Part shown: positions 1 to 64,000 of the stretch, piece by piece | How positions within the stretch are numbered: position 1 is the stretch's first letter | How the letters are laid out: every line of letters begins with the position of its first letter | Source: Candidatus Parcubacteria bacterium | Lineage (GTDB): Bacteria; Patescibacteriota; Minisyncoccia; Minisyncoccales; JAGMDC01 | Reading direction: 5' to 3' | Assembly: GCA_023128895.1 (NCBI GenBank) | Contig: JAGMDC010000003.1 | Span: 2,254-66,253 of the forward strand | Length of the DNA: 64,000 bases | The notes under the pieces: model-generated | What the model saw: only the letters and a program-made list of their open reading frames with translations | Database searches by the model: none | Told to the model about the DNA's origin: nothing | Translations under genes and position numbers: made by a program

Positions 1-273
1 GCGAATTTTGAATTGACAAGCGATTATTCTGACATAGAAGACCAAGAGGAATTAAGCGCGGAAGAGAAGTTGAGAAAAAAAGTTATTCTTAATTACGCTT
101 TTGAGGAATTTGGATTTGATATAAAAAATCCAGAAATAATTGAAGAAAAAATTATACAAGAAGGCGAAGAAACTAAAACGATAAAATATTTCCGCACTAA
201 TCAGCCGAATTTGATTTTAGGTTTTGACGGCGTTGATTGGTGGATAGAAAAAAAAGACACTATTCAACATTGA
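1..273 (+). CDS. hypothetical acidic protein, 5' end probably outside the window
   Basis: The reading frame is open from base 1, and the track ORF 13..273 uses a TTG start. I recognised no motif. Confidence 0.35.
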   Translation, partial: ANFELTSDYSDIEDQEELSAEEKLRKKVILNYAFEEFGFDIKNPEIIEEKIIQEGEETKTIKYFRTNQPNLILGFDGVDWWIEKKDTIQH

Positions 274-384
274 CCAAATTTTATTAAAAAAGGTATAATA
301 AATATATAATTATAATAATATAACATTCTTAAAGCATTTTAGTATTCTCACAATATTATTTGATTTAAAAATTGTTAAATTTTT

Positions 385-462
385 ATTGCGGCAAAGCCGC
401 ATATTTAATCGCTTGGTCAAAATACAAAAACAAGTTTTTGTATTTTGACCTCGCTCATAATT
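385..462 (+). repeat. family-A modular hairpin element, copy A1, ending at the ATG of the downstream gene
   Basis: Contains hairpin attgcggcaaagccgcat, hairpin aaatacaaaaacaagtttttgtattt, then cctcgctcataatt directly followed by ATG at 463. Related copies lie at 7722, 18234, 29418, 31381 and 36406. Confidence 0.8.
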
Positions 463-2322
463 ATGAAAAAAATCATTTTTTTGTTTATTATTTTTGGTTT
501 AACATTTAGTTTGAGTAGTTTTGCTTTTCACAAAACATTTGAATATGAAAAATTAGAAAAAGAAGATAAAAAAAATGTTGAAAATTCAGACGCATCAGAC
601 GCATTTGATATAGGAAGTGAAAATATAAAAGACAACAACGAAATTAAAAAAAGTGACAATGAAGAGGAACAAAATGAGGAAGATATTATTGAAATAATGC
701 CAAAATCTCATTTTATTTTTCCAAAACAACAAGCAGCCATTGATGGCAAGATTGATATAACAATAGGGATAAAAGACGCGTCTTCTGTTGAGTTTCATTC
801 GCGCCGTCCAGAATCTTTGATATCGACATATATAGGAAGGGCGCAATCAAACAAGAACAATATCTGGAAGTTGGAGTTTAATACTACCCAGCATCCGAAT
901 GGAACTTATAATCTTTTTCCCAAAATTACCAATGAATATGGCGGATACACCGGCAAGGGCATAACGATAAAAATTAAAAATATTGTTGAAGAAAAAATAG
1001 AAAAAGAGAAAGAATTAAAGCAAAAAATAAAAGAAGCAGGGGAAGAGATTGAGAAGGAAGATAAAAAAATTGAGGAAGAACAAAAAAAATCTAAAAAAGA
1101 AATCAAAAAAGAGATAGACAAGTCAATAGAGAAAACTGAAAATATAATAGAAGAGCCCGAAAAAGAAATAATTAGTTCTGAAGTTAAGAAAGAAAAAGAG
1201 AAAGCAAACAAAGAAATAGATAAAGAAATAAACAAGATGGCTGATAAAATTAAAGAGGCGCAGGAATTAAAAAAAGAGATTAAAGAAAAAGAAGATGAAA
1301 AAGAGAAAACAAATGAAAAAATTAAACAAACACAAAAAGAATTGGAAAATCTTCCTGAATTGCCCATACCTGTATTAAAAAAAGATAAACAAGAAAAATT
1401 AAACGGCTATAAAAAAGAAAAAAAAGAAATTAAAAAAGAGATAGAAGATATTGAGAAAAAATTGGGAAGCATTCAGATAGAAAAGAATAATTCCAAAAAA
1501 AAGATTATAAAAATTGTTGAAAAAGTAGTAAAGCCGATAAAGGATACTTCTGAAACAAAAGTTAAATTACAAATTAGAGATATAGAAGAAAAAACAAAAA
1601 TTATTATTACTAAAAATCTTGAAAAATTAGAGACCTCAATTATCGGGGCAGAGAACAATAAAATTAAAAGAACTAAAACGCTTTTGAAAGATTCTGACCA
1701 GGATGGCATTTCAGACGCGGAAGAGATTAGATTAAATACTAACCCGTTGAACCCTGACAGCGATAACGACGGATTTTTAGACGGAGTGGAATATGTAAAC
1801 GGTTTTAACCCTTTGGATCCGTCGCCGGCAAAAAAAATTGTTTATCAAGACCCGCGCAAAGCAAAACCCAAAAAATCAGACATATATATAATAGAACAAG
1901 TAAAAACGGAAAGTTTGCCTTATGGACAGATAGGGCTGAAAATTAAAGGAAAGGGCCTGCCGAATAGTTTTGTTACTTTATATATTTTTTCCGAGCCAAT
2001 AGTAATGGTTGTCAAAACCGATGAAAAGGGCAATTGGGAATATATTTTAGATAAGCAAATAGCAGACGGACAGCACATAGTTTACGCGGCAGTAACTAAT
2101 AATACTGGAGAAATAGAAGCGAAATCAGAGCCATTCGTTTTTACAAAAAGCGGAAATAAGGTTTTTAGAATTTTTGAATCAGTCCACTTGGCAGAGATTT
2201 CTTCTCCTATTTATGCTTTGGAAAAGGGCTATACTATTTTAATAGCCGCAATTGTAATTTTGAATATAATGTTAGCGCTTCTTTTAATTGGGGTCTTGGC
2301 TAAAAGAAAAAAGGAAATTTAA
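463..2322 (+). CDS. secreted, C-terminally membrane-anchored K/E-rich coiled-coil surface protein with thrombospondin type-3-like Asp-rich Ca-binding repeats
   Basis: Signal-peptide-like N-terminus MKKIIFLFIIFGLTFSLSSFA. Long KE-rich low-complexity core. DSDQDGISDAEE...NPDSDNDGFLDGVE repeats. C-terminal hydrophobic helix followed by KRKKEI. The ATG at 463 is preferred over the TTG at 445. Confidence 0.6.
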   Translation: MKKIIFLFIIFGLTFSLSSFAFHKTFEYEKLEKEDKKNVENSDASDAFDIGSENIKDNNEIKKSDNEEEQNEEDIIEIMPKSHFIFPKQQAAIDGKIDITIGIKDASSVEFHSRRPESLISTYIGRAQSNKNNIWKLEFNTTQHPNGTYNLFPKITNEYGGYTGKGITIKIKNIVEEKIEKEKELKQKIKEAGEEIEKEDKKIEEEQKKSKKEIKKEIDKSIEKTENIIEEPEKEIISSEVKKEKEKANKEIDKEINKMADKIKEAQELKKEIKEKEDEKEKTNEKIKQTQKELENLPELPIPVLKKDKQEKLNGYKKEKKEIKKEIEDIEKKLGSIQIEKNNSKKKIIKIVEKVVKPIKDTSETKVKLQIRDIEEKTKIIITKNLEKLETSIIGAENNKIKRTKTLLKDSDQDGISDAEEIRLNTNPLNPDSDNDGFLDGVEYVNGFNPLDPSPAKKIVYQDPRKAKPKKSDIYIIEQVKTESLPYGQIGLKIKGKGLPNSFVTLYIFSEPIVMVVKTDEKGNWEYILDKQIADGQHIVYAAVTNNTGEIEAKSEPFVFTKSGNKVFRIFESVHLAEISSPIYALEKGYTILIAAIVILNIMLALLLIGVLAKRKKEI

Positions 2323-2344
2323 TTATTAACAAGGTTATTAAACA

Positions 2345-3703
2345 ATGTTATTTCTAAAAAGGATTTTTAGTTTTATCAAAAATTATCCGGGAATTTTATA
2401 TTCTTTGCTTTTGATTATTGTTATTCCATCAGCTCTTTTTTATAACACCTTATTCACGGCCAAATCTTTTCAGAAAAACATAGATACTAATTTGCAGACA
2501 AAAGCGTTAATTGTAGAGGATATTTTCAGTATATTCGCTTCTGATATTTTTTCTAAACCAGAAATTTTACAAGAAAAAATTAAAAAAATTACGGAAGAAA
2601 ATTCTGAAATTACTAATTTGAGAGTAATGAAAGAAAAAGAAGGGGGAAATTTCCAAGTTGTGGCTTCTCAAAATCCTGAAGAAATAGGAAATTTATTTTC
2701 TGAAGTTTCTCTTAACATCAGCTGGTCGCAGAATCAAAGCATAGCCAATTTAATCGGAAGCAAAGATGAAAGATTTTGGGAAGTGATAAAGCCGATTTAT
2801 AACAACGATACAGAAGAAAAAATAGGATTAGTGTCTATGGCTTTATCGCTAAAGCAGCCAGACGCTTTGATTGTTGAATCCCTTTACCGTTCTTATTTTA
2901 TAGTTATTCTTGCTATTATGTTAAGTTTGTTCCTTATAATCCAGCACACGCGGCTTTTTGGATATGTGGTTTTGTCTAAAAAATTACAGGAAGTGGATAA
3001 GATGAAAGATAATTTTATAAGAATGACCACTCATGAACTGCAGACGCCTATTACTAATATCAGAGCGTATTCCCATGTCTTAAAAGAAGAAATGGATTCT
3101 TTGTCAGACGAAGAGCGAAAAGAGCATCTTTTTAGAATAGAGTCGTCGGCAAAAAATTTAAGCGAATTGATTTATGATATTTTGGAAGTTTCCAGGATTG
3201 AGCAAGGCCGTTTGGATTTCACGTATAAGCAAATTTTTCCTGCCGGCATAATAAACGAGGTGGTACAAGAATTAAAATTAAAGGCTGACCAAAAATATTT
3301 AAAACTCACAATTGATATTTCAGAGCATCAAGCGTGTATTAACGCAAATCCCTTGCGATTAAAACAAATTATTACTAATCTTGTGGAAAACGCTATCAAA
3401 TATACTCCGAAAGGAGAAATAAAAATAGCTATGAATGTAGACGAGCAAAAAAATGAGTGTATTATTTCCATTAAAGATACTGGTTTAGGAATGTCGGCTG
3501 AACACAGCAAACGGCTTTTTGAAAGATTTTACAGAATTAAGACAAGAAACACGGCGGAAATTGCAGGCACAGGTCTCGGGCTTTGGATTACAAAACAACT
3601 TTGCGAAAAAATGAAAGGAAAAATTTTCGTGGAAAGTATGGAAGGAATTGGCTCTAAATTTACTATAATTTTTCCTTTAACAAAATTTAAAGATTTAATA
3701 TGA
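2345..3703 (+). CDS. membrane sensor histidine kinase
   Basis: Two TM segments. H-box MTTHELQTPITNIRAY. N-box LVENAIKYTP. G-boxes IKDTGLGM and GTGLGLWI. No response regulator is adjacent. Confidence 0.85.
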   Translation: MLFLKRIFSFIKNYPGILYSLLLIIVIPSALFYNTLFTAKSFQKNIDTNLQTKALIVEDIFSIFASDIFSKPEILQEKIKKITEENSEITNLRVMKEKEGGNFQVVASQNPEEIGNLFSEVSLNISWSQNQSIANLIGSKDERFWEVIKPIYNNDTEEKIGLVSMALSLKQPDALIVESLYRSYFIVILAIMLSLFLIIQHTRLFGYVVLSKKLQEVDKMKDNFIRMTTHELQTPITNIRAYSHVLKEEMDSLSDEERKEHLFRIESSAKNLSELIYDILEVSRIEQGRLDFTYKQIFPAGIINEVVQELKLKADQKYLKLTIDISEHQACINANPLRLKQIITNLVENAIKYTPKGEIKIAMNVDEQKNECIISIKDTGLGMSAEHSKRLFERFYRIKTRNTAEIAGTGLGLWITKQLCEKMKGKIFVESMEGIGSKFTIIFPLTKFKDLI

Positions 3704-4572
3704 TGAATAATTGTTCATTGGGAACAATAACCACTTATGACGGGAAAGAATTGAATGGAGTATTTTTTAACCCCGGTAAGAGAAACAAAAAAGCCCTGCT
3801 TTATGTACATGGTTTTTACGGCCATTCTGAAATTCTTAACGCCTTGTCTGACAAATTTTATAAATTAGGATATGGCTTAGCTTGTTTTGATGTTCGCGGA
3901 TATGATAAAATTCTTGAAAGGGGAAAAGTTAGAAAAGGCGCGGCTACGCGGGAATTTCAGGATTGTATTTTTGATATTGAAGCAGGCGTTAAATTTCTTT
4001 TGATAAACGGTTTTTCGGAGATTATAGTAGCCGGGATAAGCGGAGGAGCGAACAAAGCGGTTTACTATTTTTCAGGACTTCACAACAGATCTGTCAAGGG
4101 ATTAATTCTTTTGTCACCCGTGTGCGAGGGTCCCGAATTCAAGGACGCGCCCAGTGCAAGCGCGGGGCAGGATTTTGAAAATTTTAAACAAAAATTAAGC
4201 ATCTCAATAAGAAAAATCAAAAAAACAATTTTTCCGCCTAAAAAAAGAATAGATTTGGCGCCGAAATATAATAAGAATAATAAAATACAAGTGAAACAAT
4301 GGAAGCCTGATTACGATGAAAAAAAATTTTACGAAAGCCCCAGGCCCCAATTTAACGCGATGTCTAAAATTAAAAAACCCATATTGGTTGTGTTCGGCGA
4401 TAAGGGCGCGTATTTAGACAAAGACCCTGAATCCATTATAGAGATATTCAAACAAAAAGCGCAAGCAACGCAAAAATTTGATTCAGCGATTGTTGCTGGC
4501 GCAGGCCATAATTTTGACAGCAAAGAACCAGAATTAGCAAATTTAATCACCAACTGGATAGAAAAAATTTAA
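3700..4572 (+). CDS. alpha/beta-fold hydrolase
   Basis: LLYVHGFYGHSE and the nucleophile elbow GISGG. There is a 4-bp overlap with the kinase gene. Confidence 0.65.
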   Translation: MMNNCSLGTITTYDGKELNGVFFNPGKRNKKALLYVHGFYGHSEILNALSDKFYKLGYGLACFDVRGYDKILERGKVRKGAATREFQDCIFDIEAGVKFLLINGFSEIIVAGISGGANKAVYYFSGLHNRSVKGLILLSPVCEGPEFKDAPSASAGQDFENFKQKLSISIRKIKKTIFPPKKRIDLAPKYNKNNKIQVKQWKPDYDEKKFYESPRPQFNAMSKIKKPILVVFGDKGAYLDKDPESIIEIFKQKAQATQKFDSAIVAGAGHNFDSKEPELANLITNWIEKI

Positions 4573-4577
4573 ATAGC

Positions 4578-6113
4578 TTATTTCAAAAATTTTACCATAT
4601 AGGTATCTTTGAGGCGGTAATGAAGTTTACGATAATACTCGCGGGCGCCAACGCCGGAAATCACAGCAATTTTAGATAATTTGAATTCGCGCTTTGTGAT
4701 TTTTTCCGCTTCTTTAATAAGTTTTTTGCCAAGCCCTTTGTGCTGGGCAGACAAAGGCCTTTCTGAAATCCGCGCCATTTGTCCAAAAGTATGAAGTTCC
4801 CGAATAATCGCGGAATTTTTTAATATTCGTAAACGGAGCAAACTGAAAAGTTTGGTTCGTTTTTCATTTTCAAAACTTAAAAATATTTCTCTGCCCTGCG
4901 AAGCGTCATAATCCTCGCGGAATAAAAATATTTTTTCTTTTGGATTGTAATTTTCGCGAACTTCCCTGCATCTTATGCAATGGCAAACTTTGCCTTGCTT
5001 TTTCATTTCTGCTTGAACAATCTGCCTTAAATTAGAAAATTTGCTTCCAGACTCAATTTTCTGAGACGGTATATCTCTGAACAATCGCGCCACTCTAACC
5101 CAATAGGGGAGAGCCGTCTTTATTTTTATCAAAAGATTGATAAGGTCTTTGTCTGAATATGTTTTGTATTTTCCTTGTTTCCACATTTGATAAAGTTTAG
5201 TTCCTTTACACACAACGCAGGGATAAATTTTGACCCAGTCGGGCATAAATCTTGCGTTACTAAAAATTGTTTTTACGCATTCAAAATCGCGCTTGATGCT
5301 TGACCCGGGCAAGTTTGGCATTATCTGGTACAGCACCTTAAATCCGGCGTTCTTAAGCATTTGCGTTGCTTGCACAGTTTGTTCTACCAAATGCCCTCTC
5401 TGGCATTTTTCTAAAATGTCGTTATAAATTGTCTGAACTCCTAATTCCACCATTGTTACGCCCAGTTTCCTGAAATTCAAAATTTCTTTTTTGTTTATCA
5501 AATCAGGCCTTGTCTCAATTGAAATCCCAACAATTCTGCGCCTCGCTGTTTCATTGGTTATTTGGGTTTGTTGTAAATTAACGCTACCGCGCTGGTTCGC
5601 AGCGTCAAAGCATCTTTTCACAAACCAGGACTGATATCTTTTTGGATAGTAATTGAAACTGCCGCCAATAATTCTTAATTCAATTTTATCTGTTGGATGC
5701 CCCTGAATTTCCAAACTTTCAATTCTGCTTTTAGTCTGCAGATAAGGGTCAAAATTTTCCATTTTTGCGCGCTCTACCGCAGGTTCGCCCGAGAGATAAC
5801 TTTTTGGCAAACCCTTTTCGCTGGGACAGTAAATGCATTTTCCGGGACATGGATACGATTTAGTCAGAACAGAAACAACAACAACACCGGATAAACTCCT
5901 AATTTTTCTTTTTCGTAAAAGATTTTCCAAAATCAAATTTTTGTTTATTATTCCATTTTTTACTAAATTATGGTATGATTTTAGTAATTCAATATTTGAA
6001 AAAAGAGAGATTTGATATCTCTTTGACATTTTTCGTTTTATTACATCCAATCCTTTTAATGTTCTGACTCTGTCTTTTATAAGTTGTTTGACTGTTTGCT
6101 CTTTAATCATCAC
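4578..6113 (-). CDS. elp3: Elp3-type radical SAM / GNAT tRNA wobble-uridine modification enzyme
   Basis: Radical-SAM cysteine cluster CPGKCIYCP. Elp3-like core (IIGGSF, ETRPD). C-terminal GNAT motif QHKGLGKKL. Length is 511 aa. Confidence 0.85.
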   Translation of the reverse strand: MMIKEQTVKQLIKDRVRTLKGLDVIKRKMSKRYQISLFSNIELLKSYHNLVKNGIINKNLILENLLRKRKIRSLSGVVVVSVLTKSYPCPGKCIYCPSEKGLPKSYLSGEPAVERAKMENFDPYLQTKSRIESLEIQGHPTDKIELRIIGGSFNYYPKRYQSWFVKRCFDAANQRGSVNLQQTQITNETARRRIVGISIETRPDLINKKEILNFRKLGVTMVELGVQTIYNDILEKCQRGHLVEQTVQATQMLKNAGFKVLYQIMPNLPGSSIKRDFECVKTIFSNARFMPDWVKIYPCVVCKGTKLYQMWKQGKYKTYSDKDLINLLIKIKTALPYWVRVARLFRDIPSQKIESGSKFSNLRQIVQAEMKKQGKVCHCIRCREVRENYNPKEKIFLFREDYDASQGREIFLSFENEKRTKLFSLLRLRILKNSAIIRELHTFGQMARISERPLSAQHKGLGKKLIKEAEKITKREFKLSKIAVISGVGAREYYRKLHYRLKDTYMVKFLK

Positions 6114-6134
6114 TTTAATTATAACCTAAATTTT

Positions 6135-6731
6135 ATGAAAGCAACAATTTTATTCAGCGGAGGCAAAGATTCCTGTTTAGCGGCAATTATGCTGTCGCGA
6201 TTTTTTGAAGTAGAACTCATTACTTATAATTTTGGCTTGCTTGATAATTGGAAACAAGCGAAACAAGTTGCCGAAAAATTGAAATTGCCGTTCAAAATCA
6301 TAAAACTTCCGCAAAAAATTTTAGATGAGGCGGTAGAAATAACAAATAAAGACGGTTTTCCGAATAATGGGATAAAATATATCCATCAAAAAGCCCTGGA
6401 GTTCGCGTCGCAAGATTCAAAAGTTATTGCTGACGGAATGAGGCGCGACGACAGAGTTCCAATTCTATTATTATCTGAAATCAGACATTTAGAAGATAAA
6501 TTTGATGTCCATTATATCCAGCCATTGATGGGGTACAGCAGAAAAACAATTAATATATTGGTAAAGCGATTTTTTGAAATTAAAGAGTATAAAAGCGAAG
6601 ATTTTATTGGCGCGGAATATGAATTTGAACTAAGAGAAGCAATAAAGCGAAAATACGGCGTCACAGCGGTTGAAAAAATATTTCCAAAAGGCCATTCCCA
6701 AACTATTGTGATAAGGTATAATGAAATATAG
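6135..6731 (+). CDS. PP-loop ATP pyrophosphatase, MJ0570/Dph6-like (ATP_bind_4-type)
   Basis: N-terminal SGGKDS PP-loop (ILFSGGKDSCLAA). C-terminal GAEYEFEL resembles the GEGGEFET motif of Dph6-like proteins. The ATG at 6135 is preferred over the track start at 6084. Confidence 0.6.
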   Translation: MKATILFSGGKDSCLAAIMLSRFFEVELITYNFGLLDNWKQAKQVAEKLKLPFKIIKLPQKILDEAVEITNKDGFPNNGIKYIHQKALEFASQDSKVIADGMRRDDRVPILLLSEIRHLEDKFDVHYIQPLMGYSRKTINILVKRFFEIKEYKSEDFIGAEYEFELREAIKRKYGVTAVEKIFPKGHSQTIVIRYNEI

Positions 6732-6809
6732 TGCTTGCGTTATATTACGCGAACAAAGGTCGAAAATTTTAACAATAATTTGTTGGGGTTGTGGGATGCC
6801 CCATAACAT

Positions 6810-7070
6810 ATGGCGGAAGAAAAATTAGGAAAACCAATAGGAAAAATCACTCATTATTTCAGTAAAATCGGGGTGGCAGTAATTAAACTTTCAAAACCTT
6901 TGGTAAAAGGGGACGTTATTAGAATTATAGGCGGGGAAACTGATTTTGAGCAAAAAGTGAAATCAATGGAAGTGGATAACAAAAAAATAGAAAAAGCAAA
7001 ATCAAAAGACGATGTTGGTTTGAAAGTTGACGAAAAAGTAAGGGAAGGATATAAGGTATACAAGGCATGA
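6810..7070 (+). CDS. small translation-elongation-factor-like protein (EF-Tu domain-2-like beta barrel)
   Basis: An 86-aa protein. The pattern GKITHYFSKIGVAVIKLSKPLVKGDVIRI...GLKV...REGYKVYK matches the stand-alone EF-Tu-D2-like family common in archaea and CPR. Confidence 0.6.
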   Translation: MAEEKLGKPIGKITHYFSKIGVAVIKLSKPLVKGDVIRIIGGETDFEQKVKSMEVDNKKIEKAKSKDDVGLKVDEKVREGYKVYKA

Positions 7071-7092
7071 ATCCCTGCGGGATTTCACAGAA

Positions 7093-7121
7093 TTGACATG
7101 TGGATAACTTTCTGCTATACT
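7093..7121 (+). promoter_or_regulatory. near-consensus sigma70-type promoter (TTGACA-17 nt-TATACT)
   Basis: TTGACA at 7093..7098, a 17-nt spacer, and TATACT at 7116..7121. No annotated gene starts within 90 nt. Confidence 0.5.
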
Positions 7122-7158
7122 TTAAACAGTGAGGGCTTGTTTTTTTTGTTCTCAATTT

Positions 7159-7176
7159 GTTCTCAATTTTGAGAAC
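7159..7176. promoter_or_regulatory. perfect 18-bp palindrome GTTCTCAATTTTGAGAAC just downstream of the promoter (operator or 5' leader hairpin)
   Basis: The palindrome was read directly. An extra direct copy of GTTCTCAA lies at 7148..7155. Flanking ggcttg (7134..7139) and caagcc (7177..7182) can extend the stem. Confidence 0.45.
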
Positions 7177-7214
7177 CAAGCCTGATTAAAAAATAAATAT
7201 GTGGGACAAAAAAA

Positions 7215-7505
7215 ATGTGCAGGAAAGTAGGAGTAGAGGCTTTAATTGATGGGCAGGTAATGGACATTGAAACGCCAGAAGAACTTTGGGAGCGTCTATC
7301 GAAGATACAAAACAGCAGAGATGTAATGGCAGGGAGAAAAATCGAAAAAGTGAGATTATCACAGGGCGAAAGAGCGCTAGAACTCTGGATTAGCAGCAGA
7401 GTAATTGTCGGTGGCATAGCAAATGGAAAAAAATGGGGCAATTGCCCAATTTCTGACCTTAGAGAAGGGAAAAAACAAATTTGTGGTTCTTTCATTTGGA
7501 GCTAA
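7215..7505 (+). CDS. hypothetical protein or non-coding transcript (uncertain)
   Basis: A 96-aa ORF with no Shine-Dalgarno sequence, lying in a purine-rich segment where the opposite strand is also open (7163..7495). Coding status is unresolved. Confidence 0.25.
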   Translation: MCRKVGVEALIDGQVMDIETPEELWERLSKIQNSRDVMAGRKIEKVRLSQGERALELWISSRVIVGGIANGKKWGNCPISDLREGKKQICGSFIWS

Positions 7506-7583
7506 ACCAGCGGCAGCGAGGGCGAAATAGGAGGAATGGGACAAAATAAGGGACAAAAAGAGAGTTATAATATTTTATTTATG

Positions 7584-7610
7584 TCGGGGAGTTTCCTCGG
7601 CTTTTCTTTT
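7584..7610 (+). terminator. possible intrinsic terminator of the 7.1-7.6 kb unit
   Basis: A 7-bp stem (two G-U pairs), tcgggga/tcctcgg, with a 3-nt loop, followed by cttttctttt. Confidence 0.3.
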
Positions 7611-7633
7611 AGTAAAATTTATGCTATTTTCAA

Positions 7634-7696
7634 GTAAAGCGAGGGAAGTCCAAGAGAGAGTACTCGCTTGGACTTCCGAGCGAACGCAGAAAATGT
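7634..7696 (-). repeat. family-A variant module (conserved flanks, different hairpin), copy A2a
   Basis: The reverse complement reads acattttctgcgttcgctc-ggaagtccaag-cgagtactctct-cttggactt-ccctcgctttac. It has the same flanks as 16468..16539 but an unrelated stem sequence. Confidence 0.75.
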
Positions 7697-7721
7697 ATCC
7701 CGTATGGGTTCATTTTGGATT

Positions 7722-7760
7722 ATTGTGGCAAAGCCGCATAATTACTCGCTCGGAATAAAT
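7722..7760 (+). repeat. family-A element, truncated copy A2b, running into the murD start
   Basis: attgtggcaaagccgcataattactcgctcggaataaat is followed by GTG at 7761. Confidence 0.7.
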
Positions 7761-9068
7761 GTGAAAATAAAAAATTTAGAAAACAAAAAAATATTGATAT
7801 TAGGTCTTGGGCGAGAGGGGATAGATAATTTTAAATTTTTAAGGAAAATGTTTCCTAATAAAATTTTAGGGCTCGCGGACGCCAAAAGTTTGGAAAAATT
7901 AGAAGCTCGGGCAAGCGATTTGTTTAGAAAAGACAAAAAAAACAAACTTTATTTAGGCAAAAATCATCTGAATTTTTTGAAGCAATATGATTTTATAATA
8001 AAGTCCCCTGGAATACCATTCAAAAATATAGAGCGCTATATTACCAAAAAACAAAAAATCAGTTCGCAAACCGAAATTTTTTTTGAAAATTGTAAAGGAA
8101 CAATCGTCGGAGTTACTGGAACAAAAGGAAAAAGCACGACAGCATCCTTGATTTTTAAAATTTTTAGAACAGCTGGGATTAAAGCGCGTCTGGTCGGGAA
8201 CATTGGAAAACCAGTATTGTCTTTTCTGGAAAAATCAGGAAAAGATAATGTCTTTGTCTATGAACTTTCCTCGCATCAATTATGCGGATTAAAACATAGT
8301 CCGCATATCGCTGTATTTCTAAATATCTACAAAGAGCACCTTGATTATTATAAAAATTTTAAAGAGTATATTAAGGCGAAAGAAAATATATCGCGCTGGC
8401 AAAATAAACAGGATTATTTAATCTACAACGCAAAAGACAAAATCGTATCAAAATTTGCGCAAAAATCAAAAGCGAAAAAAATCCCTATTAGCCAAATCAA
8501 TTTCAAATTAAACAATACGCCCTTGCTTGGAAAGCATAATATTCAAAATATATCCGCGGCTATGGAAGTGGGAAAAATCTTTAAAATTCCAAAAAAGAAA
8601 ATTATTTCAGCGATAGAAAATTTCAAACCTTTGGCGCATCGTTTGGAATTCGTTGGTGAGTATAAAACGATAAAATTTTATAATGATTCTTTGTCAACTA
8701 TCCCGGAAACCGCTATTGCGGCTATGGATGCTTTGGGAAAAGATGTAGAAACAATTATATTAGGCGGATCTGATAGGGGACAGGACTTTACTGAATTATG
8801 TCAAAAAATTATAAAAAACAAAATTAAGACATTAATTTTGTTTCCTCCAACTGGAGAAAGGATATGGCAAAAAATTTCCAAATTAAAACACAAAAATCCT
8901 GTAAAACATTATTTTGTTAATAATATGAAAACAGCGGTAGAATTGAGTTTCAAACATACTGGAAAAGGGAAAATATGTTTAATGTCTCCAGCGTCTCCAA
9001 GTTTTAGCATTTTTAAGGATTACAAGCACAGGGGAGATTTATTCAAAAAATATATCAAAAAACAATGA
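7761..9068 (+). CDS. murD: UDP-N-acetylmuramoylalanine--D-glutamate ligase
   Basis: N-terminal Rossmann segment [12 protein letters not shown] and Mur ligase P-loop [11 protein letters not shown]. The start is uncertain: GTG 7761, ATG 7704 or ATG 7668, the latter two lying inside repeat sequence. Confidence 0.85.
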
Positions 9069-10243
9069 AATGTGGTATTATAAAATGTGATATTGTTTTG
9101 CTTGGGATAATAGGGGTCTTAATAATGTTGGGAATTTTGATTTTGGCGGGAATTTCCGCGCCGCTTTCCCAGCAAAAAATCGGAAATCCTACTTATTTTT
9201 TGTTCCACCAAATTCTTTTTGGAATTATTGCCGGAATTATAGCTGGATTTATATTTTACAAAATTCCCTTGTCTTTGATAAAAAAATACGCGCCAGGGCT
9301 GCTCTTAATAAATATTTTTTTCTTAGGATTAGTTTTTGTCCCCATGCTCGGCATAAGCTCTGCTGGAGCTCATAGATGGATTAATTTAGGAATTGTTTCT
9401 TTTCAACCTTCAGAATTCCTAAAAATCTTCTTTATCCTATATTTGGCTTCCTGGCTCACATCAAAACACAAAAATATAAACAGCGCGAATAGGAAATTCC
9501 GTTTTTACAATCCTAAACAAAAAATATTATCTCTTAATCTGAACAAATTATTTGATACTTTAAGCAAGACCTTTTTTCCATTTTTAGTAATTCTTGGTTT
9601 TATAGGCATATTTTTAATCAAACAGCCGGATGCCAGCACCTTGGGGATTATCGCGTTAGTAGCTGGAATTATGTATTTTTCCATAGGCACTCCTCTTTGG
9701 CACAGTATTTTAATATTTCTTATGGGAGCAGGCAGTTTGTATGCTTTGGTAAAAACGGCTCCTTATAGAATGAATCGCTTTATGGTTTTTCTGAATCCGG
9801 AGATTGAACCGATGGGAATAGGATACCAGCTTAAACAATCCTTAATCGCTATTGGTTCCGGCGGAATATTAGGATTAGGATTAGGAATGTCGCGCCAAAA
9901 ATTTGTTTTCCTTCCGCAATCAATGTCAGACTCAATTTTTTCTATATTTGCCGAGGAAACAGGCCTTGCAGGCGGATTAATACTGATTTTTCTTTTTTTG
10001 TTATTTTTATGGAAATGCTTCAATTTAGCGAAAAAAACATCGGATGAATTTTCCCGACTTGTTTGTTTGGGAATTAGTTCATGGATTACTATTCAAGCGT
10101 TTATAAATATCAGCGCTATGGCTGGAATTTTTCCGCTCACAGGAATCCCTTTGCCGTTTATCAGTTACGGCGGCTCCCATATAATAGCGGAGTTAATAGG
10201 AGTCGGAATATTATTAAACATATCTAAAAATAAGAGACTGTAG
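9065..10243 (+). CDS. ftsW: SEDS-family peptidoglycan glycosyltransferase FtsW/RodA
   Basis: Polytopic membrane protein with [15 protein letters not shown] and [10 protein letters not shown] motifs. ATGA overlap with murD. Confidence 0.85.
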
Positions 10244-10248
10244 GATCT

Positions 10249-10414
10249 AAGAGACGGTAGGACAATATGCTTTCGTAGCGAGATTTTCAAAATTTCAGGC
10301 AAATTTTTCAAACAATTTTTGAAACCTATATAGAATATAAGTTGAGAAAATTTTTGGGAAATTTGACCAAATTTTGAAAATCACAGTAGAAATGATATTG
10401 TCCTACAGTCTCTA
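10249..10414. repeat. family-B long-hairpin (MITE-like) element, copy B1
   Basis: Terminal inverted repeats agagacggtaggacaatat / atattgtcctacagtctct and long complementary arms. The central about 110 bp is nearly identical to 22316..22430. Confidence 0.8.
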
Positions 10415-10422
10415 TAATAACC

Positions 10423-11550
10423 ATGAAAATTTTATTTACCGGTGGTGGAACCGGAGGACATATATTCCCAATAATCGCTGTATTAAGAGAGATAAAAAAA
10501 ATCCGCTCAAAAGAGCCAATAGATTTTTTTTACATTGGGCCTAAAGATAATTTCCAAAATTTTCTTTTTAAAGAAGGCGTTAAAATAAAAAATATTAATA
10601 CTGGAAAAATCAGAAGATACTGGGGTATAAAATCATTTTTCCAAAATTTAGCAGATATTTTTTTCAGAATCCCTTTCGGAATTTTTCAAGCATTTTGGTA
10701 CATCTTTGCGCTCAATCCAGATTTAATTTTCAGCAAAGGCGGATTCGGCTCTCTTCCGGCTGTAATATCCGGTTGGATTTTGCGCGTCCCAATCTTTTTG
10801 CAGGAGTCCGACGTGTCTGCCGGCTTTGCTAATAGAATTTTATCCCGTTTTTGCCTGGAAATTTTTGTTGCTTTCCCTGTAGAAAAAACTACGGGATTGC
10901 CCGCGCAAAAAATGATTTCAACGGGAAATCCAATTAGAACCAAAATTTTAGAAGTAAAAAAAGAAGAAGCGAAACAAGCGCTGAAACTGACAAACGAGAA
11001 ACCCGTGATATTAATCTTGGGCGGGTCCCAGGGCGCGCAAAGAATCAATGACAATATTTTAGAAATTCTGCCTGAATTTTTAAAGGACTTTGAGGTTATC
11101 CACCAATGCGGTACAAAAAATTTTCAGGGAATTAAAGCGGAACTTAAAATAATCGTTCCAAAACAATTGGAAAAATATTACCATTTATATCCATTTTTAG
11201 ATGATAAAAATTTAGCAAACGCTTATAACGCGGCAGACGCAGTGGTATCCAGGGCCGGGTCAGGATCCATATTTGAAATTTCCGCTTTGGGCAAACCGTC
11301 AATTTTAATTCCTTTAGAGGAAGCGGCGCAAAACCACCAGTTAAAAAACGCTTACTGCTATTCTGAGACAGGCGCTTCCATTGTTATTGAAGAACCAAAT
11401 TTTACTCCTCATTTCTTTTTGGCAAAATTAAAAAATTTATTTTCTGACCATAAAAGAATAAAAAATATGAGTGCGAAAGCCAAAAAATTTTCCAGACCAA
11501 AAGCGGCTCAAATTATTGCTGGATATATTATAGAATATTTGAACCAATGA
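10423..11550 (+). CDS. murG: undecaprenyldiphospho-muramoylpentapeptide beta-N-acetylglucosaminyltransferase
   Basis: N-terminal GGGTGGHIFP loop and GT28 C-terminal domain (GGSQGA, SRAGSGSIFE). Confidence 0.9.
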   Translation: MKILFTGGGTGGHIFPIIAVLREIKKIRSKEPIDFFYIGPKDNFQNFLFKEGVKIKNINTGKIRRYWGIKSFFQNLADIFFRIPFGIFQAFWYIFALNPDLIFSKGGFGSLPAVISGWILRVPIFLQESDVSAGFANRILSRFCLEIFVAFPVEKTTGLPAQKMISTGNPIRTKILEVKKEEAKQALKLTNEKPVILILGGSQGAQRINDNILEILPEFLKDFEVIHQCGTKNFQGIKAELKIIVPKQLEKYYHLYPFLDDKNLANAYNAADAVVSRAGSGSIFEISALGKPSILIPLEEAAQNHQLKNAYCYSETGASIVIEEPNFTPHFFLAKLKNLFSDHKRIKNMSAKAKKFSRPKAAQIIAGYIIEYLNQ

Positions 11551-13079
11551 CAGATAAGCAATTAAATAAAGTCAGGGTAAGATTTGCTCCTTCGCCTACA
11601 GGACATTTGCATATCGGCACAGCCAGAACCGCGCTTTTTAATTATATTTTTATCAAAAGCCAAAATGGAAAATTTATTTTGAGAATTGAAGACACGGATT
11701 TAGAGCGGTCAGACGTAAAATGGGAAAAAGAGATTATAGAGGGGCTGAAATGGCTTGGAATAGAATGGGACGAATTTTACAGGCAAAGCGAACGGTTCAA
11801 TATCTACAAAAAATATCTTGAAAAATTATTAGACGAAGACAAGGTGTATTATTGTTTTTGTACAAAAGAGGAAATAGAAGCGCAAAAACAAGAGCAAACT
11901 TCTATCGGCAAACCAGCCATGTATTCCGGCAAATGCCGCAGCTTATCAAAGCAAAAAATCTCGGAAAATTTGAAAAATGGGCAGCCGTTCACAATAAGGT
12001 TTAAGACGCCTCCAGATATAAAAATTGTTTTTCAGGATTTAGCGCGCAAAAAAATAGAATTTGATTCTAATTTGATAAGCGATTTTATTATCAGCAAAGG
12101 ATTAGATAATCCTCTTTATAATTTTGTTGTTGTTATTGACGATTATGAAATGGAAATCAGCCATATAATCAGAGGGGAGGACCATATCTCCAACACGCCA
12201 AAACAAATTCTTTTGCAGGAAGCATTGGGATTTCCAACACCAAAATACGCTCATCTGCCTTTAATTTTAGGCGAAGACCGAAGTAAATTAAGCAAAAGGC
12301 ACGGCGCTACCGCGGTTTACGAGTATAAAAAAATGGGCTATTTGCCGGAAGCGCTAACCAATTTTATAGCATTTCTTGGATGGAACCCTGGAACCGAAAG
12401 GGAGATATATAATATAAATTCCTTAATAAAAGAATTTTCTTTGGATAAAATCCAAAAAGGCGGAGCGATTTTTAATATTAAACGATTGAATTTTTTGAAT
12501 AGTTTCTATATTCGCCAGAAACCCCTAAATAAACTAACAGAACTTTGTATTCCTTATCTAATAGACGCGCAATTGATTGTTCCGAAGAGCGACGAAGGAC
12601 AGATTATTGCTGATTGGGGGCATCTTCCATTAGAGATGCTCGGGTATATGGCAATGGAAACAAAAGAAAAATTAAGTTTTAATTATTTGAAGCAAATTAT
12701 TGGAATATATCAGGAACGGTTGAGAATTTTATCGGAAATCCCTGAATTGTGCGATTATTTTTTTAAGGAGAAGTTGGAGTATGATAGGGGATTGCTGAAA
12801 TGGAAAGATATGAGCGATAGCGAGATTGCGGAAGTTCTTGACAAATTAGAGAATATATTGTCTAAAATTAGCACTGAGAATTTTAATAAAGAAAATTTGG
12901 AAAAGATTTTAATAGCGGAAGCAGAAGCAGTAGGGGATAGGGGGAAGCTTTTATGGCCCTTGCGAGTCGCGCTGTGTGGCAAAAAGGCGTCTGCCGGCCC
13001 GTTTGAAATCGCGGAAATCTTAGGAAAAGAAAAAACTTTAACAAGAATAATAGAAGCAAAACGTATCGCGAAAAAATAA
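11547..13079 (+). CDS. gltX: glutamyl-tRNA synthetase
   Basis: HIGH-type motif SPTGHLHIGTART and KMSKS-type motif KLSKRHG. 4-bp overlap with murG. Confidence 0.9.
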   Translation: MTDKQLNKVRVRFAPSPTGHLHIGTARTALFNYIFIKSQNGKFILRIEDTDLERSDVKWEKEIIEGLKWLGIEWDEFYRQSERFNIYKKYLEKLLDEDKVYYCFCTKEEIEAQKQEQTSIGKPAMYSGKCRSLSKQKISENLKNGQPFTIRFKTPPDIKIVFQDLARKKIEFDSNLISDFIISKGLDNPLYNFVVVIDDYEMEISHIIRGEDHISNTPKQILLQEALGFPTPKYAHLPLILGEDRSKLSKRHGATAVYEYKKMGYLPEALTNFIAFLGWNPGTEREIYNINSLIKEFSLDKIQKGGAIFNIKRLNFLNSFYIRQKPLNKLTELCIPYLIDAQLIVPKSDEGQIIADWGHLPLEMLGYMAMETKEKLSFNYLKQIIGIYQERLRILSEIPELCDYFFKEKLEYDRGLLKWKDMSDSEIAEVLDKLENILSKISTENFNKENLEKILIAEAEAVGDRGKLLWPLRVALCGKKASAGPFEIAEILGKEKTLTRIIEAKRIAKK

Positions 13080-13127
13080 AAATGAGGAACAAGTCCTCAA
13101 AAATTTCTTATTTTTAGTGTTTTATAT

Positions 13128-13373
13128 CTATACTTCATACTGTTGTCTCTTGAGAGCGTTGGAAACCATGAGAATACTTTTCATATCTGCCTTACTAATT
13201 GCCTTTTCTGCTTTTACAAATGCGGCTATAAGATAAGGAATCTCTTTTACTGGGACTATTACTGTCCCGGATTTGTATAATTCCATCAGAGTATCAAAAT
13301 TGCGTATTGGGTCTTCTTCAAGCAGTTCAATCGCTCTTTTATGGGCAGGAATTCTCTTTTTTTCTTTTGGCAT
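13128..13373 (-). CDS. hypothetical 81-aa protein
   Basis: ORF only; no motif recognised. Confidence 0.4.
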   Translation of the reverse strand: MPKEKKRIPAHKRAIELLEEDPIRNFDTLMELYKSGTVIVPVKEIPYLIAAFVKAEKAISKADMKSILMVSNALKRQQYEV

Positions 13374-13408
13374 TTTTCACCTCCTTTTTATATAAGTCCA
13401 CATATCTT

Positions 13409-13939
13409 ATGAACCAATTACAAATATACCAAAGAATAATGATTTTGTCAATATTTGCGGCAATGCTCGCGGCGCCGGCGAGTTTGATTTTGCCTGGATT
13501 TTGTTTTGCGCAGGATTTTGGTAAAATTAGCGAATTTGGCGGGAACGAAGAAGCCAATCAAGAAGTTAATCAAGAGGTTGGAGAGGTCAAAGCAGATACT
13601 GCGCGCAATGGTTTTATAAACACAGTAAAAAAGTTCTGGGAAATTCGCATTCTCCCCTGTTTTCATAAAATAGGGGATAGAATAACAAATTTTTGGTATT
13701 TAACTATCAAGCCCGGGATTCAAAACGCTGGAGATCGAGCATATAATATCTGGCACCAAAAAGTTAAACCTTTTACCCGAGAAAGCATAGATAAAATAAA
13801 AAAATTTTTGGGAAAGGAAGCAGAAAAACAAAAACCCGGAATAATAGAGGAGTTTGACAAAGAGAAAGAAGAACTCAAACAAGAAGCGCCAGGGCTCTGG
13901 GAACGGCTTAAGGGTATAATATGGGGACAACAGCCCTGA
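13409..13939 (+). CDS. hypothetical secreted protein
   Basis: The ATG at 13409 gives a signal-like N-terminus MNQLQIYQRIMILSIFAAMLAAPASLILPGFCFA. The track start at 13307 overlaps the opposite-strand gene. Confidence 0.45.
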   Translation: MNQLQIYQRIMILSIFAAMLAAPASLILPGFCFAQDFGKISEFGGNEEANQEVNQEVGEVKADTARNGFINTVKKFWEIRILPCFHKIGDRITNFWYLTIKPGIQNAGDRAYNIWHQKVKPFTRESIDKIKKFLGKEAEKQKPGIIEEFDKEKEELKQEAPGLWERLKGIIWGQQP

Positions 13940-13997
13940 AAACCGCGTGTGAGGGGATACAGAGCGTTTTTTTGTAGGGGAGCGGCAGTTTTCCACA

Positions 13998-14026
13998 TTG
14001 ACAGCGTCTTTTACACGCTGTAATAT
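13998..14026 (+). promoter_or_regulatory. candidate sigma70-type promoter (TTGACA-17 nt-TAATAT) upstream of the recombinase pair
   Basis: TTGACA at 13998..14003, a 17-nt spacer, and TAATAT at 14021..14026. An additional TATAAT lies at 14044..14049. Confidence 0.4.
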
Positions 14027-14079
14027 AAATATAAAGAAGTGAGTATAATAACCCTTACACTCAGTAATAGATAAACAAT

Positions 14080-15495
14080 ATGTTAAATAAAAATAAGACT
14101 ATTATTAGCTATATCCCCTATTTTTTAGAATACTGCAAAATTGAAAAAAATCTTTTACCGAAAACTATTAAAAGTTATGATATTTTTTTGCGGCAATTTG
14201 CTACTTGGCTAAAAATTTCTAATTTATTCGATATACGGCCTGAAGAATTTTCTATAGAATATGCTGAAAAATATCGGGATTATCTATCCAAAGAAATTAA
14301 TGGTAGAAATCAACAAATTATTAGCAAAAAAACTCAAAATTATTATTTAATATCACTTCGCGCATTATTAACATTTTTCGTTGAAAAAAATATTAAGTCC
14401 CTCTCCCCTATTCAAGTAAGACTATTAAAAGAAGATAAAAAAATACCAAAAAATAAATTTTTAAATTCAGAAAAAATAGAATTAATACTTAAAATTCCTG
14501 ATACTTTAACTGTTATTGGCTTAAGAGACAGGGCTATTTTAGAAATTTTATTTTTTAATAGCTTAAAAGTTGGTCAAATTGTTAATTTAAATAAAAATAA
14601 TATTAATATAAAAGAAAAACATCAAATTTCAAAAAGATCTATAAAATGGATAAATAAATATCTCAAAACGAGACAAGAAGACAACGAAAAAGCCCTTTTT
14701 ATAAGTTATAAAGGGCCAAAGAAAAACGCTGGAGGGAGATTAAGCACTCGCTCTATTGAAAATATTGTTAAAAAATATATGACAAAATCAAAATTGGCTA
14801 CTTCCCTATCCCCTGAAAATTTGCGAAATATTTTTATAATCAACCTCTTGAACCAAAATGACAAAATTAAAATATATGATGAAATTTTTAATCATCAAAA
14901 ATTGAAAATCAGAAATGGTTATAAACCATCAGAAAGTAGAAAAAATAAAAGAATATCTAAAACATTACCTTACGCTTCTTGGAACACTATTGAATCTAAC
15001 ATAAATAAAGAAATAAAATGGTTGAAAGAAAATATTTCTGTTTTGTCCGCTGAATATGGACAAAATCGAAATTTCGTCTATTGCCACGATTGCCTTTTAA
15101 GGAAAATAGCGATTTTAATTGTAAGTGGTGAAATTGAAACTACTAAATTTGAAATACCACAAAGCAAAAAATTGTGGAATATTTCAAATGTCCAAAATAT
15201 CAAAATAATAAATAAGCATGGGCAAGAATGGCATCGCAAAATGATGAGTATAGTTTCAAAATATTTTGAAGATAAAAACTATAAAATAAAATTAGAACCT
15301 AATTTAAATTATGGAAGAGCGGATTTGGGTGTTTATTCAAAACAAAATCCAAAAGAAATTTTTTATATAGAGATAGGCACGGTATCTCTATTTAAACTTT
15401 GGTATAATTTTTCAACAATGAAAAATACTACCTTCTTAGTAATTCCGTTTGAAGAATATTTTATAGAGTTTAGCGCAAAATTAAATGAAAAATAA
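14080..15495 (+). CDS. degenerate Xer-like tyrosine-recombinase paralog with an extra C-terminal domain
   Basis: Has an N-terminal SAM-like core-binding domain. The box I region reads FNSLKVGQ (Lys where TGxR Arg is expected) and the box II region reads ENLRN (no HxxRH). There is no terminal LGH...Y. About 190 extra C-terminal residues contain GRADLGV...IFYIEIG. Confidence 0.6.
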   Translation: MLNKNKTIISYIPYFLEYCKIEKNLLPKTIKSYDIFLRQFATWLKISNLFDIRPEEFSIEYAEKYRDYLSKEINGRNQQIISKKTQNYYLISLRALLTFFVEKNIKSLSPIQVRLLKEDKKIPKNKFLNSEKIELILKIPDTLTVIGLRDRAILEILFFNSLKVGQIVNLNKNNINIKEKHQISKRSIKWINKYLKTRQEDNEKALFISYKGPKKNAGGRLSTRSIENIVKKYMTKSKLATSLSPENLRNIFIINLLNQNDKIKIYDEIFNHQKLKIRNGYKPSESRKNKRISKTLPYASWNTIESNINKEIKWLKENISVLSAEYGQNRNFVYCHDCLLRKIAILIVSGEIETTKFEIPQSKKLWNISNVQNIKIINKHGQEWHRKMMSIVSKYFEDKNYKIKLEPNLNYGRADLGVYSKQNPKEIFYIEIGTVSLFKLWYNFSTMKNTTFLVIPFEEYFIEFSAKLNEK

Positions 15496-16429
15496 AAATT
15501 TACCACATTTAGACGATTTTCTATTGAACTTGCAAACCAATAATTATTCAGAAGAGACGCTTTATAACTACGAACGGGATTTAGAAGTTCTAGAAAAATT
15601 TTTAGAAAAAGTAAAAATTGATTTTGCTGATATTGATAAAAAAACTATCCTAAATTATAAAGCGTATTTGGCTTCGCAAGACAGAGAAACGCCAAAAAGC
15701 GAAAAAGGCAAGAAAAAATTGGCCAGTTATTCTATGAATAGAATGCTGTCTTCTTTTCGTTCATATTTAAAATTTTTGATAGATATGGATTATAAATGCC
15801 CTATTCCGCCCGAGGTTATAAAATTAGTGAAAACAGAGAAAAAACATCCGCGAGTTTCTGAATTTGACGAAATAGTAAAATTAATTGAATCCCCTACTCT
15901 TTTCGAACACAACGAAATTGTGGCCTTGAGAAATAGAGCAATATTTGAAACATTATTTTCCACAGGGATGAGGATATCCGAATTAATAAACTTAAAAATA
16001 ATTCAAATAGATAAAACAGGCCGTATTTTTATCAGAGGAAAAGGAAAAAAAGAAAGATTTGTATATTTAACTCCAAGGGCTGAAAAACATATTAAGGATT
16101 ATTTGAAGAATAAAGAGAAAACAAATTCTTCTTATTTATTCACCCCGCTTAGAGGCAGAAACGTTAAAATCAAAGATAAAAAAATTTCCCCTAATTATAT
16201 ACAGGAGAAAATGAAAAGATATAGAGAAATCTTAGGATTGAATATTCCTATTTCTCCACATTCGCTTCGCCACGCTTTTGCCACTTATTTAGCGGAAAAC
16301 GGGGCTAATCCAGCTGCTATCCAAATTCTTTTAGGCCACGAATCATTAGATACCACTACTCGTTATGTTCATGCTTCTGACAGATACGCTGAAAAAATAC
16401 ATTGTAAATATCACCCATTAAAAAAATGA
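15485..16429 (+). CDS. tyrosine recombinase XerC/XerD family, catalytically intact
   Basis: ALRNRAIFETLFSTGMRISEL (Arg I), HSLRHAFATYL (His-x-x-Arg-His) and LGHESLDTTTRYVH (His, Tyr). 11-bp overlap with the upstream paralog. Confidence 0.85.
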   Translation: MKNKNLPHLDDFLLNLQTNNYSEETLYNYERDLEVLEKFLEKVKIDFADIDKKTILNYKAYLASQDRETPKSEKGKKKLASYSMNRMLSSFRSYLKFLIDMDYKCPIPPEVIKLVKTEKKHPRVSEFDEIVKLIESPTLFEHNEIVALRNRAIFETLFSTGMRISELINLKIIQIDKTGRIFIRGKGKKERFVYLTPRAEKHIKDYLKNKEKTNSSYLFTPLRGRNVKIKDKKISPNYIQEKMKRYREILGLNIPISPHSLRHAFATYLAENGANPAAIQILLGHESLDTTTRYVHASDRYAEKIHCKYHPLKK

Positions 16430-16467
16430 ACCCCAGACTTTGGACTGGGTATTAAAAAGTCTGTGGT

Positions 16468-16539
16468 ACATTTTCTGCGTTCGCTTGCGAATACAAACAA
16501 ACTCGCTTCGCGTCGCTTGTTTGTATTCCCTCGCTTTAC
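16468..16539 (+). repeat. family-A variant module, copy A3, between convergent genes
   Basis: acattttctgcgttcgcttg-cgaatacaaacaa-actcgcttcgcgtcgc-ttgtttgtatt-ccctcgctttac. Confidence 0.75.
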
Positions 16540-16555
16540 TTAAAAATAATAATTT

Positions 16556-17257
16556 TTATGCGCCGAAACAGCGGCGCCGGCAGCTGTAATCTTTAATCGC
16601 GTTTCTGAAATCATCAGCAGTAAAATCAGGATAAAGTTTATCGGAAAAATATAATTCAGCGTCAGCAATATCCCACATCATAAACCCGGAAGACATATGC
16701 GCTCCTCCTCCTGTTCTTATCAGAAAATCAACAGGCGGCAAATCCTTGGTCAAAAGGTTTTTTTTAATAATCTCTGAAGTAATTCTTGAATTACTTCGCT
16801 TATTGATTTTTTTTACAGCGTTAAGCATTTCGTCAACGCCGCTGTAGGCAATAAAAAAATTTAGAAAAAATTTATTGTAATTTTTTGTTGCTTCTATCGC
16901 CTGTCTTATGGGTATTTTTACATCTTCTGAAAGTTGTATCTTCCACTCCCCTATTACGTTTATCCTTACTTGATTTTTATGGATTGTTTTATCAACGGCC
17001 AACTCAGTAAATTTCTTTTTAAATAAATTCAATAAAAATTTTACCTCTGCTTTGGGCCGTTTTTTGAGATTGTCTTTGGAAGAAATCCAAAAAGAGAAAT
17101 AAGGAATTTTTAAATCTATGGCCGCGCCAAATATTTCTTCAAAATGTTTAAAAGCAATACGGTGCCCTATCCACGGCTTGAATCCCCTGCTTTTTGCCCA
17201 TCTCCGATTGCCGTCAGGAGTAATAACTATGTGTTTTGGTATGTTTTGATTAGACAT
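16556..17257 (-). CDS. uppS: isoprenyl (undecaprenyl) diphosphate synthase
   Basis: HIVITPDGNRRWA and the cis-prenyltransferase core, ending ...RRFG. Confidence 0.9.
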   Translation of the reverse strand: MSNQNIPKHIVITPDGNRRWAKSRGFKPWIGHRIAFKHFEEIFGAAIDLKIPYFSFWISSKDNLKKRPKAEVKFLLNLFKKKFTELAVDKTIHKNQVRINVIGEWKIQLSEDVKIPIRQAIEATKNYNKFFLNFFIAYSGVDEMLNAVKKINKRSNSRITSEIIKKNLLTKDLPPVDFLIRTGGGAHMSSGFMMWDIADAELYFSDKLYPDFTADDFRNAIKDYSCRRRCFGA

Positions 17258-17303
17258 TATTTTTATGAGAGTGTTTTACGCTTTCAATTTTAATATAAAT
17301 CCT

Positions 17304-18233
17304 TTACATTAGCAACCAGTCCCCTTCTATCTTGGCTTTTTTCGGTAAAATCCAAGGAATATTAAATCCTGAAAAATAAACAATTTTTGTGAACAATTTT
17401 GAAAAAAATATTTCTCGCGCGAAAAATTTTTTTACTGCTTTTTCATAAGCAAAAAAATCAGGAAAATGTTTTATTAACAAATCACAGGTTTTTAAGCCCC
17501 AAATTACCCCTCCCCCGCTCCAGGGCTTAGTGCCTGCAATTGCTTCCCCACAGAGCGTTATGACGCCATTATGCGGCTCTGAAAGGCCTTGAGATACTAA
17601 ACTAGCAGATATCTTATCTAATTTTAGGTTATTTTTAAATAAAAATTCTTGGAAAATTTTGCGCGCTTGCTGTTTATTTGACATAATGCCATACTCTATT
17701 TCTTCGCCTCTGGGAATTTTCCAAATAAACCCGTCTTTTACAGCCCATGTTTCCACAAAATTTGAATTATCCTGCTTATCTACAAATCCCTGAATTGCCA
17801 AACGTAAGTCATGCTCCCGCAAATTCAAATTTTTTAGCGTAAATGACTTTGCTCCGTCACATCCGATAATTCTGTCAAAGCCAACTGGTAAAGCATCTAT
17901 TCTGCGATTTAAGACAATTTTAGCTCCGGCATTCTCTGCATATCGCGCGACTAATTTATCCAACTCAAAATGGTTCATTACAAAAAATGTATCAGAAAAT
18001 GAAACTTTAACGCTTTTTTTCGGAAAATGTATTAAAGTATAATCAATTTCATTTTGTATCAATTTTTTGCTTTGGGGAATATGAGCAAAAATTCTCTGGG
18101 AAAAAAGTCCTGAACAGGTTTGTTTGCCTATTTCCTTTTTCTGCTCAAAAACTGTAATGTCTTCGCCTTTTTCGGCAAGCTTCCATGCTAAATAAAGTCC
18201 GCACACTCCCCCGCCAATAATACCAATTTTCAT
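17304..18233 (-). CDS. FAD-dependent oxidoreductase, geranylgeranyl-reductase-like
   Basis: N-terminal dinucleotide-binding motif MKIGIIGGGVCGLYLAWKLAEKGEDITVFE. Length is 309 aa. Confidence 0.65.
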   Translation of the reverse strand: MKIGIIGGGVCGLYLAWKLAEKGEDITVFEQKKEIGKQTCSGLFSQRIFAHIPQSKKLIQNEIDYTLIHFPKKSVKVSFSDTFFVMNHFELDKLVARYAENAGAKIVLNRRIDALPVGFDRIIGCDGAKSFTLKNLNLREHDLRLAIQGFVDKQDNSNFVETWAVKDGFIWKIPRGEEIEYGIMSNKQQARKIFQEFLFKNNLKLDKISASLVSQGLSEPHNGVITLCGEAIAGTKPWSGGGVIWGLKTCDLLIKHFPDFFAYEKAVKKFFAREIFFSKLFTKIVYFSGFNIPWILPKKAKIEGDWLLM

Positions 18234-18311
18234 AATTATGAGTGAGGAATAAATGTAAAAATGAATTTTTACATTTATTCCGAGCGAGTAATTATGCGGC
18301 GTAGCCGCAAT
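18234..18311 (-). repeat. family-A element, copy A4, abutting the ATG of the 17304..18233 gene
   Basis: On the minus strand: attgcggctacgccgcataattactcgctcgg-aataaatgtaaaaattcatttttacatttatt-cctcactcataatt-ATG. Confidence 0.85.
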
Positions 18312-18318
18312 AATTTTT

Positions 18319-18495
18319 TTATTCCTCTATTTGTGATTCGTTAATGTTTGTTTGAATTTGCATTGGTTCCTTTTTCTGCATTTCCGACATTATATAGCCT
18401 AGTGTGAATGAAAGTAAAGAAATTAAAACAACGCCAACAAATAAAATTATTTCTTGTTCATCTTTTTTGACAAATTTGAAAAATTTTGATAACAT
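18319..18495 (-). CDS. possible 58-aa small membrane protein (not in the ORF track)
   Basis: Hand translation: MLSKFFKFVKKDEQEIILFVGVVLISLLSFTLGYIMSEMQKKEPMQIQTNINESQIEE, with one TM helix. No clear RBS. Confidence 0.3.
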   Translation of the reverse strand: MLSKFFKFVKKDEQEIILFVGVVLISLLSFTLGYIMSEMQKKEPMQIQTNINESQIEE

Positions 18496-18504
18496 AATAA
18501 AGAT

Positions 18505-18780
18505 ATGTCTAAAACAAAAGCCACAGGCGTTACAAAATTAGGCCGGGATTCCCAGCCAAAATACTTGGGCGTAAAATTATATGAAGGCCAACAAGCAAAA
18601 GTGGGCAGTGTTATTATACGCCAAAGAGGAACAAAATTCCTTGCCGGGAAAAATGTTAAAAAAGGAGCTGATGATACGCTGTTCGCGCTAAAACAAGGAA
18701 CAGTTAAATTTTCAACAAAGCGCAAAATCAAATTTGACAAATCACAACGGCTTGTTAAGATTGTAAATATAGTAGATTAA
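18505..18780 (+). CDS. rpmA: 50S ribosomal protein L27
   Basis: MSKTKATGVTKLGRDSQPKYLGVK...GTKF is typical of bacterial bL27. Confidence 0.9.
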   Translation: MSKTKATGVTKLGRDSQPKYLGVKLYEGQQAKVGSVIIRQRGTKFLAGKNVKKGADDTLFALKQGTVKFSTKRKIKFDKSQRLVKIVNIVD

Positions 18781-18799
18781 CAATTAGGGGGTGAAGAAT

Positions 18800-18940
18800 A
18801 TGAATGAACAAAAAAAAATTATGCTGGAGCAAGCGGGCAAATTAATCAAATGCCCGGAATGCGGCGCGGAATGCGATTTGTCTACGGCAATGGGCACATA
18901 TGTGTGCCTGACCTGCGGATGTTTGATACCAATCCCATAG
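18800..18940 (+). CDS. 46-aa zinc-ribbon protein (not in the ORF track)
   Basis: Hand translation: MNEQKKIMLEQAGKLIKCPECGAECDLSTAMGTYVCLTCGCLIPIP, with CPEC...CLTC pairs. A strong SD (agggggtgaag) lies upstream. Confidence 0.55.
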   Translation: MNEQKKIMLEQAGKLIKCPECGAECDLSTAMGTYVCLTCGCLIPIP

Positions 18941-18964
18941 GATGTAAAAAGCATCTTTTTTTTT
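18941..18964 (+). terminator. weak intrinsic terminator after rpmA and the zinc-ribbon gene
   Basis: A 5-bp stem, gatgt/gcatc, with loop aaaaa, followed by a run of nine T. Confidence 0.4.
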
Positions 18965-20579
18965 ATTCTATGCAGGTCTTAACAAATTCACGGAATAAAG
19001 GGTGCGGGTGTAAAGGGCTTGATTTGAACTCTGGGTGAAACTGGGTTGCCACAAAAAATGGATGTTCTTTAATTTCTATAATTTCCACTAAATCTCTCTC
19101 TGGATTCACACCTGCCATCACTAATCCCTTGCTTTCTAATTTTCTACGAAATTCATTATTAAGTTCATATCTATGCCTGTGCCGCTCATAAATCAATTTT
19201 GATTTATACGCTTTCGCGCTAATTGTATTTGGTCTGAGCTCACATTCATATTCCCCTAACCGCATTGTGCCTCCGTATTTTTTTTCTTTAATTAAAATCT
19301 TTTGCTCAGGCATTACATCAATCACCGGAAATTTACAATCAGGAGACATTTCGTATGAATTTGCGTCTTTCAAGCCGCAGACATTTCTCGCAAATTCTAT
19401 TACTGCCAGTTGCATTCCTAAACATAGTCCCAAAAACGGGATTTTATTTTTTCTGCAAAATTCAATTACTTTTATTTTGCCTTCCACTCCCCTAACCCCG
19501 AATCCTCCCGGAACTATTATCCCATCGTATTGTTTTAATTCTTTCAACGCAGAAGATTTTTTTTCGTATTTACTGCTTAAAAGCCAATGAATTTCTGGTT
19601 TTTTGTCATTAGCCCAGGAAGCGTGCTTAATTGCTTCAATAACAGAAATATACGAATCCTGCAAAACAAATTTTCCGGTTTCAAAATATTTTCCAACTAT
19701 CCCGATTTTTACAACCTGAGTAGCTGTTTTGCTTGTATTTACAAATTTCTTCCAATCTTTCAGGTCGCCTTTGTTTCTGCTTCTTAAATTAAATTTTTTC
19801 AGAATTCTGGCGCTTAATCCATCTTTCTCAAAATTAATCGGAACTTCATAAATTGATTTAATATCAGGCGCGGAAATTACATTTTTTTCCGGCACATTGC
19901 AGAAAATTGAAATTTTTCTTTTGCGCGGCTTGTCCAACGCGACAGACGACCTGGCTAAAATCATATCCGGCTGAATCCCGGCGGAATTAAGAGTCCGCGC
20001 GGAATATTGGGTGGGCTTTGTTTTCATCTCCCCTGTTACGCCAGGCACTGGCAAATAACTTACTAAAATAAAAAAAACATCTTGCGGGCGTTGTAATCTT
20101 ATCATTCTCGCGGCTTCCAAGAAAAGCATATTTTGATACTCCCCCACTGTGCCGCCGATTTCAATCAAAACAAAATCGGCTTTAGAAATTTTAGCCGCTT
20201 TTTTTATTCTGCGAATCACTTCATTGGGAATGTCAGGTACTACTTCCACGCATCTTCCGTTATATTCCAAATTTCTTTCTTTCTCTATTACTGTTTTATA
20301 GACCCTGCCTGTCGTTATATAATTGTCTGTTGTTGACTCTATATCCAAAAATCTTTCATAATTCCCTATATCCTGGTCGCATTCCACGCCGTCTTTGGTA
20401 ACAAAAACCTCTCCGTGCTCAACAGGATTCATAGTGCCAGCGTCAATATTTATATAAGGGTCAATCTTTACGGCAACAACCTTAAATCCTTTGCTCTGCA
20501 AAATTCTTCCAATAGACGCAGTGGCTATTCCTTTTCCTATACCTGACATTACGCCGCCAGCTACAAAAATGTACTTCAT
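18963..20579 (-). CDS. pyrG: CTP synthase
   Basis: N-terminal GGVMSGIGKG and C-terminal glutamine amidotransferase motifs GLCLGMQ and HRHRYE. Confidence 0.95.
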   Translation of the reverse strand: MKYIFVAGGVMSGIGKGIATASIGRILQSKGFKVVAVKIDPYINIDAGTMNPVEHGEVFVTKDGVECDQDIGNYERFLDIESTTDNYITTGRVYKTVIEKERNLEYNGRCVEVVPDIPNEVIRRIKKAAKISKADFVLIEIGGTVGEYQNMLFLEAARMIRLQRPQDVFFILVSYLPVPGVTGEMKTKPTQYSARTLNSAGIQPDMILARSSVALDKPRKRKISIFCNVPEKNVISAPDIKSIYEVPINFEKDGLSARILKKFNLRSRNKGDLKDWKKFVNTSKTATQVVKIGIVGKYFETGKFVLQDSYISVIEAIKHASWANDKKPEIHWLLSSKYEKKSSALKELKQYDGIIVPGGFGVRGVEGKIKVIEFCRKNKIPFLGLCLGMQLAVIEFARNVCGLKDANSYEMSPDCKFPVIDVMPEQKILIKEKKYGGTMRLGEYECELRPNTISAKAYKSKLIYERHRHRYELNNEFRRKLESKGLVMAGVNPERDLVEIIEIKEHPFFVATQFHPEFKSSPLHPHPLFREFVKTCIE

Positions 20580-20582
20580 ATT

Positions 20583-21029
20583 TTAATCTTCGGAGTTTAT
20601 TATTATTTTAACTTCTGCTTCAAGATTATGTTCAAATTTAATGTTTATTGAAAATTCTCCTAATTCCTTGATTGGCTCATTCAAATCAATTTGGCTTGCG
20701 TCAACATTAATGCCTAATTCTTTTATTTTATCAGAAATTTTTTGCGTTGTGATGGATTCGAAAAGTTGTCCCTTATCACCTGTTTTAACTGGAATAATCA
20801 CTTCCAACCCGTCTATCGCGGAGGCCCTTGTTTCTGTTTTTTTCAAATCCTCTTCCGCTTTCCCCGCTATTATTTGTTTTTGCCCTTCAAGCCATTTCAT
20901 ATTTTTCTTATCAGCGATTTTTATCAAATTTTTCGGTATTAAAAAATTTCTGGCATAGCCGTCTTTAACTTCTTTCACATCGTATTTTTTTCCCAATTTA
21001 TCTACATCTTCTAATAATATAATCTTCAT
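20583..21029 (-). CDS. rplI: 50S ribosomal protein L9
   Basis: MKIILLEDVDKLGKKYDVKEVKDGYARNFLIPK. Confidence 0.9.
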   Translation of the reverse strand: MKIILLEDVDKLGKKYDVKEVKDGYARNFLIPKNLIKIADKKNMKWLEGQKQIIAGKAEEDLKKTETRASAIDGLEVIIPVKTGDKGQLFESITTQKISDKIKELGINVDASQIDLNEPIKELGEFSINIKFEHNLEAEVKIIINSED

Positions 21030-21059
21030 TAATATTTTAAGTTTTGGCTTTTCATTATC

Positions 21060-22244
21060 TTACTTCATTTCTCTAAGAATTTCAATAGCCCTGTCTAATT
21101 GCGGGTCTTTATCCTGTTCAAAATCCTGCTCAGTTATTTCTACTTTAATATCAGGGTCCAAGCCATTGTCTGTAATTTGGTCTCCTTTAGGCGTAAGCCA
21201 GCTCGCGACAGTAACTTTAAGAGAACCCTGTCTCAATTTTGTTAATTCCTGCACAGTGCCCTTTCCAAATGATTTTTCTCCAACCAATAATATCCCCCTG
21301 TTGTCTCTTAACGCGCCGGCAAGGATTTCCGAGCCGGAAGCAGAACCCTGATTGATTAAAATCACTATTGGAAAAGATAAAAATTTTGCCGGACCCTTTG
21401 CCTTATATTCTTTTGCCTTCCGCTTCTCTCCAAAATCTTCTATAGTCACTATTTGCCCTTTTTCTATAAACCATCCTGCAATATTTTGCGCTACTTGCAA
21501 ATAGCCGCCTGGATTGTTCCGCAAGTCAAGAATTATTTTTCGCGCTGAAGAATTTATGACCTCAGACGCGGCATCCGCGAAATCATCACCTGCTGTGCCG
21601 GAAAAATGATGAATCTTGATATAAGCAATGTCATCATCTTTAAATTCCAATGTAACAGACGGTATTTTAATTATATCCCTGATAATTCTAATTTCTTTGG
21701 TATCTCCCCACTCTTCCCTGTAAATTGTAAAGCAAACCTCGCTTCCTTGAGGTCCCCTTATAATTTTCACTGCTTTGTCTATTGTCATATCAATAGTTGA
21801 TGTTTCGCCCACTTTAAGTATTTTATCCCCTGGCCTTAATCCGGCTTTCTGCGCCGGAGTGCCGTCTAAAGGCGCGATAACCGTAAGCTGGTTGTCTTTG
21901 ATTGCTATTTCCATCCCAACACCCTGGAATTCTCCGCTCACATCCTCTTCAAAAATTTTAGCGTCTTCCGGGTCAAGAAAAACAGTATAAGGATCGTCCA
22001 GCCTGTCTACCATTCCGGAAATAGCGCCATAAATCATCTGGTCATTGTCAAATTTTTCCGTATCAACATATTTCTCTTTCAAAATATTATACGCTTCCCA
22101 AAAAAGAGACATATCTAAATCGTCTGAAGGAGAAATTTTGGTTTTGCCCTCAATTTCGCCAAAATAAAATCCAACAGAAAAACCAACATACAAAACTGCT
22201 ATGATTGAGACCAATATAATTATTGTTTTTGTTTTGCCTGTCAT
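21060..22244 (-). CDS. S41-family carboxy-terminal processing peptidase with PDZ domain
   Basis: TM anchor, PDZ domain (GLRPGDKILKV), and S41 core GSASGSEILAGAL...GEKSFGKG. Confidence 0.85.
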   Translation of the reverse strand: MTGKTKTIIILVSIIAVLYVGFSVGFYFGEIEGKTKISPSDDLDMSLFWEAYNILKEKYVDTEKFDNDQMIYGAISGMVDRLDDPYTVFLDPEDAKIFEEDVSGEFQGVGMEIAIKDNQLTVIAPLDGTPAQKAGLRPGDKILKVGETSTIDMTIDKAVKIIRGPQGSEVCFTIYREEWGDTKEIRIIRDIIKIPSVTLEFKDDDIAYIKIHHFSGTAGDDFADAASEVINSSARKIILDLRNNPGGYLQVAQNIAGWFIEKGQIVTIEDFGEKRKAKEYKAKGPAKFLSFPIVILINQGSASGSEILAGALRDNRGILLVGEKSFGKGTVQELTKLRQGSLKVTVASWLTPKGDQITDNGLDPDIKVEITEQDFEQDKDPQLDRAIEILREMK

Positions 22245-22249
22245 ATTCT

Positions 22250-22460
22250 TATAATGAGAGTGTAGAATAATATCTTTCGCCCGCCCGCATCGCTACGCGA
22301 AGCGTTGCGGGCGGGTAGCGAGAGTTTCAAAATTTGAGGCAAATTTTTCAAATAATTTTTGAAACCTGTATAGAATACAAGTTGAGAAAATTTTTGGGAA
22401 ATTTGACCAAATTTTGGAAGTCGCAGCAGAAAGGATATTGTTCTACACTCTCATAATAGC
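22250..22460. repeat. family-B long-hairpin element, copy B2, carrying a nested 36-bp GC-rich palindrome
   Basis: Terminal inverted repeats tataatgagagtgtagaataatatctttc / gaaaggatattgttctacactctcataata. The interior matches B1 except for an insertion at 22280..22315. Confidence 0.8.
22280..22315. repeat. family-C 36-bp GC-rich palindromic mini-element nested in B2
   Basis: cccgcccgcatcgctacgcgaagcgttgcgggcggg lies between ctttcg and tagcgag, which are contiguous in B1. Confidence 0.85.
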
Positions 22461-22467
22461 AAATTTC

Positions 22468-23511
22468 TTACAATTTATCCACTATTTTTCCGAACTTTTG
22501 CGCTATTATTTTTGCTTTTTCAATCAGCGTTTTTATTTCAAAATTGACTAATAAAAGGATGCCCAATCCTGTTATTGTCAGCATAACGCATCTTACAATC
22601 AAAGAAAATGCGATACCAGTGTCAGAGCCCAATCCGAAAATAGAAAAAATAAAAGCCTGGCTCCATTCAAAACTCCCTAAAGACGCTGGAATAGGAATAA
22701 TAGACACAAGATGTATTAAAGCGTTAATAGAAACTACTTCCCAAATACACAAATATTTTTTCAAAAATATTATTATCAGCCAATAACTCAAAATTAATAA
22801 TAAAATTTCTATTACAGACAGAATACAAGCGTTAATAACTTTACCCCTTTGCTCTTTGAAAAAATCAGAAATTTCCTGCTCTATTTCATTTATCTTTGGT
22901 TTTATTCCGTTCACTATATCTATTTTATCTAAACACAAGGTCTCAATAAAAAAGACGAAAAACCCCTTTTTGCTTTTGTTGTTTATTGTCTTGGAATAAA
23001 AAATATAAAGTATAAATAAGCAAAAAATAATTAAAGCGACGAGCAAAACAATGAAATATAACGGTAAAGTAAAATGAGCGAGAAGCAATACAACCCCTAG
23101 AACAGCGAACACAAAACTCACAGACAGAAAAATAACTTCTTCTATAACAATGGAAGTTAGTCCTTTGTCTATCGGAACCTTGGCTCTTGCTTTTAACACA
23201 AGCGCTTTGAACGGTTCGCCGCCGGCAAACATTACTGGCGTAAGATAATTTATGCTATGGCCGATAAACTTTGCTATAAAAATATCAGAAAACCGGACAG
23301 GAGATGAATGTTGTGTATCTAATATTATTTTCCAGCGCAAAGCGCCTATTACGAGGCCGAATAAAAATAATCCGAGTATAAGAGAAATCTGCCATACATC
23401 AAATCCTGATAAAACAGAAAATATATTTTCCAAGCCAACTTTTTTTAAGGCAATAAAAAAAAGGATAAATCCGATTATGAGAGACGCGCTTAAAAAAATA
23501 ATTTTTTTCAT
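22468..23511 (-). CDS. polytopic membrane protein, flippase-like / LPG-synthase-TM-like (UPF0104-type)
   Basis: About 8 TM helices. Overall organisation resembles the UPF0104 family. The assignment is by resemblance only. Confidence 0.45.
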   Translation of the reverse strand: MKKIIFLSASLIIGFILFFIALKKVGLENIFSVLSGFDVWQISLILGLFLFGLVIGALRWKIILDTQHSSPVRFSDIFIAKFIGHSINYLTPVMFAGGEPFKALVLKARAKVPIDKGLTSIVIEEVIFLSVSFVFAVLGVVLLLAHFTLPLYFIVLLVALIIFCLFILYIFYSKTINNKSKKGFFVFFIETLCLDKIDIVNGIKPKINEIEQEISDFFKEQRGKVINACILSVIEILLLILSYWLIIIFLKKYLCIWEVVSINALIHLVSIIPIPASLGSFEWSQAFIFSIFGLGSDTGIAFSLIVRCVMLTITGLGILLLVNFEIKTLIEKAKIIAQKFGKIVDKL

Positions 23512-23528
23512 GTCAAAGATTCAAGATT

Positions 23529-24140
23529 TTAAAGAATAGCTATAAATTTTTCTTTATTTTTGCCTAAAAATATAATTTTCTTGGGGCTAAACTCCTGAAG
23601 ATACTCGTGCAATTCTTCTTCATCGGCAAAACCCCATTTTATCCTTTGCGCCAGAGGATTAATCCCGTCATTATCGCCTAAAAATTTATCAAAAATTTCA
23701 TAAACGCAAAAAGGCGTTCTCTTACTGTTAAATTTTAATCCTGTTCTTGGCTCAGTAACAATAAGTTTCTTTGTTCTTTCTTTTGCTTCCCTAATAAGCT
23801 CTTTATCCCGAGGAATAATATGGTGCAGAACATCTGATATTACAATTACATCATTGTCTGGATAATCGTCAAAATCAAAAATATTTTTTTGAAACACCTC
23901 CAGTCCCCTTTTACAACAGTCATCAACAAAATTTTTATTCAAATCCCAGCCAATATAAGAACATCCCTGCTTCAAATAATCGGCTAAAAAGGCTGTGCCG
24001 CACCCTATTTCAAAAACTTTCTTGTTTTTTCCAATAATTTCTGCTATACGCAAAAATTTCTTTTCAGATATGCCCCTGTCCACTATAGAGATAAGAATAT
24101 TATATGTTCTGGCAAATTTGTAAGAAACTGAACTTTTCAT
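23529..24140 (-). CDS. class I SAM-dependent methyltransferase
   Basis: Motif I VFEIGCGTAFLADYL and the post-I acidic residue. The ATG at 24140 is preferred over the track start at 24182. Confidence 0.7.
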   Translation of the reverse strand: MKSSVSYKFARTYNILISIVDRGISEKKFLRIAEIIGKNKKVFEIGCGTAFLADYLKQGCSYIGWDLNKNFVDDCCKRGLEVFQKNIFDFDDYPDNDVIVISDVLHHIIPRDKELIREAKERTKKLIVTEPRTGLKFNSKRTPFCVYEIFDKFLGDNDGINPLAQRIKWGFADEEELHEYLQEFSPKKIIFLGKNKEKFIAIL

Positions 24141-25296
24141 AATTTTTTTTCTTTTTCTTTTGCGTTTTTTTATAACAATCAACCAATTTTTTTGCGGATT
24201 TTTCTACTGAATAATCTTTAACTGTTTTTATTGCGTTTTCTGAAACTTTTTTTCTCAAATCAGAATTTTTTATTAACTTTGAAACCGTTCTACTGAATTC
24301 ATCTATATTTTGGGAGCATAAAAAGCCGTTTTGTTTATGCGTGATTATATCTTTGGCTCCGTTTGCCTTTACAGCGACAACAGGCAATCCGCTTGCCATT
24401 GCTTCTGTTAATACCGTTGGCTGGACTTCAGCCAATGAACTGAAAACAAATATATCGCCGGCAGAATAATAAAAAGGTATTTCTTGGCTGGATATTTCGC
24501 CAGCAAATATAACTTTTCTTTTAAGCCCAAATCTATCGCTTTTATGCTCTAAAAATTTCTTAGAAGGGCCGTCGCCCGCTAACATAAAATACGCGTTGGG
24601 ATGCTTATTCATAATCCTTTGAAACGATTTTAATAAAAATAAAAGATTCTTTTCAGGGCCCAAACGCGAAACAGTAAGCAAAAGCATGCTATCTTTGCCT
24701 AAATTATATTTTTCGCGCATAACCTGCGGATTGTTTCCCGAAAATTTTTTTAAATCAATCCCTGACGGAATAATTGTTATTGGCGTTTTTACTTTGTATT
24801 TTAAAAGCAAATTTTTGATATCTTCTGTAGGCGCAATTACTGCGTCGCAAGTATCAGCAAAAAAAGCGCAAAGCAGTTGCGCTAACGGCTTGCTGATTTC
24901 TCTTGGTATAATGGGCACATAATCAGTAGAAAGGTCGTCGTAACGGGTATGATGCGTAAATATTAATGGTATATTGAATTTCTTGGAGTAATACCAGGCA
25001 ATCTGTCCGCAAACTAAAAAATGCTGCGCGTGGATAATATCTAAATTTAATTTTTTAATAATCCTTCCAATGCGCGGAGAAAAAATCACAGGCAATGGAT
25101 ATGATGTTTTAAAGCGGAGGTCAATTGACTTAAATCGAAAAACCCTGGGGTTGTTGTCTTTGTAATTCTTATATTCTGCCGCAAAAATATAAACTTGATG
25201 CCCTTGTTTCTCTAATTCTTTTCTGTAATTCTCAATAGCGGTTATCACTCCGCTCACCCCGGGCAGATAAATATTGGTAAAAATTCCTATTTTCAT
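24100..25296 (-). CDS. GT4-family (GT-B) glycosyltransferase
   Basis: N-terminal MKIGIFTNIYLPGVSGV and C-terminal EVQPTVLTEAMASGLPVVA (EX7E-type). Confidence 0.8.
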   Translation of the reverse strand: MKIGIFTNIYLPGVSGVITAIENYRKELEKQGHQVYIFAAEYKNYKDNNPRVFRFKSIDLRFKTSYPLPVIFSPRIGRIIKKLNLDIIHAQHFLVCGQIAWYYSKKFNIPLIFTHHTRYDDLSTDYVPIIPREISKPLAQLLCAFFADTCDAVIAPTEDIKNLLLKYKVKTPITIIPSGIDLKKFSGNNPQVMREKYNLGKDSMLLLTVSRLGPEKNLLFLLKSFQRIMNKHPNAYFMLAGDGPSKKFLEHKSDRFGLKRKVIFAGEISSQEIPFYYSAGDIFVFSSLAEVQPTVLTEAMASGLPVVAVKANGAKDIITHKQNGFLCSQNIDEFSRTVSKLIKNSDLRKKVSENAIKTVKDYSVEKSAKKLVDCYKKTQKKKKKNYEKFSFLQICQNI

Positions 25297-26114
25297 GCTT
25301 TATCAATCTTGAACGCTTTTACAATATTTTCTCCATTCATAAATTTATAATTTTTAGTTTTCAGAAAATAAATCATTTTATCCAAGATTTTAACAAACCG
25401 ATTCCCGCAATTCTTAGATTTTATGCCTCTAAAAAATACAGAATCCCAGGAATGCATAGTCAGACAAATAAACATTGGAGCGCGGACTTTGAAAAGGTCT
25501 TTATATGTGGCAAATGGAATATATCTTAAAAAACTGCCCCATAAAGGAACTCCTAAAACCAACCCGCTCACTGGAATTTCTAAAATTTTCATATCTCCTT
25601 TCTTTCTGCAATTACTGCGCGATGGATAATAAGGCGTTAAAGGAGCTTTCTTTCTATAACCGCGGTATTTTATAAAAAACGGAAAACGAGGAACAATACT
25701 GCTGTCATATAAAAATCCCTTGTTCTCCAATAGTTTCATTTGTTCTTTATCAATGATATGGGACGGAGCGCGAAATCCGCAGGGCATTTTCTTAAAAATT
25801 TTTTTATAAACATTAATATAATCTTCCAAGTCCTGCTCTCTCTCATCTTTGCTCATGGTGTTTAAAAAATTGTGCGCAAAACTATGGCTGGCAATTTCAT
25901 ATTTTTTTGACCATTGTTTGGCTAATTCTGGAAATCTTTCCAGCGCTTGTCCCGTCACAAACAAAGTGGCCGGAATATTGTGGTTGTCAAAAACATTTAA
26001 AATTTTTTCTAAATTTTCAACGCCCTCCCAAGTTCTTTGATGCAATGGTTTAAGAGGATGATTGCGGTCATCTTCAACATCAACCGAAACAAAACAAACC
26101 TTTTTTGTTGCCAT
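25293..26114 (-). CDS. polysaccharide deacetylase (NodB/CE4-like)
   Basis: FVSVDVEDD and SHSFAH metal-binding motifs. The ATG at 26114 is preferred, which avoids overlap with the next gene. Confidence 0.7.
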   Translation of the reverse strand: MATKKVCFVSVDVEDDRNHPLKPLHQRTWEGVENLEKILNVFDNHNIPATLFVTGQALERFPELAKQWSKKYEIASHSFAHNFLNTMSKDEREQDLEDYINVYKKIFKKMPCGFRAPSHIIDKEQMKLLENKGFLYDSSIVPRFPFFIKYRGYRKKAPLTPYYPSRSNCRKKGDMKILEIPVSGLVLGVPLWGSFLRYIPFATYKDLFKVRAPMFICLTMHSWDSVFFRGIKSKNCGNRFVKILDKMIYFLKTKNYKFMNGENIVKAFKIDKA

Positions 26115-26137
26115 ATTCTTGAGACCGGTTTTCGCCG

Positions 26138-26338
26138 CTATTTCTCGACGAATTCCCAGAATTTTTTCATTACTCTGTGCGTTCTGAATTTCCATTCATA
26201 TCTTAAAACTATAATCCAGACGCCGAGCAAAATCAGGACTAAAGGCCAAATTATGCCAAAAAGATCCCCGGTAATAATACCAAGGTTTTTCAGCAAAAAA
26301 ATCACGCCTAAAATAATGAGAAGGAAAGCAAAAAACAT
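26138..26338 (-). CDS. small two-TM membrane protein
   Basis: A 66-aa protein with two hydrophobic helices (FFAFLLIILGVIFLL and IIWPLVLILLGVWIIVL). Confidence 0.45.
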   Translation of the reverse strand: MFFAFLLIILGVIFLLKNLGIITGDLFGIIWPLVLILLGVWIIVLRYEWKFRTHRVMKKFWEFVEK

Positions 26339-26400
26339 ATTATCCCATTATATGAAAAAAAGCAGAACAAGTAAATACTTATCCTCAATTTACAATTTTG

Positions 26401-26471
26401 TACCCCCAGAAGGAATCGGACCCTCGTTAACTGCTTAAAAGGCAGCTGCTCTACCACTGAGCTATGGGGGC
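26401..26471 (-). tRNA. tRNA-Lys (anticodon UUU), no encoded CCA
   Basis: Hand-folded cloverleaf: GCCCCCA TA GCTC AGTGGTA GAGC A GCTGC CTTTTAA GCAGT TAAC GAGGG TCCGATT CCTTC TGGGGGT A. It has a G1-U72 pair, and the T-loop reads TCC rather than TTC. Confidence 0.75.
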
Positions 26472-26516
26472 GTAAAAACGTTTGACGCACTTTAATTCAT
26501 TCTAATTCATTTTAAT

Positions 26517-26753
26517 TCATTTTGCGAAATCGTCAAGTTTGACGCTGAAAATTTTGTTTCGCGTTTTGAAGCCTTTGATGAGTTTGATGTTTGATTCTGG
26601 AATTTTGAAAAATTCGGACAAAATTCTTATCACTTCATTATTTGCCCTGCCCATTATTGGTTTTTCTTTCACTTTAATCTCAAAAACATCTTCTGATTTT
26701 TGAATTACTTCCTGTTTTCCAGTATTTACAAAAATTTTAACTTTAACAAGCAT
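26517..26753 (-). CDS. DUF167 (YggU) family protein
   Basis: A 78-aa protein. The pattern KVKEKPIMGRANNEVIRILSEFFKIP...IKLIKGFKTRNKIFSV matches the YggU pattern. Confidence 0.75.
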   Translation of the reverse strand: MLVKVKIFVNTGKQEVIQKSEDVFEIKVKEKPIMGRANNEVIRILSEFFKIPESNIKLIKGFKTRNKIFSVKLDDFAK

Positions 26754-26820
26754 TATCTCATCCTACCAAAAAATCGCGTTTATAGCGAGATAAAGCAAAA
26801 AAAAATTGGGTCGAATTTCT

Positions 26821-27246
26821 TCAACCCGCTTGGTGCGCTGTTTGAGTGTCGTTGGCTATCTTTACATCAACTATATATAAACTTCCATCAAGTGTGCCTA
26901 CCTCGGCAGTTACCTTGTGAATTTTTCCAACTTCCCAAATAAAGTCTTCTGCATGTTTTGCGCAAAAAACCGTCTTATTTTCTCCGTCTTGGAAAACAAG
27001 GATATCGGGATTGTTATAATTAAAAGTGATTTCAATCAGTCTTCCAATTATCACGGTTTTTTCGTACCCAAAACTCTTCTCGGTAACTACGCTCACTTCT
27101 TTCTGGCTTTGATTTGACCAAGTATTATTCATATCTATACTGACTGTCTTTGTTTCTTCCGCTTCATCAATGCAGCCCATAGTCAAAGCGACGCCAAATA
27201 CCACTATTACAAGCAATACTGCTGTTTTCTTTTCCATTTTTTTCAC
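26821..27246 (-). CDS. putative lipoprotein
   Basis: Signal peptide with a lipobox-like sequence, VALTMGC. Confidence 0.5.
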   Translation of the reverse strand: MKKMEKKTAVLLVIVVFGVALTMGCIDEAEETKTVSIDMNNTWSNQSQKEVSVVTEKSFGYEKTVIIGRLIEITFNYNNPDILVFQDGENKTVFCAKHAEDFIWEVGKIHKVTAEVGTLDGSLYIVDVKIANDTQTAHQAG

Positions 27247-27336
27247 CTCCCTTTTATTCTTTCCTTATTCTTTTTTTAATTTGATGAGTTTTTTCATCAT
27301 CTCCAATTCAAATATTAACACATTTCCAAAAAATTG

Positions 27337-28398
27337 TCAACCCAATAAGCGGATTGCGACGCCGACAATTGCGAGAACAATGCCAATAATCCAAAACCGC
27401 ATAGTGATTTGCTCCGGCTTCCAGCCAATTGCTTCAAAATGATGATGTATGGGAGTTGAAAGCCAAATCTTTTTTTTGCGAAATTTCTTGGATAAAAGCT
27501 GTAAAATCACGGACCCGGTTTCAAGAAGCAAGACCCCGCCAATAATAGGCAGGACAATTAAAGAATCAGTCAAAAACGCCACAACAGCCAGAGTGCTTGT
27601 AAGCCCTAACATGCCTGTCTCGCCCATATAAAATCTTGCCGGGGGTATGTTAAACCACAAAAAAGCGAATAAAGTGCCTACTATGGCAATACAAAACGCG
27701 GCTAAATCAACTTTTCCCTGGGAAAACGCTATTATTGAAAAAGCGCCGAAAATTGACGCGAATACGCCGCCTGCCAAGCCGTCTAATCCGTCAACCACTC
27801 CGCTGCTCCAGCACGCAAGCATTGTTATAATAAACAAAATTACATATCCAAAGCCCAAAGAAAAATCGCCGACTAATGGAATATGAACAGAATCCCATCC
27901 TAATTTATAGAAAAACCACCAAGCGCCAATAGCGCCAATAGCGCCAACCATCAGCATCCGCATTTTGAAAGTTATGCCGCCGGCGATATATTTCCCTTTC
28001 CCAATCACCTGTAAAATATCGTCTGACAATCCCACCAGGGACGCGGTTATCAAAGTAAACAAGGGAAGCCAGGTTTCTCCCCGCGAAAAAAAATTCAAGG
28101 ACTTAAGCCACCAAATATCCGTGAATTTTCCGAGCAAATAAAAAACAGCGAAAACAGCTACAACTGAAATCCAAATTATTAATCCCCCACCGCGCGGCAC
28201 AGTTGTTTCCCGCTCTTTATGCAAAGAATAAAAAACCTCTGCTTTGTCTCCAGTGATTGTTTTAGTCCGCGCTTGTTTTTTCCAAAATTTAATTCTGTGA
28301 AGAAATCTAATTAAAATCGGAGCGCAGGAAACCGCAATTATCGCGGAAGAAAAAGAAATCAAAAAAATTTTAATAATATTGAAAGTAAAAAGCGTCAT
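27337..28398 (-). CDS. mraY: phospho-N-acetylmuramoyl-pentapeptide transferase
   Basis: A 10-TM protein with SDDILQV, DGLDGLA and NIPPARFYMGETG motifs. Confidence 0.85.
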   Translation of the reverse strand: MTLFTFNIIKIFLISFSSAIIAVSCAPILIRFLHRIKFWKKQARTKTITGDKAEVFYSLHKERETTVPRGGGLIIWISVVAVFAVFYLLGKFTDIWWLKSLNFFSRGETWLPLFTLITASLVGLSDDILQVIGKGKYIAGGITFKMRMLMVGAIGAIGAWWFFYKLGWDSVHIPLVGDFSLGFGYVILFIITMLACWSSGVVDGLDGLAGGVFASIFGAFSIIAFSQGKVDLAAFCIAIVGTLFAFLWFNIPPARFYMGETGMLGLTSTLAVVAFLTDSLIVLPIIGGVLLLETGSVILQLLSKKFRKKKIWLSTPIHHHFEAIGWKPEQITMRFWIIGIVLAIVGVAIRLLG

Positions 28399-29417
28399 AA
28401 TTCAATTTTTGAGCGCTGATTAGACCATTTGACTAACTCCTTCATTTCCACAAAACGCGCTTCCTGCGTTATGGCCCCTAAAATGACATTTACAATATAA
28501 TCCCCTTTCCTATTTTTATTAACCAATAAAACACATCCTTTTGCTTCGTCAGTATATCCTGTTTTGCCTCCGACAATATTTGGAATCTGCGCGAGCCACT
28601 CGTCGTCGTTATGGCAAATTTCATAATTCGGGTCTAAAAGTTTATTTTTATTTTTAACAAAATGGTGCAATTGTCCAGAACCATTGCCTGCCTTAAAAGA
28701 CATTTTTTTGGAAATTTCAAAAATTTCTGGATAGCGCTGAAGAATAATTTTGCTTAATTTTGCCAAATCTTTGGCGCAAGAAACATTTTTTGGTTCTTCT
28801 AAATTTTCCGGGTCAAGACCAGTGGAATTTACAAAAAAAGTATGAGCAAGCAGTAAATTCTTTTCTGCTTCCAAATTCATCAGACCAACAAACGGTTCTG
28901 TTTGCTCCCCCATCACCTCGCTCAAAGCGTATGCCGCGTCATTGCTGGATTCTATAAGTATAAAATGCAAGAGATTTTCAATAGAAATTTTTTCTCCCCA
29001 TCTTAACTGGCCAAAATTTTCTTCTTGGCTTACTGCTTTTTTGGATATTGCAACCGGTTTGGAAAAATCATAATATTCAGGATATTTAAAAACCATATAC
29101 GCTACCATTAATTTAGTCAAAGAAGCAATAGGTAAAATCTGTTCGCTGTTTTGCTCAGAAAGAACCTCTGAATTTCCCTGCTCGTCTATTTTGATTGAAA
29201 TATATGATTTTGCTTTAATATTCGGCTCTGAAAGTTCAGATATTAATTCCTGCTTATGCTGCTTAATAGAATTTTCAAAAACAGCATTTTGCTGTTCTAT
29301 AGGAGCGGAAATTTGGGCAAAAAAATAATTCTCTAAATTTTCTTCCAAAACATTGGCGCCATAGAAAAAGAATAAACTAACTATTACTGAAACAAAAAAG
29401 ATTTTTATTAATTTCAT
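28395..29417 (-). CDS. D-alanyl-D-alanine carboxypeptidase (S11 penicillin-binding protein)
   Basis: SxxK (ASLTKLM), SxN (ESSND) and KTG (GGKTGYT) motifs. 4-bp overlap with mraY. Confidence 0.8.
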   Translation of the reverse strand: MKLIKIFFVSVIVSLFFFYGANVLEENLENYFFAQISAPIEQQNAVFENSIKQHKQELISELSEPNIKAKSYISIKIDEQGNSEVLSEQNSEQILPIASLTKLMVAYMVFKYPEYYDFSKPVAISKKAVSQEENFGQLRWGEKISIENLLHFILIESSNDAAYALSEVMGEQTEPFVGLMNLEAEKNLLLAHTFFVNSTGLDPENLEEPKNVSCAKDLAKLSKIILQRYPEIFEISKKMSFKAGNGSGQLHHFVKNKNKLLDPNYEICHNDDEWLAQIPNIVGGKTGYTDEAKGCVLLVNKNRKGDYIVNVILGAITQEARFVEMKELVKWSNQRSKIEL

Positions 29418-29495
29418 AATTAGGAGCGAGGAATAAATGTAAAAATGAGTTTTTACATTTATTCCGAGCGAGTAATTATGCGGCTTTGCCGCAAT
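29418..29495 (-). repeat. family-A element, copy A5, abutting the ATG of the carboxypeptidase gene
   Basis: On the minus strand: attgcggcaaagccgcataattactcgctcgg-aataaatgtaaaaactcatttttacatttatt-cctcgctcctaatt-ATG. Confidence 0.85.
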
Positions 29496-29500
29496 ATTTG

Positions 29501-30886
29501 TTACTTCGCAATTTTAATATGTAGCTCTTTTAATTGCTCCTGCGTCACTTCGCTTGGAACACCCATCATTAAATCACGATTGTCTCCTGTTTTTGGAAAA
29601 GCAATAACTTCTCTAATATTCGGTTCATTCAGAACCACTGATAAAAATCTGTCTATGCCAGGCGCGATTCCTCCATGAGGCGGCACGCCGTAGCTAAACG
29701 CTTCAAAATAATTTTTAAAATTCTTTTTAATATCTTCTTTCTTATGGCCCAAAACCTCAAAAACAGCGGTAAGAATATCTAAATCTATTGTTCTTAAACT
29801 TCCTCCTCCTATTTCATATCCATTTAGTACAAAATCATATTGATAAGCCAAAATGTCTTTTGGACTTTTCTTTATTTCTTTAATATCCCGCGTTTGCGGC
29901 ATTGTGAAAGGGTGATGCATTGCTCCCCATTTTTTATCTCCTTTCTTGTATTCAAACATTGGAAAATCAGTGATAAAAGCAAAAGCTAGTTCATTCGGAT
30001 CTTTTTTATTTTTCCTTAAATCCGGCTTATCACTCTTATATTTGCCCATCGCTTCTTTGTAAGTCATACGGAAAAAAGGCGTTTTAGCAATTTTTTTGTC
30101 TGGAAATATTTTTTTAACTAAATTTGTATAAAGTTCTTCTGTTAAATTTAAAATTTCTTCTTGGGATGTAAAACTCATCTCAACATCCAATTGCGTATGT
30201 TCCGCTTGTCTGTCCCCGCGAGGATCTTCGTCGCGCAAACATCTTGCTATCTGGAAATATTTTTCGATTCCAGCCACCATTAAAAATTGCTTATACTGCT
30301 GAGGGCTTTGCGGCAGGGCAAAAAACTGCCCTGACCCAGTCCGCGAAGGAACCAAAAAGTCCCTGGCTCCTTCTGGAGTGGATTTAGTTAAAATAGGCGT
30401 TTCTATTTCAGTAAATTCCTGCTTTATTAAAAAATCCCGCATAAAGTGAATAACTTTCTGGCGGATTCTTAGGTTGTTTGCCATACGTCCGCGCCTTAGA
30501 TCAAGATAACGATGTTTTAACCGCTTTTCTTCGTTTATTTCAAACCCGGAAGTATCAATAGCAAAAGGTAATGTTTTGGCTTCTGATAAAATTTTGAGAT
30601 TTTCCGCCTTAATTTCTACTTTTCCAGTTTCAAGTTTTGGGTTTATCATACCTTTGGGCCTTTTCTTGACTTCTCCTGTTATTTCAATAACCCATTCCGG
30701 CCTTAATTTTTCTGACAAACCACAGGGCTCGCATTTTGAAGTAAAAACAATTTGAGACAAACCGGTTCTGTCGCGAAGGTCAATAAAAATAATCTTTCCA
30801 TGGTCTCTTCTGGAATTCACCCAACCGCAAAGTTTCACAGATTTTCCTATATGTTTGTTAAGTTCTTTGTTTAATACTCGTTTCAT
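29501..30886 (-). CDS. aspS: aspartyl-tRNA synthetase, bacterial-type sequence but lacking the GAD insertion domain
   Basis: FFALPQSPQQYKQ, motif 2 CLRDEDPRGDRQAEHTQLD and motif 3 GIAPGIDR. Only 461 aa: SDKPDLR is followed almost directly by FITDFPMFE. Confidence 0.9.
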   Translation of the reverse strand: MKRVLNKELNKHIGKSVKLCGWVNSRRDHGKIIFIDLRDRTGLSQIVFTSKCEPCGLSEKLRPEWVIEITGEVKKRPKGMINPKLETGKVEIKAENLKILSEAKTLPFAIDTSGFEINEEKRLKHRYLDLRRGRMANNLRIRQKVIHFMRDFLIKQEFTEIETPILTKSTPEGARDFLVPSRTGSGQFFALPQSPQQYKQFLMVAGIEKYFQIARCLRDEDPRGDRQAEHTQLDVEMSFTSQEEILNLTEELYTNLVKKIFPDKKIAKTPFFRMTYKEAMGKYKSDKPDLRKNKKDPNELAFAFITDFPMFEYKKGDKKWGAMHHPFTMPQTRDIKEIKKSPKDILAYQYDFVLNGYEIGGGSLRTIDLDILTAVFEVLGHKKEDIKKNFKNYFEAFSYGVPPHGGIAPGIDRFLSVVLNEPNIREVIAFPKTGDNRDLMMGVPSEVTQEQLKELHIKIAK

Positions 30887-30956
30887 ATAAAAAAAACATT
30901 ATGATATGAATTATCATATCAGACTTTGTTAAAAAACAAACCCCATCAAGCGATTT

Positions 30957-31325
30957 CTATGATGTTGGATATTGCGGGGTTTTGTCTGATTCAGATGTTT
31001 CTCCTTCTGCACTTTCTTCAGGCAGTTTTGGCTCTGTTGATTCAACAGACGGCGTTTCTTCTGGAAACGGCTTTGGTTCTGCCGGCTGTTCTACTGGTTC
31101 TACCGGCTGTTCTACTGGTTCTACTGGCTCTACTGGCTCAGCCGCTGGCTCTTCTCCTAATGGCTCTGCTGGCGCAGGTTCTTGCTCCGCAGGACCAGGT
31201 TCTGTCGGCGTTTCTGTAAAAGACACTGTTTCTTTTCCAGCTTCTTTTTTGCTAAAAAGATAATAACCCGCGCCTCCTATCACCGCTGCTGTGACGATTA
31301 AAAGTATCCAAGTTATTGTAAGCAT
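30957..31325 (-). CDS. membrane-anchored Pro/Glu-rich repeat protein
   Basis: N-terminal TM helix followed by PVEPVEQ/PAEP repeats. All overlapping plus-strand ORFs are repeat artefacts. Confidence 0.5.
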   Translation of the reverse strand: MLTITWILLIVTAAVIGGAGYYLFSKKEAGKETVSFTETPTEPGPAEQEPAPAEPLGEEPAAEPVEPVEPVEQPVEPVEQPAEPKPFPEETPSVESTEPKLPEESAEGETSESDKTPQYPTS

Positions 31326-31380
31326 AATATTAATATATGTATAATATTGCGACCTTTATTTTTGTTTTACAATTTTATTA

Positions 31381-31584
31381 TTGCGGCAGAGCCGCATAAT
31401 TACTCGCTTCGCTATCAATTATTGCGGCTTCGCCGCATAATTACTCGCTTCGCTATCAATTATTGCGGCTTCGCCGCATAATTACTCGCTTCGCTATCAA
31501 TTATTGCGGCTTCGCCGCATAATTACTCGCTCGGTTTAAATACAAAAATGAATTTTTGTATTTTTCCCCTCACTCGCAATTATA
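31381..31584 (+). repeat. family-A element, copy A6, with its first module amplified to four tandem 41-bp units; no downstream gene
   Basis: attgcggc occurs at 31381, 31422, 31463 and 31504 (period 41 bp). It is followed by ctcggtttaaatacaaaaatgaatttttgtatttttcccctcactcgcaattATA, where ATG is degenerate. Confidence 0.85.
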
Positions 31585-31626
31585 GCAATTCCTAACAAAA
31601 ATTACCAGTACAGTTATTCTACACTC

Positions 31627-32919
31627 TCAGAAATCTGAAACTATATTGTAAATGCTCCCAGCGCCCATTATTACAACAATGTCATTTATATCGATTTTTT
31701 CCTTCAAAAATTCGGGAATTTTTTGGAAATCCTGTATAAAATGAACTTTGTTCCCTCTTTTTCCCACTGCTTTTGCTAATTTTTCTCCATTTACTTTTTG
31801 AGCGATTCCCTCATCTCCCCTGCCCGCGACATCATAAATTTCAGTCAAAACAATTTCGTCTGCCTCATCAAACGCCTTTACAAAATCATCAAACAAGTAA
31901 AATGTCCTTTGATGCTGATGCGGCTGGAATACAACCCAAATTTTGTTTTCAGGAAATTTTTCTCTAACGCCGGATATACAGGCCTTAACTTCTGTGGGAT
32001 GATGCGCGTAATCGCTTATCAGGATAAAAGGTTTCGGACTATTAATTTTAGTAATATCGCAGCGGCGCCAGCACCCGGTATATTCTGACAGCGCAAGGAA
32101 ACTTATTTCATCTGGAATTTTTAATGTTCTTGCGACTGCAAGCGCTGCCAGCGCGTTATAAACATTATATTCCCCCTTCACCTGTAAAATTTCCTTCAAT
32201 CTCCTTGCTTCTTCTTGTTCAATTGAAAACTTTTTGATTTTGTGTTTTGTATTTAATATCCGAAGGATATTATTGTCGTCCCCATTAACAATTAAAACTC
32301 CATCTTCCGGCAATTTATTAACAAACTTCTCAAACGCTTTAATAATATTTTCCAAATTTTTATAATAATCAAGATGGTCTGCTTCTATATTGTTTGCAAC
32401 AATAATATCAGGAGAATAATTCAAAAATGATTCTTCGTGTTCGCACGCTTCTATAAGCAAGTATTTTGACTTGCCAGCGCGAAAATTACTGTTTCCAAAT
32501 TCTTTAAGTTTTGTGCCAACAATCACTGTCGGATCTAATCCTGCTTTGATTAAAAGCAAAGCCAGCATTGATGTGGTAGAACTTTTGCCATGCGTGCCGG
32601 ATACAGCAATTGTAAAATGCTCTTTTGTTAAATTTCCAAGCGCTTGCGGGTATGACAAGCATTTAATTCCTAATTTTTTTGCCTGCGCAAACTCTGGATT
32701 ATCTTCCTGGACAGCGGGGCTGTAAATTACTAAATCAATATTTTCTACAATGTTTTTCGCTTCCTGCCCAATGAAAATTTTTGCTCCTTGCTTTTCAAGC
32801 ATTTCAGTAATCTCCGAACCACTCAAATCAGAACCAAAAACCTGGTCTCCTTTTTTAAGATAATACTGGGCAAGCGCACTCACGCCTATCCCGCCAATAC
32901 CAATAAAATAAATGGTCAT
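31627..32919 (-). CDS. murC: UDP-N-acetylmuramate--L-alanine ligase
   Basis: IGIGGIGVSALA and GTHGKSSTT. Confidence 0.9.
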   Translation of the reverse strand: MTIYFIGIGGIGVSALAQYYLKKGDQVFGSDLSGSEITEMLEKQGAKIFIGQEAKNIVENIDLVIYSPAVQEDNPEFAQAKKLGIKCLSYPQALGNLTKEHFTIAVSGTHGKSSTTSMLALLLIKAGLDPTVIVGTKLKEFGNSNFRAGKSKYLLIEACEHEESFLNYSPDIIVANNIEADHLDYYKNLENIIKAFEKFVNKLPEDGVLIVNGDDNNILRILNTKHKIKKFSIEQEEARRLKEILQVKGEYNVYNALAALAVARTLKIPDEISFLALSEYTGCWRRCDITKINSPKPFILISDYAHHPTEVKACISGVREKFPENKIWVVFQPHQHQRTFYLFDDFVKAFDEADEIVLTEIYDVAGRGDEGIAQKVNGEKLAKAVGKRGNKVHFIQDFQKIPEFLKEKIDINDIVVIMGAGSIYNIVSDF

Positions 32920-33464
32920 AATGGAAATGATTGTAAAATTGTATATTCCGCGCCAGAGCGTTTGAGACGGCTTTCCATTATGTCAATCGTCTTGACTTCA
33001 AACTCTAAAGAAATGTCTTTTTCTATTGCCGGCCTTTCTTCCGGTTCAATGCGGCGCCATTGCCATTCTTTAATTCTTCCTAAAGTAATATGTGGAACAA
33101 AATCGCGAACATTCTTTTTACCTAACAACTCCCGCTCTAATTCTTTATTTATTTCTGATAATTCTTTGTTCAGCGCGCCCAAAGCCCAAATCATTCGCGG
33201 AGGCATTATATCAGGAGGCCCGTAACTAATTTTATCCAAGTTTACTGAAAACGCAATATGTTTTTCAGCAATATCTTTCACGATTTCGCAAATTCTTGAA
33301 ATCTGTTCTTCCTCAATATAACCCAAAAAACACAAAGTAATATGGAGATTATCTTGTTTCGCCAATTTCACAGGCAAATCGCGAGGAATTTCCTTTTGTT
33401 CGTCTAATAACGCTTGTCTCACATCCTCTGGCAAATTTACAGCAATAAATATCCTATGTTTCAT
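32916..33464 (-). CDS. thpR: RNA 2',3'-cyclic phosphodiesterase / 2'-5' RNA ligase family
   Basis: Two HxTx motifs (LHITLCFLG and PHITLGRI). 4-bp overlap with murC. Confidence 0.8.
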   Translation of the reverse strand: MKHRIFIAVNLPEDVRQALLDEQKEIPRDLPVKLAKQDNLHITLCFLGYIEEEQISRICEIVKDIAEKHIAFSVNLDKISYGPPDIMPPRMIWALGALNKELSEINKELERELLGKKNVRDFVPHITLGRIKEWQWRRIEPEERPAIEKDISLEFEVKTIDIMESRLKRSGAEYTILQSFPL

Positions 33465-33548
33465 TACCTTAGTTTAACACGACATTGACTTTATTTCAAT
33501 AATTTTATAACTTAAAATAAGTTCTTAATAACAGAAAAAAAGATAAAG

Positions 33549-34460
33549 ATGATGGAACCTAAAAAATCAGATTTTGGAAAACAAGAGATTAAAAAATGTC
33601 CAGAGTGCGGATGCAGATATCTAATAACCAGCGATAAGGAAATTTACTGTTCTGGCTGTGGATTAGTGATTGCGGAAAATATAATTGACCTTGGCCCTGA
33701 ATGGCGGGCTTATGATGCTGAACAACACCAGTCAAAAACAAGAACCGGCCCTTCAATGAACTGGCGATATTATGATAAAGGATTGTCAACAGCCACGCCG
33801 CTTGCAAATAAAATACCAAACATCCGACAACCGCGCATTTCAGTCCAAGCAGTGTCAAAAGAAAAAACTTTAGCATTTACTCTTTCGGAAATGCACAGAA
33901 TATGCTCAGCGCTTCAATTACCAGATATAACAAAAGAAGAAGCAGCGAAATTATGCCATAATACGCGGAAAAAAAATCTATTTAGAGGTAGAAGAACAGA
34001 AGCAATAGCAGCGGCAATTGTTTATATCGTCTGCAAAGAACAAAAAATATCCAGAACGCTTTCAGAAATAGAAAAAGTATCAAGGGTGAAACAAAAAGAA
34101 ATCAGAAGAACTTATATATTCTTGCAAAAAGAGCTCAAATTAAAAACCAGACAAATTTCCAGCGCTGAATTAATACCGCGCTACTGCTCTAAACTCGGCT
34201 TGAACAGTCAAATAGAAAAATCGGCAAGAGAAATAATTAACAAAGCAGAAGAACAAAACTTAACCGATGGTAAACGGCAAGCAGGAGTCGCTGCCGCAGC
34301 AATTTATATCGCATGCTTTTTGGAGAGTACACATCGCACGCAAAAAGATATATCTCGGGTTGCAGGAATAACAACGCAGACACTCAGCACAAGATACAAC
34401 GAAATATCAAAAAAATTACAAATTAGAGATATGTATTTAATTCTGGACAAAAAAATATGA
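33549..34460 (+). CDS. TFB/TFIIB-family transcription initiation factor homolog
   Basis: N-terminal zinc ribbon CPECGCRYLITSDKEIYCSGCG. B-reader/linker signature IDLGPEWRAYD ... YDKGLST. Two cyclin-like repeats follow. Length is 303 aa. Confidence 0.8.
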   Translation: MMEPKKSDFGKQEIKKCPECGCRYLITSDKEIYCSGCGLVIAENIIDLGPEWRAYDAEQHQSKTRTGPSMNWRYYDKGLSTATPLANKIPNIRQPRISVQAVSKEKTLAFTLSEMHRICSALQLPDITKEEAAKLCHNTRKKNLFRGRRTEAIAAAIVYIVCKEQKISRTLSEIEKVSRVKQKEIRRTYIFLQKELKLKTRQISSAELIPRYCSKLGLNSQIEKSAREIINKAEEQNLTDGKRQAGVAAAAIYIACFLESTHRTQKDISRVAGITTQTLSTRYNEISKKLQIRDMYLILDKKI

Positions 34461-34495
34461 AAAATATCCGCTCGCGCGGATTCATTTTTTTTACC

Positions 34496-35620
34496 CTAAC
34501 AAATTATTCCACCTCCCAAGAGGTTTTCGCGAATATAAAAAACAACGGACTGGCCAAAAGTTATCGCGCGCTGGGGCTTATTAAACACTATTTTGTAATT
34601 TTTACCTTTGCTTTGATATTTCAAAATAGCAGAGGCGGGTTCGTGATGATAGCGAATTTTCGCTTTTACCCTCAAAGGCATTTTTGGTTTGTTTCCAGAA
34701 ATCCAATTAACATTTTCAGCTACAAGTTCTTTTTTATCTAATTCTTTTTCCTTTTTCGTAACGAATAAAATATTTTTCTTTATATCTTTTCCTGAAACAT
34801 AATAGGGACCGCCTGGCAAGCCAATGGATTTTCTTTGCCCAATTGTGTAAAAACACAAACCCTGATGCTCGCCGATAATTTCATTTTTTTGGTTCAAAAT
34901 TTTTCCCGGTTTTGATTTGATATATTTTTTTAAAAAAGCATTAACATCTTTGCCGATAAAACAAATATCCTGGGACTCTTTTCTTGTAAATCGCGAAATG
35001 CCAATTTTTTCAGCGATTTTCCCCGCTTCTTTTTTAGTATAATTTCCTAAAGGAAACAAAATTTTCTCTAATTCTTTTTGTTCTAACATCCATAAAAAAT
35101 AGGACTGGTCCTTGCTTCTGTCCTTTGCTTTCAACAATTGATATTCGTTACTCTGTGCTTTTTGTCGCAGGCGGGCCTGCCCGCAATGCTTCGCGTAGCG
35201 TTGCAGGCGAGCCTGCCCGCAATGCTTCGCGTAGCGTTGCAGGCGTGCGTAATGTCCGGTTGCGACGAAGTCAAAATCAATTTTTAATTTTTTAAGTTTT
35301 TTCACCAATAAATCAATCTTAATTTCTTTATTGCAGATAACGCAGGGATTAGGGGTTGTCCCCTGCTTAATTTCTTTGATAAACCTGTCAATAATTTTCT
35401 TTTTGAATTCTTTTTTAACATCTAAGACCAAAAATGGAACATTTAATTTTTTACAAATTTTTTCTGCGCGGATTTTTGCTTTTTGGAATTCCTTTGAATC
35501 AAACAAATCCAAAAAAACACCAACAACATTATATCCCTTTTGCTTTAACAAAAAACACGCAACACCAGAATCTTTTCCTCCTGACATTGCGCAAATAATT
35601 ATTTGATTTTCGCTTCTCAT
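34496..35620 (-). CDS. mnmA: tRNA-specific 2-thiouridylase
   Basis: PP-loop CAMSGGKDS, ATGHYAR and KDQSYFL. Contains an in-frame tandem repeat ARLQRYAKHCGQ x2. Confidence 0.9.
   Translation of the reverse strand: MRSENQIIICAMSGGKDSGVACFLLKQKGYNVVGVFLDLFDSKEFQKAKIRAEKICKKLNVPFLVLDVKKEFKKKIIDRFIKEIKQGTTPNPCVICNKEIKIDLLVKKLKKLKIDFDFVATGHYARLQRYAKHCGQARLQRYAKHCGQARLRQKAQSNEYQLLKAKDRSKDQSYFLWMLEQKELEKILFPLGNYTKKEAGKIAEKIGISRFTRKESQDICFIGKDVNAFLKKYIKSKPGKILNQKNEIIGEHQGLCFYTIGQRKSIGLPGGPYYVSGKDIKKNILFVTKKEKELDKKELVAENVNWISGNKPKMPLRVKAKIRYHHEPASAILKYQSKGKNYKIVFNKPQRAITFGQSVVFYIRENLLGGGIIC
35175..35246. repeat. two tandem family-C 36-bp GC-rich palindromes inside the mnmA coding sequence, in frame
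   Basis: gcctgcccgcaatgcttcgcgtagcgttgcaggcg(a/t) occurs twice. Its reverse complement is closely similar to 22280..22315. Confidence 0.85.
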
Positions 35621-35643
35621 TGAATAATTGTATAATTCTTAAA

Positions 35644-36405
35644 TCACAATTCTTTCACTATTTTCGCGAATTCATTGGGATCCAAAGACGCGCTGCCGAC
35701 TAATACGCCTTGAAATCCAGCATCTTTGACAAAACTCGCTACATTCGCGCTGTTAACGCTCCCTCCATAAAGTATTTGAATTTTTTTAGCGGTTGGCTGT
35801 GAATATTTTTGCGCAATAATTTTTTGTATAAGCAGGCGCGCAACGCACGCTTCGTCAGAAGAGCAGGCCTTTCCCGTGCCAATTGCCCATCTTGGCTCAT
35901 AAGCAAAAACTATTTTCCCAATTTCTTTTTTAGAAACTTTTTTCAGCGCGTTTTCTATCTGAGACCTTAACACAATGGAAATTTTTCCTTTTTCTTTGTC
36001 TTCTTTTGTCTCGCCTATGCACAAAATCGGGATTAAACCAAAAGACAAAATCGCTTGAACTTTTCTGTTTATCATTTGGTTTGTTTCATTAAGGAACTTC
36101 CGCCTCTCGGAATGCCCGACAATAATATACTTGCATCCTAAATTTTTTAACATTATTGGCGAAACCTCGCCAGTATACGAACCCTTACCTTCCCAAAAAC
36201 AATTCTGGGCTCCTAATCTTATTCGCGTTTTCTTTCTTCTTAATAACAATTCAGATAATTTAGGAAGATAAATAAACGAAGGGCAAACCACTATTTCCGC
36301 TTTTCTGATTTTTCGCAATCCTTTATTCAATAACTTAAAAAGCTCTTCAGCTGATTTTGCTGTTAATAAATTGCATTTCCAATTTGCGATAATCAATGTC
36401 TTCAT
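35644..36405 (-). CDS. tpiA: triosephosphate isomerase
   Basis: IIANWKCN, VGHSERR and YEPRWAIGTG. Confidence 0.9.
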   Translation of the reverse strand: MKTLIIANWKCNLLTAKSAEELFKLLNKGLRKIRKAEIVVCPSFIYLPKLSELLLRRKKTRIRLGAQNCFWEGKGSYTGEVSPIMLKNLGCKYIIVGHSERRKFLNETNQMINRKVQAILSFGLIPILCIGETKEDKEKGKISIVLRSQIENALKKVSKKEIGKIVFAYEPRWAIGTGKACSSDEACVARLLIQKIIAQKYSQPTAKKIQILYGGSVNSANVASFVKDAGFQGVLVGSASLDPNEFAKIVKEL

Positions 36406-36506
36406 AATTATGAGTGAGGGAAAAATACAAAAATGAATTTTTGTATTTTAACCGAGCGAGTAATTATGCGGCTTTGCCGCAATAATTATGCGGCTTTGCC
36501 GCAATG
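36406..36506 (-). repeat. family-A element, copy A7, abutting the tpiA ATG, with its first hairpin module duplicated
   Basis: On the minus strand: attgcggcaaagccgcataatt x2, then actcgctcgg-ttaaaatacaaaaattcatttttgtattttt-ccctcactcataatt-ATG. Confidence 0.85.
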
Positions 36507-36513
36507 TTTACAA

Positions 36514-38439
36514 CTAATTATTTATCACTGATTTAATGTGTTCAACACTTTCCTGATTGGATAAGGTTGAAAGGTCGCCTAATTCCTCGCCTGTAAATAA
36601 TTTTCTCAAAATTCGACGCATAATTTTTCCGCTTCTGGTTTTAGGCAAATCCTTGACTATGTAAACTTGCTTTGTGGAAATAATAGGCCCGATTTCTTTT
36701 CTTAGTTGAAGTTTAATCTCCTTCTGAACTTTCTCAACAGGCGTTGTTTCTTTGAGAACCACAAAAATTATCGGGACTTGTCCTTTTATTTCGTCTAAAA
36801 CCCCAACAACAGCGCTTTCTGAAATATAAGAAATATGAGAAACCGCGTCTTCCAATTCTCCAGTGGTGAATCGGTGTCCCGCGACTTTCAAAACATCGTC
36901 GATTCTTCCAACAATCCTTATTAAACCGTTCTTGTCTTTCAGCGCGGCGTCAGAAGTGAAATAAATCTTTTTGCCGCACTGCCGCCAATATGTTTTCAAA
37001 TATTTTTCAGGATTTCTATAAATCCCGCGCAAAAGACCTGGCGCAAAAGGGGGAAGCAGAACTAAATTTCCCTGTTTATTAGACGAAACGCGCTTGCCCT
37101 TGTCATCAACTATGTCAAACTTTAATCCGGGAAACGGCAAACCAGTGAAACAGGGCCTAAAAGGTCCTATTCCAGGCAAAGATGTAATTAAAATTCCGCC
37201 TGTTTCTGTCTGCCACCAAGTGTCAACAACAGGACATCTATTTTTTCCAATCTCTTTGAAATACCATTTCCACGACGATTCGTCTATTGGCTCCCCTACT
37301 GAACTCAAAAGCCGCAGGGTTTCAAATTTATATTTTTTCAATATATCAGCGCCGTATTTTTTGAACATCCTCACGGCAGTAGGCGCGGTATAAAAAATTG
37401 TTATTCCGTATTTTTCAATAATTCGCGCCCATCTGTCCGGCGTCGGAGAATTCGGCGCGCCCTCAAAAATAACAAATGTCGCGGCATTTAACAAAGGCGA
37501 ATAACAGCTGTAGGTATGGCCGGTAATCCAGCCCAAATCCGCGGTTGACCAAAAAATATCATCTTTTCGCAAATCAAAAATCCATTTTCCGGTGAACTTT
37601 GCCTGAACAGCATAGCCGCCGCAGGTCTGGACAGTGCCTTTGGGCTTCCCGGTGCTCCCGCTCGTGTAAAGTATGAATAAAGTGTCTTCAGCGTCCATTA
37701 TTTGCGCATCGCATTCATCTGATTCTCCCGCGACTAAATTCTGCCACCATAAATCCCTATTCCTGTTCCAGGCAACCTCATTGCCAGCTCGCTTGACAAC
37801 AATCATTTTTTTGACTTTTGTGTTTTTTATTGCTTCATCAGCGTTCCTCTTCAAATCAATAACTTTCGCTCTTCTGTAATATCCGTCTGCTGTAATCAAG
37901 ACCTTTGCTTTAGTATCCTGCAATCGTATCTGCAGGGCAGAAGAACTAAAAGCGGAAAAAACTACCGTATGAATCGCGCCAATTCTCGCACAGGCGAGCA
38001 TAGAAATTATTGCCTCTGGGATCATTGGCAAATAAATCCCGACTCTATCGCCTTTTTTCACGCCTAATCTTTTAAGCGCATTCGCAAACCGATTTACTTC
38101 TCTGAATAATTCATAATATGTCAAAACCCTTTGCCTTTCTTCTGGAATTTCCGGCTCCCAGATGATTGCCGCTTTGTTTTTTATATTTTCCCATCCAAGA
38201 GAATTATTTTCAAAAATATTGGAAGTGATATTAATCTTTCCCCCAACAAACCACTGGAAATACGGTGGTTTATGTATAAACGCTTTCTTCCATTTCTTGA
38301 ACCAAAAAAGTTCTTTTGCCAAACCTTCCCAAAACTTAATCGGATTTTTCCCAGCGTCTTTATAAATTTTCTTGTTATTTATAATCGCGCTATGCGCGAA
38401 TTCTTTTGATGGATAATATAAATCTCCTTTCTTAAGCAT
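36514..38439 (-). CDS. acs: acetyl-CoA synthetase (AMP-forming)
   Basis: YTSGSTGKPKG, WWQTETGG and LPKTRSGKIMRR. Confidence 0.9.
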   Translation of the reverse strand: MLKKGDLYYPSKEFAHSAIINNKKIYKDAGKNPIKFWEGLAKELFWFKKWKKAFIHKPPYFQWFVGGKINITSNIFENNSLGWENIKNKAAIIWEPEIPEERQRVLTYYELFREVNRFANALKRLGVKKGDRVGIYLPMIPEAIISMLACARIGAIHTVVFSAFSSSALQIRLQDTKAKVLITADGYYRRAKVIDLKRNADEAIKNTKVKKMIVVKRAGNEVAWNRNRDLWWQNLVAGESDECDAQIMDAEDTLFILYTSGSTGKPKGTVQTCGGYAVQAKFTGKWIFDLRKDDIFWSTADLGWITGHTYSCYSPLLNAATFVIFEGAPNSPTPDRWARIIEKYGITIFYTAPTAVRMFKKYGADILKKYKFETLRLLSSVGEPIDESSWKWYFKEIGKNRCPVVDTWWQTETGGILITSLPGIGPFRPCFTGLPFPGLKFDIVDDKGKRVSSNKQGNLVLLPPFAPGLLRGIYRNPEKYLKTYWRQCGKKIYFTSDAALKDKNGLIRIVGRIDDVLKVAGHRFTTGELEDAVSHISYISESAVVGVLDEIKGQVPIIFVVLKETTPVEKVQKEIKLQLRKEIGPIISTKQVYIVKDLPKTRSGKIMRRILRKLFTGEELGDLSTLSNQESVEHIKSVINN

Positions 38440-38521
38440 ATTACTCTATTTTAAAGTATTACTAAATTATGTCAAACAAAAAATAGACAAAATTGTCTAT
38501 TGAAAATTTTAAATAAGTAAC

Positions 38522-38582
38522 CAAAATAAAAATTACAGCTTCTTGCCAATAAATTCAGCGAATTCACACATTCTGCAGGAAT
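38522..38582 (-). repeat. 61-bp direct repeat: orphan duplicate of the gap 3' end (putative distal att site)
   Basis: Matches 44591..44651 with 3 mismatches by hand count. The remnant translates as SCRMCEFAEFIGKKL-stop, versus SCRMCEFAEFIGKQL-stop in gap. Confidence 0.85.
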
Positions 38583-38626
38583 TTTCATCACAATATCTCT
38601 GGCATAGTTTAATTGCTTAGTATAAA

Positions 38627-39376
38627 TTATTGGCTGTTAATTTCATAAATCTTTCTTTCTCCACTTGGCAGTTCGTATTCCAGTTCTGTGTCAGAGAGCC
38701 ATTTGGGTTTGAAACGCCAAGAAGGGTCGGATGAAGCAATTTTAATCTTTTCTTTGGTGAAAAGATTGTAAATCCATAGATTTTTCATCTCTCCTCTTTG
38801 TCTCGCTTCTTCTTCCATCTGTTCAACCACTCCTCCAAAACCAGTAAAAGATGTCATATCAACATAAGCGAGCCATCCTTTGAAGTTCCACGCTCTTTCA
38901 GCTCCGGAAGGAAGATCAGAAGGCATAGACAAAATATCAGTTTTCCATGTTCCCATCTCTACACGGTAATATGCGGTTTCATAAGCTCCAACATATATAT
39001 CTCCCCATAAATATTTACCATCCGGAGTCCAAATACCTAACCCAAAACTGCCTGGTTCAATATCTGAATGTTTTTCCAATATCTCATCAAGGGTCAAAAC
39101 AAAAACATCCTCTTTTGTTTCTAAAACCTTGATGACAAGGGCATAATCAGGACTGCCGAGATAACCGCGTTCAAGAACAACATAATTTTCTGTAGGGTCA
39201 ACGCGAAAATCTCCAAGTATATTTTCAAAAGACCATTTAGCATAAGAAGCGATTAATGCTTTCCCTTTTCCGTTATAATTATATCTCCACAACTCTCTTC
39301 TATAATTTTCAAGTGGTATTTTTTTTTGATAATCATAATTAAAAGTTCTTATTGCATATACACCGCATTTATGCAA
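38627..39376 (-). CDS. hypothetical protein (TTG start only; possibly the continuation of the upstream ORF)
   Basis: A 249-aa ORF with no ATG near its 5' end. It begins 1 nt after the TGA of 39378..39689. Confidence 0.4.
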   Translation of the reverse strand: MHKCGVYAIRTFNYDYQKKIPLENYRRELWRYNYNGKGKALIASYAKWSFENILGDFRVDPTENYVVLERGYLGSPDYALVIKVLETKEDVFVLTLDEILEKHSDIEPGSFGLGIWTPDGKYLWGDIYVGAYETAYYRVEMGTWKTDILSMPSDLPSGAERAWNFKGWLAYVDMTSFTGFGGVVEQMEEEARQRGEMKNLWIYNLFTKEKIKIASSDPSWRFKPKWLSDTELEYELPSGERKIYEINSQ

Positions 39377-39377
39377 C

Positions 39378-39689
39378 TCAATTGGGTGATAATGATCTGG
39401 GATCTGGATTTGATATATTTATTTGAAAACTAAATATTTCTGTATTATCTTTTTTATTTTTGATAAAAATTTCGGCTATTCCTCCGCCCTCTTCTTTCTT
39501 TTTGATTTCATATCCTGCTACTTCATCATCTGCCAGACAAGCGCTATGAGCAACCAAATTTTCCTGCGCTCCTTTGTTTTCTTCTATTTCCCTTATTGCC
39601 CGCTGCTGATAATTCAATACAACTACAATTGCAAGAAAAAATGTTAAAACAACTATAATAAGATATAACCAATTTCTCATAAAACTCAA
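39378..39689 (-). CDS. hypothetical N-terminally membrane-anchored protein
   Basis: TM helix WLYLIIVVLTFFLAIVVVL. Length is 103 aa. Confidence 0.4.
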   Translation of the reverse strand: MSFMRNWLYLIIVVLTFFLAIVVVLNYQQRAIREIEENKGAQENLVAHSACLADDEVAGYEIKKKEEGGGIAEIFIKNKKDNTEIFSFQINISNPDPRSLSPN

Positions 39690-39892
39690 AGATGCTTAAT
39701 AATGTATTGAGTGTCGTTAATTAAAAGATTAGAACACTGGTCTGTGATGTACTGTCTTTCGGCAAAGAACTCAACTTCTCTGATAAACCATTCAAGAACA
39801 TTAGTTATTATTCCGTTCATAGTCTTCTCATACGCTTCTTTCATCCTTTCTAATACTTGTTCTATCGCTGGAAGTTTAGCTTCATCTATCAA
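39686..39892 (-). CDS. hypothetical 68-aa protein
   Basis: ORF with a 4-bp overlap onto the next gene. Confidence 0.35.
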   Translation of the reverse strand: MIDEAKLPAIEQVLERMKEAYEKTMNGIITNVLEWFIREVEFFAERQYITDQCSNLLINDTQYIIKHL

Positions 39893-40027
39893 TTCATCAT
39901 AATACCTTAATCGTTCTTATTTTTCTTGCTCTAATCTTTGAGCTGATTTCAGCTTGGCAATGAGCATATCTTTGACAAATCCCAGATATTATAAATATCC
40001 GATATCTACATCAATCCAGTTTAATTT

Positions 40028-40360
40028 TCATGTAGACAAGATCAAAGCCGTTATAAATATAAAAAATACAAATAATGATACTAACAAACCAATGATAGAT
40101 AGAACTATACCTACTATAGCATGACTCTTTTTGGTCGACCTTAACCCAGTTATTCCAAAAATTAAACCGAGAATAGCACTTATTATTGCTATAGAAAGTG
40201 TTATTGCATATATTGCTACATTTATTGCCAAACTTGTTAATACTTCTGTTAATACTCCTACGCTCGGTGCTATTAAGCTAATAATACCCAATATCAAGGA
40301 AAGAACAGCCTTGCCCTTTGGGTCGGATTTTAATTTAGAAACATCTTGATTATCGCTCAT
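40028..40360 (-). CDS. small multi-TM membrane protein
   Basis: A 110-aa protein with three or four hydrophobic helices. Confidence 0.5.
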   Translation of the reverse strand: MSDNQDVSKLKSDPKGKAVLSLILGIISLIAPSVGVLTEVLTSLAINVAIYAITLSIAIISAILGLIFGITGLRSTKKSHAIVGIVLSIIGLLVSLFVFFIFITALILST

Positions 40361-40491
40361 ATTTTTTAATGTCTTAATTTTTTATTATCTTTTAACGACC
40401 TTTTAAGGTTTAGTGAATTCAGAACAACCCGACAGCAAACCTAACACAGGAATTACAGCGTTCGGGCTACTGTAAACCGCAAAATGCGTAA

Positions 40492-43400
40492 TCACCAAGA
40501 TAGATGAAAAAATGAGTTAAGAGCCCCTAAAAACCGCGTACGTAAGCCAGTAGTATGAGATTTAAAAAACGAGGGAGCGGCAAACTTAACCGCTAATTGG
40601 GCGTATGACCAGGATTGGCTTAGCCGCATTACTGCTTTGTCCGGCCGTGCTTTAGATATTTCTTTCTCTGCTCTTGATAACTCTCTTTCGGCTTTCTCTA
40701 TGAAGCGATCAACTGTGTTTTGAAACATAGGATTTCCAATTGGTGTATTCTTGGCGTCATTGATAGCTGTTTCAGCTATTATCCTGTCTGCTTTGATTAG
40801 ATTATCTACAACTTGATTAAATACTGGCAGAACAGTGTTAATGGCTTCAATCTCGGTCTCTTCTTTCTCTGTGTCTAATCCGAATTTTTGCTTTATCTCT
40901 ATAATTCTTTCCAGGATTGATGTTTTTGTATTAAATATCCGTGCTTTATGATAAAGACGGCTTACAGCAAAGGATTGTTCAAAGAGAACTTTCCTACCCT
41001 GGTTTGAATCAAGACGAAAATCGTCAATCCACAAGGCATTATCCAAACTTTTATCAATATGCCTGATAATTGAATCAATTTCTCTATTTATTGCTTTATT
41101 ATTAGTTTTACTTTCTTCCAAGAGAGATATGCTTTGTTCTTTGAGAAGTTTAGGGGTTTGCCAGGGAATTGCCGGCAGAACAGCGATATCTGTTGTTCCT
41201 GTGATTGGCTGTTCTAATTCCTGCCCTGGCTCTATTTGCTCAGTGCTAATATTTGATTTGTATTGTTGGCTGGCTTCATCGTAATAAATTGCTTGAACCT
41301 CATAAGTTTCAATCCCATCAGTTAATTCTTGAAGTTCAGGATAAGTTTCTATCATTTCTTGGATATCTTTGCTGGAAACAACGAAATGAACCTTTGTTTC
41401 CTCGGGCACAAAAATCCATTCATCGTCGTAAACAAGATCCCCCGAGGCAATGGCTTCTGGAATTTGATTTTCATATTCTCCTGTTTCGTAATTCATGCCA
41501 GTATGTCTACCTAGCTCATCGTAAGCATGAAGGTCAACATCAGCAGAAATGGACTTGTAAGAAACATTTAAGGGGGTGGTCAAATTATTTGAATGAGCAG
41601 AAGCAAAAGAAACGAAAAAAGTTAAAATAAAGATAATTGCTAAAAAAATAATAATTCGCAAAATCGTTTTTTTTGCTTTTTGCTTTTTGATAATCCAAAA
41701 TCGTAAAAAGAACAGAGATATAATGAGCAGAGCTAAAATTTGCTGCAAACCGCTTGTTATCATTGAAAGATATCTTACCGATGCATACTCATAAATTTGT
41801 TCAATTTTATATCCAAAGACATGTAAATAAAATCGTTCGCCGGGTCCCATTGGATGAAGATGAAAATAAAGAATTTCTTTCTGCTCTTCCTTATCAAATT
41901 CAGAAGATATCTCATTAACTTTGAAAGGATCAGAAGCGAACTCCCAAATTTTTTCTAATAAGGACAATTTTGGTCGCAAAACAGTTCCAACATAATTTGA
42001 AAGGGTACATTCAGAAATTTGAGCATTAATTTTAAAACTATCGGGTTCAGCAATACGATTATTTATTTCAACGAAAACATTGTTTATCGGATCTTTAAAT
42101 GGCGAGTTCAAGGGATCTGGAATGGGCGGAACTAATGGACCTAAAGAAATTATACCCACAGATTTAGCAATATTAACAAAATTAATCGTAGTTGTCTCAT
42201 TATTTACTGTAATTTCTTTGGGCGAAATTTTATAAATTACCAAAGGATTATCTGGTAAATCTGTATCCCATTTACTATATGCAGAATTATTAGTTCTGGC
42301 TTCTAAAAGATAATATGAGTCATTAGCAAGATTATACCTTGCCACTTCATCGCCAAACTTCATTGTTTCTAATGATTCGATTGTATGACTGCCATATTCT
42401 ACAACATTTTCCTGAAGCCAGCCGAGCTTAATTTTGCTAAATGAAGAGAAATAAGATGTGATATTTTGTGTTACGCTCCAAATATTTGTGGCGCCACCCA
42501 TTATATCAAAATAATTGGGAACAGATCCGCCATAACCGCCATCGTAACAAGGGTTTGCTGTAGAATATAAATCACATAAAGGATAACCTGTTAATATATT
42601 ACCCAAAGCGTGTCCTAATTCATGAGACCAGACATATTTTGTGCCATTTTCCGCAACTGCTATCCAATTATTAATGAACTCGGTCGGACTATTAATTGGC
42701 GCGGGGGAAAAAGAAGGCGTCCACCATTGAGATGAAAGAGGATATTTTTGCAAAGAAAGTAATTTTTGTTCTGAATCTCCCCAATAAATAACTATAACAC
42801 TTTGATAATCATTATAATCTATATCTTCATCAGCTTTATTGATTGCGTCCCAAATAAATTGCTCTGTCCTGTCCTCATCTTTTACTTTTATTTCTCTACC
42901 CTGTCCGTCAAGACCAAAGCTTATTTCCTGAACTTGAGAAAAGTTTTTTCCGTAATGTTTCTGAGTTTGCTCTAACTTATAATTCAATTCATTGTTGTCA
43001 TAAACATCAAAATTTAAATTAAAAAGTCCTCCATTGCAAGTTTTTGTAATTGGATCCCATTTTCCAAACGAATTTTCACAATAATAATCTTCAACTTGTT
43101 CAGTAATGCTTTCAAAGTATTCTTTGTTATGCGAAAAATCAAAAAATTTATCGGGATCACTCGGTTCAGCTAAAATCACCGCAATATTGTAGGTTGGAGA
43201 TTGAGGCGCTTCCCACCCGCTCTCTTGTATAAATGGGTATCTGTCTCGGCAAGGATGAAGACAATAATATCCATAATGATAGCCGCCCCAGAAGTTATAA
43301 GAAAGATATGGGGTATCGCCTATTCCATCACTGCCAGGTTGGTCTTGTTCGGGTCCGCTCTTTTCATCTACGCCTGTATAATCGCTCCAATAATTGCCGC

Positions 43401-44577
43401 CTGATGGATAATCATTGTCTAAAAAATCAGTATCGCAAACAAACATCTCGGGACTATTGTGGTTATCAATAAAATTATTGTGAAATATCTCATTATCCTT
43501 GCTGCACATTACCATTCCAGCTGGCCAGTACCAATGACAAAGCATGCGCAAACCATATTCTGTATTCTCTCTCAAAGTATTTTCAGTGACAGTATTGTAA
43601 TGAGAAAGGAATATATAAATACCATGTTGATTTAAGCTAATATCATTATCTGTAATTGTATTATAACTGGAATAATACAGACAGATTCCAAAATCGTTAT
43701 TTGAATTGACAATATTGTCAACGAGAATATTATTGTCAGAATGCGTTAAACGAATTCCGTGAGATTTATTATTGGAAACATTATTGTTGTTAAGGGTGCT
43801 ATTTGAACCATAATAAAAAAAAGCGCCTGAATGAAAATTATTTACAGTACAATTTTTAACAGCAACATTAGTTTTGCGATTTACATAAACGCCGTATCCA
43901 GTATCAGAGCCTGTCATGTTATAGCCAGCGCAGTCCAAAGTAATATTACTCTCTGTTATCTCTATACTTTCAATTAAATCCTGGGTTAAAGTACAGGTTG
44001 AGGTTCCTTCATTCCAGATGCCATAATCAGAGCATTCTTCCGGCAGAAATACTACATTATCGCTTTCAGACAGGGTTTGAATATCTTTGGATTGAATCCC
44101 TGCATCCGCTTCGGGCTGAATCCAAATATGATGGGATTGGGTTAAGTCTTGAGTCCAATTATGTTCTCCATTTCTATTGGAAACAAAAACAGCTTTGTTT
44201 TTGTAGCTGTCTTGGAATTTGTAATAGGTTGTATTTGGCTCTAATCCGCTAATAGTTAAATTAGTAGAAGCAAAATCGGTTGAGGAGCTAATATCCATAC
44301 TAATCATTCTTGGGATTGATTCTATATCTATTGTTATTTCTTCAGTGCTTTTCAGAGAAATATTGAGATATTCGCTGTCAATTATTTCAAAATAACTGCC
44401 TGTTCCTTCAACTTTTCCAGATATTTGCGGTTCCAGCAATGCGTCCTCGGCAAAGGTTACTGCCGGTATTATCATTAAGAATGCCAAACTTGCTAAGACA
44501 ATTTTCATTGGTTTATATTTTTCCGTAATCCGTTTTGCTGTTGTTTTAATTTCTTTTTGACATTTTCTTTTATTCAT
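40492..44577 (-). CDS. giant surface protein: parallel beta-helix repeats plus HExxH metallopeptidase motif, two internal TM helices and a helical C-terminal domain
   Basis: Signal anchor. Beta-helix repeats of NosD/PbH1 style (NNNVSNNKSHGIRLTHSDNNILVDNIV...). SHELGHALG. TM pair ILALLIISLFFLRFWII / IIIFLAIIFILTFFVSF. Length is 1361 aa. Confidence 0.65.
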   Translation of the reverse strand: MNKRKCQKEIKTTAKRITEKYKPMKIVLASLAFLMIIPAVTFAEDALLEPQISGKVEGTGSYFEIIDSEYLNISLKSTEEITIDIESIPRMISMDISSSTDFASTNLTISGLEPNTTYYKFQDSYKNKAVFVSNRNGEHNWTQDLTQSHHIWIQPEADAGIQSKDIQTLSESDNVVFLPEECSDYGIWNEGTSTCTLTQDLIESIEITESNITLDCAGYNMTGSDTGYGVYVNRKTNVAVKNCTVNNFHSGAFFYYGSNSTLNNNNVSNNKSHGIRLTHSDNNILVDNIVNSNNDFGICLYYSSYNTITDNDISLNQHGIYIFLSHYNTVTENTLRENTEYGLRMLCHWYWPAGMVMCSKDNEIFHNNFIDNHNSPEMFVCDTDFLDNDYPSGGNYWSDYTGVDEKSGPEQDQPGSDGIGDTPYLSYNFWGGYHYGYYCLHPCRDRYPFIQESGWEAPQSPTYNIAVILAEPSDPDKFFDFSHNKEYFESITEQVEDYYCENSFGKWDPITKTCNGGLFNLNFDVYDNNELNYKLEQTQKHYGKNFSQVQEISFGLDGQGREIKVKDEDRTEQFIWDAINKADEDIDYNDYQSVIVIYWGDSEQKLLSLQKYPLSSQWWTPSFSPAPINSPTEFINNWIAVAENGTKYVWSHELGHALGNILTGYPLCDLYSTANPCYDGGYGGSVPNYFDIMGGATNIWSVTQNITSYFSSFSKIKLGWLQENVVEYGSHTIESLETMKFGDEVARYNLANDSYYLLEARTNNSAYSKWDTDLPDNPLVIYKISPKEITVNNETTTINFVNIAKSVGIISLGPLVPPIPDPLNSPFKDPINNVFVEINNRIAEPDSFKINAQISECTLSNYVGTVLRPKLSLLEKIWEFASDPFKVNEISSEFDKEEQKEILYFHLHPMGPGERFYLHVFGYKIEQIYEYASVRYLSMITSGLQQILALLIISLFFLRFWIIKKQKAKKTILRIIIFLAIIFILTFFVSFASAHSNNLTTPLNVSYKSISADVDLHAYDELGRHTGMNYETGEYENQIPEAIASGDLVYDDEWIFVPEETKVHFVVSSKDIQEMIETYPELQELTDGIETYEVQAIYYDEASQQYKSNISTEQIEPGQELEQPITGTTDIAVLPAIPWQTPKLLKEQSISLLEESKTNNKAINREIDSIIRHIDKSLDNALWIDDFRLDSNQGRKVLFEQSFAVSRLYHKARIFNTKTSILERIIEIKQKFGLDTEKEETEIEAINTVLPVFNQVVDNLIKADRIIAETAINDAKNTPIGNPMFQNTVDRFIEKAERELSRAEKEISKARPDKAVMRLSQSWSYAQLAVKFAAPSFFKSHTTGLRTRFLGALNSFFHLSW

Positions 44578-44590
44578 TATTACAAAATTG

Positions 44591-44651
44591 CAAAATAAAA
44601 ATTACAGCTGTTTTCCAATAAATTCAGCGAATTCACACATTCTGCAGGAAT
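44591..44651 (-). repeat. 61-bp direct repeat partner covering the true 3' end of gap (putative proximal att site)
   Basis: See 38522..38582. Confidence 0.85.
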
Positions 44652-45612
44652 AAGCGAATTCATTGTCATACCAAGATATAATTTTGATTAAATTATCTTT
44701 TGCCATTGTCAATTGCGTGTCAACAATAGACGAAAAAGGATTTCCAATATAATCAGACGAAACCAATGGCGCGTTTTCTGTTGTTAAAATTCCCTGAAAA
44801 TTTTCTTGCGCGCTCGCCTCTTTAAAAAAATTATTAACTTCTTCAACGCTTGCGCTTTTCTCTGTCTGGCAAACAAAATCTATTGCTGAAACAACAGGAG
44901 TGGGCACTCTAATGGCAATTCCGTCAAGTTTGCCCTCCACTTCAGGAATAACCCTGCCAATTGCTTTTGTGGCGCCGGTAGTAGTAGGAACAATGTTCTG
45001 CGCCGCGGCGCGCGCCCGGCGCAAATCCTTATGCGGCAAGTCCAAAAGCCGCTGGTCAGTAGTATAACTGTGAATAGTCGTCATAAATCCTTTCTCAATT
45101 TTCAAATTGTCGCCAAGAACTTTTACTACCGGAGCAAGGCAATTAGTAGTACAGGAACCCATGTCAACAATTTCGTCTTTTTCTGGATTAAATTTTTGTT
45201 CATTTACTCCTAAAATATAGGAAAAGATTTTTTCCGGGGTTTTTGTGGGCGCTGAAATGAGCACTTTCTTGGCACCTGCCTGAATATGCTTTTTCGCGCC
45301 TTCGTAATCCCGAAAAACGCCTGTGCATTCCAAAACAACATCTATACTCAAATCCTTCCAGGGAAGTTTGGAGGGATCTTTTTCAGCGAAAATTTTAATT
45401 TCTTTGTCGCCAATAATAAGCGAATTCTCTTTTGCCTCCACTTGCTTATCATAGATTCCGTATAAAGAATCGTATTTCAAAAGGTGAGCCAATGTTTTTG
45501 CGTCAGTCAAATCATTTATAGCAACCACTTCTAAATCAGGATGTTTGTCTAAAATCCTTCTAAAACTTGACCTCCCAATCCGACCAAACCCATTTATTGC
45601 AATTTTAATCAT
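44602..45612 (-). CDS. gap: type I glyceraldehyde-3-phosphate dehydrogenase
   Basis: INGFGRIGR and SCTTNCLAP. Confidence 0.95.
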   Translation of the reverse strand: MIKIAINGFGRIGRSSFRRILDKHPDLEVVAINDLTDAKTLAHLLKYDSLYGIYDKQVEAKENSLIIGDKEIKIFAEKDPSKLPWKDLSIDVVLECTGVFRDYEGAKKHIQAGAKKVLISAPTKTPEKIFSYILGVNEQKFNPEKDEIVDMGSCTTNCLAPVVKVLGDNLKIEKGFMTTIHSYTTDQRLLDLPHKDLRRARAAAQNIVPTTTGATKAIGRVIPEVEGKLDGIAIRVPTPVVSAIDFVCQTEKSASVEEVNNFFKEASAQENFQGILTTENAPLVSSDYIGNPFSSIVDTQLTMAKDNLIKIISWYDNEFAYSCRMCEFAEFIGKQL

Positions 45613-45708
45613 AAAAAAATAAATAATGAGCGAGACAACAAGCCCTCAAAAATAAAAAAATATGAAGTTCAGGAATAAACTTCTTTGCCTTGCGAATTAT
45701 TTAATAAA

Positions 45709-46746
45709 TTACTTACACTCTCCGCCCGAGGAATCGCCTTCGCCAGCGCCAAAACCAGGAATAGGAACTTCATCGGAAAGCGTTTGAGAACATTGTTTTG
45801 GCTCTGTATTAAACGCCTGACAAACTATGCTTTTGAAATTTTCCGGAGAACGCGGACTGATTTCTGTTGTTTTTCCGTTAATAATTATAGTTGGCGAACC
45901 CTTAACTTCATACTCATTGTTCAAATCCGCGTGCAAATCAAACTTTGGAAACTGGCCGCTCTTCCAGGTTGATTTATCATTATATTGCGCTGTTACATTA
46001 AATTCCTGGTCAATACGCGCGACACAAGCGTCAACGCGCGCTTCATCCACTCCTGCTTCTGCCAGACATTTTTTCGCGTCCGCAACAGCGTTAAAAACAA
46101 AACAATTCAAATAATTATAATACTTATCCTCTTGCTCCAATTCAATGCAATACTGGCGCAAATTTTCGTCAATTTCCGGCTTGTCGTGCATTATGTAATC
46201 AACGTAATAGATGTCTATATCTGCTTCGTCTTTTAACAAATTATAAACAGGCAAAAACATTTTTTGCGCCTGCAAGCCGTAAGGGCAATACGACATCACA
46301 AAAACCTTTATATCAGGCCTGTCTGCTTTAACAACTTCTTTTTCCTTTTTAACTTCTTCTATGTCAATAAACTGCGGAAATAAAAATTTTCCGTTTTTTG
46401 TAATATATGAATCAAATTCCTCTTCCTGAATTTTCAATTTAATCCTGTAAATTCCGCTTTCTTCCGCTGATTCTATCACAGAAGCAGTCATCCCCCCCTG
46501 AAGCATATTCTCATTGATAAAACTTACTGCCAGCGCGCCTGCGTCTTCAATGCTTAACAATTCCTCTGTGTTATTATTGTTATTGTTTCCGGCAAAAATT
46601 GTCGGATTTACGTAAATTATCGCGCCCGCAATCAAAACACCGGCAATTATTATTGCTATTGGCATTATTGTCTTGCATGTCTTTTTTTCTCCGGTCAAAC
46701 CTTGTGAATTTATAGATTCTGTTTCCATTGTTTTAATAATACTCAT
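45709..46746 (-). CDS. membrane-anchored thioredoxin-fold (DsbA-like) protein
   Basis: N-terminal TM helix and a CPYG redox-type motif in VFVMSYCPYGLQ. Confidence 0.5.
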   Translation of the reverse strand: MSIIKTMETESINSQGLTGEKKTCKTIMPIAIIIAGVLIAGAIIYVNPTIFAGNNNNNNTEELLSIEDAGALAVSFINENMLQGGMTASVIESAEESGIYRIKLKIQEEEFDSYITKNGKFLFPQFIDIEEVKKEKEVVKADRPDIKVFVMSYCPYGLQAQKMFLPVYNLLKDEADIDIYYVDYIMHDKPEIDENLRQYCIELEQEDKYYNYLNCFVFNAVADAKKCLAEAGVDEARVDACVARIDQEFNVTAQYNDKSTWKSGQFPKFDLHADLNNEYEVKGSPTIIINGKTTEISPRSPENFKSIVCQAFNTEPKQCSQTLSDEVPIPGFGAGEGDSSGGECK

Positions 46747-46759
46747 TTACGAATAAAAG

Positions 46760-47941
46760 TCAAACTTTGCTATATTTGAAAATCGTTGACATTAAATCCT
46801 GCTGCTTGATTTTGCCTAATTTTCCTTTTCTGCATAATTTTTCAGAAAACTTATTAACCGCGTCTTCACCGTTTCCATAAACCAAAATCGGAATTGGCTC
46901 AAGGCAATGTTCTTTGGTGTCGCAGCAAGTTGAATGGTCTGCAGTAATCACTATCAGGCAATTCTTTATTCTTGCCAAAAGTTTTATGTTCTTGTCAATT
47001 TTCTCAATAAATTTTTTCTTCCCCGCAAAATCCCCGTCGTGGGAAAATGTGTCTGTCGCTTTAATATGCAAAAACACAAAATCGTATTTTTTCAGCGTTT
47101 TTATCGCTGTCAAAACCTTTGATTTCAAATTCGTGTCTGCCAATCCTGTCGCGCCTTTGGCTTTTATCAATTTCATCCCGATTATTTTCGCGACTCCTTT
47201 ATACAGTTCCCCGCCAGCCACGCTTGCGGAACGCAAACCATATTTCTGTTTAAAACTCGGTGTTTTCTCAAACTCCCCAGCGCCCCTTACTAATAAATAA
47301 TTTGCCGGCTTCTTTCTTTTCTTATTCGCGCGATGGTCTTTCAAAATTTGATAAGCGCGCTCTAAATATTCATTTAAAATTTCTGCTGTAAATTTTGCTT
47401 GTTTTGATTTGTCTAATGCGACAATTTCTTTTGGTTTTATTCCTGTTTTATGCAAATCATTATCGCTTATCTTTGAAGACAATCCCTTGCCTCTCATCAC
47501 TAATACCGCGCGATGTCCATACGATTTCTTTATTATAAACTTAACGCCTTTAATAGTTATGCCTGAAAGCGCTTTTATCAACAACGCGGTATTTTCTATT
47601 CTGCCTGCCCGACGGTCAACAATTTTTAATTTTTCATCTACTGTAGCAAAATTTACTCTTAGCGCGATATCTCCTTTGTTTAATTTTATGCCAGCGCCAA
47701 TTGCTTCATAGGGACCCCGCCCTAAAAAATAATCCTTGTATCCAAACAAGGCAATATGCGCTCCTTCTGAAGTCGGCAACTTTTCTTTTGGAAATAGATA
47801 TGGGATTATTAAACCGCAAATCCCCTGTTCCGTTAGAAAATCCATATTTGGCGTTGCAGCGGCTTCCAGCGGCGTTTTGCCTCTAAATTCCGCAATAGGC
47901 CTGTCCCCTAATCCATCAAGAATAATAAAAATCGTTTTCAT
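46760..47941 (-). CDS. apgM: cofactor-independent phosphoglycerate mutase, archaeal type
   Basis: IFIILDGLGDRP N-terminus, ...ITADHS..., and about 390 aa, typical of ApgM. Confidence 0.8.
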   Translation of the reverse strand: MKTIFIILDGLGDRPIAEFRGKTPLEAAATPNMDFLTEQGICGLIIPYLFPKEKLPTSEGAHIALFGYKDYFLGRGPYEAIGAGIKLNKGDIALRVNFATVDEKLKIVDRRAGRIENTALLIKALSGITIKGVKFIIKKSYGHRAVLVMRGKGLSSKISDNDLHKTGIKPKEIVALDKSKQAKFTAEILNEYLERAYQILKDHRANKKRKKPANYLLVRGAGEFEKTPSFKQKYGLRSASVAGGELYKGVAKIIGMKLIKAKGATGLADTNLKSKVLTAIKTLKKYDFVFLHIKATDTFSHDGDFAGKKKFIEKIDKNIKLLARIKNCLIVITADHSTCCDTKEHCLEPIPILVYGNGEDAVNKFSEKLCRKGKLGKIKQQDLMSTIFKYSKV

Positions 47942-48462
47942 TGAATTTCCAACAACTCCACTTCAAAGATGAGTGTGGCGTTTGGCGGTATGACGCCGTT
48001 ACCCGCGCCTGTCTTGCCATATCCCAATTCCGCTGGTATCACGAGCCGGCGTTGTCCCCCTATCTTCATCCCAAGCACTCCTAAATCCCATCCTTTAATC
48101 ACTTGTCCCGCGCCCAATATAAAACTAAAGGGCTTGCCTCTGTCCAAACTGGAATCAAACTTTGTTCCGTCTGTTAAAACTCCTGTATAATGCACGCTCA
48201 CTGTATCGTTGTTTTTACATTCCTCACCAGTCCCCTCTTTTAATGTTTCTATTTTCAATTCCTCGTCTTTCGGCTGGTTTATTTTCTGTGCCTCAAATTC
48301 ATTATTATTTATATCCATAGTTTCTTCTTTGTTATTACTATTTTGATTCAATGCTTCATCCATTGGTTCCGGCGTTTTTTCATCGCTAAAACCCTTGGAC
48401 AAATAGTAAAAACCAAAACAAATAATTAAACAAAATATAACTGGTAAAATAATTTTATTCAT
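47938..48462 (-). CDS. FKBP-type peptidyl-prolyl cis-trans isomerase, membrane-anchored
   Basis: VHYTGVLTDGTKFDSS and GWDLGVLGMKIGGQRRLVIP. Confidence 0.85.
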   Translation of the reverse strand: MNKIILPVIFCLIICFGFYYLSKGFSDEKTPEPMDEALNQNSNNKEETMDINNNEFEAQKINQPKDEELKIETLKEGTGEECKNNDTVSVHYTGVLTDGTKFDSSLDRGKPFSFILGAGQVIKGWDLGVLGMKIGGQRRLVIPAELGYGKTGAGNGVIPPNATLIFEVELLEIQ

Positions 48463-49136
48463 AGTAACTCTATATGATTAATCACTAACCCAAATTTATA
48501 GCCAAGGAATTCCGCTGCTTGCCGGCAGTAAACCATTCTGTCAGTGAAAATCTCGAAATACTGCATTATTGGAACAACTTTTTTGTCGATTTTTAACACC
48601 AAAGTTATTCTCTTCTTTCGCTTGTCAATTTTAACTCTACTGAAAGTGGCTCCATAATTAACCCTGCTGTGAATGTCTGCGTGTATTCCAGCCATTGAAT
48701 TTTTCCTCACCCTGGTGCGATGGACATCCGACTTGTCGGCAAGCACAACTACCGCGGACACAGGATTAGAAAATTTCATCTCGCTTTGCTTGTCGTGATT
48801 GGCTATCGCCTGCATAATTATGCTTAATTCTTCTGGGTTTTCGTTGATAAAAATTTGATGAAACAGCAGCGCGCCCCAATAGTGATGCTGTGTCCTGCCC
48901 AAAAAATTGCCCATATCATGGCAAAATCCGGCTATGGCGCAGATTTCCTGTTCTCTGTCTGTTAAACCAATCTCCCGAGCAATAGTCCGCGCCCTGTCTG
49001 CCACAAGATTGGAATGCCTTAGACCATGCTCGCTGTATTCCAGAACTCCGAGCGTTATCTCTGTCTGCCGGATAAATTCCAATACCTGCGGATCTTTTTT
49101 AATTTGATTTAATGTGAACATATTTTCATTATACAC
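48459..49136 (-). CDS. HD-domain phosphohydrolase
   Basis: HGLRHS ... GFCHDMGN (H...HD signature). Confidence 0.65.
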   Translation of the reverse strand: MYNENMFTLNQIKKDPQVLEFIRQTEITLGVLEYSEHGLRHSNLVADRARTIAREIGLTDREQEICAIAGFCHDMGNFLGRTQHHYWGALLFHQIFINENPEELSIIMQAIANHDKQSEMKFSNPVSAVVVLADKSDVHRTRVRKNSMAGIHADIHSRVNYGATFSRVKIDKRKKRITLVLKIDKKVVPIMQYFEIFTDRMVYCRQAAEFLGYKFGLVINHIELL

Positions 49137-50093
49137 TTATTTGCTCAAAATTTCAATTAACACAAAAAGCGCGTAAATTCCCAATAAAAACATGGCTTCT
49201 TTTTTAGTGATTTTGCGATCTGTCCTCATAAAAAAGAAAAAGAACAAAGCGGAAATTATCAGAAAAAATCTGCCAATTGCAAAAGGGGAAAAATCCTGAA
49301 TTTGAATAGGGCAAATTATTGCCACACTTCCCAGAACTAAAGTTGCGGGTACAACAACAGAACCCATTAAATTGCCTAAAACCAGAGCAGACCTTCCCTG
49401 CCTCGCGGATATAACGGCAAAATATATTTCAGGCAAGGCGTTGCCAATAGCAATAATCAAAATCCCGATAAGCACTAAAGACAAATTCAAAGCATCGGCA
49501 AACCAGAGAGCGGAAAATATCATTCCCTGCGCCGCTAATATTAAAAAAGTTATTCCCAAAATTACCATCCCAATATTTTTTACAAACTCCGTAAAATCTT
49601 TAACCGTAATTTCGTCGTCTTTTTCATAAATTTTTGAGAATCTTTCTTCTTTGGAAAACAGCCAAAAAATATAAAAAACAAACATAAAAATCAAAATTAT
49701 TCCGTCTCCTCTGCCCAAAGTCCCGTCTAAAATCAGAAATAAAGGCAGAATAGCGACAACGATAGTGAACAACGACGACGCCTGAATTGTTTTTCCATCT
49801 GCTGGAAGCCCTCTAATAACCAATGCCGCTAATGCCACAGCAACAGTCAAATCAATCATATTTCCGCCTATTACGTCGCCGAAAGAAAGCAAAGGGACTT
49901 TATGCACAGCAGACGTAATACCAAAGAAAAAATTCGGAATTGCGCCAGCCAGGGCGATAGTAAAGAAAGCCACAACAAATTCTTTCCACTCCAAAAAACG
50001 AGCCATTCCCATTAAGCCCCTGATAAGCCATCTTCCGGAACAGAAAATCATCAAGCAAGAAATTATAAAAATTAAAATATAAAACCAAACCAT
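49137..50093 (-). CDS. Ca2+/cation antiporter (CaCA / YrbG-like)
   Basis: Alpha-repeat motifs GDVIGGNMIDL and GNALPE. Polytopic. The ATG at 50093 is preferred over the track start at 50135. Confidence 0.75.
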   Translation of the reverse strand: MVWFYILIFIISCLMIFCSGRWLIRGLMGMARFLEWKEFVVAFFTIALAGAIPNFFFGITSAVHKVPLLSFGDVIGGNMIDLTVAVALAALVIRGLPADGKTIQASSLFTIVVAILPLFLILDGTLGRGDGIILIFMFVFYIFWLFSKEERFSKIYEKDDEITVKDFTEFVKNIGMVILGITFLILAAQGMIFSALWFADALNLSLVLIGILIIAIGNALPEIYFAVISARQGRSALVLGNLMGSVVVPATLVLGSVAIICPIQIQDFSPFAIGRFFLIISALFFFFFMRTDRKITKKEAMFLLGIYALFVLIEILSK

Positions 50094-50097
50094 AATG

Positions 50098-51090
50098 TTA
50101 TAAACTTCTAACAAATTTTGACAATTCCGCAACATTTTCGCCTAATTGCGCTAATTTTTTAAAAGTTCCTTTGCCAAAAGTTTTATTTACTAACTTTCCC
50201 CAATTTAACTTTCCCGTAAGCATGGATTTAACAAACAAATCAAAAATTTTTTCTTCATCTCTAAATTCATTTTTATTTTTAGAATATAATTTTTCAATTA
50301 AAATATCCAAAATTTTTCTTTCTTTTCTGAAAGTGAAACCATGTATAACTGTTTTATATTCTTTTTCGCCAGATAGCGTTAAAATACTATTTGTTTTGAT
50401 AGAAAATATATTATCTACATCTTTATTTTTAAATTCTTCAAAAAGACTTTCTTTTGCTTTTTTAGTTTCATTTTTTTCTTTCTCAAACGATTCAGGTAAT
50501 TTTTCATTCAAAAATATATCTTCGTAAAATACTTTTTTAGTTAATTTTTCAGTAATAGCCTCATTCAAATTTTTAAAATATTTCTGTTTTGATTTTCTAT
50601 TTATTACAAATGTTCCGACCTGATAAACATCGCACTCCCCCTCCTCATTTTTTTGCAGCGATTGATAAGATTTAAAGTGAATAAATTCGTGTATACATGC
50701 ATTAGTAAATTTTAAAATTGAATCAGTATCCGCTATTGCAACAGCTTGCAAAAATGGTGTAAAGCGCGCAATTTCCTTTTTTTTGTTAAAAAATTTCTTA
50801 TAATCGTTTTCCGCAAAAATATGAACATTATCAGACGAAATATTAAATTCAGGCAAATTATATCTTTCCAACAACCTATTGGTAGCTTCGTTCGCTATTT
50901 GAACCGCCTCAATTTGTTCAGGTGTTTTTTCTATTTCTTTTTCTTGAATTTCTTTTTCAAATTCCTGTTGCTCAAAACGCCTGCTAAGTTCCTCTTTTAT
51001 TTGTTTCTCCTCCTTTACTTCTACGCCTATTATTTTCTTAACGGATTGCGAAGGATATTGCTCAATTTTTGGTGTAAGTTTTTCTCTCAT
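50098..51090 (-). CDS. hypothetical protein with HExxH motif (possible metallopeptidase)
   Basis: ACIHEFIHF. 4-bp overlap with the ATPase gene and a 4-nt gap to the antiporter gene. Confidence 0.4.
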   Translation of the reverse strand: MREKLTPKIEQYPSQSVKKIIGVEVKEEKQIKEELSRRFEQQEFEKEIQEKEIEKTPEQIEAVQIANEATNRLLERYNLPEFNISSDNVHIFAENDYKKFFNKKKEIARFTPFLQAVAIADTDSILKFTNACIHEFIHFKSYQSLQKNEEGECDVYQVGTFVINRKSKQKYFKNLNEAITEKLTKKVFYEDIFLNEKLPESFEKEKNETKKAKESLFEEFKNKDVDNIFSIKTNSILTLSGEKEYKTVIHGFTFRKERKILDILIEKLYSKNKNEFRDEEKIFDLFVKSMLTGKLNWGKLVNKTFGKGTFKKLAQLGENVAELSKFVRSL

Positions 51091-53756
51091 AATTTTTTCT
51101 TTTTAATAAAATGGTATTTTGCCGCTTCAATTAAAATAATTTCAACAAGTCCGAGCGCGATAATAATTGCCCAATCAGAAATTCCTAATGGCACGGTTCT
51201 CAATAAATTTTGCAACGCTGGAACATACAACGCCGCTAAAAGCGCTAAAATACCCGTAATCCACGCAAGAATTAAAAACTTATTGGAAAAAGGGTTTATC
51301 TCCCAAATATTTCTTCGCAAAGACCTGCAGGAAAAAATATAAAAGAGAGAGTCAATACTCAAGGCGGCAAAAATCATTGTCTGGACATATTGAAGATTGT
51401 AATTTGTTTTCAAAAGCCAAAAGAACAAGCATAAAAGTATTAAATCAGTTATGAGCCCTATAACGAAAATAATGACTTTCATTTCTTTCGTTAGAAGCGC
51501 GATGTCTCTTGTCTCCGGTTTTCTTTCCATTAAATCCTTTTCTTTCGGCTCAAAGCACAAAGCAATCCCTGGAAGGCCGTCTTCAATTAAATTCACGTAT
51601 AAAATTTGAACAGCGATTATTGGCAGAGGAAATCCGAAAATAACGCTCACACCAATAAGAATCGTTTCAGTAAAAGAATCAGACAAAAGATAAGTAATCA
51701 CTTTCCTTAAATTATCAATAATCGCCCTCCCCTGCTCAACGGCAGAGACAATTATATTAAAATTATCAGTAAGCAAAATCAAATCTGACACGCCTTTTGC
51801 GACATCTGTCCCAGACCCAAGCGCGACTCCAATATCCGCTTTTTTAAGAGCTGGTGCGTCATTGATGCCGTCTCCTGTCATTGCGACAACTTCTCCCCTG
51901 TCCTGCCACGCCTGAACAATTCTTAATTTATGTTCCGGCTCTACGCGGGCATAAACCTGAATGTCTTTTACTTTTTCTTGAAAATCCTCGTCTGAAAATC
52001 TCTCTAATTCCTTTCCTTCAATAATGTTTTCTTTGCCTGTCTTAAATCCTAATTCCTTGGCAATGGCGCGCGCCGTGAGCAAATGGTCGCCTGTTACTAT
52101 AATCGGCGTCATTCCCGCTTGCCTGCAAACTTGGAGCGCTTCTTTCACTTCTTTTCTCAAAGGGTCTTTCAATCCAAACATTCCCACAAAGACCAAATTT
52201 TTAATTTCTTTGTCAACTTCTATTTTCTCGCTTTTTGTTTTCCTGTATCCTACTGCCACAACTCTCAAACCTTGTGAAGTGAGTCTTTCCAATTCTGCGT
52301 CAAACCATTGTACTTGTTTTTTGCTGATTTTTTTTCTTTTTCCATCTGTCTCAATATAAGAAGAAAGTCCAAATATTTTTTCAGGCGCGCCTGAAATATA
52401 TAATACATTTTCTTTATTATTCTTTCGCAAACCGGCAATAAATTTGTTTCTCGCGTCAAAAGGAATTTCGTCAATTTTTGGAAATTTCTTTTCCATCGCT
52501 TGTTTTTCTATTCCTGCTTCTGCTCCTATAAGCACAAACGCCTTGTCTGTGGGCTTGCCCTGCACGCGCCAAAGAGGATATTGCGTTTCAGGATTTTCCA
52601 CAAACGCCTCACTGCATAACACAGCGATATTCATTGATAAAACTTGCTCTTTATTCGCGTTTTTGGAAAAATCCTCACGCCAATTTTTATCTTCAAAGGA
52701 AAATTGATTTTGCGACGTAATCATACGCGACACGCGCATTTTTCCTTCAGTGAGCGTGAGCGTTTTGTCTGTTGCAATAATAGAAGTGCTTCCCAGGGTT
52801 TCCGCTGAAACCAATTTTCTAACTAATCCTTTCTGTTTCAAAATATTTGTCATTCCCAGCGCCAAAACAACCGTAAGCCCTATGGGCAGGCCCTCGGGAA
52901 TCGCGGCAACCGCTATCGCAACTGCTGTAATAAACATCTCCAGCCATGGCTCGCCATGTATTATGCCTTCTAAGAATATAAACAAACAAAGAATACCGAT
53001 AATAATACTGATTTTCTTGCTGAAATTCCTGATTTTTTTTTGGAGAGGGGTTTTTTCGTCTTCTGTCTCTTTTACTAAAACAGCGATTCTTCCTATTTCA
53101 GTATTTTTTCCAGTTGCTATAACAACCGCTTTTCCAACCCCTGTTTCCACCGCGCAACCCATATAAGCCATATTGTCCCTGTCAGCCAAAGGAGTATCTT
53201 TTGGCAAATTTTCAGTATTTTTTTCCGCGAGACGGCTTTCCCCTGTAAGCGGCGCTTCATTGATTTTCAAATTATGTGTTTCTATTAAACGGCTGTCAGC
53301 CGGAACATTATCCCCTGCGCATAACATTATTATATCCCCTGGAACTAATTCTTCCGCGTCAATTTTAATTTCATTGCCCTCTCTTATCACTTTCGCGTCC
53401 ATCTTAACTATTTTTTTTAATTCCCTTAACGCGTGAACAGCCTTCTTCTCCTGAAAAAAACCAATAAAAGTGTTTAATACCACTGCCGCGAAAATAACTA
53501 CTGAATCAGCATATAAATGGAAAAATAAAGTTATTGTTCCGGCAATAACTAAAATATAAACCAAAGGGCTCTTGAACTGGTCTAAAAATATTTTTAATTT
53601 TGACAATGGCGCTTTTTCCGGCAGTTTATTTTCGCCCCATTTTCCGCGAAGTTCAATCACTTTGTCCAAAAACAACCCATTGTCTAAATGGGTCTCTAAA
53701 TTTTCTATTACTTTTCTTACGGAAAGATTATGCCAAAGATTATATCTTTGCGCCAT
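51087..53756 (-). CDS. P-type cation-transporting ATPase, type II (Ca2+-ATPase-like)
   Basis: TGES, a phosphorylation-site region reading DKTLTLT, TGDH and GDGINDAPALKKADIG, plus 10 TM segments. Confidence 0.9.
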   Translation of the reverse strand: MAQRYNLWHNLSVRKVIENLETHLDNGLFLDKVIELRGKWGENKLPEKAPLSKLKIFLDQFKSPLVYILVIAGTITLFFHLYADSVVIFAAVVLNTFIGFFQEKKAVHALRELKKIVKMDAKVIREGNEIKIDAEELVPGDIIMLCAGDNVPADSRLIETHNLKINEAPLTGESRLAEKNTENLPKDTPLADRDNMAYMGCAVETGVGKAVVIATGKNTEIGRIAVLVKETEDEKTPLQKKIRNFSKKISIIIGILCLFIFLEGIIHGEPWLEMFITAVAIAVAAIPEGLPIGLTVVLALGMTNILKQKGLVRKLVSAETLGSTSIIATDKTLTLTEGKMRVSRMITSQNQFSFEDKNWREDFSKNANKEQVLSMNIAVLCSEAFVENPETQYPLWRVQGKPTDKAFVLIGAEAGIEKQAMEKKFPKIDEIPFDARNKFIAGLRKNNKENVLYISGAPEKIFGLSSYIETDGKRKKISKKQVQWFDAELERLTSQGLRVVAVGYRKTKSEKIEVDKEIKNLVFVGMFGLKDPLRKEVKEALQVCRQAGMTPIIVTGDHLLTARAIAKELGFKTGKENIIEGKELERFSDEDFQEKVKDIQVYARVEPEHKLRIVQAWQDRGEVVAMTGDGINDAPALKKADIGVALGSGTDVAKGVSDLILLTDNFNIIVSAVEQGRAIIDNLRKVITYLLSDSFTETILIGVSVIFGFPLPIIAVQILYVNLIEDGLPGIALCFEPKEKDLMERKPETRDIALLTKEMKVIIFVIGLITDLILLCLFFWLLKTNYNLQYVQTMIFAALSIDSLFYIFSCRSLRRNIWEINPFSNKFLILAWITGILALLAALYVPALQNLLRTVPLGISDWAIIIALGLVEIILIEAAKYHFIKKKKL

Positions 53757-53785
53757 TGTTATATTCTACTCATCAAGAGCGATTA

Positions 53786-53827
53786 GGGCAAGCCCCCACA
53801 CCTATGTATATGTGTGGGGGCTTGCCC
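53786..53827. other. 16-bp perfect GC-rich hairpin between a small ORF and the ATPase start
   Basis: gggcaagcccccacac (53786..53801) pairs with gtgtgggggcttgccc (53812..53827). An A9 run follows on the plus strand. Confidence 0.7.
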
Positions 53828-53858
53828 AAAAAAAAATCGGAAGATAAATCTTCCATCT

Positions 53859-54008
53859 TTATATTCCTACAAATCCTCTTATCAAAAAACCCGCGAATAA
53901 TCCTACTATGCCGAAAAGAATGCCTCCGATAATAAAAGCATTTCTTTCGTAATTTCGGATTTTGTCCCATTTCTCATCTATTCCACACGTCTCATTTGGC
54001 TTATGCAT
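53859..54008 (-). CDS. 49-aa small membrane protein (not in the ORF track)
   Basis: Hand translation: MHKPNETCGIDEKWDKIRNYERNAFIIGGILFGIVGLFAGFLIRGFVGI. A strong SD (aaggagggagg) lies upstream of the ATG at 54008. Confidence 0.45.
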   Translation of the reverse strand: MHKPNETCGIDEKWDKIRNYERNAFIIGGILFGIVGLFAGFLIRGFVGI

Positions 54009-54090
54009 TTTTCCTCCCTCCTTTATTGTTCTATTATACTCTATTATGTTCTATTTACTTTATTATATTCTTACTCCAAATCAAAAAAAT

Positions 54091-54130
54091 GTCAAAAAAA
54101 TTATATTTACAGGGGTCTGACCCCTGTAAA
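54091..54130 (-). terminator. intrinsic terminator downstream of res
   Basis: A 10-bp stem, tttacagggg/cccctgtaaa, with loop tctga. On the minus strand it is followed by tataattttttt. Confidence 0.55.
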
Positions 54131-54153
54131 TTTTATGTTCTCCGTAGTTAATT

Positions 54154-56733
54154 TTATTTAATATTTAAAGTTTCAAACATCTTCTCTTCGAATTTATTTT
54201 CATCCTCGCTCTGATAAAACGGCACACCTACAATTTTATACTTCTGCGATTTCGAAAATTCTAAAACTCTGTCTTTAAATTTATCTTTAATTTCTTCTAA
54301 AAATTTACTCTTCCATTTCTCTCCTTCAGCTAAATATTTTCCTTTCGGTTCTAGAAATAATTGATAAGTAATACTTCTACCAATTTTATCAACTAAAAAC
54401 AAAAGGTAATCCGGTTCAAACGCTTGGCCGTCACTAAAATTATAAATTTTCAGCTGTCTTTCATTACGAACTAAGTAAATCTTTTTAAAATTCTTTCTTA
54501 ATTCGTTTATCTGCCGGTCAATCAATTTAACAAATGTTTTTTCTTCACTTGTGCCATAATTAGCATTAAACACATACCATTCTTTATCTTCTAAAAATTC
54601 AATCTGGCCATCTTCTCTTTCGCTACGCATTTTGACTTTTATTTTCTTATCATTAAATTTATCTTTAATCAGATATGGCATAAATTCTTGACTACCGCTA
54701 TATTCAGTCAAATTTTCTTTAATTTGTTTTTCTATTTCGCCAAGAAGTTTTAAAACTGCCCGAAATTTATCTTCATTAGTTATAGTCGGAGTATATTTTT
54801 CTACCTGAAAATTGATTTTAAAACCAGCTAAATATTTTCCCTTTTCAACAAACTCGCTCGCAGAATCTATTTCCGGAACATATTTTTTTAAAGAACCAAA
54901 ATCGAAAAAATCATTCTTTGCCAAAGCGTTTCTAATAATGTGATAATCTATTTCCTTGAGGCTAATTTCCTTTCCTGTCCTTTTCACGCCTTCGCGTATT
55001 AAATCTTCGTCTTCCTTAAACACTGTTGTCTGTTTGCCTTCTCCGGATAATACCTTAAAGTCAATGCTTTTATTTCTTACCCCCAAATCATCAATCGATT
55101 TTACCTTATCAAAACTTATTGGTCTTTTTTCATTGGCATAAACTAATCCAAATTTATAAAAATTTGTTTTCTTAAATTCCTCTTTCAATTTCAACTCAAC
55201 CTCTACCTCATTTTCGTCAATCATTCCCTTTTCAATTAGAGCAATTTTTATCTCTGAAATATATCTTGATTCGTTATGGCTATGATAATGTAATTCTTCC
55301 AAAACACGGAGTTCATTATCTAAATTTTTATCATATTTCCTCTTAAACTTATCGTCAACTTCGCTCAACTTAAACGGAAAATAACGAGCGCCCCTGCCAA
55401 TTAACTGAGCTTCGGAAATAGTGGTTTTGCCAGGTCGGTTATTCCTGCCGTCTCTGGTTTCGTATAGTCGGACAATATCAAATAAATTCAAAACGTCCCA
55501 ACCCTCGTTTAGTTTCTGAACCGCAAAAATAGCCCGAATTTGATTATTTTTATCTTCAAGAGAGTTCAAAAGCAATTGATGTTTTTCTTTTTCCTGTTCT
55601 TCATTTACGCTTAAAGTTTTACTCTTGGCAAAACTATTTTTTAGTTTTTTAACTAAAATAGCATTGGTAATTTTATTGCTTTTAAAAAACTCAAACGCTT
55701 TTTGTAAAATTTCAATATTAGTTCTTTTTTTAATATTTTCAATATCCTTAATAGATAAATTATCAATTATTTTGTGAAACAATTTTTTATTACTTTCTGA
55801 TTGAGCAATTGTTTGTTGCGCCTTGAATAAAATTACCGGCTTTAAATTAATTCCGTGTTTGCCGGCTACCTCTTGTCGATATTGGCTTAAAATTATTGCC
55901 TGAATTATTCTCTCTCCCCTATCCGTATCTGTATGCAGTAATTCAACATCTTTTGAATAACCGTCGTTTCTAAATTCTTTTAATTCGTATTTGTAAATAA
56001 TTTTATTCCTATATTTATCAACTATATTTATGTCCGTCAAATCCATTGTCGCGGTAAACTCTAGTAATATATTTTCATTGTCTTGTTTAAATATTTTCTC
56101 AACCGTATTTTCCCAATTCGGCTTTTCAATCATTTCTTTTTGTGTATTTTTTGTCTGCACTTGTCCGTGATGCGCCTCGTCTGAAATTAAAACAATTTTT
56201 TTATCTTTAAAATCTTCCAAAGTCAAAGAGTTTTCTTTTTCATTATGCAAATCGCTATGTAATTTCTGAATAGTGGTAAAACAAATATTAATATCTCTAT
56301 CGCTTATACCGTCAAAATTTTCTACCTGTTTAATTTGCGTTTGTTTATTTTCAAAAAATATTTTTTGATTAAATAAATATTTGCTGGATAAATTATTCAG
56401 AAAGTTATCTTTGGTTTTTTCAATAATATTAGTGGAATTAACGAAAAATAAAAAATTTCTATATCCTCGCTCGTATAAATACAAAATCAATCCAGCCATA
56501 ATTAAAGTTTTGCCCGAGCCGGTAGCCATATTAAAAAGGAAGTGTAAAGGATATTCTTTATTCTCAAAATCGCGATTATAACAATGAAAAAAGCGCGCAA
56601 ACGCCTCTTTTTGATATTCGCGCAACTCAAAATTAGGATTTAGATTTTCCGACAAAAAACTCGGAATTTCTTTCGGCAATAATCCCATCTTTGACACACT
56701 ATTCAATTGCTCATATAAAAATTCTTGAGGCAT
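54154..56733 (-). CDS. res: Type III restriction endonuclease Res subunit
   Basis: SF2 helicase motifs MATGSGKT and SDEAHH. C-terminal PD-(D/E)xK endonuclease motif EPDYLLF ... LEPKG. Confidence 0.9.
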   Translation of the reverse strand: MPQEFLYEQLNSVSKMGLLPKEIPSFLSENLNPNFELREYQKEAFARFFHCYNRDFENKEYPLHFLFNMATGSGKTLIMAGLILYLYERGYRNFLFFVNSTNIIEKTKDNFLNNLSSKYLFNQKIFFENKQTQIKQVENFDGISDRDINICFTTIQKLHSDLHNEKENSLTLEDFKDKKIVLISDEAHHGQVQTKNTQKEMIEKPNWENTVEKIFKQDNENILLEFTATMDLTDINIVDKYRNKIIYKYELKEFRNDGYSKDVELLHTDTDRGERIIQAIILSQYRQEVAGKHGINLKPVILFKAQQTIAQSESNKKLFHKIIDNLSIKDIENIKKRTNIEILQKAFEFFKSNKITNAILVKKLKNSFAKSKTLSVNEEQEKEKHQLLLNSLEDKNNQIRAIFAVQKLNEGWDVLNLFDIVRLYETRDGRNNRPGKTTISEAQLIGRGARYFPFKLSEVDDKFKRKYDKNLDNELRVLEELHYHSHNESRYISEIKIALIEKGMIDENEVEVELKLKEEFKKTNFYKFGLVYANEKRPISFDKVKSIDDLGVRNKSIDFKVLSGEGKQTTVFKEDEDLIREGVKRTGKEISLKEIDYHIIRNALAKNDFFDFGSLKKYVPEIDSASEFVEKGKYLAGFKINFQVEKYTPTITNEDKFRAVLKLLGEIEKQIKENLTEYSGSQEFMPYLIKDKFNDKKIKVKMRSEREDGQIEFLEDKEWYVFNANYGTSEEKTFVKLIDRQINELRKNFKKIYLVRNERQLKIYNFSDGQAFEPDYLLFLVDKIGRSITYQLFLEPKGKYLAEGEKWKSKFLEEIKDKFKDRVLEFSKSQKYKIVGVPFYQSEDENKFEEKMFETLNIK

Positions 56734-56742
56734 ATTTTATTT

Positions 56743-57708
56743 CTAATTTTTTTCAGCTAAATATTTTTGTTTATTATATTTTTCCAACTGCTCCCTAACT
56801 TTCTTTTCCATTTTCAAACGAGAAACATTGCCGGCGTTTTGTAAAATTTCTTTGTCATTCAAAATCAAAAAATCGTCCAGTTTTTTAATCCAATTTTTCA
56901 TATACATCACTCTTTGCTCTACACTCTGCAATTCCGCGAAAGATAAAAATTGCTCTACTAATAAATTTAATCTTTTCAATTCTAATTCTTGTAAATAATT
57001 TTTAGCGATTTCTGCCTGTTCGCGGGTAATAATCTCGCCTTTCCAATTTGTAAGTCCCAAATTCTCTTTTTTGTTGTCAATTCTATTATTAACAATTTCC
57101 GCCGCGGTCAAACCAGTAATCGCAAAATGAAATTTATTCTGCACCATTGCGAAAAATTGTTTGGCGTAATCGGTTTTGGAATTATAATCCGCGCTGGTAG
57201 CAAAAACATCTCTCACTTTTTGATAAAAATTAGCCTCCGAAGTTCTGATTTTTCTAATCCGCTCTTCCCATTCTCCAAAATATGTTTTTGCCACCCGACC
57301 CTCCGCTAATCGTTCATCATCCATTGTGAAACCTTTAATAATATAATCTCGCAATTTTTGCGTCGCCCATATTCGGAACTGCGTGCCGCGAAGAGATTTT
57401 ATGCGATAACCTACTGAAATGATAACATCCAAATTGTAACAATCTATATCTCTTACCACCTCTCTACCACCCTCTTTTTGAACTATCCGGAATTTCCGGA
57501 TAGTTGAATTTTCTACTAATTCTCCTTCTGAAAACATATTTTTAATATGCTCATTTATTGTTCTCATATCTTTGTCAAAAAGCTCTGCCATCTGTTTTTG
57601 GCTAAGCCAAACCGTCTCGTTTTCCAGCCGAACTTCAATTTTTGTTTCTCCGTCTTCGGTGTTATAGATAATAATTTGATTATTTTTTTCTTTTCGATTT
57701 TTGGTCAT
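56743..57708 (-). CDS. rhuM: RhuM-family protein
   Basis: IIIYNTEDGETKIEVRLENETVWLSQKQMAELF ... VISVGYRIKSLRGTQFRIWATQKLRDYIIKGF is characteristic of RhuM. Confidence 0.85.
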   Translation of the reverse strand: MTKNRKEKNNQIIIYNTEDGETKIEVRLENETVWLSQKQMAELFDKDMRTINEHIKNMFSEGELVENSTIRKFRIVQKEGGREVVRDIDCYNLDVIISVGYRIKSLRGTQFRIWATQKLRDYIIKGFTMDDERLAEGRVAKTYFGEWEERIRKIRTSEANFYQKVRDVFATSADYNSKTDYAKQFFAMVQNKFHFAITGLTAAEIVNNRIDNKKENLGLTNWKGEIITREQAEIAKNYLQELELKRLNLLVEQFLSFAELQSVEQRVMYMKNWIKKLDDFLILNDKEILQNAGNVSRLKMEKKVREQLEKYNKQKYLAEKN

Positions 57709-57751
57709 AAGTTTATAATGTCTAATTGTTCACAAAGAAATTGTTGAGATA

Positions 57752-58441
57752 TTAAAAATTCGTTTTTGCATCTCCATAAATTCCAGTTTTATAAGTCTGA
57801 ACATTTAATAAAAAATCAAAATGATATTTCTGACTAAAATCACTTTTTATTTTTCTCACTAATTTTTGAAAATTAGAAGGGTCGGCTGGTTGATTGTAAG
57901 TAAAAATCCAAATAATCCCTTTATCATTCAAATTTTCACCCTTATTCTTTTGCTCTTTCGTAGACTTTATTTGTTCTAAAGATTTTTTTACTTTCTCGTT
58001 TATTCTTTTTTCCCCAATAGAAGAAACAAACTTAGCCTCACAATATATACAGAATTCGCCTAGTAATAATTCGAAATCACACATTTGAACATTTGATTCA
58101 GTCAATTTGGTTAATACTTTATTATTTAGCTTGTATCCCCTTATTATATGCTTTGCTAAATCAATTTCAGCAAAATGATCTCCTACTTTTTTGACAGCCT
58201 GCTCTTCTGATAATGAAACGCTTAATTCATTTTTAAATCCTAACAAGGTTTCGAAATTTTTAATGCATCTGTCATATTCCATTATTAATTTCTTGTCATC
58301 TTGTATAAAACCTTCCCAATCATTTTTTAAAAGCATAACAACCTCGCTGTTGCTTTTTGTAATTGCTAAAAATTGATCTAATGAATTTTGTGCTATTGCC
58401 TTGAGATATCTAAGTCGTTTATTATTTTTTTCATTTTTCAT
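57752..58441 (-). CDS. hypothetical 229-aa protein with a possible PD-(D/E)xK nuclease motif
   Basis: CDFELLLGEFCIYCEAKF (D-x12-E-x-K). The ATG at 58441 overlaps the end of a mod remnant. The track start at 58450 is GTG. Confidence 0.5.
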   Translation of the reverse strand: MKNEKNNKRLRYLKAIAQNSLDQFLAITKSNSEVVMLLKNDWEGFIQDDKKLIMEYDRCIKNFETLLGFKNELSVSLSEEQAVKKVGDHFAEIDLAKHIIRGYKLNNKVLTKLTESNVQMCDFELLLGEFCIYCEAKFVSSIGEKRINEKVKKSLEQIKSTKEQKNKGENLNDKGIIWIFTYNQPADPSNFQKLVRKIKSDFSQKYHFDFLLNVQTYKTGIYGDAKTNF

Positions 58442-58586
58442 AAAATTCACTATTTAATTTCTTATCTCCTTCGCTCACTTTAAAATCTCTGTCCTTAATC
58501 TCACTCAAATTTACATAAAGCTGATTTTTGTTAAGGATATCAAAAAGGGAACGTTTTTGTTTGGCAACGGGAAGTTTTTTAAATTC
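58431..58586 (-). pseudogene. remnant 2 of a Type III mod 3' end (51 codons plus stop)
   Basis: Translates as EFKKLPVAKQKRSLFDILNKNQLYVNLSEIKDRDFKVSEGDKKLNSEFYEK-stop. 41 of 51 residues are identical to the Mod C-terminus. A TAG lies immediately upstream. Confidence 0.85.
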
Positions 58587-58637
58587 CTATCAGCCGTGTT
58601 TTTAAAATTCTTCGGTGATTAGTTTTTGGATTTGATA

Positions 58638-59378
58638 TTATAATCGCCTCTCTAATAATTTTTTTTGGTCTCCCTGTAATACTTGTTCGTTAGGATTTTC
58701 CCAGCCAAAAAATTGAAAAGTTTTTATTACTTTTTCAAGTGAATAAAAATCAAATTTAGCTATCAAATCGTCTTTCTTGTATATTTCAGAAAAAGGTATC
58801 TTTCCGTTATCAAAATTACATATATAAGGCGACCATAAATCCCTGTCCCGGTCCCAAGTAAATAACAATCTATCTTTTACATCATTCAATTCTATTATTA
58901 TTTCAAATTCGTTCACATCTTCATATTCTTTCAACTGAGCCAAGTTAGATGCAAACAAATATATTTCAGTAAATTTATAAACGGTAGATACCGTTTCAAA
59001 AAATTTATTTATATCTTTAGCTTTATCTTTATTAAAAGCAAAATCGGATTTTATTTCATCAGCTTTTTGTTTATCAATAATATAATCTTCCTTCATAGAA
59101 AAAATATGCGCGAATTGTCCGCTTGTTATAAATTCCCAATACTCAATATACCCCTCAAACTTACATTCATTGCTTATCGCATTCTGCTCTATAATTTTAA
59201 TATCATTCCTGCTTATATGTGGATAATACCAACCACGCAAACGCACCTGATTATCTTCAATAATTTTCGCTAATTCTGAAATATCAAAACGATCAACCCT
59301 ATAAAAAGGTTGAGTAGGTCTAATTACTACTCGCCAATATCCCTTTTGCTTAATTATTTTTTTTATATCTTCGTTCAT
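58638..59378 (-). CDS. hypothetical 246-aa protein, translationally coupled to the AlbA_2 gene
   Basis: ATGA overlap with the upstream gene. No motif recognised. Confidence 0.55.
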   Translation of the reverse strand: MNEDIKKIIKQKGYWRVVIRPTQPFYRVDRFDISELAKIIEDNQVRLRGWYYPHISRNDIKIIEQNAISNECKFEGYIEYWEFITSGQFAHIFSMKEDYIIDKQKADEIKSDFAFNKDKAKDINKFFETVSTVYKFTEIYLFASNLAQLKEYEDVNEFEIIIELNDVKDRLLFTWDRDRDLWSPYICNFDNGKIPFSEIYKKDDLIAKFDFYSLEKVIKTFQFFGWENPNEQVLQGDQKKLLERRL

Positions 59379-60007
59379 ATTTTTAATTCTTTATCAAAAG
59401 GATTAACCCCTTTGCCCTTAATAATTGAATAGCGGCGAAGTGTTTCTTTTTCAAATTTTTTATAAGTTCGCTCAATCAATTCCTGCCATTCATGTATTGT
59501 AGATATTTCTTTATTTCCAATATTTGACTTATTTCTTATATAAAGCGCTCCTGTCCTCAAGCTAATATTATTATTAAAAGCTTGGATACTTTGATTTTTT
59601 AATTCTTGATTCCCTATATAAACCAATGGAAACTCTTTGCTTTCTGAAACCTGAATAAACACAAACTTTTTTACTTTTTTATCTTTAGTATCTAAATGTT
59701 CAAATTTTTCAACTTTACACTGAATCGGCTGATTACCCCTGCCTGTGAGATATTGATTGATTTGATCGTGTGAATATGAATTATAATTATTATCATCAAG
59801 ACCCTCTCGTGTGCCATCGTCTTTTGCTCCTACTACAATAATCCCACCGCCTCGCTCATTAGATAAAGCAAAAATAGTTTCTACTATTTCAAGCATTTTC
59901 ACCCTGTCAGACCAAGCAACATTACCTTTATATTCAAGATAAACTTCTTCTTTACCGTGATACAGAGCGATTTTTAAATTTTCTGGAATATCGTTTATAT
60001 AACTCAT
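59375..60007 (-). CDS. AlbA_2 (Schlafen-like) domain protein
   Basis: EEVYLEYKG ... IVETIFALSNERGGGIIVVGAKDDGT matches the AlbA_2 E-x-L-E-[FY]-K ... AfaN..GG.l..GV.D.G pattern. The ATG at 60007 is preferred; the track start at 60052 lies in a mod remnant in another frame. Confidence 0.7.
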   Translation of the reverse strand: MSYINDIPENLKIALYHGKEEVYLEYKGNVAWSDRVKMLEIVETIFALSNERGGGIIVVGAKDDGTREGLDDNNYNSYSHDQINQYLTGRGNQPIQCKVEKFEHLDTKDKKVKKFVFIQVSESKEFPLVYIGNQELKNQSIQAFNNNISLRTGALYIRNKSNIGNKEISTIHEWQELIERTYKKFEKETLRRYSIIKGKGVNPFDKELKI

Positions 60008-60011
60008 ATAT

Positions 60012-60110
60012 TTATTTTCCATAAAACCCCTCGTTAATCCTTTTATCTCCATCGCCGACCTTAAAATCTTTATCCTTAATCTCGCTTAAATTTACATAAA
60101 GTTGATTTTT
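60012..60110 (-). pseudogene. remnant 1 of a Type III mod 3' end (32 codons plus stop)
   Basis: Translates as KNQLYVNLSEIKDKDFKVGDGDKRINEGFYGK-stop. 26 of 32 residues are identical to the Mod C-terminus. The stop is followed by 4 nt and then the ATG of the next gene, as at the real mod end. Confidence 0.85.
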
Positions 60111-60155
60111 AAAATCGCTATTAAATTGCTCGTAAAAAAATTACTGGGGCACAAT

Positions 60156-61961
60156 TTATGAAAATTTTTTGGAGACAAACTGAAAAATTTTTTCGAATTT
60201 TTTAAGCGTACCGTCGTTTAACTTAAAATCTCTGTTATTAATAAACAAATCTTGTATTGCAGTATTAAATTTTGATTTATTAAAACCGGTTTCTTTTTTG
60301 TGCTCTGGAAATAAATTTTGTATAATTTTAATTTGTTCGCTATCAGTAAACAGATCTTCAGTTTTTAAATTATCAAACTTTTTATCAATGTCTTGAAGAA
60401 TAAAAATCTTTTTTTCTAATTCAATGCCAATGTCATTTATATATCTTTTTTGTTCTTTTCGTCCTTGATTGTCTGCGTCAAATATGGCTATAAATTTTTT
60501 ATTCCAAGATAAATATAACCTAAAAAGTTCATCATATTTTGAAACTCCTGCACCGGGATAAAAATTTAAATCAAACTTATTTTTAAAAAACTTATTCTGA
60601 ATATATTTGAAAGTATAATAATCATTTTTCCCCTCAGTACACACTATATTAGGAATTTGTTCTAAATCACTGGGACAATAATGTATCGAATCTAATATGG
60701 GCTGAAAATAATCTTTTTCATCAGGATATCCGGCAACAAAATTTTTATACAATATCGCTTTGATATCGGTTTTGCTTTGATTAAATGCTTCGTCGTTTTT
60801 ATAATTAATAGCTTCATTTTTTATGATATAAGTACCTGATAAAAATTTTGGGTTGATCAAATGATGGCTGTGTGTAGAGTAAATTAACTTACATTTATCA
60901 GTAAGTTTTTCGAATAAATTAAGTAATTTTTTCTGTGAATACTGATGTAAATTGCTTGCAGGTTCATCTAATAAAAACAAAGTTTCTCCTTTATCGTCTG
61001 CTCTTTCTTTTCTAAATTCGGTAAAAATTAAAAAACTAAAAAACCATCGAAAACCGAGGCTTCTTTCTCTTATATAATATCTATCAGCACCTTGTTTAAT
61101 TTTTAACTCTATATAATACCCCTTATTGTCTTGACCAGTTATTAACTCTATTTGCTTGTTGCTTTTTTCAAATATTTCTTCCCAACTTTTAAAAATCTTA
61201 TTTGTTAATTTTTCACTAACCTGTCCCAATAATGCATCTAGAGCTTCCTTGTCTTCACTTTCACTACTTTCTAACCTATTTAAAATATGGTCATTAACTA
61301 TTAAAGTGTTGTCAACTGAATTTAATATATCTTGCAATACTGCTCGGTATTCTTCCTGCTCAATACTCTCGCCTTCATATTTTTCTAAATAAATTTTTTG
61401 CGGAAAATCAAATAGAAAATTTTCATAATAAACGATCTTTGGAAAAAGATTTTCTTTTATTTTTTTAATGACTTTAATCCATTTATCTCTATCTTTATCA
61501 TATAAGCGACTATCCTTTTTAGCTCTTTCTTTTTTACCCAATAAATTAATATTCCAAGTCGAACTAGGAGACTCTTCTTCGCATTTAGAATTTTTAAATT
61601 TATACTCTTTTGTATAAATTATCTGTCCAACATCTTGAGCTAAAATAAAGCGTCTTTCGCCATTATTTTTTTCATTGCAAAATTTTTTTATTTCTTTCTC
61701 GTCTTCAGCATCTAATTCTAATGTTGCAAGAACGGATATGCTACCATTAAAATTTCCTTTTTTGCTTTTATGTATCATTTCGTGTGCATGATCTCTGTTA
61801 ATATTATTATGTAAAAGATTTATTGCTTCCAGTATAGAGGTTTTTCCACTTTCATTTAAACCGACGAAGGTAAAAATATTCGCTTTTGGTAATTTTGTTA
61901 AATCTATTTCTATTTTTTCTATTCCTTTATAATTTTTTATTGTAAATTTTGTATATTTCAT
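60156..61961 (-). CDS. OLD-family-like ABC ATPase with a C-terminal Toprim-like domain
   Basis: Walker A GLNESGKTS, signature-like SLGFRWFF, Walker B LFLLDEPASNLH, and H-loop STHSHH. C-terminal VCTEGKNDY ... AIFDADNQG (E...DxD). Confidence 0.75.
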   Translation of the reverse strand: MKYTKFTIKNYKGIEKIEIDLTKLPKANIFTFVGLNESGKTSILEAINLLHNNINRDHAHEMIHKSKKGNFNGSISVLATLELDAEDEKEIKKFCNEKNNGERRFILAQDVGQIIYTKEYKFKNSKCEEESPSSTWNINLLGKKERAKKDSRLYDKDRDKWIKVIKKIKENLFPKIVYYENFLFDFPQKIYLEKYEGESIEQEEYRAVLQDILNSVDNTLIVNDHILNRLESSESEDKEALDALLGQVSEKLTNKIFKSWEEIFEKSNKQIELITGQDNKGYYIELKIKQGADRYYIRERSLGFRWFFSFLIFTEFRKERADDKGETLFLLDEPASNLHQYSQKKLLNLFEKLTDKCKLIYSTHSHHLINPKFLSGTYIIKNEAINYKNDEAFNQSKTDIKAILYKNFVAGYPDEKDYFQPILDSIHYCPSDLEQIPNIVCTEGKNDYYTFKYIQNKFFKNKFDLNFYPGAGVSKYDELFRLYLSWNKKFIAIFDADNQGRKEQKRYINDIGIELEKKIFILQDIDKKFDNLKTEDLFTDSEQIKIIQNLFPEHKKETGFNKSKFNTAIQDLFINNRDFKLNDGTLKKFEKIFQFVSKKFS

Positions 61962-61965
61962 AATT

Positions 61966-63978
61966 TTAATTTTTATAAAACTCCTTATTTATCTTCTTAT
62001 CTCCCTCCCCGACCTTAAAATCCTTATCCTTAATCTCGCTTAAATTTACATAAAGCTGATTTTTATTGAGCAGGTCAAAAAGAGTGCGTTTTTGTTTGGC
62101 AAGCGAGAGTTTTTTAAATTCGTCAATTGTCTCGTCAAACTTTTTGATATCAACATTATAATTCAAAAAACTTTTCTTTTTCATTTCTTCCCAAATTTTC
62201 AAAAATGTTTTTGTATCTTTGGCTTTCTGAATTTTCTTTACAAACAGCTCATTATATTTCATCAGTTCGCAATAAACAAAATCACCTCCACCTTTCCAAT
62301 CAACTATCTTGGAAATTCCAGTTTGGTCGCCATTGAGAACATTATTCAATCTTACTTCTACATTGTTCTTTCCGTAATCAAGTTGTTCGACTCCAACATA
62401 TTGACGACCCATTTTGTGTGCAACTGTACAAGTTGTTCCTGTCCCTACAAAAAAATCCAAAACTAAATCATCATTTTTTGTGACTAAATCTATAATTAAT
62501 CTAAGTAATTCTTCTGGTTTCTTGCCATACTTTAATTCAACCCTACCCTCACCTGCAATTCCCTGCCATAAATCTTTTGTAATTATATTTGATATTTGCT
62601 CTAATTTAACCACAACTTTTTTTCTTCCATTTTGTTTTATCTCGGCATTTTCATTTAAAAAGAGAATTCCTTCTTTTTTATAGACATAATATTTCATTTT
62701 CTGATCTTTATATTTTCCTTTTGACGGAGTATGGTAATAAGAAAATAGACCATTATCAGGTATTAATTCTCTTATTTTTCTCTCAATTCCACCTGAAAGA
62801 GTCGCTGTTCTAAAAATTTTGACAAAATTTTTAACATAAAAGTTTTCTATACTCCCGACATTCTTTAGATTGATTTTTTCAATTTTGTAATCATTCATTC
62901 TTCTTATTTCGATTTTTCTAGTTTGTGTTTGAAATGTTCCGACTATATCTCCTTCTTCGCCTTCTGATTCAAAAAGTAAATTATAACTTTCAATTGTCTT
63001 TGACTTTTCATTCACAACTTCCTTCTCAACGGAATTATTATAAGGTTCAACTTTGTTATTTCTGCCATAAATTAGTATATTTTCCTTAATGTCAAAGATT
63101 AATCCTCCTGTAGCCACACCAGAGGGCGCCTTAACTTTTATTGCCATACTTGAAATAAAATTCTCTCGTTTGAAAACTTCGTCCATTAAAACCTTTAAAT
63201 AAGCATGTTCTCTATCATCACATTGCACAAAAATAACTCCGTCGTCCATTAATAATTCTCTGGCAACTTCTAACCTATTTTTCATAAAAGTCAACCAAGT
63301 AGAATGATTGAAACTATCATTATATTGAAAATCTCCATTGATATTATAAGGAGGATCAATATAGATAAGTTTTACCTTATTTTGAAATTGTTGTTTAAGA
63401 GAATGAAGCGCTAAAAGGTTATTTCCTTTGATAATTAAATTTTCCCGAATTGTGCCGTCCTTATCTCTTTTTAATTCTTTAACTTTTTCTTCGCCTTTTT
63501 GAGTATATCTTTTCCAATTAGTTAAAACTTTTGGTGAAAATAATTTGTCAATTTCGTCTTGCGCTAAAATTTCATTGAAAAATATCTCTTTTCGTTTTTC
63601 ATCTTCTTTCGTCATTCCGCCCTCCAATACACAATCCTTAAATGGCCAAACAAGAGCTACTTCATTGCGTTCGTTTAAAAATTTTTCGTCAATATTAAGC
63701 CCGATTTTATTCCTGTATTTTGTATAAGAATCAGCCAAAAAGTTTTTATCAGAAATGTATGCCACAAAATCATTGATATTAAAAACCAATGCGTCTTTTA
63801 TTTTGCTAAAAAACTTGTTCTTAAACTCTTTTTGCGAAAGCAAAACCTCAATCAACTTTTTATCCGCTTTATAAGCCGCGTCAATTACATTACTTTTCAA
63901 TAAATCTCCCTCTCGATCAATAAAACGAGAGTCATTTTTAAGTAATTTTTCTAATTTTGAATAAAATTTTTGTAGCAT
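61966..63978 (-). CDS. mod: Type III R-M DNA methyltransferase Mod (N6-adenine, beta-class order)
   Basis: Motif IV IYIDPPYN precedes motif I DFFVGTGTTCTVA. Length is 670 aa. Confidence 0.9.
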   Translation of the reverse strand: MLQKFYSKLEKLLKNDSRFIDREGDLLKSNVIDAAYKADKKLIEVLLSQKEFKNKFFSKIKDALVFNINDFVAYISDKNFLADSYTKYRNKIGLNIDEKFLNERNEVALVWPFKDCVLEGGMTKEDEKRKEIFFNEILAQDEIDKLFSPKVLTNWKRYTQKGEEKVKELKRDKDGTIRENLIIKGNNLLALHSLKQQFQNKVKLIYIDPPYNINGDFQYNDSFNHSTWLTFMKNRLEVARELLMDDGVIFVQCDDREHAYLKVLMDEVFKRENFISSMAIKVKAPSGVATGGLIFDIKENILIYGRNNKVEPYNNSVEKEVVNEKSKTIESYNLLFESEGEEGDIVGTFQTQTRKIEIRRMNDYKIEKINLKNVGSIENFYVKNFVKIFRTATLSGGIERKIRELIPDNGLFSYYHTPSKGKYKDQKMKYYVYKKEGILFLNENAEIKQNGRKKVVVKLEQISNIITKDLWQGIAGEGRVELKYGKKPEELLRLIIDLVTKNDDLVLDFFVGTGTTCTVAHKMGRQYVGVEQLDYGKNNVEVRLNNVLNGDQTGISKIVDWKGGGDFVYCELMKYNELFVKKIQKAKDTKTFLKIWEEMKKKSFLNYNVDIKKFDETIDEFKKLSLAKQKRTLFDLLNKNQLYVNLSEIKDKDFKVGEGDKKINKEFYKN

Positions 63979-64000
63979 ATTATTTTACATTAACTTATTC

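Follow-up and report, generated by a model that had tools for sequence, protein, structure and literature searches.

A TFB/TFIIB-family gene of apparent ANME-1 ancestry in a Parcubacteria sub-lineage

A gene of the TFB/TFIIB family is encoded in the chromosome of a Candidatus Parcubacteria bacterium, within the 64-kb stretch of DNA analysed here (hereafter the window), and its relatives occupy the same locus in other members of the lineage. TFB/TFIIB with TBP on the one side and sigma factors on the other mark the textbook divide between archaeal/eukaryotic and bacterial transcription initiation. A TFB in a bacterium is unexpected, since to our knowledge bacteria possess no machinery for it to work with. 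New here are the TFB locus across a Parcubacteria sub-lineage, the naming of ANME-1 as its donor and the divergent status of the window copy. A literature search found no paper on TFIIB/TFB in Parcubacteria, Patescibacteria or CPR bacteria; the NCBI annotation pipeline already names such Parcubacteria proteins TFIIB.

The TFB gene and its bacterial setting

The gene encodes a protein of 303 amino acids, or of 302 (P0001, the form in public data) if the second Met codon, at 33552, serves as the start. An identical protein is present in NCBI, ENA and Logan, and its nr entry (MCK4354906.1) reads 'transcription initiation factor IIB [Candidatus Parcubacteria bacterium]'. Profile searches uphold the TFIIB zinc ribbon and cyclin repeats proposed in the initial annotation, with both Pfam families above their cut-offs: PF08271 (TFIIB zinc ribbon) over residues 16-54 (E 4.8e-12; 45.7 bits, cut-off 29) and PF00382 (TFIIB repeat) over two stretches (E 3.4e-45; 152 bits, cut-off 23.6). 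In PDB searches, the protein matches the Pyrococcus TFB core 1D3U_B (E 1.5e-41) and, over residues 31-286, human TFIIB (E 4.9e-35). Its AlphaFold (AF2) model, with a cyclin core at pLDDT >90 and a three-stranded ribbon, superposes on 1D3U_B at 2.2 Å over 189 columns (TM 0.83), and the best Foldseek matches of the model are TFIIB within Pol II pre-initiation complexes. Judged by these profile and structural matches, the window protein is a full-length member of the TFB/TFIIB family. The locus comprises the following features:

32916..33464, minus strand: thpR (RNA 2',3'-cyclic phosphodiesterase, LigT family; Pfam LigT_PEase)
33485..33513, plus strand: predicted sigma70-type TFB promoter, TTGACT (33485-33490), 17 nt, TAACTT (33508-33513), from sequence and promoter scan
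33549..34460, plus strand: TFB/TFIIB-family gene (open reading frame; Pfam, PDB, AlphaFold/Foldseek)
33594..33668, plus strand: zinc ribbon, residues 16-40 (Cys17, Cys20, Cys34, Cys37; PF08271; three AF2 beta strands at 25-42)
33669..33773, plus strand: B-reader, residues 41-75 (GPEWRAYD helix and a loop with R65 and G67), from alignment with human TFIIB
33774..33860, plus strand: B-linker, residues 76-104 (DKGLST, then a short 23-aa linker), from alignment
33861..34148, plus strand: first cyclin-like repeat, residues 105-200, including G147/R148 (PF00382; alignment with 1D3U_B and human TFIIB; pLDDT >90)
34149..34424, plus strand: second cyclin-like repeat, residues 201-292 (PF00382, residues 200-288)
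34440..34453, plus strand: conserved DNA motif ATTCTGGACAAAAA
34466..34492, plus strand: predicted bidirectional intrinsic terminator, stem ATCCGCTCGCGCGGAT and T run, 6 nt past the stop codon

Every motif first noticed in the protein was found: CPECG (17-21), CSGCG (34-38), GPEWRAYD (49-56) and YDKGLST (75-81). The accompanying description of a 'full TFB layout' stands for the architecture and fails for the residues, about 25% of the archaeal-conserved ones being lost, including a BRE-contact arginine. The NCBIfam model NF001658 (TFIIB; 312 positions) covers residues 8-293 with its positions 7-309 and scores 269.6 bits, short of its 384-bit cut-off. The archaeal-invariant set comprises 96 columns in which at least 90% of 108 archaeal TFBs agree; of these the window copy keeps 72 (0.75), against a minimum of 0.83 and a median of 0.99 for the 108 archaeal proteins. 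Because its score falls below the cut-off and only this share of the invariant columns is kept, the window protein is, on sequence criteria, a divergent superfamily member and not a typical TFB.

Conservation is high at the polymerase-facing end. The four ribbon cysteines are invariant across all bacterial and archaeal homologues. E51/W52/R53 and R65/G67 of the window protein align with E51/W52/R53 and R66/G68 of human TFIIB and with the archaeal consensus; no bacterial copy departs from E51, R53, R65, G67 or K77-G78-L79, and W52 is present in all of them but P0002 (W52S). The pLDDT of the B-reader in the AF2 model is below 50, as expected of a segment that gains order only within RNAP. K77, G78, L79 and T81 of the B-linker are invariant, and the K77-G78-L79-S80-T81 strand aligns with human L80-T82 and the archaeal consensus. 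The linker spans 20-30 aa in ANME-1 TFBs and the bacterial copies, versus 36-38 in most other archaeal TFBs.

The recognition helix of the helix-turn-helix reads TTQTLSTRYNE in the window protein, versus TEVTIRNRYKE in archaea. Human TFIIB V283 and R286 reportedly contact the BRE; at the equivalent positions the window protein carries Q277 and S280 in place of the V/R pair. Arginine at position 280 is 94% conserved among the 108 archaeal TFBs, and the V/R residues are kept in the bacterial relatives P0005, P0006 and P0061. Since the BRE-reading residues are replaced in the window sub-clade, its members are probably blind to the canonical BRE, which would fit a change of promoter targeting as well as a role chiefly in binding, and thereby inhibiting, RNAP.

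The TFB gene resides in a genuinely bacterial chromosome, as indicated by peptidoglycan genes, L27/L9, the sigma70-type promoter and the intrinsic terminator. One flank holds thpR (LigT), murC, aspS, a PBP gene and mraY, and the other mnmA, tpiA and acs; gene content thereby confirms the initial annotation for murC and thpR and for mnmA and tpiA, and the L27 and L9 genes it had reported were located at about 18505-18780 and about 20583-21029, respectively. The -35 element of the TFB promoter lies inside the palindrome TTGACTTTATTTCAA (33485-33499), whose minus strand reads TTGAAA and would serve thpR; a promoter scan gives matches on both strands. This promoter element is kept in seven of the seven bacterial TFB loci compared and in L098/L099. 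In all bacterial loci compared, TFB is followed by a terminator with a GC stem and T8. The motif ATTCTGGACAAAAA occurs in every bacterial locus, in the window shortly before the terminator; it falls within the window open reading frame (where it encodes ..ILDKK) and past the stop codon in L005, L009, L093 and L094.

The same sequence has been assembled independently six times (samples or assemblies), at 99.8-100% identity: in NCBI GCA_030628815.1, four ENA assemblies (one on a 375-kb scaffold) and one Logan assembly. This agreement excludes a chimera, and the identical junctions, used here instead of read pairs, sustain the earlier view that binning error does not explain the gene. The probability that assembly or binning joined an archaeal fragment into a bacterial contig is negligible, shared systematic mis-assembly being the sole formal possibility and one for which no supporting evidence was found, given that the junctions recur across different samples and assemblers, that GC and GC3 of the window TFB equal those of neighbouring genes, that the gene has its own bacterial-type promoter and terminator, and that the thpR junction recurs in lineages as far apart as 43% identity.

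Distribution, ancestry and selection

TFB occupies one shared position, divergent from thpR, in no fewer than 12 Parcubacteria/Nealsonbacteria/Minisyncoccales lineages; thpR lies upstream of TFB in every bacterial locus examined and so marks the locus. The arrangement is shared across lineages with TFB identities of 43-86%. An empty site is found in the complete Ca. Nealsonbacteria genome CP179890.1, which has the same backbone without TFB. The carriers come from cold-seep metagenome (MAG) sets. As read from these comparisons of gene order and sequence, the locus is vertically inherited across a Parcubacteria sub-lineage and is not a one-off. Bacterial TFBs form two groups, a conservative clade containing most copies and a fast-evolving sub-clade containing the window copy, which is about 44-47% identical to all other TFB groups. 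In the conservative clade, the genes 3' of TFB are radical SAM, LigB/Memo, AMMECR1 and HHH_8. The TFB of L070, labelled Desulfobacteria, was considered as a further bacterial carrier and rejected as probably mis-binned, having an archaeal-type neighbour (Endo_dU) on a short contig. One TFB match, L056, carries a Proteobacteria label.

The TFBs of ANME-1 (Methanophagales) and the conservative bacterial copies share 70-80% identity and have the linker motif QYKLKKWQQRTHIANTT in common; P0138, the TFB of ANME-1 GoMg1, stands in an archaeal gene context. In neighbour-joining trees with archaeal TFBs, the archaeal affinity proposed at the outset becomes specific, with the conservative copies grouping with ANME-1 'group II' TFBs. 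GC3 of TFB in the conservative clade is 0.33-0.36, versus 0.19-0.29 in neighbouring genes, and bacterial TFB branches are 2-5 times longer than ANME-1 branches. Sequence relationships thus identify ANME-1/Methanophagales as the donor lineage, and horizontal transfer of TFB into this bacterial lineage, with its domestication there, is almost certain. The ANME-1 loci compared contain no TFB-adjacent counterparts of the conservative-clade downstream genes, which argues that TFB alone was transferred. A viral vector was considered and rejected, as no relative occurs in IMG/VR viral contigs.

The window clade is tied to the other bacterial copies only by synteny and by the NKIPxL linker motif, also found in P0005 and P0007. 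A separate transfer was suggested by its neighbour-joining placement with ANME-1 'group I' (bootstrap 82%), a placement that is likely to reflect long-branch attraction. Its diagnostic sites comprise 47 group-I states, 39 group-II states and 54 others, and because the sites are mixed and the clade is equally distant from all groups, a separate transfer is not claimed.

Substitution patterns indicate that the bacterial TFBs are held under purifying selection, with dN/dS of 0.16-0.24 for the conservative clade and 0.32-0.40 for the window clade. The latter has accumulated 87 nonsynonymous versus 53 synonymous changes, for a neutral expectation of about 3.6:1. Archaeal-invariant columns are kept at 90-97% in the conservative clade and 73-76% in the window clade, whose losses (23-26 of 96) differ by member and include, besides W52S of P0002, P50R in P0003 and G49R/P50R and G147S/R148W in P0004. 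Between the window and L094, TFB is 74% identical at the amino-acid level, versus 91-100% for the flanks. Positive selection was considered for this pair and is not demonstrable, since dS is raised as well (0.35) and dN/dS is 0.40; the divergence looks like an older or recombined allele under relaxed constraint. One assembly has a -1 frameshift in an A6 run at 33862-33867, which yields the fragments P0122 and P0123.

Candidate roles of the bacterial TFBs

In Pfam searches, neither TBP nor an archaeal RNAP subunit turned up within the window or the ~20 kb around eight other bacterial TFB loci, a coverage of ~10% of the genome. A tblastn search of 96 loci and the window, using an approximate Pyrococcus TBP query, found no TBP in bacterial DNA and recovered a real TBP in the archaeal locus L086 (positive control). 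Unannotated TFB neighbours in several loci, including a ~201-aa open reading frame in L005 and L009, matched neither TBP nor any significant family in Pfam.

The favoured reading, given a probability of about 0.4, is that TFB may be a host-factor mimic aimed at the transcription machinery of an archaeal partner. An ancestor of the bacterial sub-lineage captured the gene from ANME-1-type archaea; lying beside thpR, with a predicted sigma70-type promoter and intrinsic terminator, it has been inherited at the same spot in at least 12 lineages, with the window copy in a faster-evolving sub-clade. In the mimic reading, the protein would reach an archaeal partner, plausibly ANME-1, and there engage host RNAP and the TBP-promoter complex, redirecting or jamming host transcription. 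This role is considered the most likely because the segments with a purpose only within an archaeal/eukaryotic-type RNAP (ribbon, B-reader and B-linker), disordered alone, are among the best-conserved parts, because most bacterial copies keep the archaeal consensus on every functional surface, and because bacteria are not known to have TBP or archaeal RNAP and the named relatives live on or parasitise sheathed archaea. Nealsonbacteria grow as epibionts on Methanothrix (10.1101/2022.04.20.488981), Minisyncoccus and Yanofskyibacterium are parasites of methanogens (PMC10936435, PMC12281837, PMC13293708), and ANME-1 are sheathed, as are the hosts of Minisyncoccus, Yanofskyibacterium and Nealsonbacteria (PMC11576556). 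The association between Parcubacteria and ANME-1 itself, drawn from co-occurrence and gene ancestry, is circumstantial.

Several observations weigh against such a mimic. The protein has no signal peptide or recognisable export signal, its N-terminus MMEPKKSDFGKQEIKK being hydrophilic, and the Pfam tables of the window contain no secretion-system genes. We know of no protein-injection route from Patescibacteria to archaea. A monocistronic gene amid housekeeping genes is typical of a cell-internal function, and a parasite would have no obvious reason to deliver a near-canonical copy of a factor that its host possesses. The position of the window copy outside the range of all 108 archaeal TFBs could equally reflect neofunctionalisation in the bacterium or slow decay.

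The main rival, also held only tentatively, is an endogenous repurposed factor, in which the cyclin/HTH core would bind DNA of the bacterium itself and act there in regulation or as an architectural protein. The ribbon, reader and linker may further contact bacterial RNA polymerase, which has homologues of the archaeal dock, lid, rudder and clamp coiled-coil. Such a role would suit a monocistronic gene with a conserved sigma70-type promoter and an intrinsic terminator, fixed among cell-wall and translation genes, whose product lacks an export signal and which has long been retained under purifying selection. Several bacterial lineages have independently replaced the equivalents of V283/R286, for which conservation in archaea is at least 94%, suggesting new DNA targets, and the window clade lies beyond the archaeal sequence range, as a functional shift would give. 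However, a new function should free some of the archaeal invariants, and the conservative clade keeps 90-97% of them on all surfaces. The disordered B-reader, which has no known partners other than the archaeal/eukaryotic RNAP cleft and the template strand, is likewise kept. It also counts against an endogenous role that we know of no bacterial partner for the TFIIB ribbon or reader, and that sigma region 3.2/4 fills the equivalent sites in bacteria.

It is unlikely that TFB is a passenger or relic, that is, an acquired leftover of little or no function that is slowly decaying, at least in the window sub-clade. Members of that clade have each lost different archaeal invariants, their TFB dN/dS is about twice that of neighbouring genes, and the A6-run frameshift in one assembly points the same way. 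However, four window-clade lineages with just 53-86% identity retain an intact open reading frame, dN/dS remains clearly below 1, the promoter and terminator are conserved, and the window copy keeps the key B-reader residues.

Slightly more improbable is the acquisition of TBP, and perhaps other archaeal factors, elsewhere in the genome, with TFB as part of an imported DNA-binding module. This would agree with the cyclin core of the conservative clade, which stays near the archaeal consensus where it faces TBP and DNA, and the view of each genome is confined to 64 kb plus flanks. However, TBP was found neither in the window nor in the ~20-kb bacterial loci, neighbouring genes were not co-transferred from ANME-1, CPR genomes are small, and TBP is absent from bacteria as far as is known (PMC3597702). 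Hybrid initiation, in which the TFB ribbon, reader and linker would enter the bacterial RNA polymerase cleft and compete with or replace sigma at some promoters, is similarly improbable; it is compatible with the predicted bacterial promoter, the lack of an export signal, selection on the RNAP-cleft segments and the universal conservation of the RNAP elements concerned.

A canonical TFB long kept under selection in a bacterial lineage breaks the textbook divide and demands a partner. If that partner is the machinery of an archaeal host, as the host-mimic reading proposes, TFB would be the first candidate bacterial 'nucleomodulin' against archaea. It would give molecular access to the means by which CPR parasites control archaeal hosts, and genetic evidence tying a Parcubacteria lineage to ANME-1, which are key in anaerobic methane oxidation. 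A bacterial partner would show that bacterial transcription can accept an archaeal initiation factor as a graft, and if hybrid initiation is true, an archaeal-bacterial initiation system would exist in a living lineage.

Comparison with known systems

The closest counterpart is the ANME-1/Methanophagales 'group II' TFB (P0138; P0008/P0128, nr PXF53327.1), which has the same architecture, from ribbon and reader through a short linker to the paired cyclin repeats. The window copy resembles it in the short linker, the invariant cysteines, E51/W52/R53, R65 and DKGLST. It differs in sequence (about 47% identity) and in the substitution of Q/S for V/R in the BRE-reading helix, and unlike the ANME-1 protein the bacterial copies are encoded in a bacterium with a bacterial-type promoter and terminator.

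Specialised TFB paralogues are known within archaea. Sulfolobus TFB3 is missing some canonical portions and works in trans, and haloarchaeal TFB families include specialised paralogues (PMC3261711). These proteins are similar in having diverged from the general factor and taken on auxiliary roles, with altered promoter-recognition residues as a known route. However, their cells have TBP and archaeal RNAP, whereas the carrier of the window TFB is a bacterium.

Host-mimicking effectors of host-dependent bacteria include nucleomodulins (such as TAL effectors) and the eukaryote-like proteins of Legionella. They resemble the host-mimic reading of TFB in logic only, as host-type information-processing proteins in host-dependent bacteria, and no membership is claimed. 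These effectors have defined secretion systems and signals and act on eukaryotic hosts, whereas for TFB the delivery route, signal and host are hypothetical. Phage sigma and anti-sigma factors are virus-encoded initiation factors or RNAP-binding proteins. The likeness, again to the host-mimic reading, is that a parasite's copy of a host initiation factor redirects or blocks transcription; the difference is that their carriers are viral, whereas TFB is carried by a cellular bacterium and has no IMG/VR relative.

A precedent for gene transfer from archaea to Patescibacteria is the reported case of form III RuBisCO (10.64898/2026.05.13.725050). The two cases are alike in crossing domains between archaea and CPR bacteria, and differ in what was moved: form III RuBisCO is a stand-alone metabolic enzyme, whereas TFB is a component of a multi-protein, domain-specific machine.

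The TFB gene and its bacterial setting

The gene at 33549-34460 (+) is an uninterrupted ORF of 303 aa, whose product was described in the initial annotation as having the full layout of TFB, the archaeal TFIIB homologue. Profile searches bear this out: the zinc ribbon (PF08271, residues 16-54, E 4.8e-12) and the cyclin repeat (PF00382, two matches, E 3.4e-45) both exceed the curated Pfam cut-offs, and all motifs quoted are found at the positions first assigned to them. Residues 8-293 give an end-to-end alignment to NF001658, the NCBIfam TFIIB model, scoring 269.6 bits where the cut-off is 384. The best solved relative is the Pyrococcus TFB core in a TBP/TFB/BRE-TATA complex (1D3U_B; E 1.5e-41), with human TFIIB also among the best (E 4.9e-35, residues 31-286), and the protein is labelled 'transcription initiation factor IIB [Candidatus Parcubacteria bacterium]' in nr. 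The AlphaFold model, from an input alignment of 64 sequences, has a three-stranded ribbon and pLDDT >90 at residues 102-290; confidence is low in the B-reader and B-linker, as expected given that these segments order only inside RNA polymerase. Foldseek matches the model to TFIIB chains of Pol II pre-initiation complexes and to 1D3U_B (2.2 A, 189 columns). By architecture and homology, the protein is a member of the TFB/TFIIB superfamily, an identification that is both solid and surprising.

The neighbourhood had been called bacterial and a binning error discounted, and both statements hold. Precomputed Pfam matches identify only bacterial genes among those called across the whole window, with peptidoglycan and cell-division genes (murD, ftsW, murG, mraY, murC and two penicillin-binding proteins) and translation and core-metabolism genes (gltX, aspS, L27, L9, CTP synthase, thpR, mnmA, tpiA, acs and GAPDH). 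At least six independently assembled samples or assemblies match the window at 99.8-100% identity (NCBI GCA_030628815.1, four from ENA, one of them on a 375-kb scaffold, and one from Logan), and the TFB has the same GC (0.37) and GC3 (0.30) as its neighbours; the chance that the gene is an assembly or binning artefact is negligible. Two other TFB genes lie on short contigs that binning assigned to ordinary bacteria (L070, labelled Desulfobacteria; L056, labelled Proteobacteria). That on L070 has an archaeal-type Endo_dU neighbour, and this contig is probably mis-binned and archaeal, an example of binning artefact that contrasts with the window.

The following elements accompany the gene:

33485-33499, palindrome TTGACTTTATTTCAA in the thpR-TFB intergenic region, at the -35 element
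33485-33513 (+), predicted sigma70-type promoter of TFB, TTGACT-17 nt-TAACTT
34440-34453, DNA motif ATTCTGGACAAAAA, directly before the terminator
34466-34492, predicted bidirectional intrinsic terminator, 6 nt beyond the TFB stop codon

With this predicted promoter and terminator, the TFB is transcribed and maintained by the bacterium. The palindrome reads TTGACT in the TFB direction and TTGAAA in the thpR direction, forming overlapping -35 boxes of the divergent genes, and could serve as an operator as well; it is kept in all TFB-bearing loci (window, L094, L005, L009, L008, L093, L095, L098, L099) and absent from the empty-site genome L097. A TAnnnT -10 box at 17 nt and a terminator of GC stem plus T8 are common to all compared bacterial TFB loci. 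The annotated ATG and the -10 box (TATGAT) overlap in L008 and L095, so the long N-terminal extensions of their products, P0059 (369 aa) and P0061 (350 aa), probably reflect mis-called starts. The motif ATTCTGGACAAAAA is kept in every bacterial TFB locus, within the ORF in the window, P0006, P0059 and P0061 and 3' of the stop codon in L005, L009, L093 and L094, so that its conservation is at the level of DNA or RNA. Within the gene, positions 33862-33867 form an A6 run; one ENA assembly (40.5-kb contig) carries a -1 frameshift there, splitting the product into fragments of 107 aa (P0122) and 189 aa (P0123), and this may reflect either a sequencing error or a genuine null allele.

Several other features were observed in the window. 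A segment of ~6 kb (38583-44590), missing from the otherwise collinear strain L094, encodes a 1361-aa NosD/beta-helix protein (40492-44577) along with several hypothetical genes, and may be a variable island with a surface or adhesion role. At 14080-16429, in a low-GC stretch (0.25-0.28), two tyrosine-recombinase (phage integrase) genes stand in tandem, possibly a mobile-element remnant. Within mnmA, a 36-bp tandem repeat (35167-35245; 2.2 copies, 97% matches) duplicates the peptide ARLQRYAKHCGQ and is present in all identical assemblies. A low-GC, defence-type cluster occupies 54154-63978:

54154-56733, DEAD/ResIII helicase-nuclease
56743-57708, RhuM-like protein
59375-60052, SLFN/AlbA_2-domain protein
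60156-61961, AAA ATPase
61966-63978, type III restriction-modification methylase

Distribution of the locus and relationship to archaeal TFBs

Relatives were gathered by searching with the protein, looking up exact-match contexts and scanning species-representative genomes. All bacterial loci examined have TFB in the same position, divergent from thpR-murC in a backbone of mraY-PBP-aspS-...-murC-thpR. The window clade comprises the window protein, P0002 (86% identical to it; membership by sequence alone), P0003 on L094 (74%) and P0004 on L096 (56%). Conservative-clade members share 43-49% identity with the window protein and occur on long contigs named in NCBI, by their depositors, as Parcubacteria, Minisyncoccales or Ca. 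Nealsonbacteria (P0005/L005, P0059/L008, P0006/L012), on further long contigs (P0007/L009, P0114/L093, L013) and on a 7.9-kb ENA contig (P0061/L095). This backbone also occurs in CP179890.1, a complete genome of Ca. Nealsonbacteria (676 kb; murC 59% identical), with an HMG-CoA-synthase-like gene adjoining thpR where TFB sits in carriers and no TFB within 15 kb, indicating that TFB is an insertion limited to part of the group. The 3' side of TFB differs between clades: an AmmeMemoRadiSam-type trio (radical SAM, LigB/Memo-like, AMMECR1), then an HHH_8 protein and EF-P, follow it in the conservative clade (L005, L009, L008, L093, L095), with mnmA-tpiA-acs at that place in the window clade. The 448-aa protein P0168 is probably another bacterial TFB, since a longest contig of 38,609 bp is listed both for it and for the murC homologue P0232; it has a C-terminal extension of ~130 aa and, like a few other TFBs, a precomputed Sigma70_r4 (PF04545) match on the second-repeat HTH.

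Conservative copies are 70-80% identical to TFBs of ANME-1 (Methanophagales), the closest being P0138 from ANME-1 GoMg1, whose contig has an archaeal-type neighbour, lacks thpR and has a GC of 0.43-0.49. They share with one ANME-1 paralogue group an unusually short B-linker (24-30 aa) carrying QYKLKKWQQRTHIANTT, compared with 36-38 aa in most other archaeal TFBs. In the TFB trees, all neighbour-joining, they cluster with this short-linker group with weak internal support, bacterial monophyly is not recovered, and bacterial branches are 2-5 times as long as those of ANME-1. GC3 of TFB in four conservative loci (L005, L009, L008, L093) is 0.33-0.36, above the 0.19-0.29 of their neighbours. These four lineages differ from one another at dS 0.7-1.4, and dS between the L005 and ANME-1 GoMg1 TFBs (0.77) is not larger than between bacterial copies, a hint that TFB was repeatedly re-acquired, or gene-converted, from ANME-1, or that its codon usage is under selection. 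No co-transfer of genes around TFB was seen, and no viral relative was found in IMG/VR. Several carriers are from MAG sets of cold-seep origin (CSMAG names); ANME-1 dominate cold seeps.

Divergence of the window clade

The window clade receives 100% bootstrap and is 44-47% identical to both ANME-1 paralogue groups, other archaea and conservative bacterial copies alike, the nearest family to the window TFB being ANME-1 group II. An NKIPxL linker motif common to this clade and P0005/P0007, together with shared synteny, argues that it and the other bacterial copies descend from one ancestor; a second replacement in situ may have taken place in the window clade. Across 96 columns with conservation of 90% or more among 108 archaeal TFBs, retention is 0.73-0.76 in the window clade, 0.90-0.97 in the conservative clade and a median of 0.99 (minimum 0.83) in archaeal sequences. 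The window protein retains the full set of Cys ligands together with E51/W52/R53, R65/G67, DKGLST and G147/R148; changes include H75Y, Y136C, R137H, S149R, I150T, P202Q, P205S, P244Q and R280S, and different invariant residues are lost elsewhere in the clade (W52S in P0002; G147S/R148W in P0004). Its recognition helix reads TTQTLSTRYNE, against TEVTIRNRYKE, placing Q and S at the equivalents of the human BRE contacts V283/R286. Judged on its curated score, its retention of invariant residues and its BRE-helix residues, the window copy is an atypical TFB.

Compared with L094 (JGI 3300040951) over 33450-35620, the flanks are 95-100% identical in DNA and TFB and mnmA only ~85%, with identical (100%) aspS proteins, a mosaic between closely related strains that suggests recombination or old polymorphism centred on TFB. 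Contigs of two Logan assemblies (L098, L099) both break ~85 bp upstream of thpR, at the TFB 5' end.

Possible roles of a bacterial TFB

The zinc ribbon, B-reader and B-linker do not fold independently and function in all known systems only inside the cleft and dock of archaeal/eukaryotic-type RNAP. They are among the most conserved stretches of the bacterial TFBs, and the conservative clade keeps essentially all archaeal-invariant surfaces, a pattern that we infer to be as predicted by continued engagement of an archaeal pre-initiation complex. Bacteria lack TBP (PMC3597702). Named relatives of the carriers are epibionts or parasites of archaea (10.1101/2022.04.20.488981, PMC10936435, PMC12281837, PMC13293708): Nealsonbacteria live on Methanothrix (10.1101/2022.04.20.488981), and Minisyncoccus, Microsyncoccus and Yanofskyibacterium on Methanospirillum and Methanothrix (PMC10936435, PMC12281837, PMC13293708), hosts whose sheathed envelope is common to ANME-1 (PMC11576556). 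On these grounds, a host-directed mimic is ranked first, tentatively (probability roughly 0.4): the TFB would reach an archaeal partner and either redirect transcription there or block it, with BRE reading altered or lost in the window clade. Against this, the protein has no export signal and no delivery route is known, its genomic setting is housekeeping-like, the evidence linking Parcubacteria to ANME-1 is circumstantial, and the gain from supplying a near-canonical host factor is not obvious.

The main rival, an endogenous regulator or RNAP-associated factor, is only slightly less probable; the expression signals fit it well, as does the finding that several lineages replaced BRE-contact residues independently, but the conserved B-reader fits poorly. 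Slow decay of a passenger gene, a reading mainly for the window clade, is unlikely. For the window and L094, TFB gives dN 0.14, dS 0.35 and dN/dS 0.40, compared with 0.13-0.30 for neighbour genes and 0.16-0.24 for conservative-clade TFB (dS being close to saturation in deeper pairs), indicating purifying selection on TFB everywhere, relaxed about two-fold in the window clade. An imported TBP as partner is very unlikely: neither TBP nor archaeal RNAP subunits appear in Pfam matches for called genes of the whole window, and a TBP search covering ~64 kb plus flanks per genome, with a hand-entered seed sequence that detected a true TBP as control, gave no match in bacterial DNA.

Literature searches found nothing relevant on TFIIB/TFB in Parcubacteria, Patescibacteria or CPR bacteria, nor any report of an archaeal transcription factor in bacteria of the CPR or of other groups; TFIIB goes unmentioned in the papers on Nealsonbacteria and Minisyncoccus, and the sole TFIIB exchange found was archaeon-to-archaeon (PMC8407114). 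The nearest functional analogy may be the specialised TFB paralogues of archaea, and the host-directed reading may be likened to host-mimicking effectors and virus-encoded initiation factors, the likeness in both cases being one of logic.

Follow-up and report, generated by a model that had tools for sequence, protein, structure and literature searches.

Two in-frame 36-nt units in a parcubacterial mnmA gene as probable copies of a very small mobile DNA element

Two GC-rich units of 36 nt lie in tandem within the mnmA gene of a Candidatus Parcubacteria bacterium. We propose that both are copies of a tiny, non-autonomous piece of mobile DNA, which is 36 nt long and whose sister families mostly measure 39 nt; we give this reading a probability of about 0.8. 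The window analyzed here is the whole stretch of 64,000 nt from contig JAGMDC010000003.1, in which the gene, its two units and their target are located as follows.

34496..35620, − strand: host gene mnmA (tRNA 2-thiouridylase), a 374-aa ORF with an intact reading frame and the conserved motifs present
35212..35247, − strand: unit A, the first 36-nt copy as counted from the gene's 5' end; sense sequence CACGCCTGCAACGCTACGCGAAGCATTGCGGGCAGG; nhmmer E = 8.7e-12
35176..35211, − strand: unit B, the second tandem 36-nt copy; sense sequence CTCGCCTGCAACGCTACGCGAAGCATTGCGGGCAGG; nhmmer E = 5.2e-12
35166..35175, − strand: ancestral target sequence CCCGCCTGCG (sense; ARLR codons), found in insert-free orthologs

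The 374-aa ORF was identified as MnmA by three Pfam domains (PF03054, 3.6e-62; PF20259; PF20258). The two units (35176-35247) are in frame and add 24 residues after ATGHYAR, so that ARLQRYAKHCGQ is encoded twice between this motif and KDQSYFL, and the linker between the motifs reaches 43 residues, versus 19 in the closest insert-free ortholog. On the + strand, the segments 35176-35211 and 35212-35247 each read CCTGCCCGCAATGCTTCGCGTAGCGTTGCAGGCG[A/T]G; the sole difference between units A and B lies at position 2, which is the wobble base of an Ala codon, and is synonymous. Unit A encodes (A)RLQRYAKHCGQ(A), and RLQRYAKHCGQ represents the rarer frame of the element. A first-pass annotation of this DNA had described two tandem, GC-rich, in-frame 36-bp units with a duplicated peptide and a linker of about 43 residues, and the sequence, Pfam, Tandem Repeats Finder, translation and ortholog comparison all agree with that description; its limits of 35175-35246 differ by 1 nt, no more than the ambiguity of the boundaries allows. 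It had also spoken of an element inserted twice. Two units are indeed present, but two insertions and a single insertion followed by tandem duplication cannot be told apart.

Tandem Repeats Finder gave 35167-35245 with a period of 36, 2.2 copies and 97% matches; the figure of 2.2 copies arises because the ancestral target CCCGCCTGCG resembles the left arm of the element. This target predates the insertion, since insert-free orthologs have it. The 25-nt core matched the window three times (≤3 mismatches), against 0.00 matches expected from 100 dinucleotide shuffles, and two other samples (L001 and L002) yielded assemblies with identical mnmA DNA, including both units. When mapped on solved MnmA structures, as the annotation had proposed, the insertion point fell where a short beta-hairpin at the surface begins; the target there was already arm-like. 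In the structure model the insert had a pLDDT of 31-37, and residues 122-187 are too uncertain to support more than a position that may be 'surface or disordered'. From their weak folding, a C17xA25 mismatch and the purely synonymous divergence between them, we infer that the mnmA units look like decaying relics.

Orthologs present this site in several states at one nucleotide position: it is empty in L006, holds one unit in L003 and two in the window, L001 and L002, and in L004 holds a unit whose loop contains a second, nested element. L005, whose MnmA is 52% identical, has a 34/36-identical unit at the same nucleotide position, and the flanks diverge at once. MnmA orthologs at 66-75% identity lack the 24 residues and a 90% ortholog has one unit only, which excludes an ancient segment conserved in all orthologs, a finding that by the annotation's own account would have refuted it.

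A third copy lies in a MITE-like repeat, of which the window also contains a paralog with the empty site.

22280..22315, + strand: third copy, CCCGCCCGCATCGCTACGCGAAGCGTTGCGGGCGGG, intergenic, in the MITE-like repeat; nhmmer E = 1.2e-12
22249..22458 (approximate limits), + strand: MITE-like repeat hosting the third copy, with terminal inverted repeats; repeat family D5
10265..10284, + strand: unoccupied site, ATATGCTTTCG^TAGCGAGAT, in the paralog of the MITE-like repeat

This copy, opposite in orientation to the mnmA units and 31/36 identical to them, is the family's variant-A sequence (the second most frequent 36-mer) and has perfect 10-bp arms. Against the paralog of the repeat (about 10246-10420), it stands out as an insertion of exactly 36 bp; the empty site reads ATGCTTTCG^TAGCGAGA, with the junction between 10275 and 10276. 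Because the paralogous repeat preserves the empty site, we can state that the copy at 22280 added exactly 36 bp without a target-site duplication, and the inverted, slightly diverged insertion first suggested for 22280..22315 is thus confirmed. The site and the element ends have at most 1 nt in common, and the empty site is similar to the element's own center. No further diverged copies were detected in the window beyond the three by the nhmmer profile.

A 39-nt sister element provides another comparison of filled and empty sites.

32464..32485, − strand: empty site of the 39-nt sister element, inside a Mur-ligase gene (ORF 31627..32919, − strand)

At the Mur-ligase site, L004 has one unit, L001 has two in tandem, and the window has none. 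L001 shows 99.9% identity to the window over a stretch of about 17.5 kb, and still 2x39 nt of sister element separates the two; since the contigs are otherwise so nearly identical, this gain or loss must be recent. In all three filled/empty pairs (MITE-like repeat, mnmA and Mur ligase), each unit adds exactly 36 or 39 nt. The Mur-ligase target GCTGGC is similar to the right arm, so both in-gene targets in this lineage resemble an element arm; two flanking bases also differ between the filled and empty Mur-ligase sites, and direct repeats of about 9 nt flank both in-gene inserts. The arm-like targets and the altered flanking bases are hints of a homology- or template-switch-assisted route. The polymorphisms at mnmA and Mur ligase could in part be losses by slippage between the ~9-nt direct repeats, and movement itself was not observed.

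Beyond this lineage, the element belongs to a superfamily with sharp boundaries, lengths of mostly 36 or 39 nt and conserved GC-rich arms CCNGCCNGCA...TGCNGGCNGG around a short variable center. Its ends are CCNG...CNGG, and 51 distinct copies start with CC, TC or CG and end with GG. Among the matches listed, the core was present in more than 119 genome stretches from several phyla, which disposes of the other refutation that the annotation had allowed for, a lack of further copies. The element is bounded at exactly 36 nt between unrelated flanks in hosts of 29-66% GC, and near-identical sequences occur in several bacterial phyla; hosts include many CPR lineages, Verrucomicrobiota, Kiritimatiellia, Lentisphaerae, Bdellovibrionales and others, so that the element extends beyond CPR. 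These phylum assignments depend on the binning of MAGs, and the counts from the two large scans are lower bounds (at least), from which abundance cannot be derived. In an arms-only metagenome sample, 36 nt (58 copies) and 39 nt (32 copies) were found among the matches listed, and a length divisible by three was seen in 53 of the 81 distinct centers (p = 3.6e-9; same sample, again among the matches listed). The source assemblies were made in many laboratories with many technologies; long-read MAGs and a single-cell genome are among them. A phage or plasmid vector was considered and rejected: only 4 of 2.9 million viral contigs carried the element, all of high GC and with a mostly non-coding context, and no match was found in PLSDB plasmids or GenBank phages. 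No Rfam family matched the element, the sole match in the window being a tRNA at 26401-26471. The element sequence and peptide strings were unmatched in the literature, where topic searches gave analogues only; in other words, we found no description of the element in the searchable literature.

Insertion sites comprise protein genes, a tRNA gene, other repeats, the centers of other copies and positions adjoining copies. In silico deletion of the element restored a tRNA-Arg gene. Copies are solitary, directly tandem or nested in the exact center of another copy, the latter two arrangements recurring, and no spacers or arrays accompany them. No flanking repeat that could be a target-site duplication was present in 165 of 181 copies, with a small excess of short direct repeats at the flanks overall. 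We found no conserved target motif, flank base counts from −10 to +10 being close to flat; a TWYG-like motif was seen only at nested, MITE and mnmA sites. Likewise, insertion at hairpin apices was rejected as a general rule (29% at the junction versus about 25% background) and is restricted to nesting, the MITE site and, perhaps, mnmA. ORF clustering within about 4 kb of the copies at 243 loci revealed no transposase or other recurring gene, only housekeeping families. No larger element bounded by two half-sites was found; fused ends of a larger transposon were also rejected, because half-sites are seldom found apart, and what then lies between them is ordinary genes or inverted duplications.

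The relation of the element to coding sequence is more particular. In low-GC contigs, 39/103 copies of 3n length (38%) lie deep in long ORFs, versus 0/16 copies of other lengths, and 28 of 46 coding copies have a common orientation and phase. Five of the six reading frames of the element are stop-free, and coding copies are enriched in the favored frame, which gives a small polar peptide, PARNAS[HR]SDAGG, encoded by most of the in-ORF copies in low-GC contigs; other frames are also read elsewhere. In-gene copies are compatible with the translated frame and are often found in essential genes. The genes that contain copies include mnmA and those for a Mur ligase, IleRS and ribosomal protein S9.

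We also analyzed the fold by covariation. The annotation had called the element palindromic, which is correct for a palindromic repeat and fails for a simple palindrome as the conserved structure. The simple perfect palindrome showed no covariation excess (485/500 shuffles reached the observed score) and was weak in a second test, whereas for offset folds the observed score was reached by 0/500 shuffles. The fold supported by covariation has an offset stem, a 4-nt 5' tail and a GCGNAGC DNA mini-hairpin, and the element has two dyad axes about 4.5 nt apart. Compensatory changes occurred at all four mini-hairpin pairs, on centers unconstrained by the search, and GCGNAGC was found in 24/83 distinct centers versus 0.84 expected. 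For the commonest variant, the minimum-energy fold of single-stranded DNA is the offset shape on both strands. The covariation counts derive from related copies and represent few independent events. It has been reported that d(GCGNAGC) forms a DNA-specific, extraordinarily stable mini-hairpin (PMC13037366).

We infer that the element may move via a single-stranded DNA form, in which each strand would fold alike into an outer stem of 5 bp with a 5' tail of 4 nt and a mini-hairpin of the GCGNAGC type. Mobilization would occur in trans by an enzyme encoded elsewhere, none having been identified; a single-strand transposase of the HUH/Y1 class (IS200/IS605- or RAYT-like) is our leading guess, and a rather doubtful one. 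Selection would then purge copies that break the frame or harm the protein, presumably leaving 3n-length copies in a benign frame in gene-dense genomes.

Several known systems can be compared with the element. The annotation had likened it to the Rickettsia palindromic elements (RPEs), which are palindromic selfish DNAs found in frame in unrelated housekeeping genes and translated as a tolerated extra peptide (PMC10969869, PMC3733652). The analogy holds for behavior, since the present element also inserts in frame into unrelated ORFs that stay open. It does not hold for size (about 150 bp for RPEs (PMC10969869) versus 36/39 nt), for the terminal tag (CGTC in RPEs (PMC3733652) versus CCNG...CNGG) or for host range, RPEs being confined to Rickettsia and the element family occurring in several phyla (CPR, Verrucomicrobiota and others). 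REPs are GC-rich palindromes of 20-40 bp whose mobilization is attributed to a single-strand HUH/Y1 transposase acting in trans; a minority of them are intragenic, and Verrucomicrobia have them too (PMC3733652, PMC3116915). The element is likewise a GC-rich palindromic repeat within 20-40 bp, as in REPs and REPINs. However, it has no terminal GTAG or CGTC tag (GTAG or CTAC appears only in the central loop); it is near-identical across phyla, whereas REP families are species-specific and mostly vertical; 38% of its 3n copies in low-GC contigs are in long ORFs, whereas REPs are mostly extragenic; and a search of about 4 kb around the copies at the 243 loci, which did not extend to whole genomes, revealed no RAYT gene. 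With the palindrome-associated elements derived from IS200/IS605, which move as ssDNA by 'peel and paste' and have ends defined by hairpins, it has in common the lack of target-site duplication (PMC6006769). Their insertions directly follow, on the 3' side, a fixed tetra- or pentanucleotide, and they have two separate end hairpins, whereas the present element has no flank consensus and consists of one 36-nt double-register fold. Its own ends may be hairpin-defined as well, by analogy with the folded single-strand ends that TnpA recognizes: the 4-nt tail 5' of the stem, inferred from covariation, recalls the guide tetranucleotide of IS608.

Yeast mitochondrial GC clusters are also short GC-rich palindromic mobile units (~30-50 bp) in AT-rich genomes and can be in frame, as in var1; to our knowledge, their way of moving is still unsettled. 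They differ in belonging to a eukaryotic organelle, in their unrelated sequence and in the short flanking duplications reported for them. The small dispersed repeats of cyanobacteria resemble the element in being mobile well below 100 nt and in nesting in other repeats and each other; however, they measure 21-27 nt and are limited to one lineage, and we know of no in-frame colonization of essential genes by them. The element fails as a MITE of a DDE transposon, there being no systematic target-site duplication and no parent found with these ends.

Explanations other than a mobile element with its own mobilizer must also be weighed. Host replication and repair might suffice without a dedicated enzyme if forks stall at the stable hairpins and switch template at short arm homologies, with slippage or unequal exchange producing tandems and losses. 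The left-arm-like and right-arm-like targets, the two converted bases at the Mur-ligase site, the ~9-nt direct repeats around both in-gene inserts, the small excess of short repeats at flanks, the commonness of tandem arrays and the failure to find a transposase near copies at the 243 loci would all fit. However, under template switching the end points should vary, and the block would not keep to 36 nt from phylum to phylum. The termini of most copies are canonical and identical, with flanks unlike the arms, the 165/181 copies noted above have no repeat at all, and the MITE insertion shares no more than 1 nt with the element ends. We consider this route unlikely. We also doubt that some other duplication-free recombinase (serine IS607-like, DEDD IS110-like or tyrosine) acts on double-stranded DNA with the overlapping offset palindromes as dimer binding sites. 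The missing target-site duplication and the self-targeting of element center and ends, typical of site-recognizing recombinases, are compatible with such an enzyme, and covariation of a palindrome alone, here with two dyad axes, cannot separate a hairpin from a symmetric protein-binding site. Yet the center keeps GCGNAGC, whose special stability is a property of single-stranded DNA (PMC13037366), the targets are largely unrelated in sequence, unlike IS110-type site specificity, and the one cleanly resolved junction has no shared crossover dinucleotide.

It is hard to credit that selection has kept the 24 residues for a function added to MnmA, either as a lineage-specific domain or as a regulatory mRNA hairpin. 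The frame is intact, the protein is identical in three assemblies, and the tandem units as RNA form a long stable hairpin (-47.6 kcal/mol, z = -5.1). These points must be set against the closest orthologs having 0, 1, 2 or nested units, the presence of the same DNA in unrelated genes, intergenic DNA and other phyla, the use of other frames elsewhere and the low model confidence of the peptide. A GC-rich 36-nt palindrome does look foreign in an AT-rich genome, and 36 nt is a common length for CRISPR repeats; an artefact, whether from an adapter, a chimera or faulty assembly, can nevertheless practically be dismissed, as can a CRISPR-like repeat without spacers, given the diversity of laboratories and technologies, the variation among copies with compensatory changes, the length and frame bias in ORFs, the population polymorphism at the mnmA and Mur-ligase sites, and the absence of unique spacers, arrays or an Rfam match among solitary, tandem or nested copies.

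If the mobile-element reading is extended to its full scope, the units would belong to a so far undescribed superfamily that extends across phyla and comprises the smallest mobile elements known in bacteria (36/39 nt), with the same GNA-capped offset hairpin on both strands, moved as single-stranded DNA by an unidentified enzyme, shaped in length and stop-free frames for life in essential genes of streamlined genomes, and acting as a continuing source of peptide insertions (MnmA, IleRS, ribosomal protein S9). We rate this combined claim at somewhat less than an even chance. If confirmed, it would bring the lower size limit of bacterial mobile DNA to 36 nt and would give the search for the responsible enzyme a substrate with sharp limits. 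It would also mean that reduced, gene-dense genomes such as those of CPR still have active selfish DNA, which survives by compatibility with coding sequence in length and frame. Near-identical copies in distant phyla indicate an unrecognized route of horizontal spread, and sites polymorphic at 99.9% identity can be used as population-level markers. In addition, the element accounts for odd GC-rich peptide inserts that hamper alignment, annotation and structure prediction of CPR proteins. The peptides to be expected from in-frame copies, if these are translated, are PARNASHSDAGG or LQRYAKHCGQ.

The first-pass annotation had reported two tandem 36-nt GC-rich units lying in frame in mnmA and encoding a duplicated peptide, together with a diverged, reverse-oriented copy forming a 36-bp insertion at 22280..22315. 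The former was confirmed by the sequence, Tandem Repeats Finder (period 36, 2.2 copies, 97% matches) and Pfam, and the latter by its identity to the units and an alignment with the paralogous repeat.

Window features bearing on the element
34496..35620, minus strand: host ORF of the tandem units, MnmA, with three Pfam domains
35176-35247: tandem mnmA units, 2 x 36 nt, GC-rich, plus strand reading CCTGCCCGCAATGCTTCGCGTAGCGTTGCAGGCG[A/T]G
22280-22315, plus strand: third element copy, opposite orientation, 31/36 identical to the mnmA units
~10246-10420 and 22249-22458: MITE-like repeat of ~175 bp with terminal inverted repeats (AGAGACnGTAGGAcAATAT...), two copies, 91% identical

The peptide ARLQRYAKHCGQ is encoded twice, immediately following ATGHYAR. 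In the window (GC 34.6%) there are three occurrences of the 25-nt core, where shuffles predict 0.00. Against the paralogous MITE-like repeat copy at ~10246-10420, the third copy aligns as an exact 36-bp insertion at ATGCTTTCG^TAGCGAGA; both copies of that repeat are intergenic (FtsW/MurG and peptidase/membrane protein). Two other samples yielded identical mnmA DNA, including both units, so that these are not a one-off assembly error. Relative to the consensus the units are degraded (position 2 changed, C17xA25 mismatch), and their predicted ssDNA fold is weak (-8.7 and -8.2 kcal/mol).

The closest homologs of the window MnmA are Parcubacteria (CPR) MnmA proteins, and we compared the insertion site among relatives at the codon level. 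This alignment, which the first-pass annotation had proposed, indicates that the 24 extra residues are not universal: the site is empty (CAT TAC GCC CGC TTG CGA CAG) in the ortholog L006 (protein P0004; 72-75% identity to the query), holds a single unit in the close relative L003 (90%), and holds two in the window and its sister contigs L001 and L002. In another close relative, L004 (85%), one unit carries a second 36-nt element exactly in its centre (GCTACG^CGAAGC), and the inner element represents another subtype, matching the 22280 copy at 34 of 36 positions. Even the distant MnmA of L005, from another study and only 52% identical, has a unit that is 34/36 identical at the same position, with flanks that diverge at once. 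Judging from these sequences, the empty, one, two and nested states are a natural series at a single nucleotide position. The earlier wording 'inserted twice' holds only in that two units are present, because two insertions cannot be distinguished from duplication of one. The ARLR codons at the site (GCC CGC YTG CGA) are ancestral and similar to the left arm of the element, which explains the ambiguous boundary and the partial third 'copy' in mnmA; the ARLRQ strand is regenerated 3' of the insert. In solved MnmA structures, ATGHYAR is followed by a short hairpin of ~10 residues. Structure mapping, also suggested previously, placed the insert at the start of this hairpin, and the AlphaFold model gave a pLDDT of 31-37 across it, so that the insert forms a loop on the protein surface, at a position that tolerates it. 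Other Parcubacteria MnmA genes (L250, gene 1501-2688; L251; L252) contain further, different GC-rich or hairpin-forming mini-inserts in frame, including CCCGCCTCCGCTGAAGCTACGGCGGGC, which encodes GPASAEATAGK, a perfect 16-bp-stem hairpin encoding SDFLKEVRLP, and a GC-rich block of ~90 nt that includes CCCGCGAAGCGGG.

In the window lineage, a 39-nt sister element, CCAGCCCGCA-TCGGCTACGCCAAAGGCGT-TGCTGGCGGG, occurs in frame within a Mur-ligase gene.

States of the Mur-ligase site
Window 32464-32485, minus strand: site empty (L002 empty too)
L004 7663-7701: one copy
L001 9975-10052: two copies, tandem

Given that L001 and the window are 99.9% identical across ~17.5 kb, this gain or loss was very recent. 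Relative to the empty allele, two bases adjoining the insert are also changed (GCT to GCG, AAG to CAG).

In the three filled/empty comparisons (MITE-like repeat, mnmA and Mur ligase), the gain per unit was exactly 36 or 39 nt, and target-site duplication was absent. Among the matches listed, 165 of 181 copies lacked a flanking direct repeat, short direct repeats at the flanks showed only a small excess, and no flank consensus was found. Targeting of hairpin loops as a general rule was rejected, as junctions in rebuilt empty sites lie in loops no more often than neighbouring positions. The element has a striking tendency to associate with itself: in nested cases (stretches L004, L037, L049, L089, L106, L112, L118 and L160) the inner copy, in either orientation, occupies the dyad centre of the outer one, and direct tandems recur in the window, L001, L035, L121 and L246. 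The MITE target TCGCTA^CGAAAGC is likewise similar to the element's own centre, TCGCTACG^CGAAGC. In stretch L101, excising the element (~1860-1895) in silico reconstitutes a tRNA-Arg(CCG) gene that spans the junction; the insertion point is only a few bases away from the anticodon, on its 3' side. L101 is a MAG labelled Chloroflexota, and its host assignment is uncertain because the contig is short and of low coverage.

The first-pass annotation had proposed scanning the whole genome for the palindrome. A scan with a 22-nt core (one genome per species) found the core in at least 119 stretches. Among the matches listed, CPR hosts included Daviesbacteria, Moranbacteria, Nomurabacteria, Saccharibacteria, Paceibacterota and others, and non-CPR hosts included Verrucomicrobiota, Kiritimatiellia, Lentisphaerae, Bdellovibrionales, uncultured Gammaproteobacteria, Terriglobales and Margulisiibacteriota; carriers included long-read MAGs with at least five copies and a single-cell genome, and the GC content of the loci ranged from 29% to 66%. 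In every one of these listed cases the similarity ends at exactly 36 nt, with unrelated flanks, and the 36-nt form is CCxGCCyGCA-TCGCTA[C/T]GCGAAGC[G/A]T-TGCx'GGCy'GG. Only four of 2.9 million viral contigs carried the element, and there was no match in PLSDB plasmids or GenBank phages. In one viral contig (L126, 60% GC), the 36-mer at ~1619-1654 is identical to the one mnmA unit that L003 carries (A11, C17, A25). A scan of metagenomes with the arms only, leaving the centre unconstrained, found at least 134 elements, a superfamily united by its arms, whose lengths among the matches listed were 36 nt (58 copies), 39 nt (32), 40 nt (7), 32 nt (6) and 38 nt (6); 53 of 81 strand-collapsed distinct centres among them gave a length divisible by three (p = 3.6e-9). 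One 39-nt variant with the same arms and the centre TTCCTCCCCAGACCCCTCC recurs in L141, L162, L184, L202, L212, L217, L227, L232-L235 and L245, often as inverted pairs, with conserved flanks aaggttcaaaaa / acggaagccgag, aaatcagccgag, and possibly belongs to a larger composite repeat.

As read off the sequence, the consensus has stop codons in only one of its six frames. On low-GC contigs among the matches listed, 39 of 103 copies of 3n length are located well within ORFs of 150 codons or more, compared with none of 16 copies of other lengths. In the first sample of matches, one orientation and phase, giving the peptide PARNAS[H/R]SDAGG, was common to 28 of 46 clearly intragenic copies; the mnmA frame R[L/P][Q/H]RYAK[H/R]CG[Q/R] was used by five, three of which are the mnmA copies. 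Other host proteins include ribosomal protein S9 and IleRS, the latter with two diverged tandem copies. These biases of frame and length imply that the element stays in the RNA and is translated, its copies being filtered by selection at the protein level.

We also examined covariation among the matches listed. Pairing in the simple palindrome register (i with 37-i) showed no excess of covariation across the 51 distinct copies of the core-defined sample (485 of 500 shuffles reached the observed score). Two offset 5-bp helices (1-5 with 28-32, 5-9 with 32-36) and a 4-bp stem (16-19 with 23-26) closing a GNA triloop gave a score reached by 0 of 500 shuffles, with pair 3:30 varying as C:G, T:A and A:T and pair 7:34 as C:G and T:A. 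In 32 distinct copies whose centres were unconstrained by the search, a fold of 4-nt tail, outer stem and mini-hairpin had 94% of cells paired, compensatory changes in all four mini-hairpin pairs (e.g. 16:26 = A:T, G:C, T:A) and a covariation score matched by 0 of 500 shuffles. A mirror hairpin (11-14 with 18-21) covaries too, the two helix sets being mutual images under strand exchange, and for the commonest variant the same offset shape is predicted for both strands by ssDNA folding. Among the matches listed, 41 of the 58 free 36-nt centres contain the motif GCGNAGC; of 83 distinct centres, 24 do (0.84 expected). As DNA, d(GCGNAGC) forms a mini-hairpin exceptionally stable to heat and nucleases (PMC13037366). 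Since the sequences are related and independent events few, these counts are supportive but not proof.

Together, the data establish that the element is a discrete block, recently gained or lost and spread across phyla, which inserts without duplication and both tolerates and is filtered by translation. How it moves is inferred. We propose that a trans-acting enzyme may mobilise it via folded single-stranded DNA, most plausibly of the HUH/Y1 kind, although we give this identification a probability of only about one in three. Among 5,164 clustered ORFs from 243 element-bearing loci, no recurrent transposase-like family was found near the element, the recurrent families being housekeeping genes, and no candidate parent element bounded by half-sites emerged, kilobase-separated half-sites being rare; this suggests that the enzyme, if any, is encoded elsewhere. 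Spread by host replication and repair, using microhomology with the arms, would be an alternative, and the mnmA and Mur-ligase targets hint at such microhomology. A double-strand recombinase that reads the overlapping palindromes is a further rival to a single-strand enzyme.

The previously noted resemblance to Rickettsia palindromic elements (RPEs) is upheld for behaviour, which is like that of RPEs and intragenic REPs (PMC10969869, PMC3733652), but not for their defining features: the element differs in length, lacks the terminal GTAG/CGTC tag, and shows neither the host restriction nor the extragenic bias. A DDE-type MITE was ruled out by the lack of duplication and a CRISPR repeat by the lack of spacers, and no Rfam family matched. 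Searches by sequence, peptide and topic found no description of the element in the literature searched; coverage was incomplete, and a prior description is not excluded.

Beside mnmA, at 33549-34460 (plus strand), lies a 303-aa ORF with a TFIIB zinc ribbon (PF08271, 4.8e-12) and two TFIIB cyclin repeats (PF00382, 3.4e-45), an archaeal/eukaryotic-type transcription factor in an otherwise bacterial genome (FtsW, MurG, Mur ligases). It is kept beside mnmA in L001-L004 and missing from L006. No paper linking TFIIB to Patescibacteria was found in the literature searched; we speculate that an archaeal host may have been the source of the gene. The window also contains a second repeat family. Its dispersed unit is ~91 nt long and terminates in a small GCGGC-NNN-GCCGC hairpin; the family also includes a 41-nt array of 3.8 tandem copies and a 22-nt tandem.

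Positions of the second repeat family
31377-31531
383-477, 7720-7783, 18228-18318, 29412-29502, 31501-31564, 36400-36509

Both sister contigs, L001 and L002, are interrupted by 100-nt gaps at the 41-nt array, as is L002 at the 22-nt tandem, which makes variation in copy number probable. Finally, a 158-nt direct repeat is present in three copies (63-81% identity, spacing 1.6-2.0 kb) at 58429-62121, probably representing repeated domains or paralogous genes.

Follow-up and report, generated by a model that had tools for sequence, protein, structure and literature searches.

What accounts for a short non-coding sequence that ends, copy after copy, exactly at the start codon of a gene? The tpiA gene of a Candidatus Parcubacteria bacterium is preceded by such a sequence, a hairpin-rich, non-coding repeat of ~78 nt that we call family A. 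It occurs at six loci within the window, by which we mean the whole 64-kb stretch of contig analyzed here; four of these copies abut a true ATG, one is truncated at murD, and one lies away from any start. A seventh locus (c7, on contig L024) is found just beyond the window edge. The preliminary description of this DNA had put forward two explanations, namely a shared 5′ leader or promoter cassette resembling a regulon, or a mobile repeat with start codons as its insertion sites.

Copies and layout of the repeat

Alignment of the copies gave a consensus layout of ATTGCGGC-nnn-GCCGCAT (hairpin 1), the linker AATTACTCGCTCGG, an AT-rich hairpin of 14–16 bp (hairpin 2) and the tail CCTC(A/G)CTC(A/C)TAATT, followed by ATG. 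This is the order that had been described at the outset, and the four copies reported then were all confirmed in their coordinates, their gene-facing orientation and their CCTC(A/G)CTC(A/C)TAATT-ATG ending; a fifth, truncated copy running into murD also proved to be real (7722..7762). The outer ends of the element are ATTGCGGC...GCCGCAT on the left and ...CTCATAATTAT on the right. The hairpin-1 pattern was matched 10 times in the window against 0.07 matches expected, and the 3′ motif 5 times against 0.46 expected. The features were as follows:

385..462, plus strand: full copy c1 (94.2 bits), followed by the ATG at 463 of a secreted K/E-rich protein of 619 aa
18311..18234, minus strand: full copy c2 (102.8 bits), followed by the ATG at 18233 of an FAD-dependent oxidoreductase (geranylgeranyl-reductase family)
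29495..29418, minus strand: full copy c3 (99 bits), followed by the ATG at 29417 of a D-Ala-D-Ala carboxypeptidase (dacA)
36483..36406, minus strand: full 78-nt copy c4 (98.6 bits), followed by the tpiA ATG at 36405
36483..36466, minus strand: hairpin 1 of c4
36465..36454, minus strand: linker of c4, AATTACTCGCTC
36453..36418, minus strand: hairpin 2 of c4
36417..36406, minus strand: tail of c4, TCACTCATAATT
36505..36484, minus strand: additional 22-nt module made of hairpin 1 and AATT, placed head-to-tail next to c4
7722..7762, plus strand: truncated copy c5 (hairpin 1, linker and left arm of hairpin 2; 30.5 bits), fused to murD
31380..31502, plus strand: three 41-nt modules head-to-tail (hairpin 1, ATAATTACTCGCT, TCGCTATCAATT), without hairpin 2
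31503..31581, plus strand: full copy c6 (87.6 bits), not at a start codon

The adjoining genes differ in function (tpiA, dacA, the FAD oxidoreductase, the secreted K/E-rich protein, murD and, in another species, a glycosyltransferase). Copy c3 occupies the entire aspS–dacA spacer, and c6 is flanked by the start of a gene for 122 aa on one side and by the 3′ end of murC on the other; it ends in CGCAATT followed by AT-AGCAATTCC (AATT-ATA-GCAA). Four further assemblies of the species carry c4 without any difference, and GCA_030628815.1 is one assembly that carries the tpiA locus. The 22-nt module beside c4 resembles an element shortened by deletion, and it likewise ends in AATT followed by AT. 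The module arrays of c4, c6 and c7 have periods of 22, 41 and 60 nt, all of them head-to-tail, and the array at the c6 locus gives rise to N-gaps in other assemblies.

Hairpin covariation and the proposed outer stem

The two hairpins have no sequence in common, hairpin 1 being GC-rich with a stem of 6–7 bp and hairpin 2 AT-rich with a stem of 14–16 bp. Across hairpins 1 and 2 together, both partners vary in 12 of the 22 pairs and 91.7% of cells are paired, with one G-U intermediate across the family; none of 500 shuffles reached the observed pairing, and slid controls were 43–59% paired. Hairpin 2 folds as a 16-bp stem, and z-scores for folding of the whole element ranged from -4 to -8. Since covariation of this kind is also expected if a transposase reads the hairpins, it is not in itself proof of an RNA function.

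The preliminary description had further noted that one sequence in the element is the exact reverse complement of another in three of four copies, such that the AUG could be sequestered in an outer stem. The 8-nt complement CATAATTA/TAATTATG is indeed exact in c2, c3 and c4, while c1 has CATATTTA. This observation underlies the possibility of a translational riboregulator, in which an 8-bp outer stem (CAUAAUUA/UAAUUAUG) hides the AUG and the adjoining genes are co-regulated as a regulon, and the stem is present in the minimum-free-energy fold of c3. It is missing from those of c1, c2 and c4, however, which instead extend hairpin 1 via AAUUAU. When the copies were aligned, no pair of the outer stem varied in both partners, and pairing was lost in all 9 variant cells. 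The complement itself follows trivially from the internal ATAATTA/TAATTAT repeats together with the AT of the junction. A search of Rfam returned no family at the gathering threshold, the E-value matches falling far below it. The folding and covariation analysis thus yielded strong compensation in both hairpins and none in the stem that would hide the AUG. As, in addition, the copies were inserted recently and before unrelated genes (see below), we consider a riboregulator highly improbable.

Occupied and empty sites in related genomes

We compared orthologous loci in related contigs by eye and by pairwise DNA alignment. Exact-protein matches for the genes downstream of c2 and c3 came from the same strain only, and empty sites were reached via homologues. 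This comparison provided three pairs of filled and empty orthologous sites with exact junctions, at tpiA, the FAD oxidoreductase and a GT4 glycosyltransferase.

At tpiA, a Logan contig (L006) whose TpiA is 100% identical has the empty site ..GATAAGC|ATGAAGACA, with a 5-nt spacer after acs; in the window, the filled site reads ..GTAAAC, then the insert (ATTGCGGC...100 nt...CATAATT), then ATGAAGACA. In a more distant relative (L013) the site is also empty, and acs and tpiA overlap at ATGA. At the FAD oxidoreductase, the empty site in L018, where the protein is 95% identical, reads ..AATTTATT|ATGAAAATTGG (also written ..GAGGAATAAAATTTATT|ATGAAAATTGG). Relative to L018, c2 is a 78-nt insert with ~60 nt of flank on each side identical, apart from a slight difference in the left flank (AAAAAAATTAT vs. 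AAAATTTATTAT), and the c2 site is likewise empty in L019, L020 and L021. In the third pair the roles are reversed: in L019 and L020, which represent another species, the ATG of the GT4 glycosyltransferase gene directly follows the end of a copy, and the window carries the empty site, GATAAAGC|ATGAAAATAGG, with an ATGA overlap at 25293..25296. The same ATG opens tpiA and the FAD-oxidoreductase gene in relatives that lack the element, which bears out the earlier statement that these are true starts.

The remaining loci were also informative. The spacer orthologous to that of c6 is element-free in L012, and murD in L018 begins with ATGAAAATAAAA and has no element. In the window, murD now starts with GTG (7761..7763), the sole in-frame start, which lies inside the left arm of hairpin 2; from the sequence, c5 probably began as a full-length insertion at AT|GAAAAT, whose 3′ half would later have been lost by internal deletion. 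No copies were found in the 17.8 kb of L018, a stretch in which the window has both c2 and c5, and the family has therefore undergone a recent expansion in the lineage of the window. Because c2, c4, c5 and c6 are missing from relatives, those insertions are very recent.

The one copy shared between species is that at dacA. L012 also has a copy at the dacA start (14373..14450); its loop differs, two base pairs of hairpin 2 have changed in a compensatory way, and the proteins of the two species are roughly 75–80% identical. Either the insertion is old and has been retained, or the start was hit in parallel, and the presence of the copy in two species with compensatory changes means that it could be functional there.

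Taken together, these comparisons demonstrate that family A is mobile. Of the two explanations first offered, the mobile repeat inserting at start codons is supported by the three exact filled and empty pairs and by six independent start-codon insertions at AT|GAA. The shared leader or promoter cassette is not supported, since copies stand before unrelated genes, are absent from close relatives and match no Rfam family, and three of them lie between closely spaced co-directional genes, away from operon heads; at orthologous genes, c2, c4, c5 and c6 were not conserved, and the dacA copy alone was shared.

Junctions and target preference

Flanking sequences were counted at 12 independent right flanks and 13 left flanks, a small sample of 12–13 sites. 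All 13 copies have AT on both junctions (left, ..AT|TGCGGC; right, ..AATT|AT|N), and empty sites have a single AT, that of the ATG. The AT is either duplicated as a 2-bp target or carried once by the element, which would then have inserted beside the other. Since the element ends in ...AATT and AT stands at both junctions, the ATG is rebuilt under either origin. A duplication of TA, as in mariner-like or Correia-like elements, was also considered; it fits 12 of 13 left junctions and requires TATG, but the tpiA and GT4 empty sites read GCATG, so AT fits the junction better than TA.

Every one of the six start-codon insertions is at AT|GAA(A/G), with GAAA in five and GAAG in one, and all six copies are in the sense orientation, which is fixed relative to the target. 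The six non-start right flanks were AGCA (three times), ACTA, ATCA and ACCA. The right flank has a purine at +1 in 12 of 12 cases and an A at +4 in 11 of 12. The left-flank pentanucleotides were ATTAT (six times), AGTAT and AACAT (twice each), TTTAT, CTTAT and AATAT, eight of the 13 ending in TTAT. The junction always forms the palindrome ATAATTAT, which at start codons reads CATAATTATG. The extreme ends of the element, TGCGGCnnnGCCGCA on the left and CTCATAATT on the right (TGCGGC... vs. ...CATAATT), are not inverted repeats; inverted repeats are internal only, in the form of ATAATTA/TAATTAT and the hairpin-2 palindrome. Hairpin 1 begins 2 nt from the left junction and hairpin 2 stops ~14 nt from the right one.

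Newer copies were found directly after the ..AATTAT end of older ones. In L014 two copies stand head-to-tail; in the second, hairpin 1 varies but keeps its pairing (GTAAC/GTTAC), and the copies in L015 are likewise head-to-tail.

These junctions bear on the possibility that family A spreads by recombination, either through an Xer-like or integron-like tyrosine recombinase acting on folded hairpins or through gene conversion between gene starts rich in AT. Integron attC sites are recognized as folded hairpins, and by analogy they would offer a precedent for recognition of this kind. Two tyrosine recombinase genes are present in the window at 14080..16429, the junction palindrome ATAATTAT is invariant, and sequence is preferred on both flanks of the insertion point. 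Against this, the recombinases look like ordinary XerC/D-type enzymes and are conserved in relatives without copies, neither cassette ORFs nor an attI-like site were seen, and empty sites have only AT in common with the element ends. We regard spread by recombination as improbable.

Placement at start codons

Five of the seven loci in this genome, c7 included, are at start codons. If the left flank alone is taken as the target (AT, TTAT or ATTAT), starts make up 6–16% of the tolerated, non-coding sites, and the probability of finding at least 5 of 7 loci at starts is at most 0.0016. If ATGAA is taken as the target instead, 22 of the 40 tolerated sites in the window are start codons, and with GAA within the target the start-codon pattern is to be expected. 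GAA follows only ~40% of starts, yet was present at six of six insertions (P ~0.005, our own calculation from the ATGAA counts), indicating that sequence beyond the cut matters. None of the six GAA-type insertions was at the 18 non-coding ATGAA sites (P ~0.03 under pure targeting), which suggests some extra, perhaps modest, pull toward starts from selection or a longer target.

Placement above the left-flank-only expectation could also mean that family A is a domesticated expression cassette, that is, a mobile sequence kept at starts because it benefits the downstream gene as an internal promoter, an RNA-stabilizing 5′ hairpin, an insulator or terminator between the genes of an operon, or a structured spacer for ribosome re-initiation where Shine-Dalgarno (SD) sequences are lacking. 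The sense orientation of six of six start-codon copies would fit such a role, as would the dacA copy in two species with its two compensatory hairpin-2 changes and the family-wide covariation of the hairpins with one G-U intermediate. In addition, the gene pairs split by three of the copies were formerly almost adjacent or overlapping, and their translational coupling would have ended with the insertion. Recognition of the hairpins by a transposase predicts the covariation equally well, however, and the adjoining genes are functionally unrelated. The very recent origin of c2, c4, c5 and c6, with a 95%-identical FAD protein and an identical TpiA encoded without them, also argues against retention for benefit, as does the distribution in other genomes, where most copies are off starts and one is antisense between two genes. 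On this evidence, and on that of the promoter signals described below, we find domestication unlikely.

Expression signals and genome context

The window has ~35% GC and is 93% coding. The preliminary description had contrasted the element-adjoining genes, said to lack an SD sequence, with other genes in the window, said to have strong ones. The absence at these genes is real but extends genome-wide, and the second part was mostly wrong, as a strong SD was found at 2 of 57 window starts, and SD-like 4-mers at 6 of 57, which is the background rate. Because SD sequences are rare across the genome, a missing SD is no mark of the genes next to an element. In agreement with this, about half of Parcubacteria are reported to be without the anti-SD motif (PMC9297842).

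A sigma-70-like match, TTTACA-16-AATTAT, was confined to c2 and c3, whose hairpin is the TGT/ACA variant; c1 and c4 were without it. The last two letters of the -10 hexamer in this match are the AT of the start codon, so that it cannot serve the gene. Searching with the sigma-70 consensus, CPR promoters being poorly known, we found no conserved and suitably placed -35/-10 pair that would make the element a portable promoter. Three further candidates were rejected. A bacterial leaderless promoter would need a -10-like hexamer at -12..-7, where none was seen, and the CATAAT that stands 1 nt from the ATG is too close. The sequence CTCNCTCAT, considered as a general promoter box, had only 7 matches, mostly in the elements themselves. 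Finally, a TFIIB/TFB gene adjoins tpiA, which raised the idea of an archaeal leaderless-promoter cassette, but the gene set is bacterial (bL9, bL27, MnmA, CtpA, MurC/D, MraY and PBP5), and the identical TpiA is assigned to Candidatus Parcubacteria in NCBI.

Copies c2, c3 and c4 and the L019 copy stand between co-directional genes that in relatives are 5–13 nt apart or overlapping. These sites are operon-internal junctions, not promoters.

Distribution and comparison with known repeat families

This genome was surveyed over ~84 kb by walking outward from the proteins of the window. Other Parcubacteria contigs also carry family A, in tandem and at non-start positions as well; in other genomes the majority of copies are not at starts. 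A stricter first scan of metagenomes gave no family A match, a scan with a relaxed pattern gave four contigs with family A, and a pattern scan of genome contigs gave one match, in a Sulfurimonas MAG, which we judged to be due to chance. Separately, we observed that the genome has at least three small mobile repeat families as well as GC-rich palindromes.

No transposase or autonomous partner was seen in ~190 kb of this and related genomes, no Y1 HUH TnpA with matching ends was seen in ~84 kb here and ~100 kb of relatives, and no RAYT, TnpA or TnpB genes were seen in the surveyed DNA. We found no description in the literature of family A, nor of MITEs in CPR genomes.

As a short, non-coding, multi-copy sequence with precise insertion polymorphism, family A falls among bacterial MITEs in the broad sense; it differs from TIR-type (DDE) MITEs in having no terminal inverted repeats. 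Correia elements (NEMIS/CREE) of Neisseria are also short, abundant, non-coding and insertion-polymorphic; they have a junction dinucleotide on both sides, lie near gene starts and are co-transcribed as hairpin RNA. Their terminal inverted repeats measure 26 bp and the dinucleotide that they duplicate is TA, whereas family A has no end repeats and AT at its junctions, and insertion exactly at start codons is a feature of family A that is undescribed for Correia. The Rickettsia palindromic elements (RPE) are selfish and survive at positions that seem intolerant by preserving the frame or the gene. They do so in frame within ORFs, where they are translated, while family A sits just outside the ORF and rebuilds its start codon.

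The comparison with REP/BIME sequences is mixed. Hairpin 1 is a REP-sized, GC-rich palindrome with a covarying stem, and it occurs in tandem mosaic arrays. Unlike REP/RAYT systems, family A has no GTAG-type tetranucleotide and is arranged head-to-tail, with no inverted doublets (REPINs); REP copies lie at the 3′ ends of genes and family A at the 5′ ends, and no RAYT gene was seen.

As judged from sequence features, family A most resembles elements derived from IS200/IS605. Group A IStrons and relatives of IS200/IS605 are reported to insert after ATTAT or TTTAT, and IS200/IS605-type elements have subterminal palindromes (PMC4227781); 7 of the 13 left flanks of family A are one of these two pentanucleotides. 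As in PATEs and group A IStrons, the true ends are without terminal inverted repeats, the subterminal hairpins are conserved as structures, and the orientation is fixed relative to an asymmetric, T-rich target. There are also differences: the right flank is biased too (purine at +1, A at +4), which is not expected for insertion of the IS200/IS605 type; the two hairpins are dissimilar, unlike the similar hairpins of IS608-type ends; the AT that flanks each copy on both sides may reflect duplication of 2 bp, whereas IS200/IS605 elements make none; and no TnpA or TnpB was seen for family A in the surveyed DNA. It is most likely that family A represents a new MITE-like, REP-like or PATE-like family.

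A model for insertion at start codons

We propose, with a probability of roughly 0.7, that family A moves as a short, non-autonomous element, that its oriented insertion at start codons rebuilds the ATG, and that it is not a regulatory leader. The element would enter AT dinucleotides, always in one orientation, where T-rich sequence gives way to A-rich sequence, roughly (A/T)TT-AT|R-N-(A/C)-A; typical gene starts of the form ...TTATGAAA (Met-Lys) match this context better than anything else in the genome. When a start codon is split after its T, the reading frame would stay intact, and the ...CATAATT end of the element would restore the ATG. Insertions within genes would presumably be purged by selection. 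In a genome that is 93% coding, with genes that overlap or have spacers of 5–13 nt, the ATG would often be the only target tolerated. The upstream sequence would be pushed 80–100 nt away without lethality, as SD sequences are scarcely used, and this tolerance probably depends on SD-independent initiation. Each inserted copy would also recreate the ...AATTAT target at its own end, which would explain the head-to-tail arrays. Our best guess is that the enzyme would be a single-strand HUH enzyme of the IS200/IS605 or RAYT type, or some other site-selective recombinase, encoded elsewhere.

More tentatively, family A may be an element that homes to start codons, with a transposition system that recognizes gene starts by their AT|GAAA and is so constructed that the end of the element restores the ATG. 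Such an element could spread only through initiation without an SD sequence, its 16-bp hairpin would rewire operons of overlapping or coupled genes, and some of its copies, for example that at dacA, would have been co-opted.

Implications for Patescibacteria

Descriptions of small mobile repeats in CPR/Patescibacteria are very few. Insertion inside a start codon followed by its repair would be an unusual route of survival for selfish DNA in a streamlined genome, and we suggest that SD-independent translation has the consequence of making the site just 5′ of the AUG neutral ground. In practical terms, arrays of family A break assemblies, and the elements can mislead the prediction of gene starts and promoters in CPR MAGs. 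The filled and empty alleles among near-identical strains constitute a natural experiment on translation starts, on an 80-nt structured insert and on coupled genes. Should homing to start codons prove true, the placement of a stable 16-bp hairpin between genes that formerly overlapped or were coupled would rewire the expression of their operons.

Repeat families besides family A

Family B, with a length of ~180-220 nt, was found in the window both as copies and as fragments:

10244..10422, family B copy
22245..22467, family B copy
17258..17281, family B fragment
31606..31626, family B fragment

This repeat carries terminal inverted repeats of ~22 bp (TATGAGAGTGTAGAACAATATC), and the ATGs of the genes 10423.. 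and ..22244 follow 4-6 nt after its ends (..CACTCTCAT(T)ATAA). The same ends are similar to the 3′ tail of family A, the ~78-nt mobile hairpin repeat, and one family B flank, TTTGCTAT, was found in identical form at three family A copies.

We also identified two copies of a family C repeat:

7632..7700 (+), family C copy
16467..16541 (-), family C copy

Both are preceded by AAGTAAAG, after which come CGAGGGAA, a variable hairpin and CGAGCGAACGCAGAAAATGTA, and the frame GCGAGG-hairpin-CGAGCGA is similar to family A read on the opposite strand. A tyrosine recombinase gene directly borders one copy. The insertion of the other, upstream of murD, postdates the split from L018, a contig of a relative.

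Palindromes comprising GCCCGCCCGCATCGCTACGCGAAGCGTTGCGGGCGGG and its relatives are conspicuously GC-rich versus the 35% GC of the genome:

22275..22315, GC-rich palindrome
35176..35252, GC-rich palindrome
L002 (contig from another assembly), about 9960..10060, GC-rich palindromes

One lies within family B, one falls inside the mnmA ORF coordinates, and murC in one assembly contains a tandem pair. Like Rickettsia palindromic elements, which insert into coding sequence, these palindromes may be coding-sequence insertions.

Scaffold gaps in hairpin-1 arrays

In several assemblies, scaffold gaps were located within hairpin-1 arrays, the tandem head-to-tail family A modules that lack hairpin 2:

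L002, 10185..10285, N run
L004, 7656..7754, N run
L005, 7410..7508, N run
L024, 7161..7260, N run

Because these N runs interrupt the arrays, array copy numbers are unreliable, and these repeats fragment MAGs of the CPR, the group that includes Parcubacteria.

Gene organization and accessory regions

Shine-Dalgarno sites are all but absent from the genome: strong ones precede 2/57 starts in the whole window, where ATGA overlaps also occur in many gene pairs. The only two strong sites, AAAGGAGGTG and AGGGAGGTG, stand upstream of small ORFs at 13128..13373 (-) and 26821..27237 (-), neither of which had a Pfam match.

Further features of the window are as follows:

14080..15495 and 15485..16429, tyrosine recombinase genes
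38522..44651, ~6-kb island with a 1361-aa NosD/beta-helix protein and three small ORFs
54154..63978, defence-type cluster

The recombinase genes adjoin a point at about 16400..16550 where genes converge (+ strand on the leftward side, - strand on the rightward side) and cumulative GC skew reaches its maximum; the locus resembles a replication terminus or a dif region. Copies of the GAPDH gene 3′ end, 61 nt long and 95% identical, border the island on both sides as a direct repeat. The island, whose three small ORFs had no Pfam match, is missing in the relative L012, where acs follows GAPDH almost directly, and it looks like an integrated element. The defence-type cluster encodes a type III restriction-modification methylase, an AAA_15/AAA_21 ATPase, an AlbA_2 (SLFN-like) protein, a RhuM-family protein and a DEAD/ResIII helicase, with an internal 158-nt repeat family at 58429, 60010 and 61964.

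A TFIIB/TFB homologue

A TFIIB/TFB gene was observed amid an otherwise bacterial Parcubacteria gene set:

33549..34460 (+), full-length TFIIB/TFB homologue, zinc ribbon and two cyclin repeats
L012, 8410..9345 (-) and 9448..10371 (-), TFIIB/TFB homologues

The Pyrococcus TFB core matched the window homologue with E = 1.5e-41. Synteny of the gene is kept within the species; it is present in two copies in L012 and missing in another relative, L013. Outside these genomes, its closest homologues share ~45-49% identity and belong to ANME-1/Methanophagales and further methanogen-related archaea, where they are TFBs; one match is annotated as from a Minisyncoccales bacterium. Within the literature searched, no paper connected TFIIB to CPR. 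Minisyncoccales is an order that includes a methanogen parasite. The window TFIIB/TFB gene may have come from a host, or its product may act as an effector.
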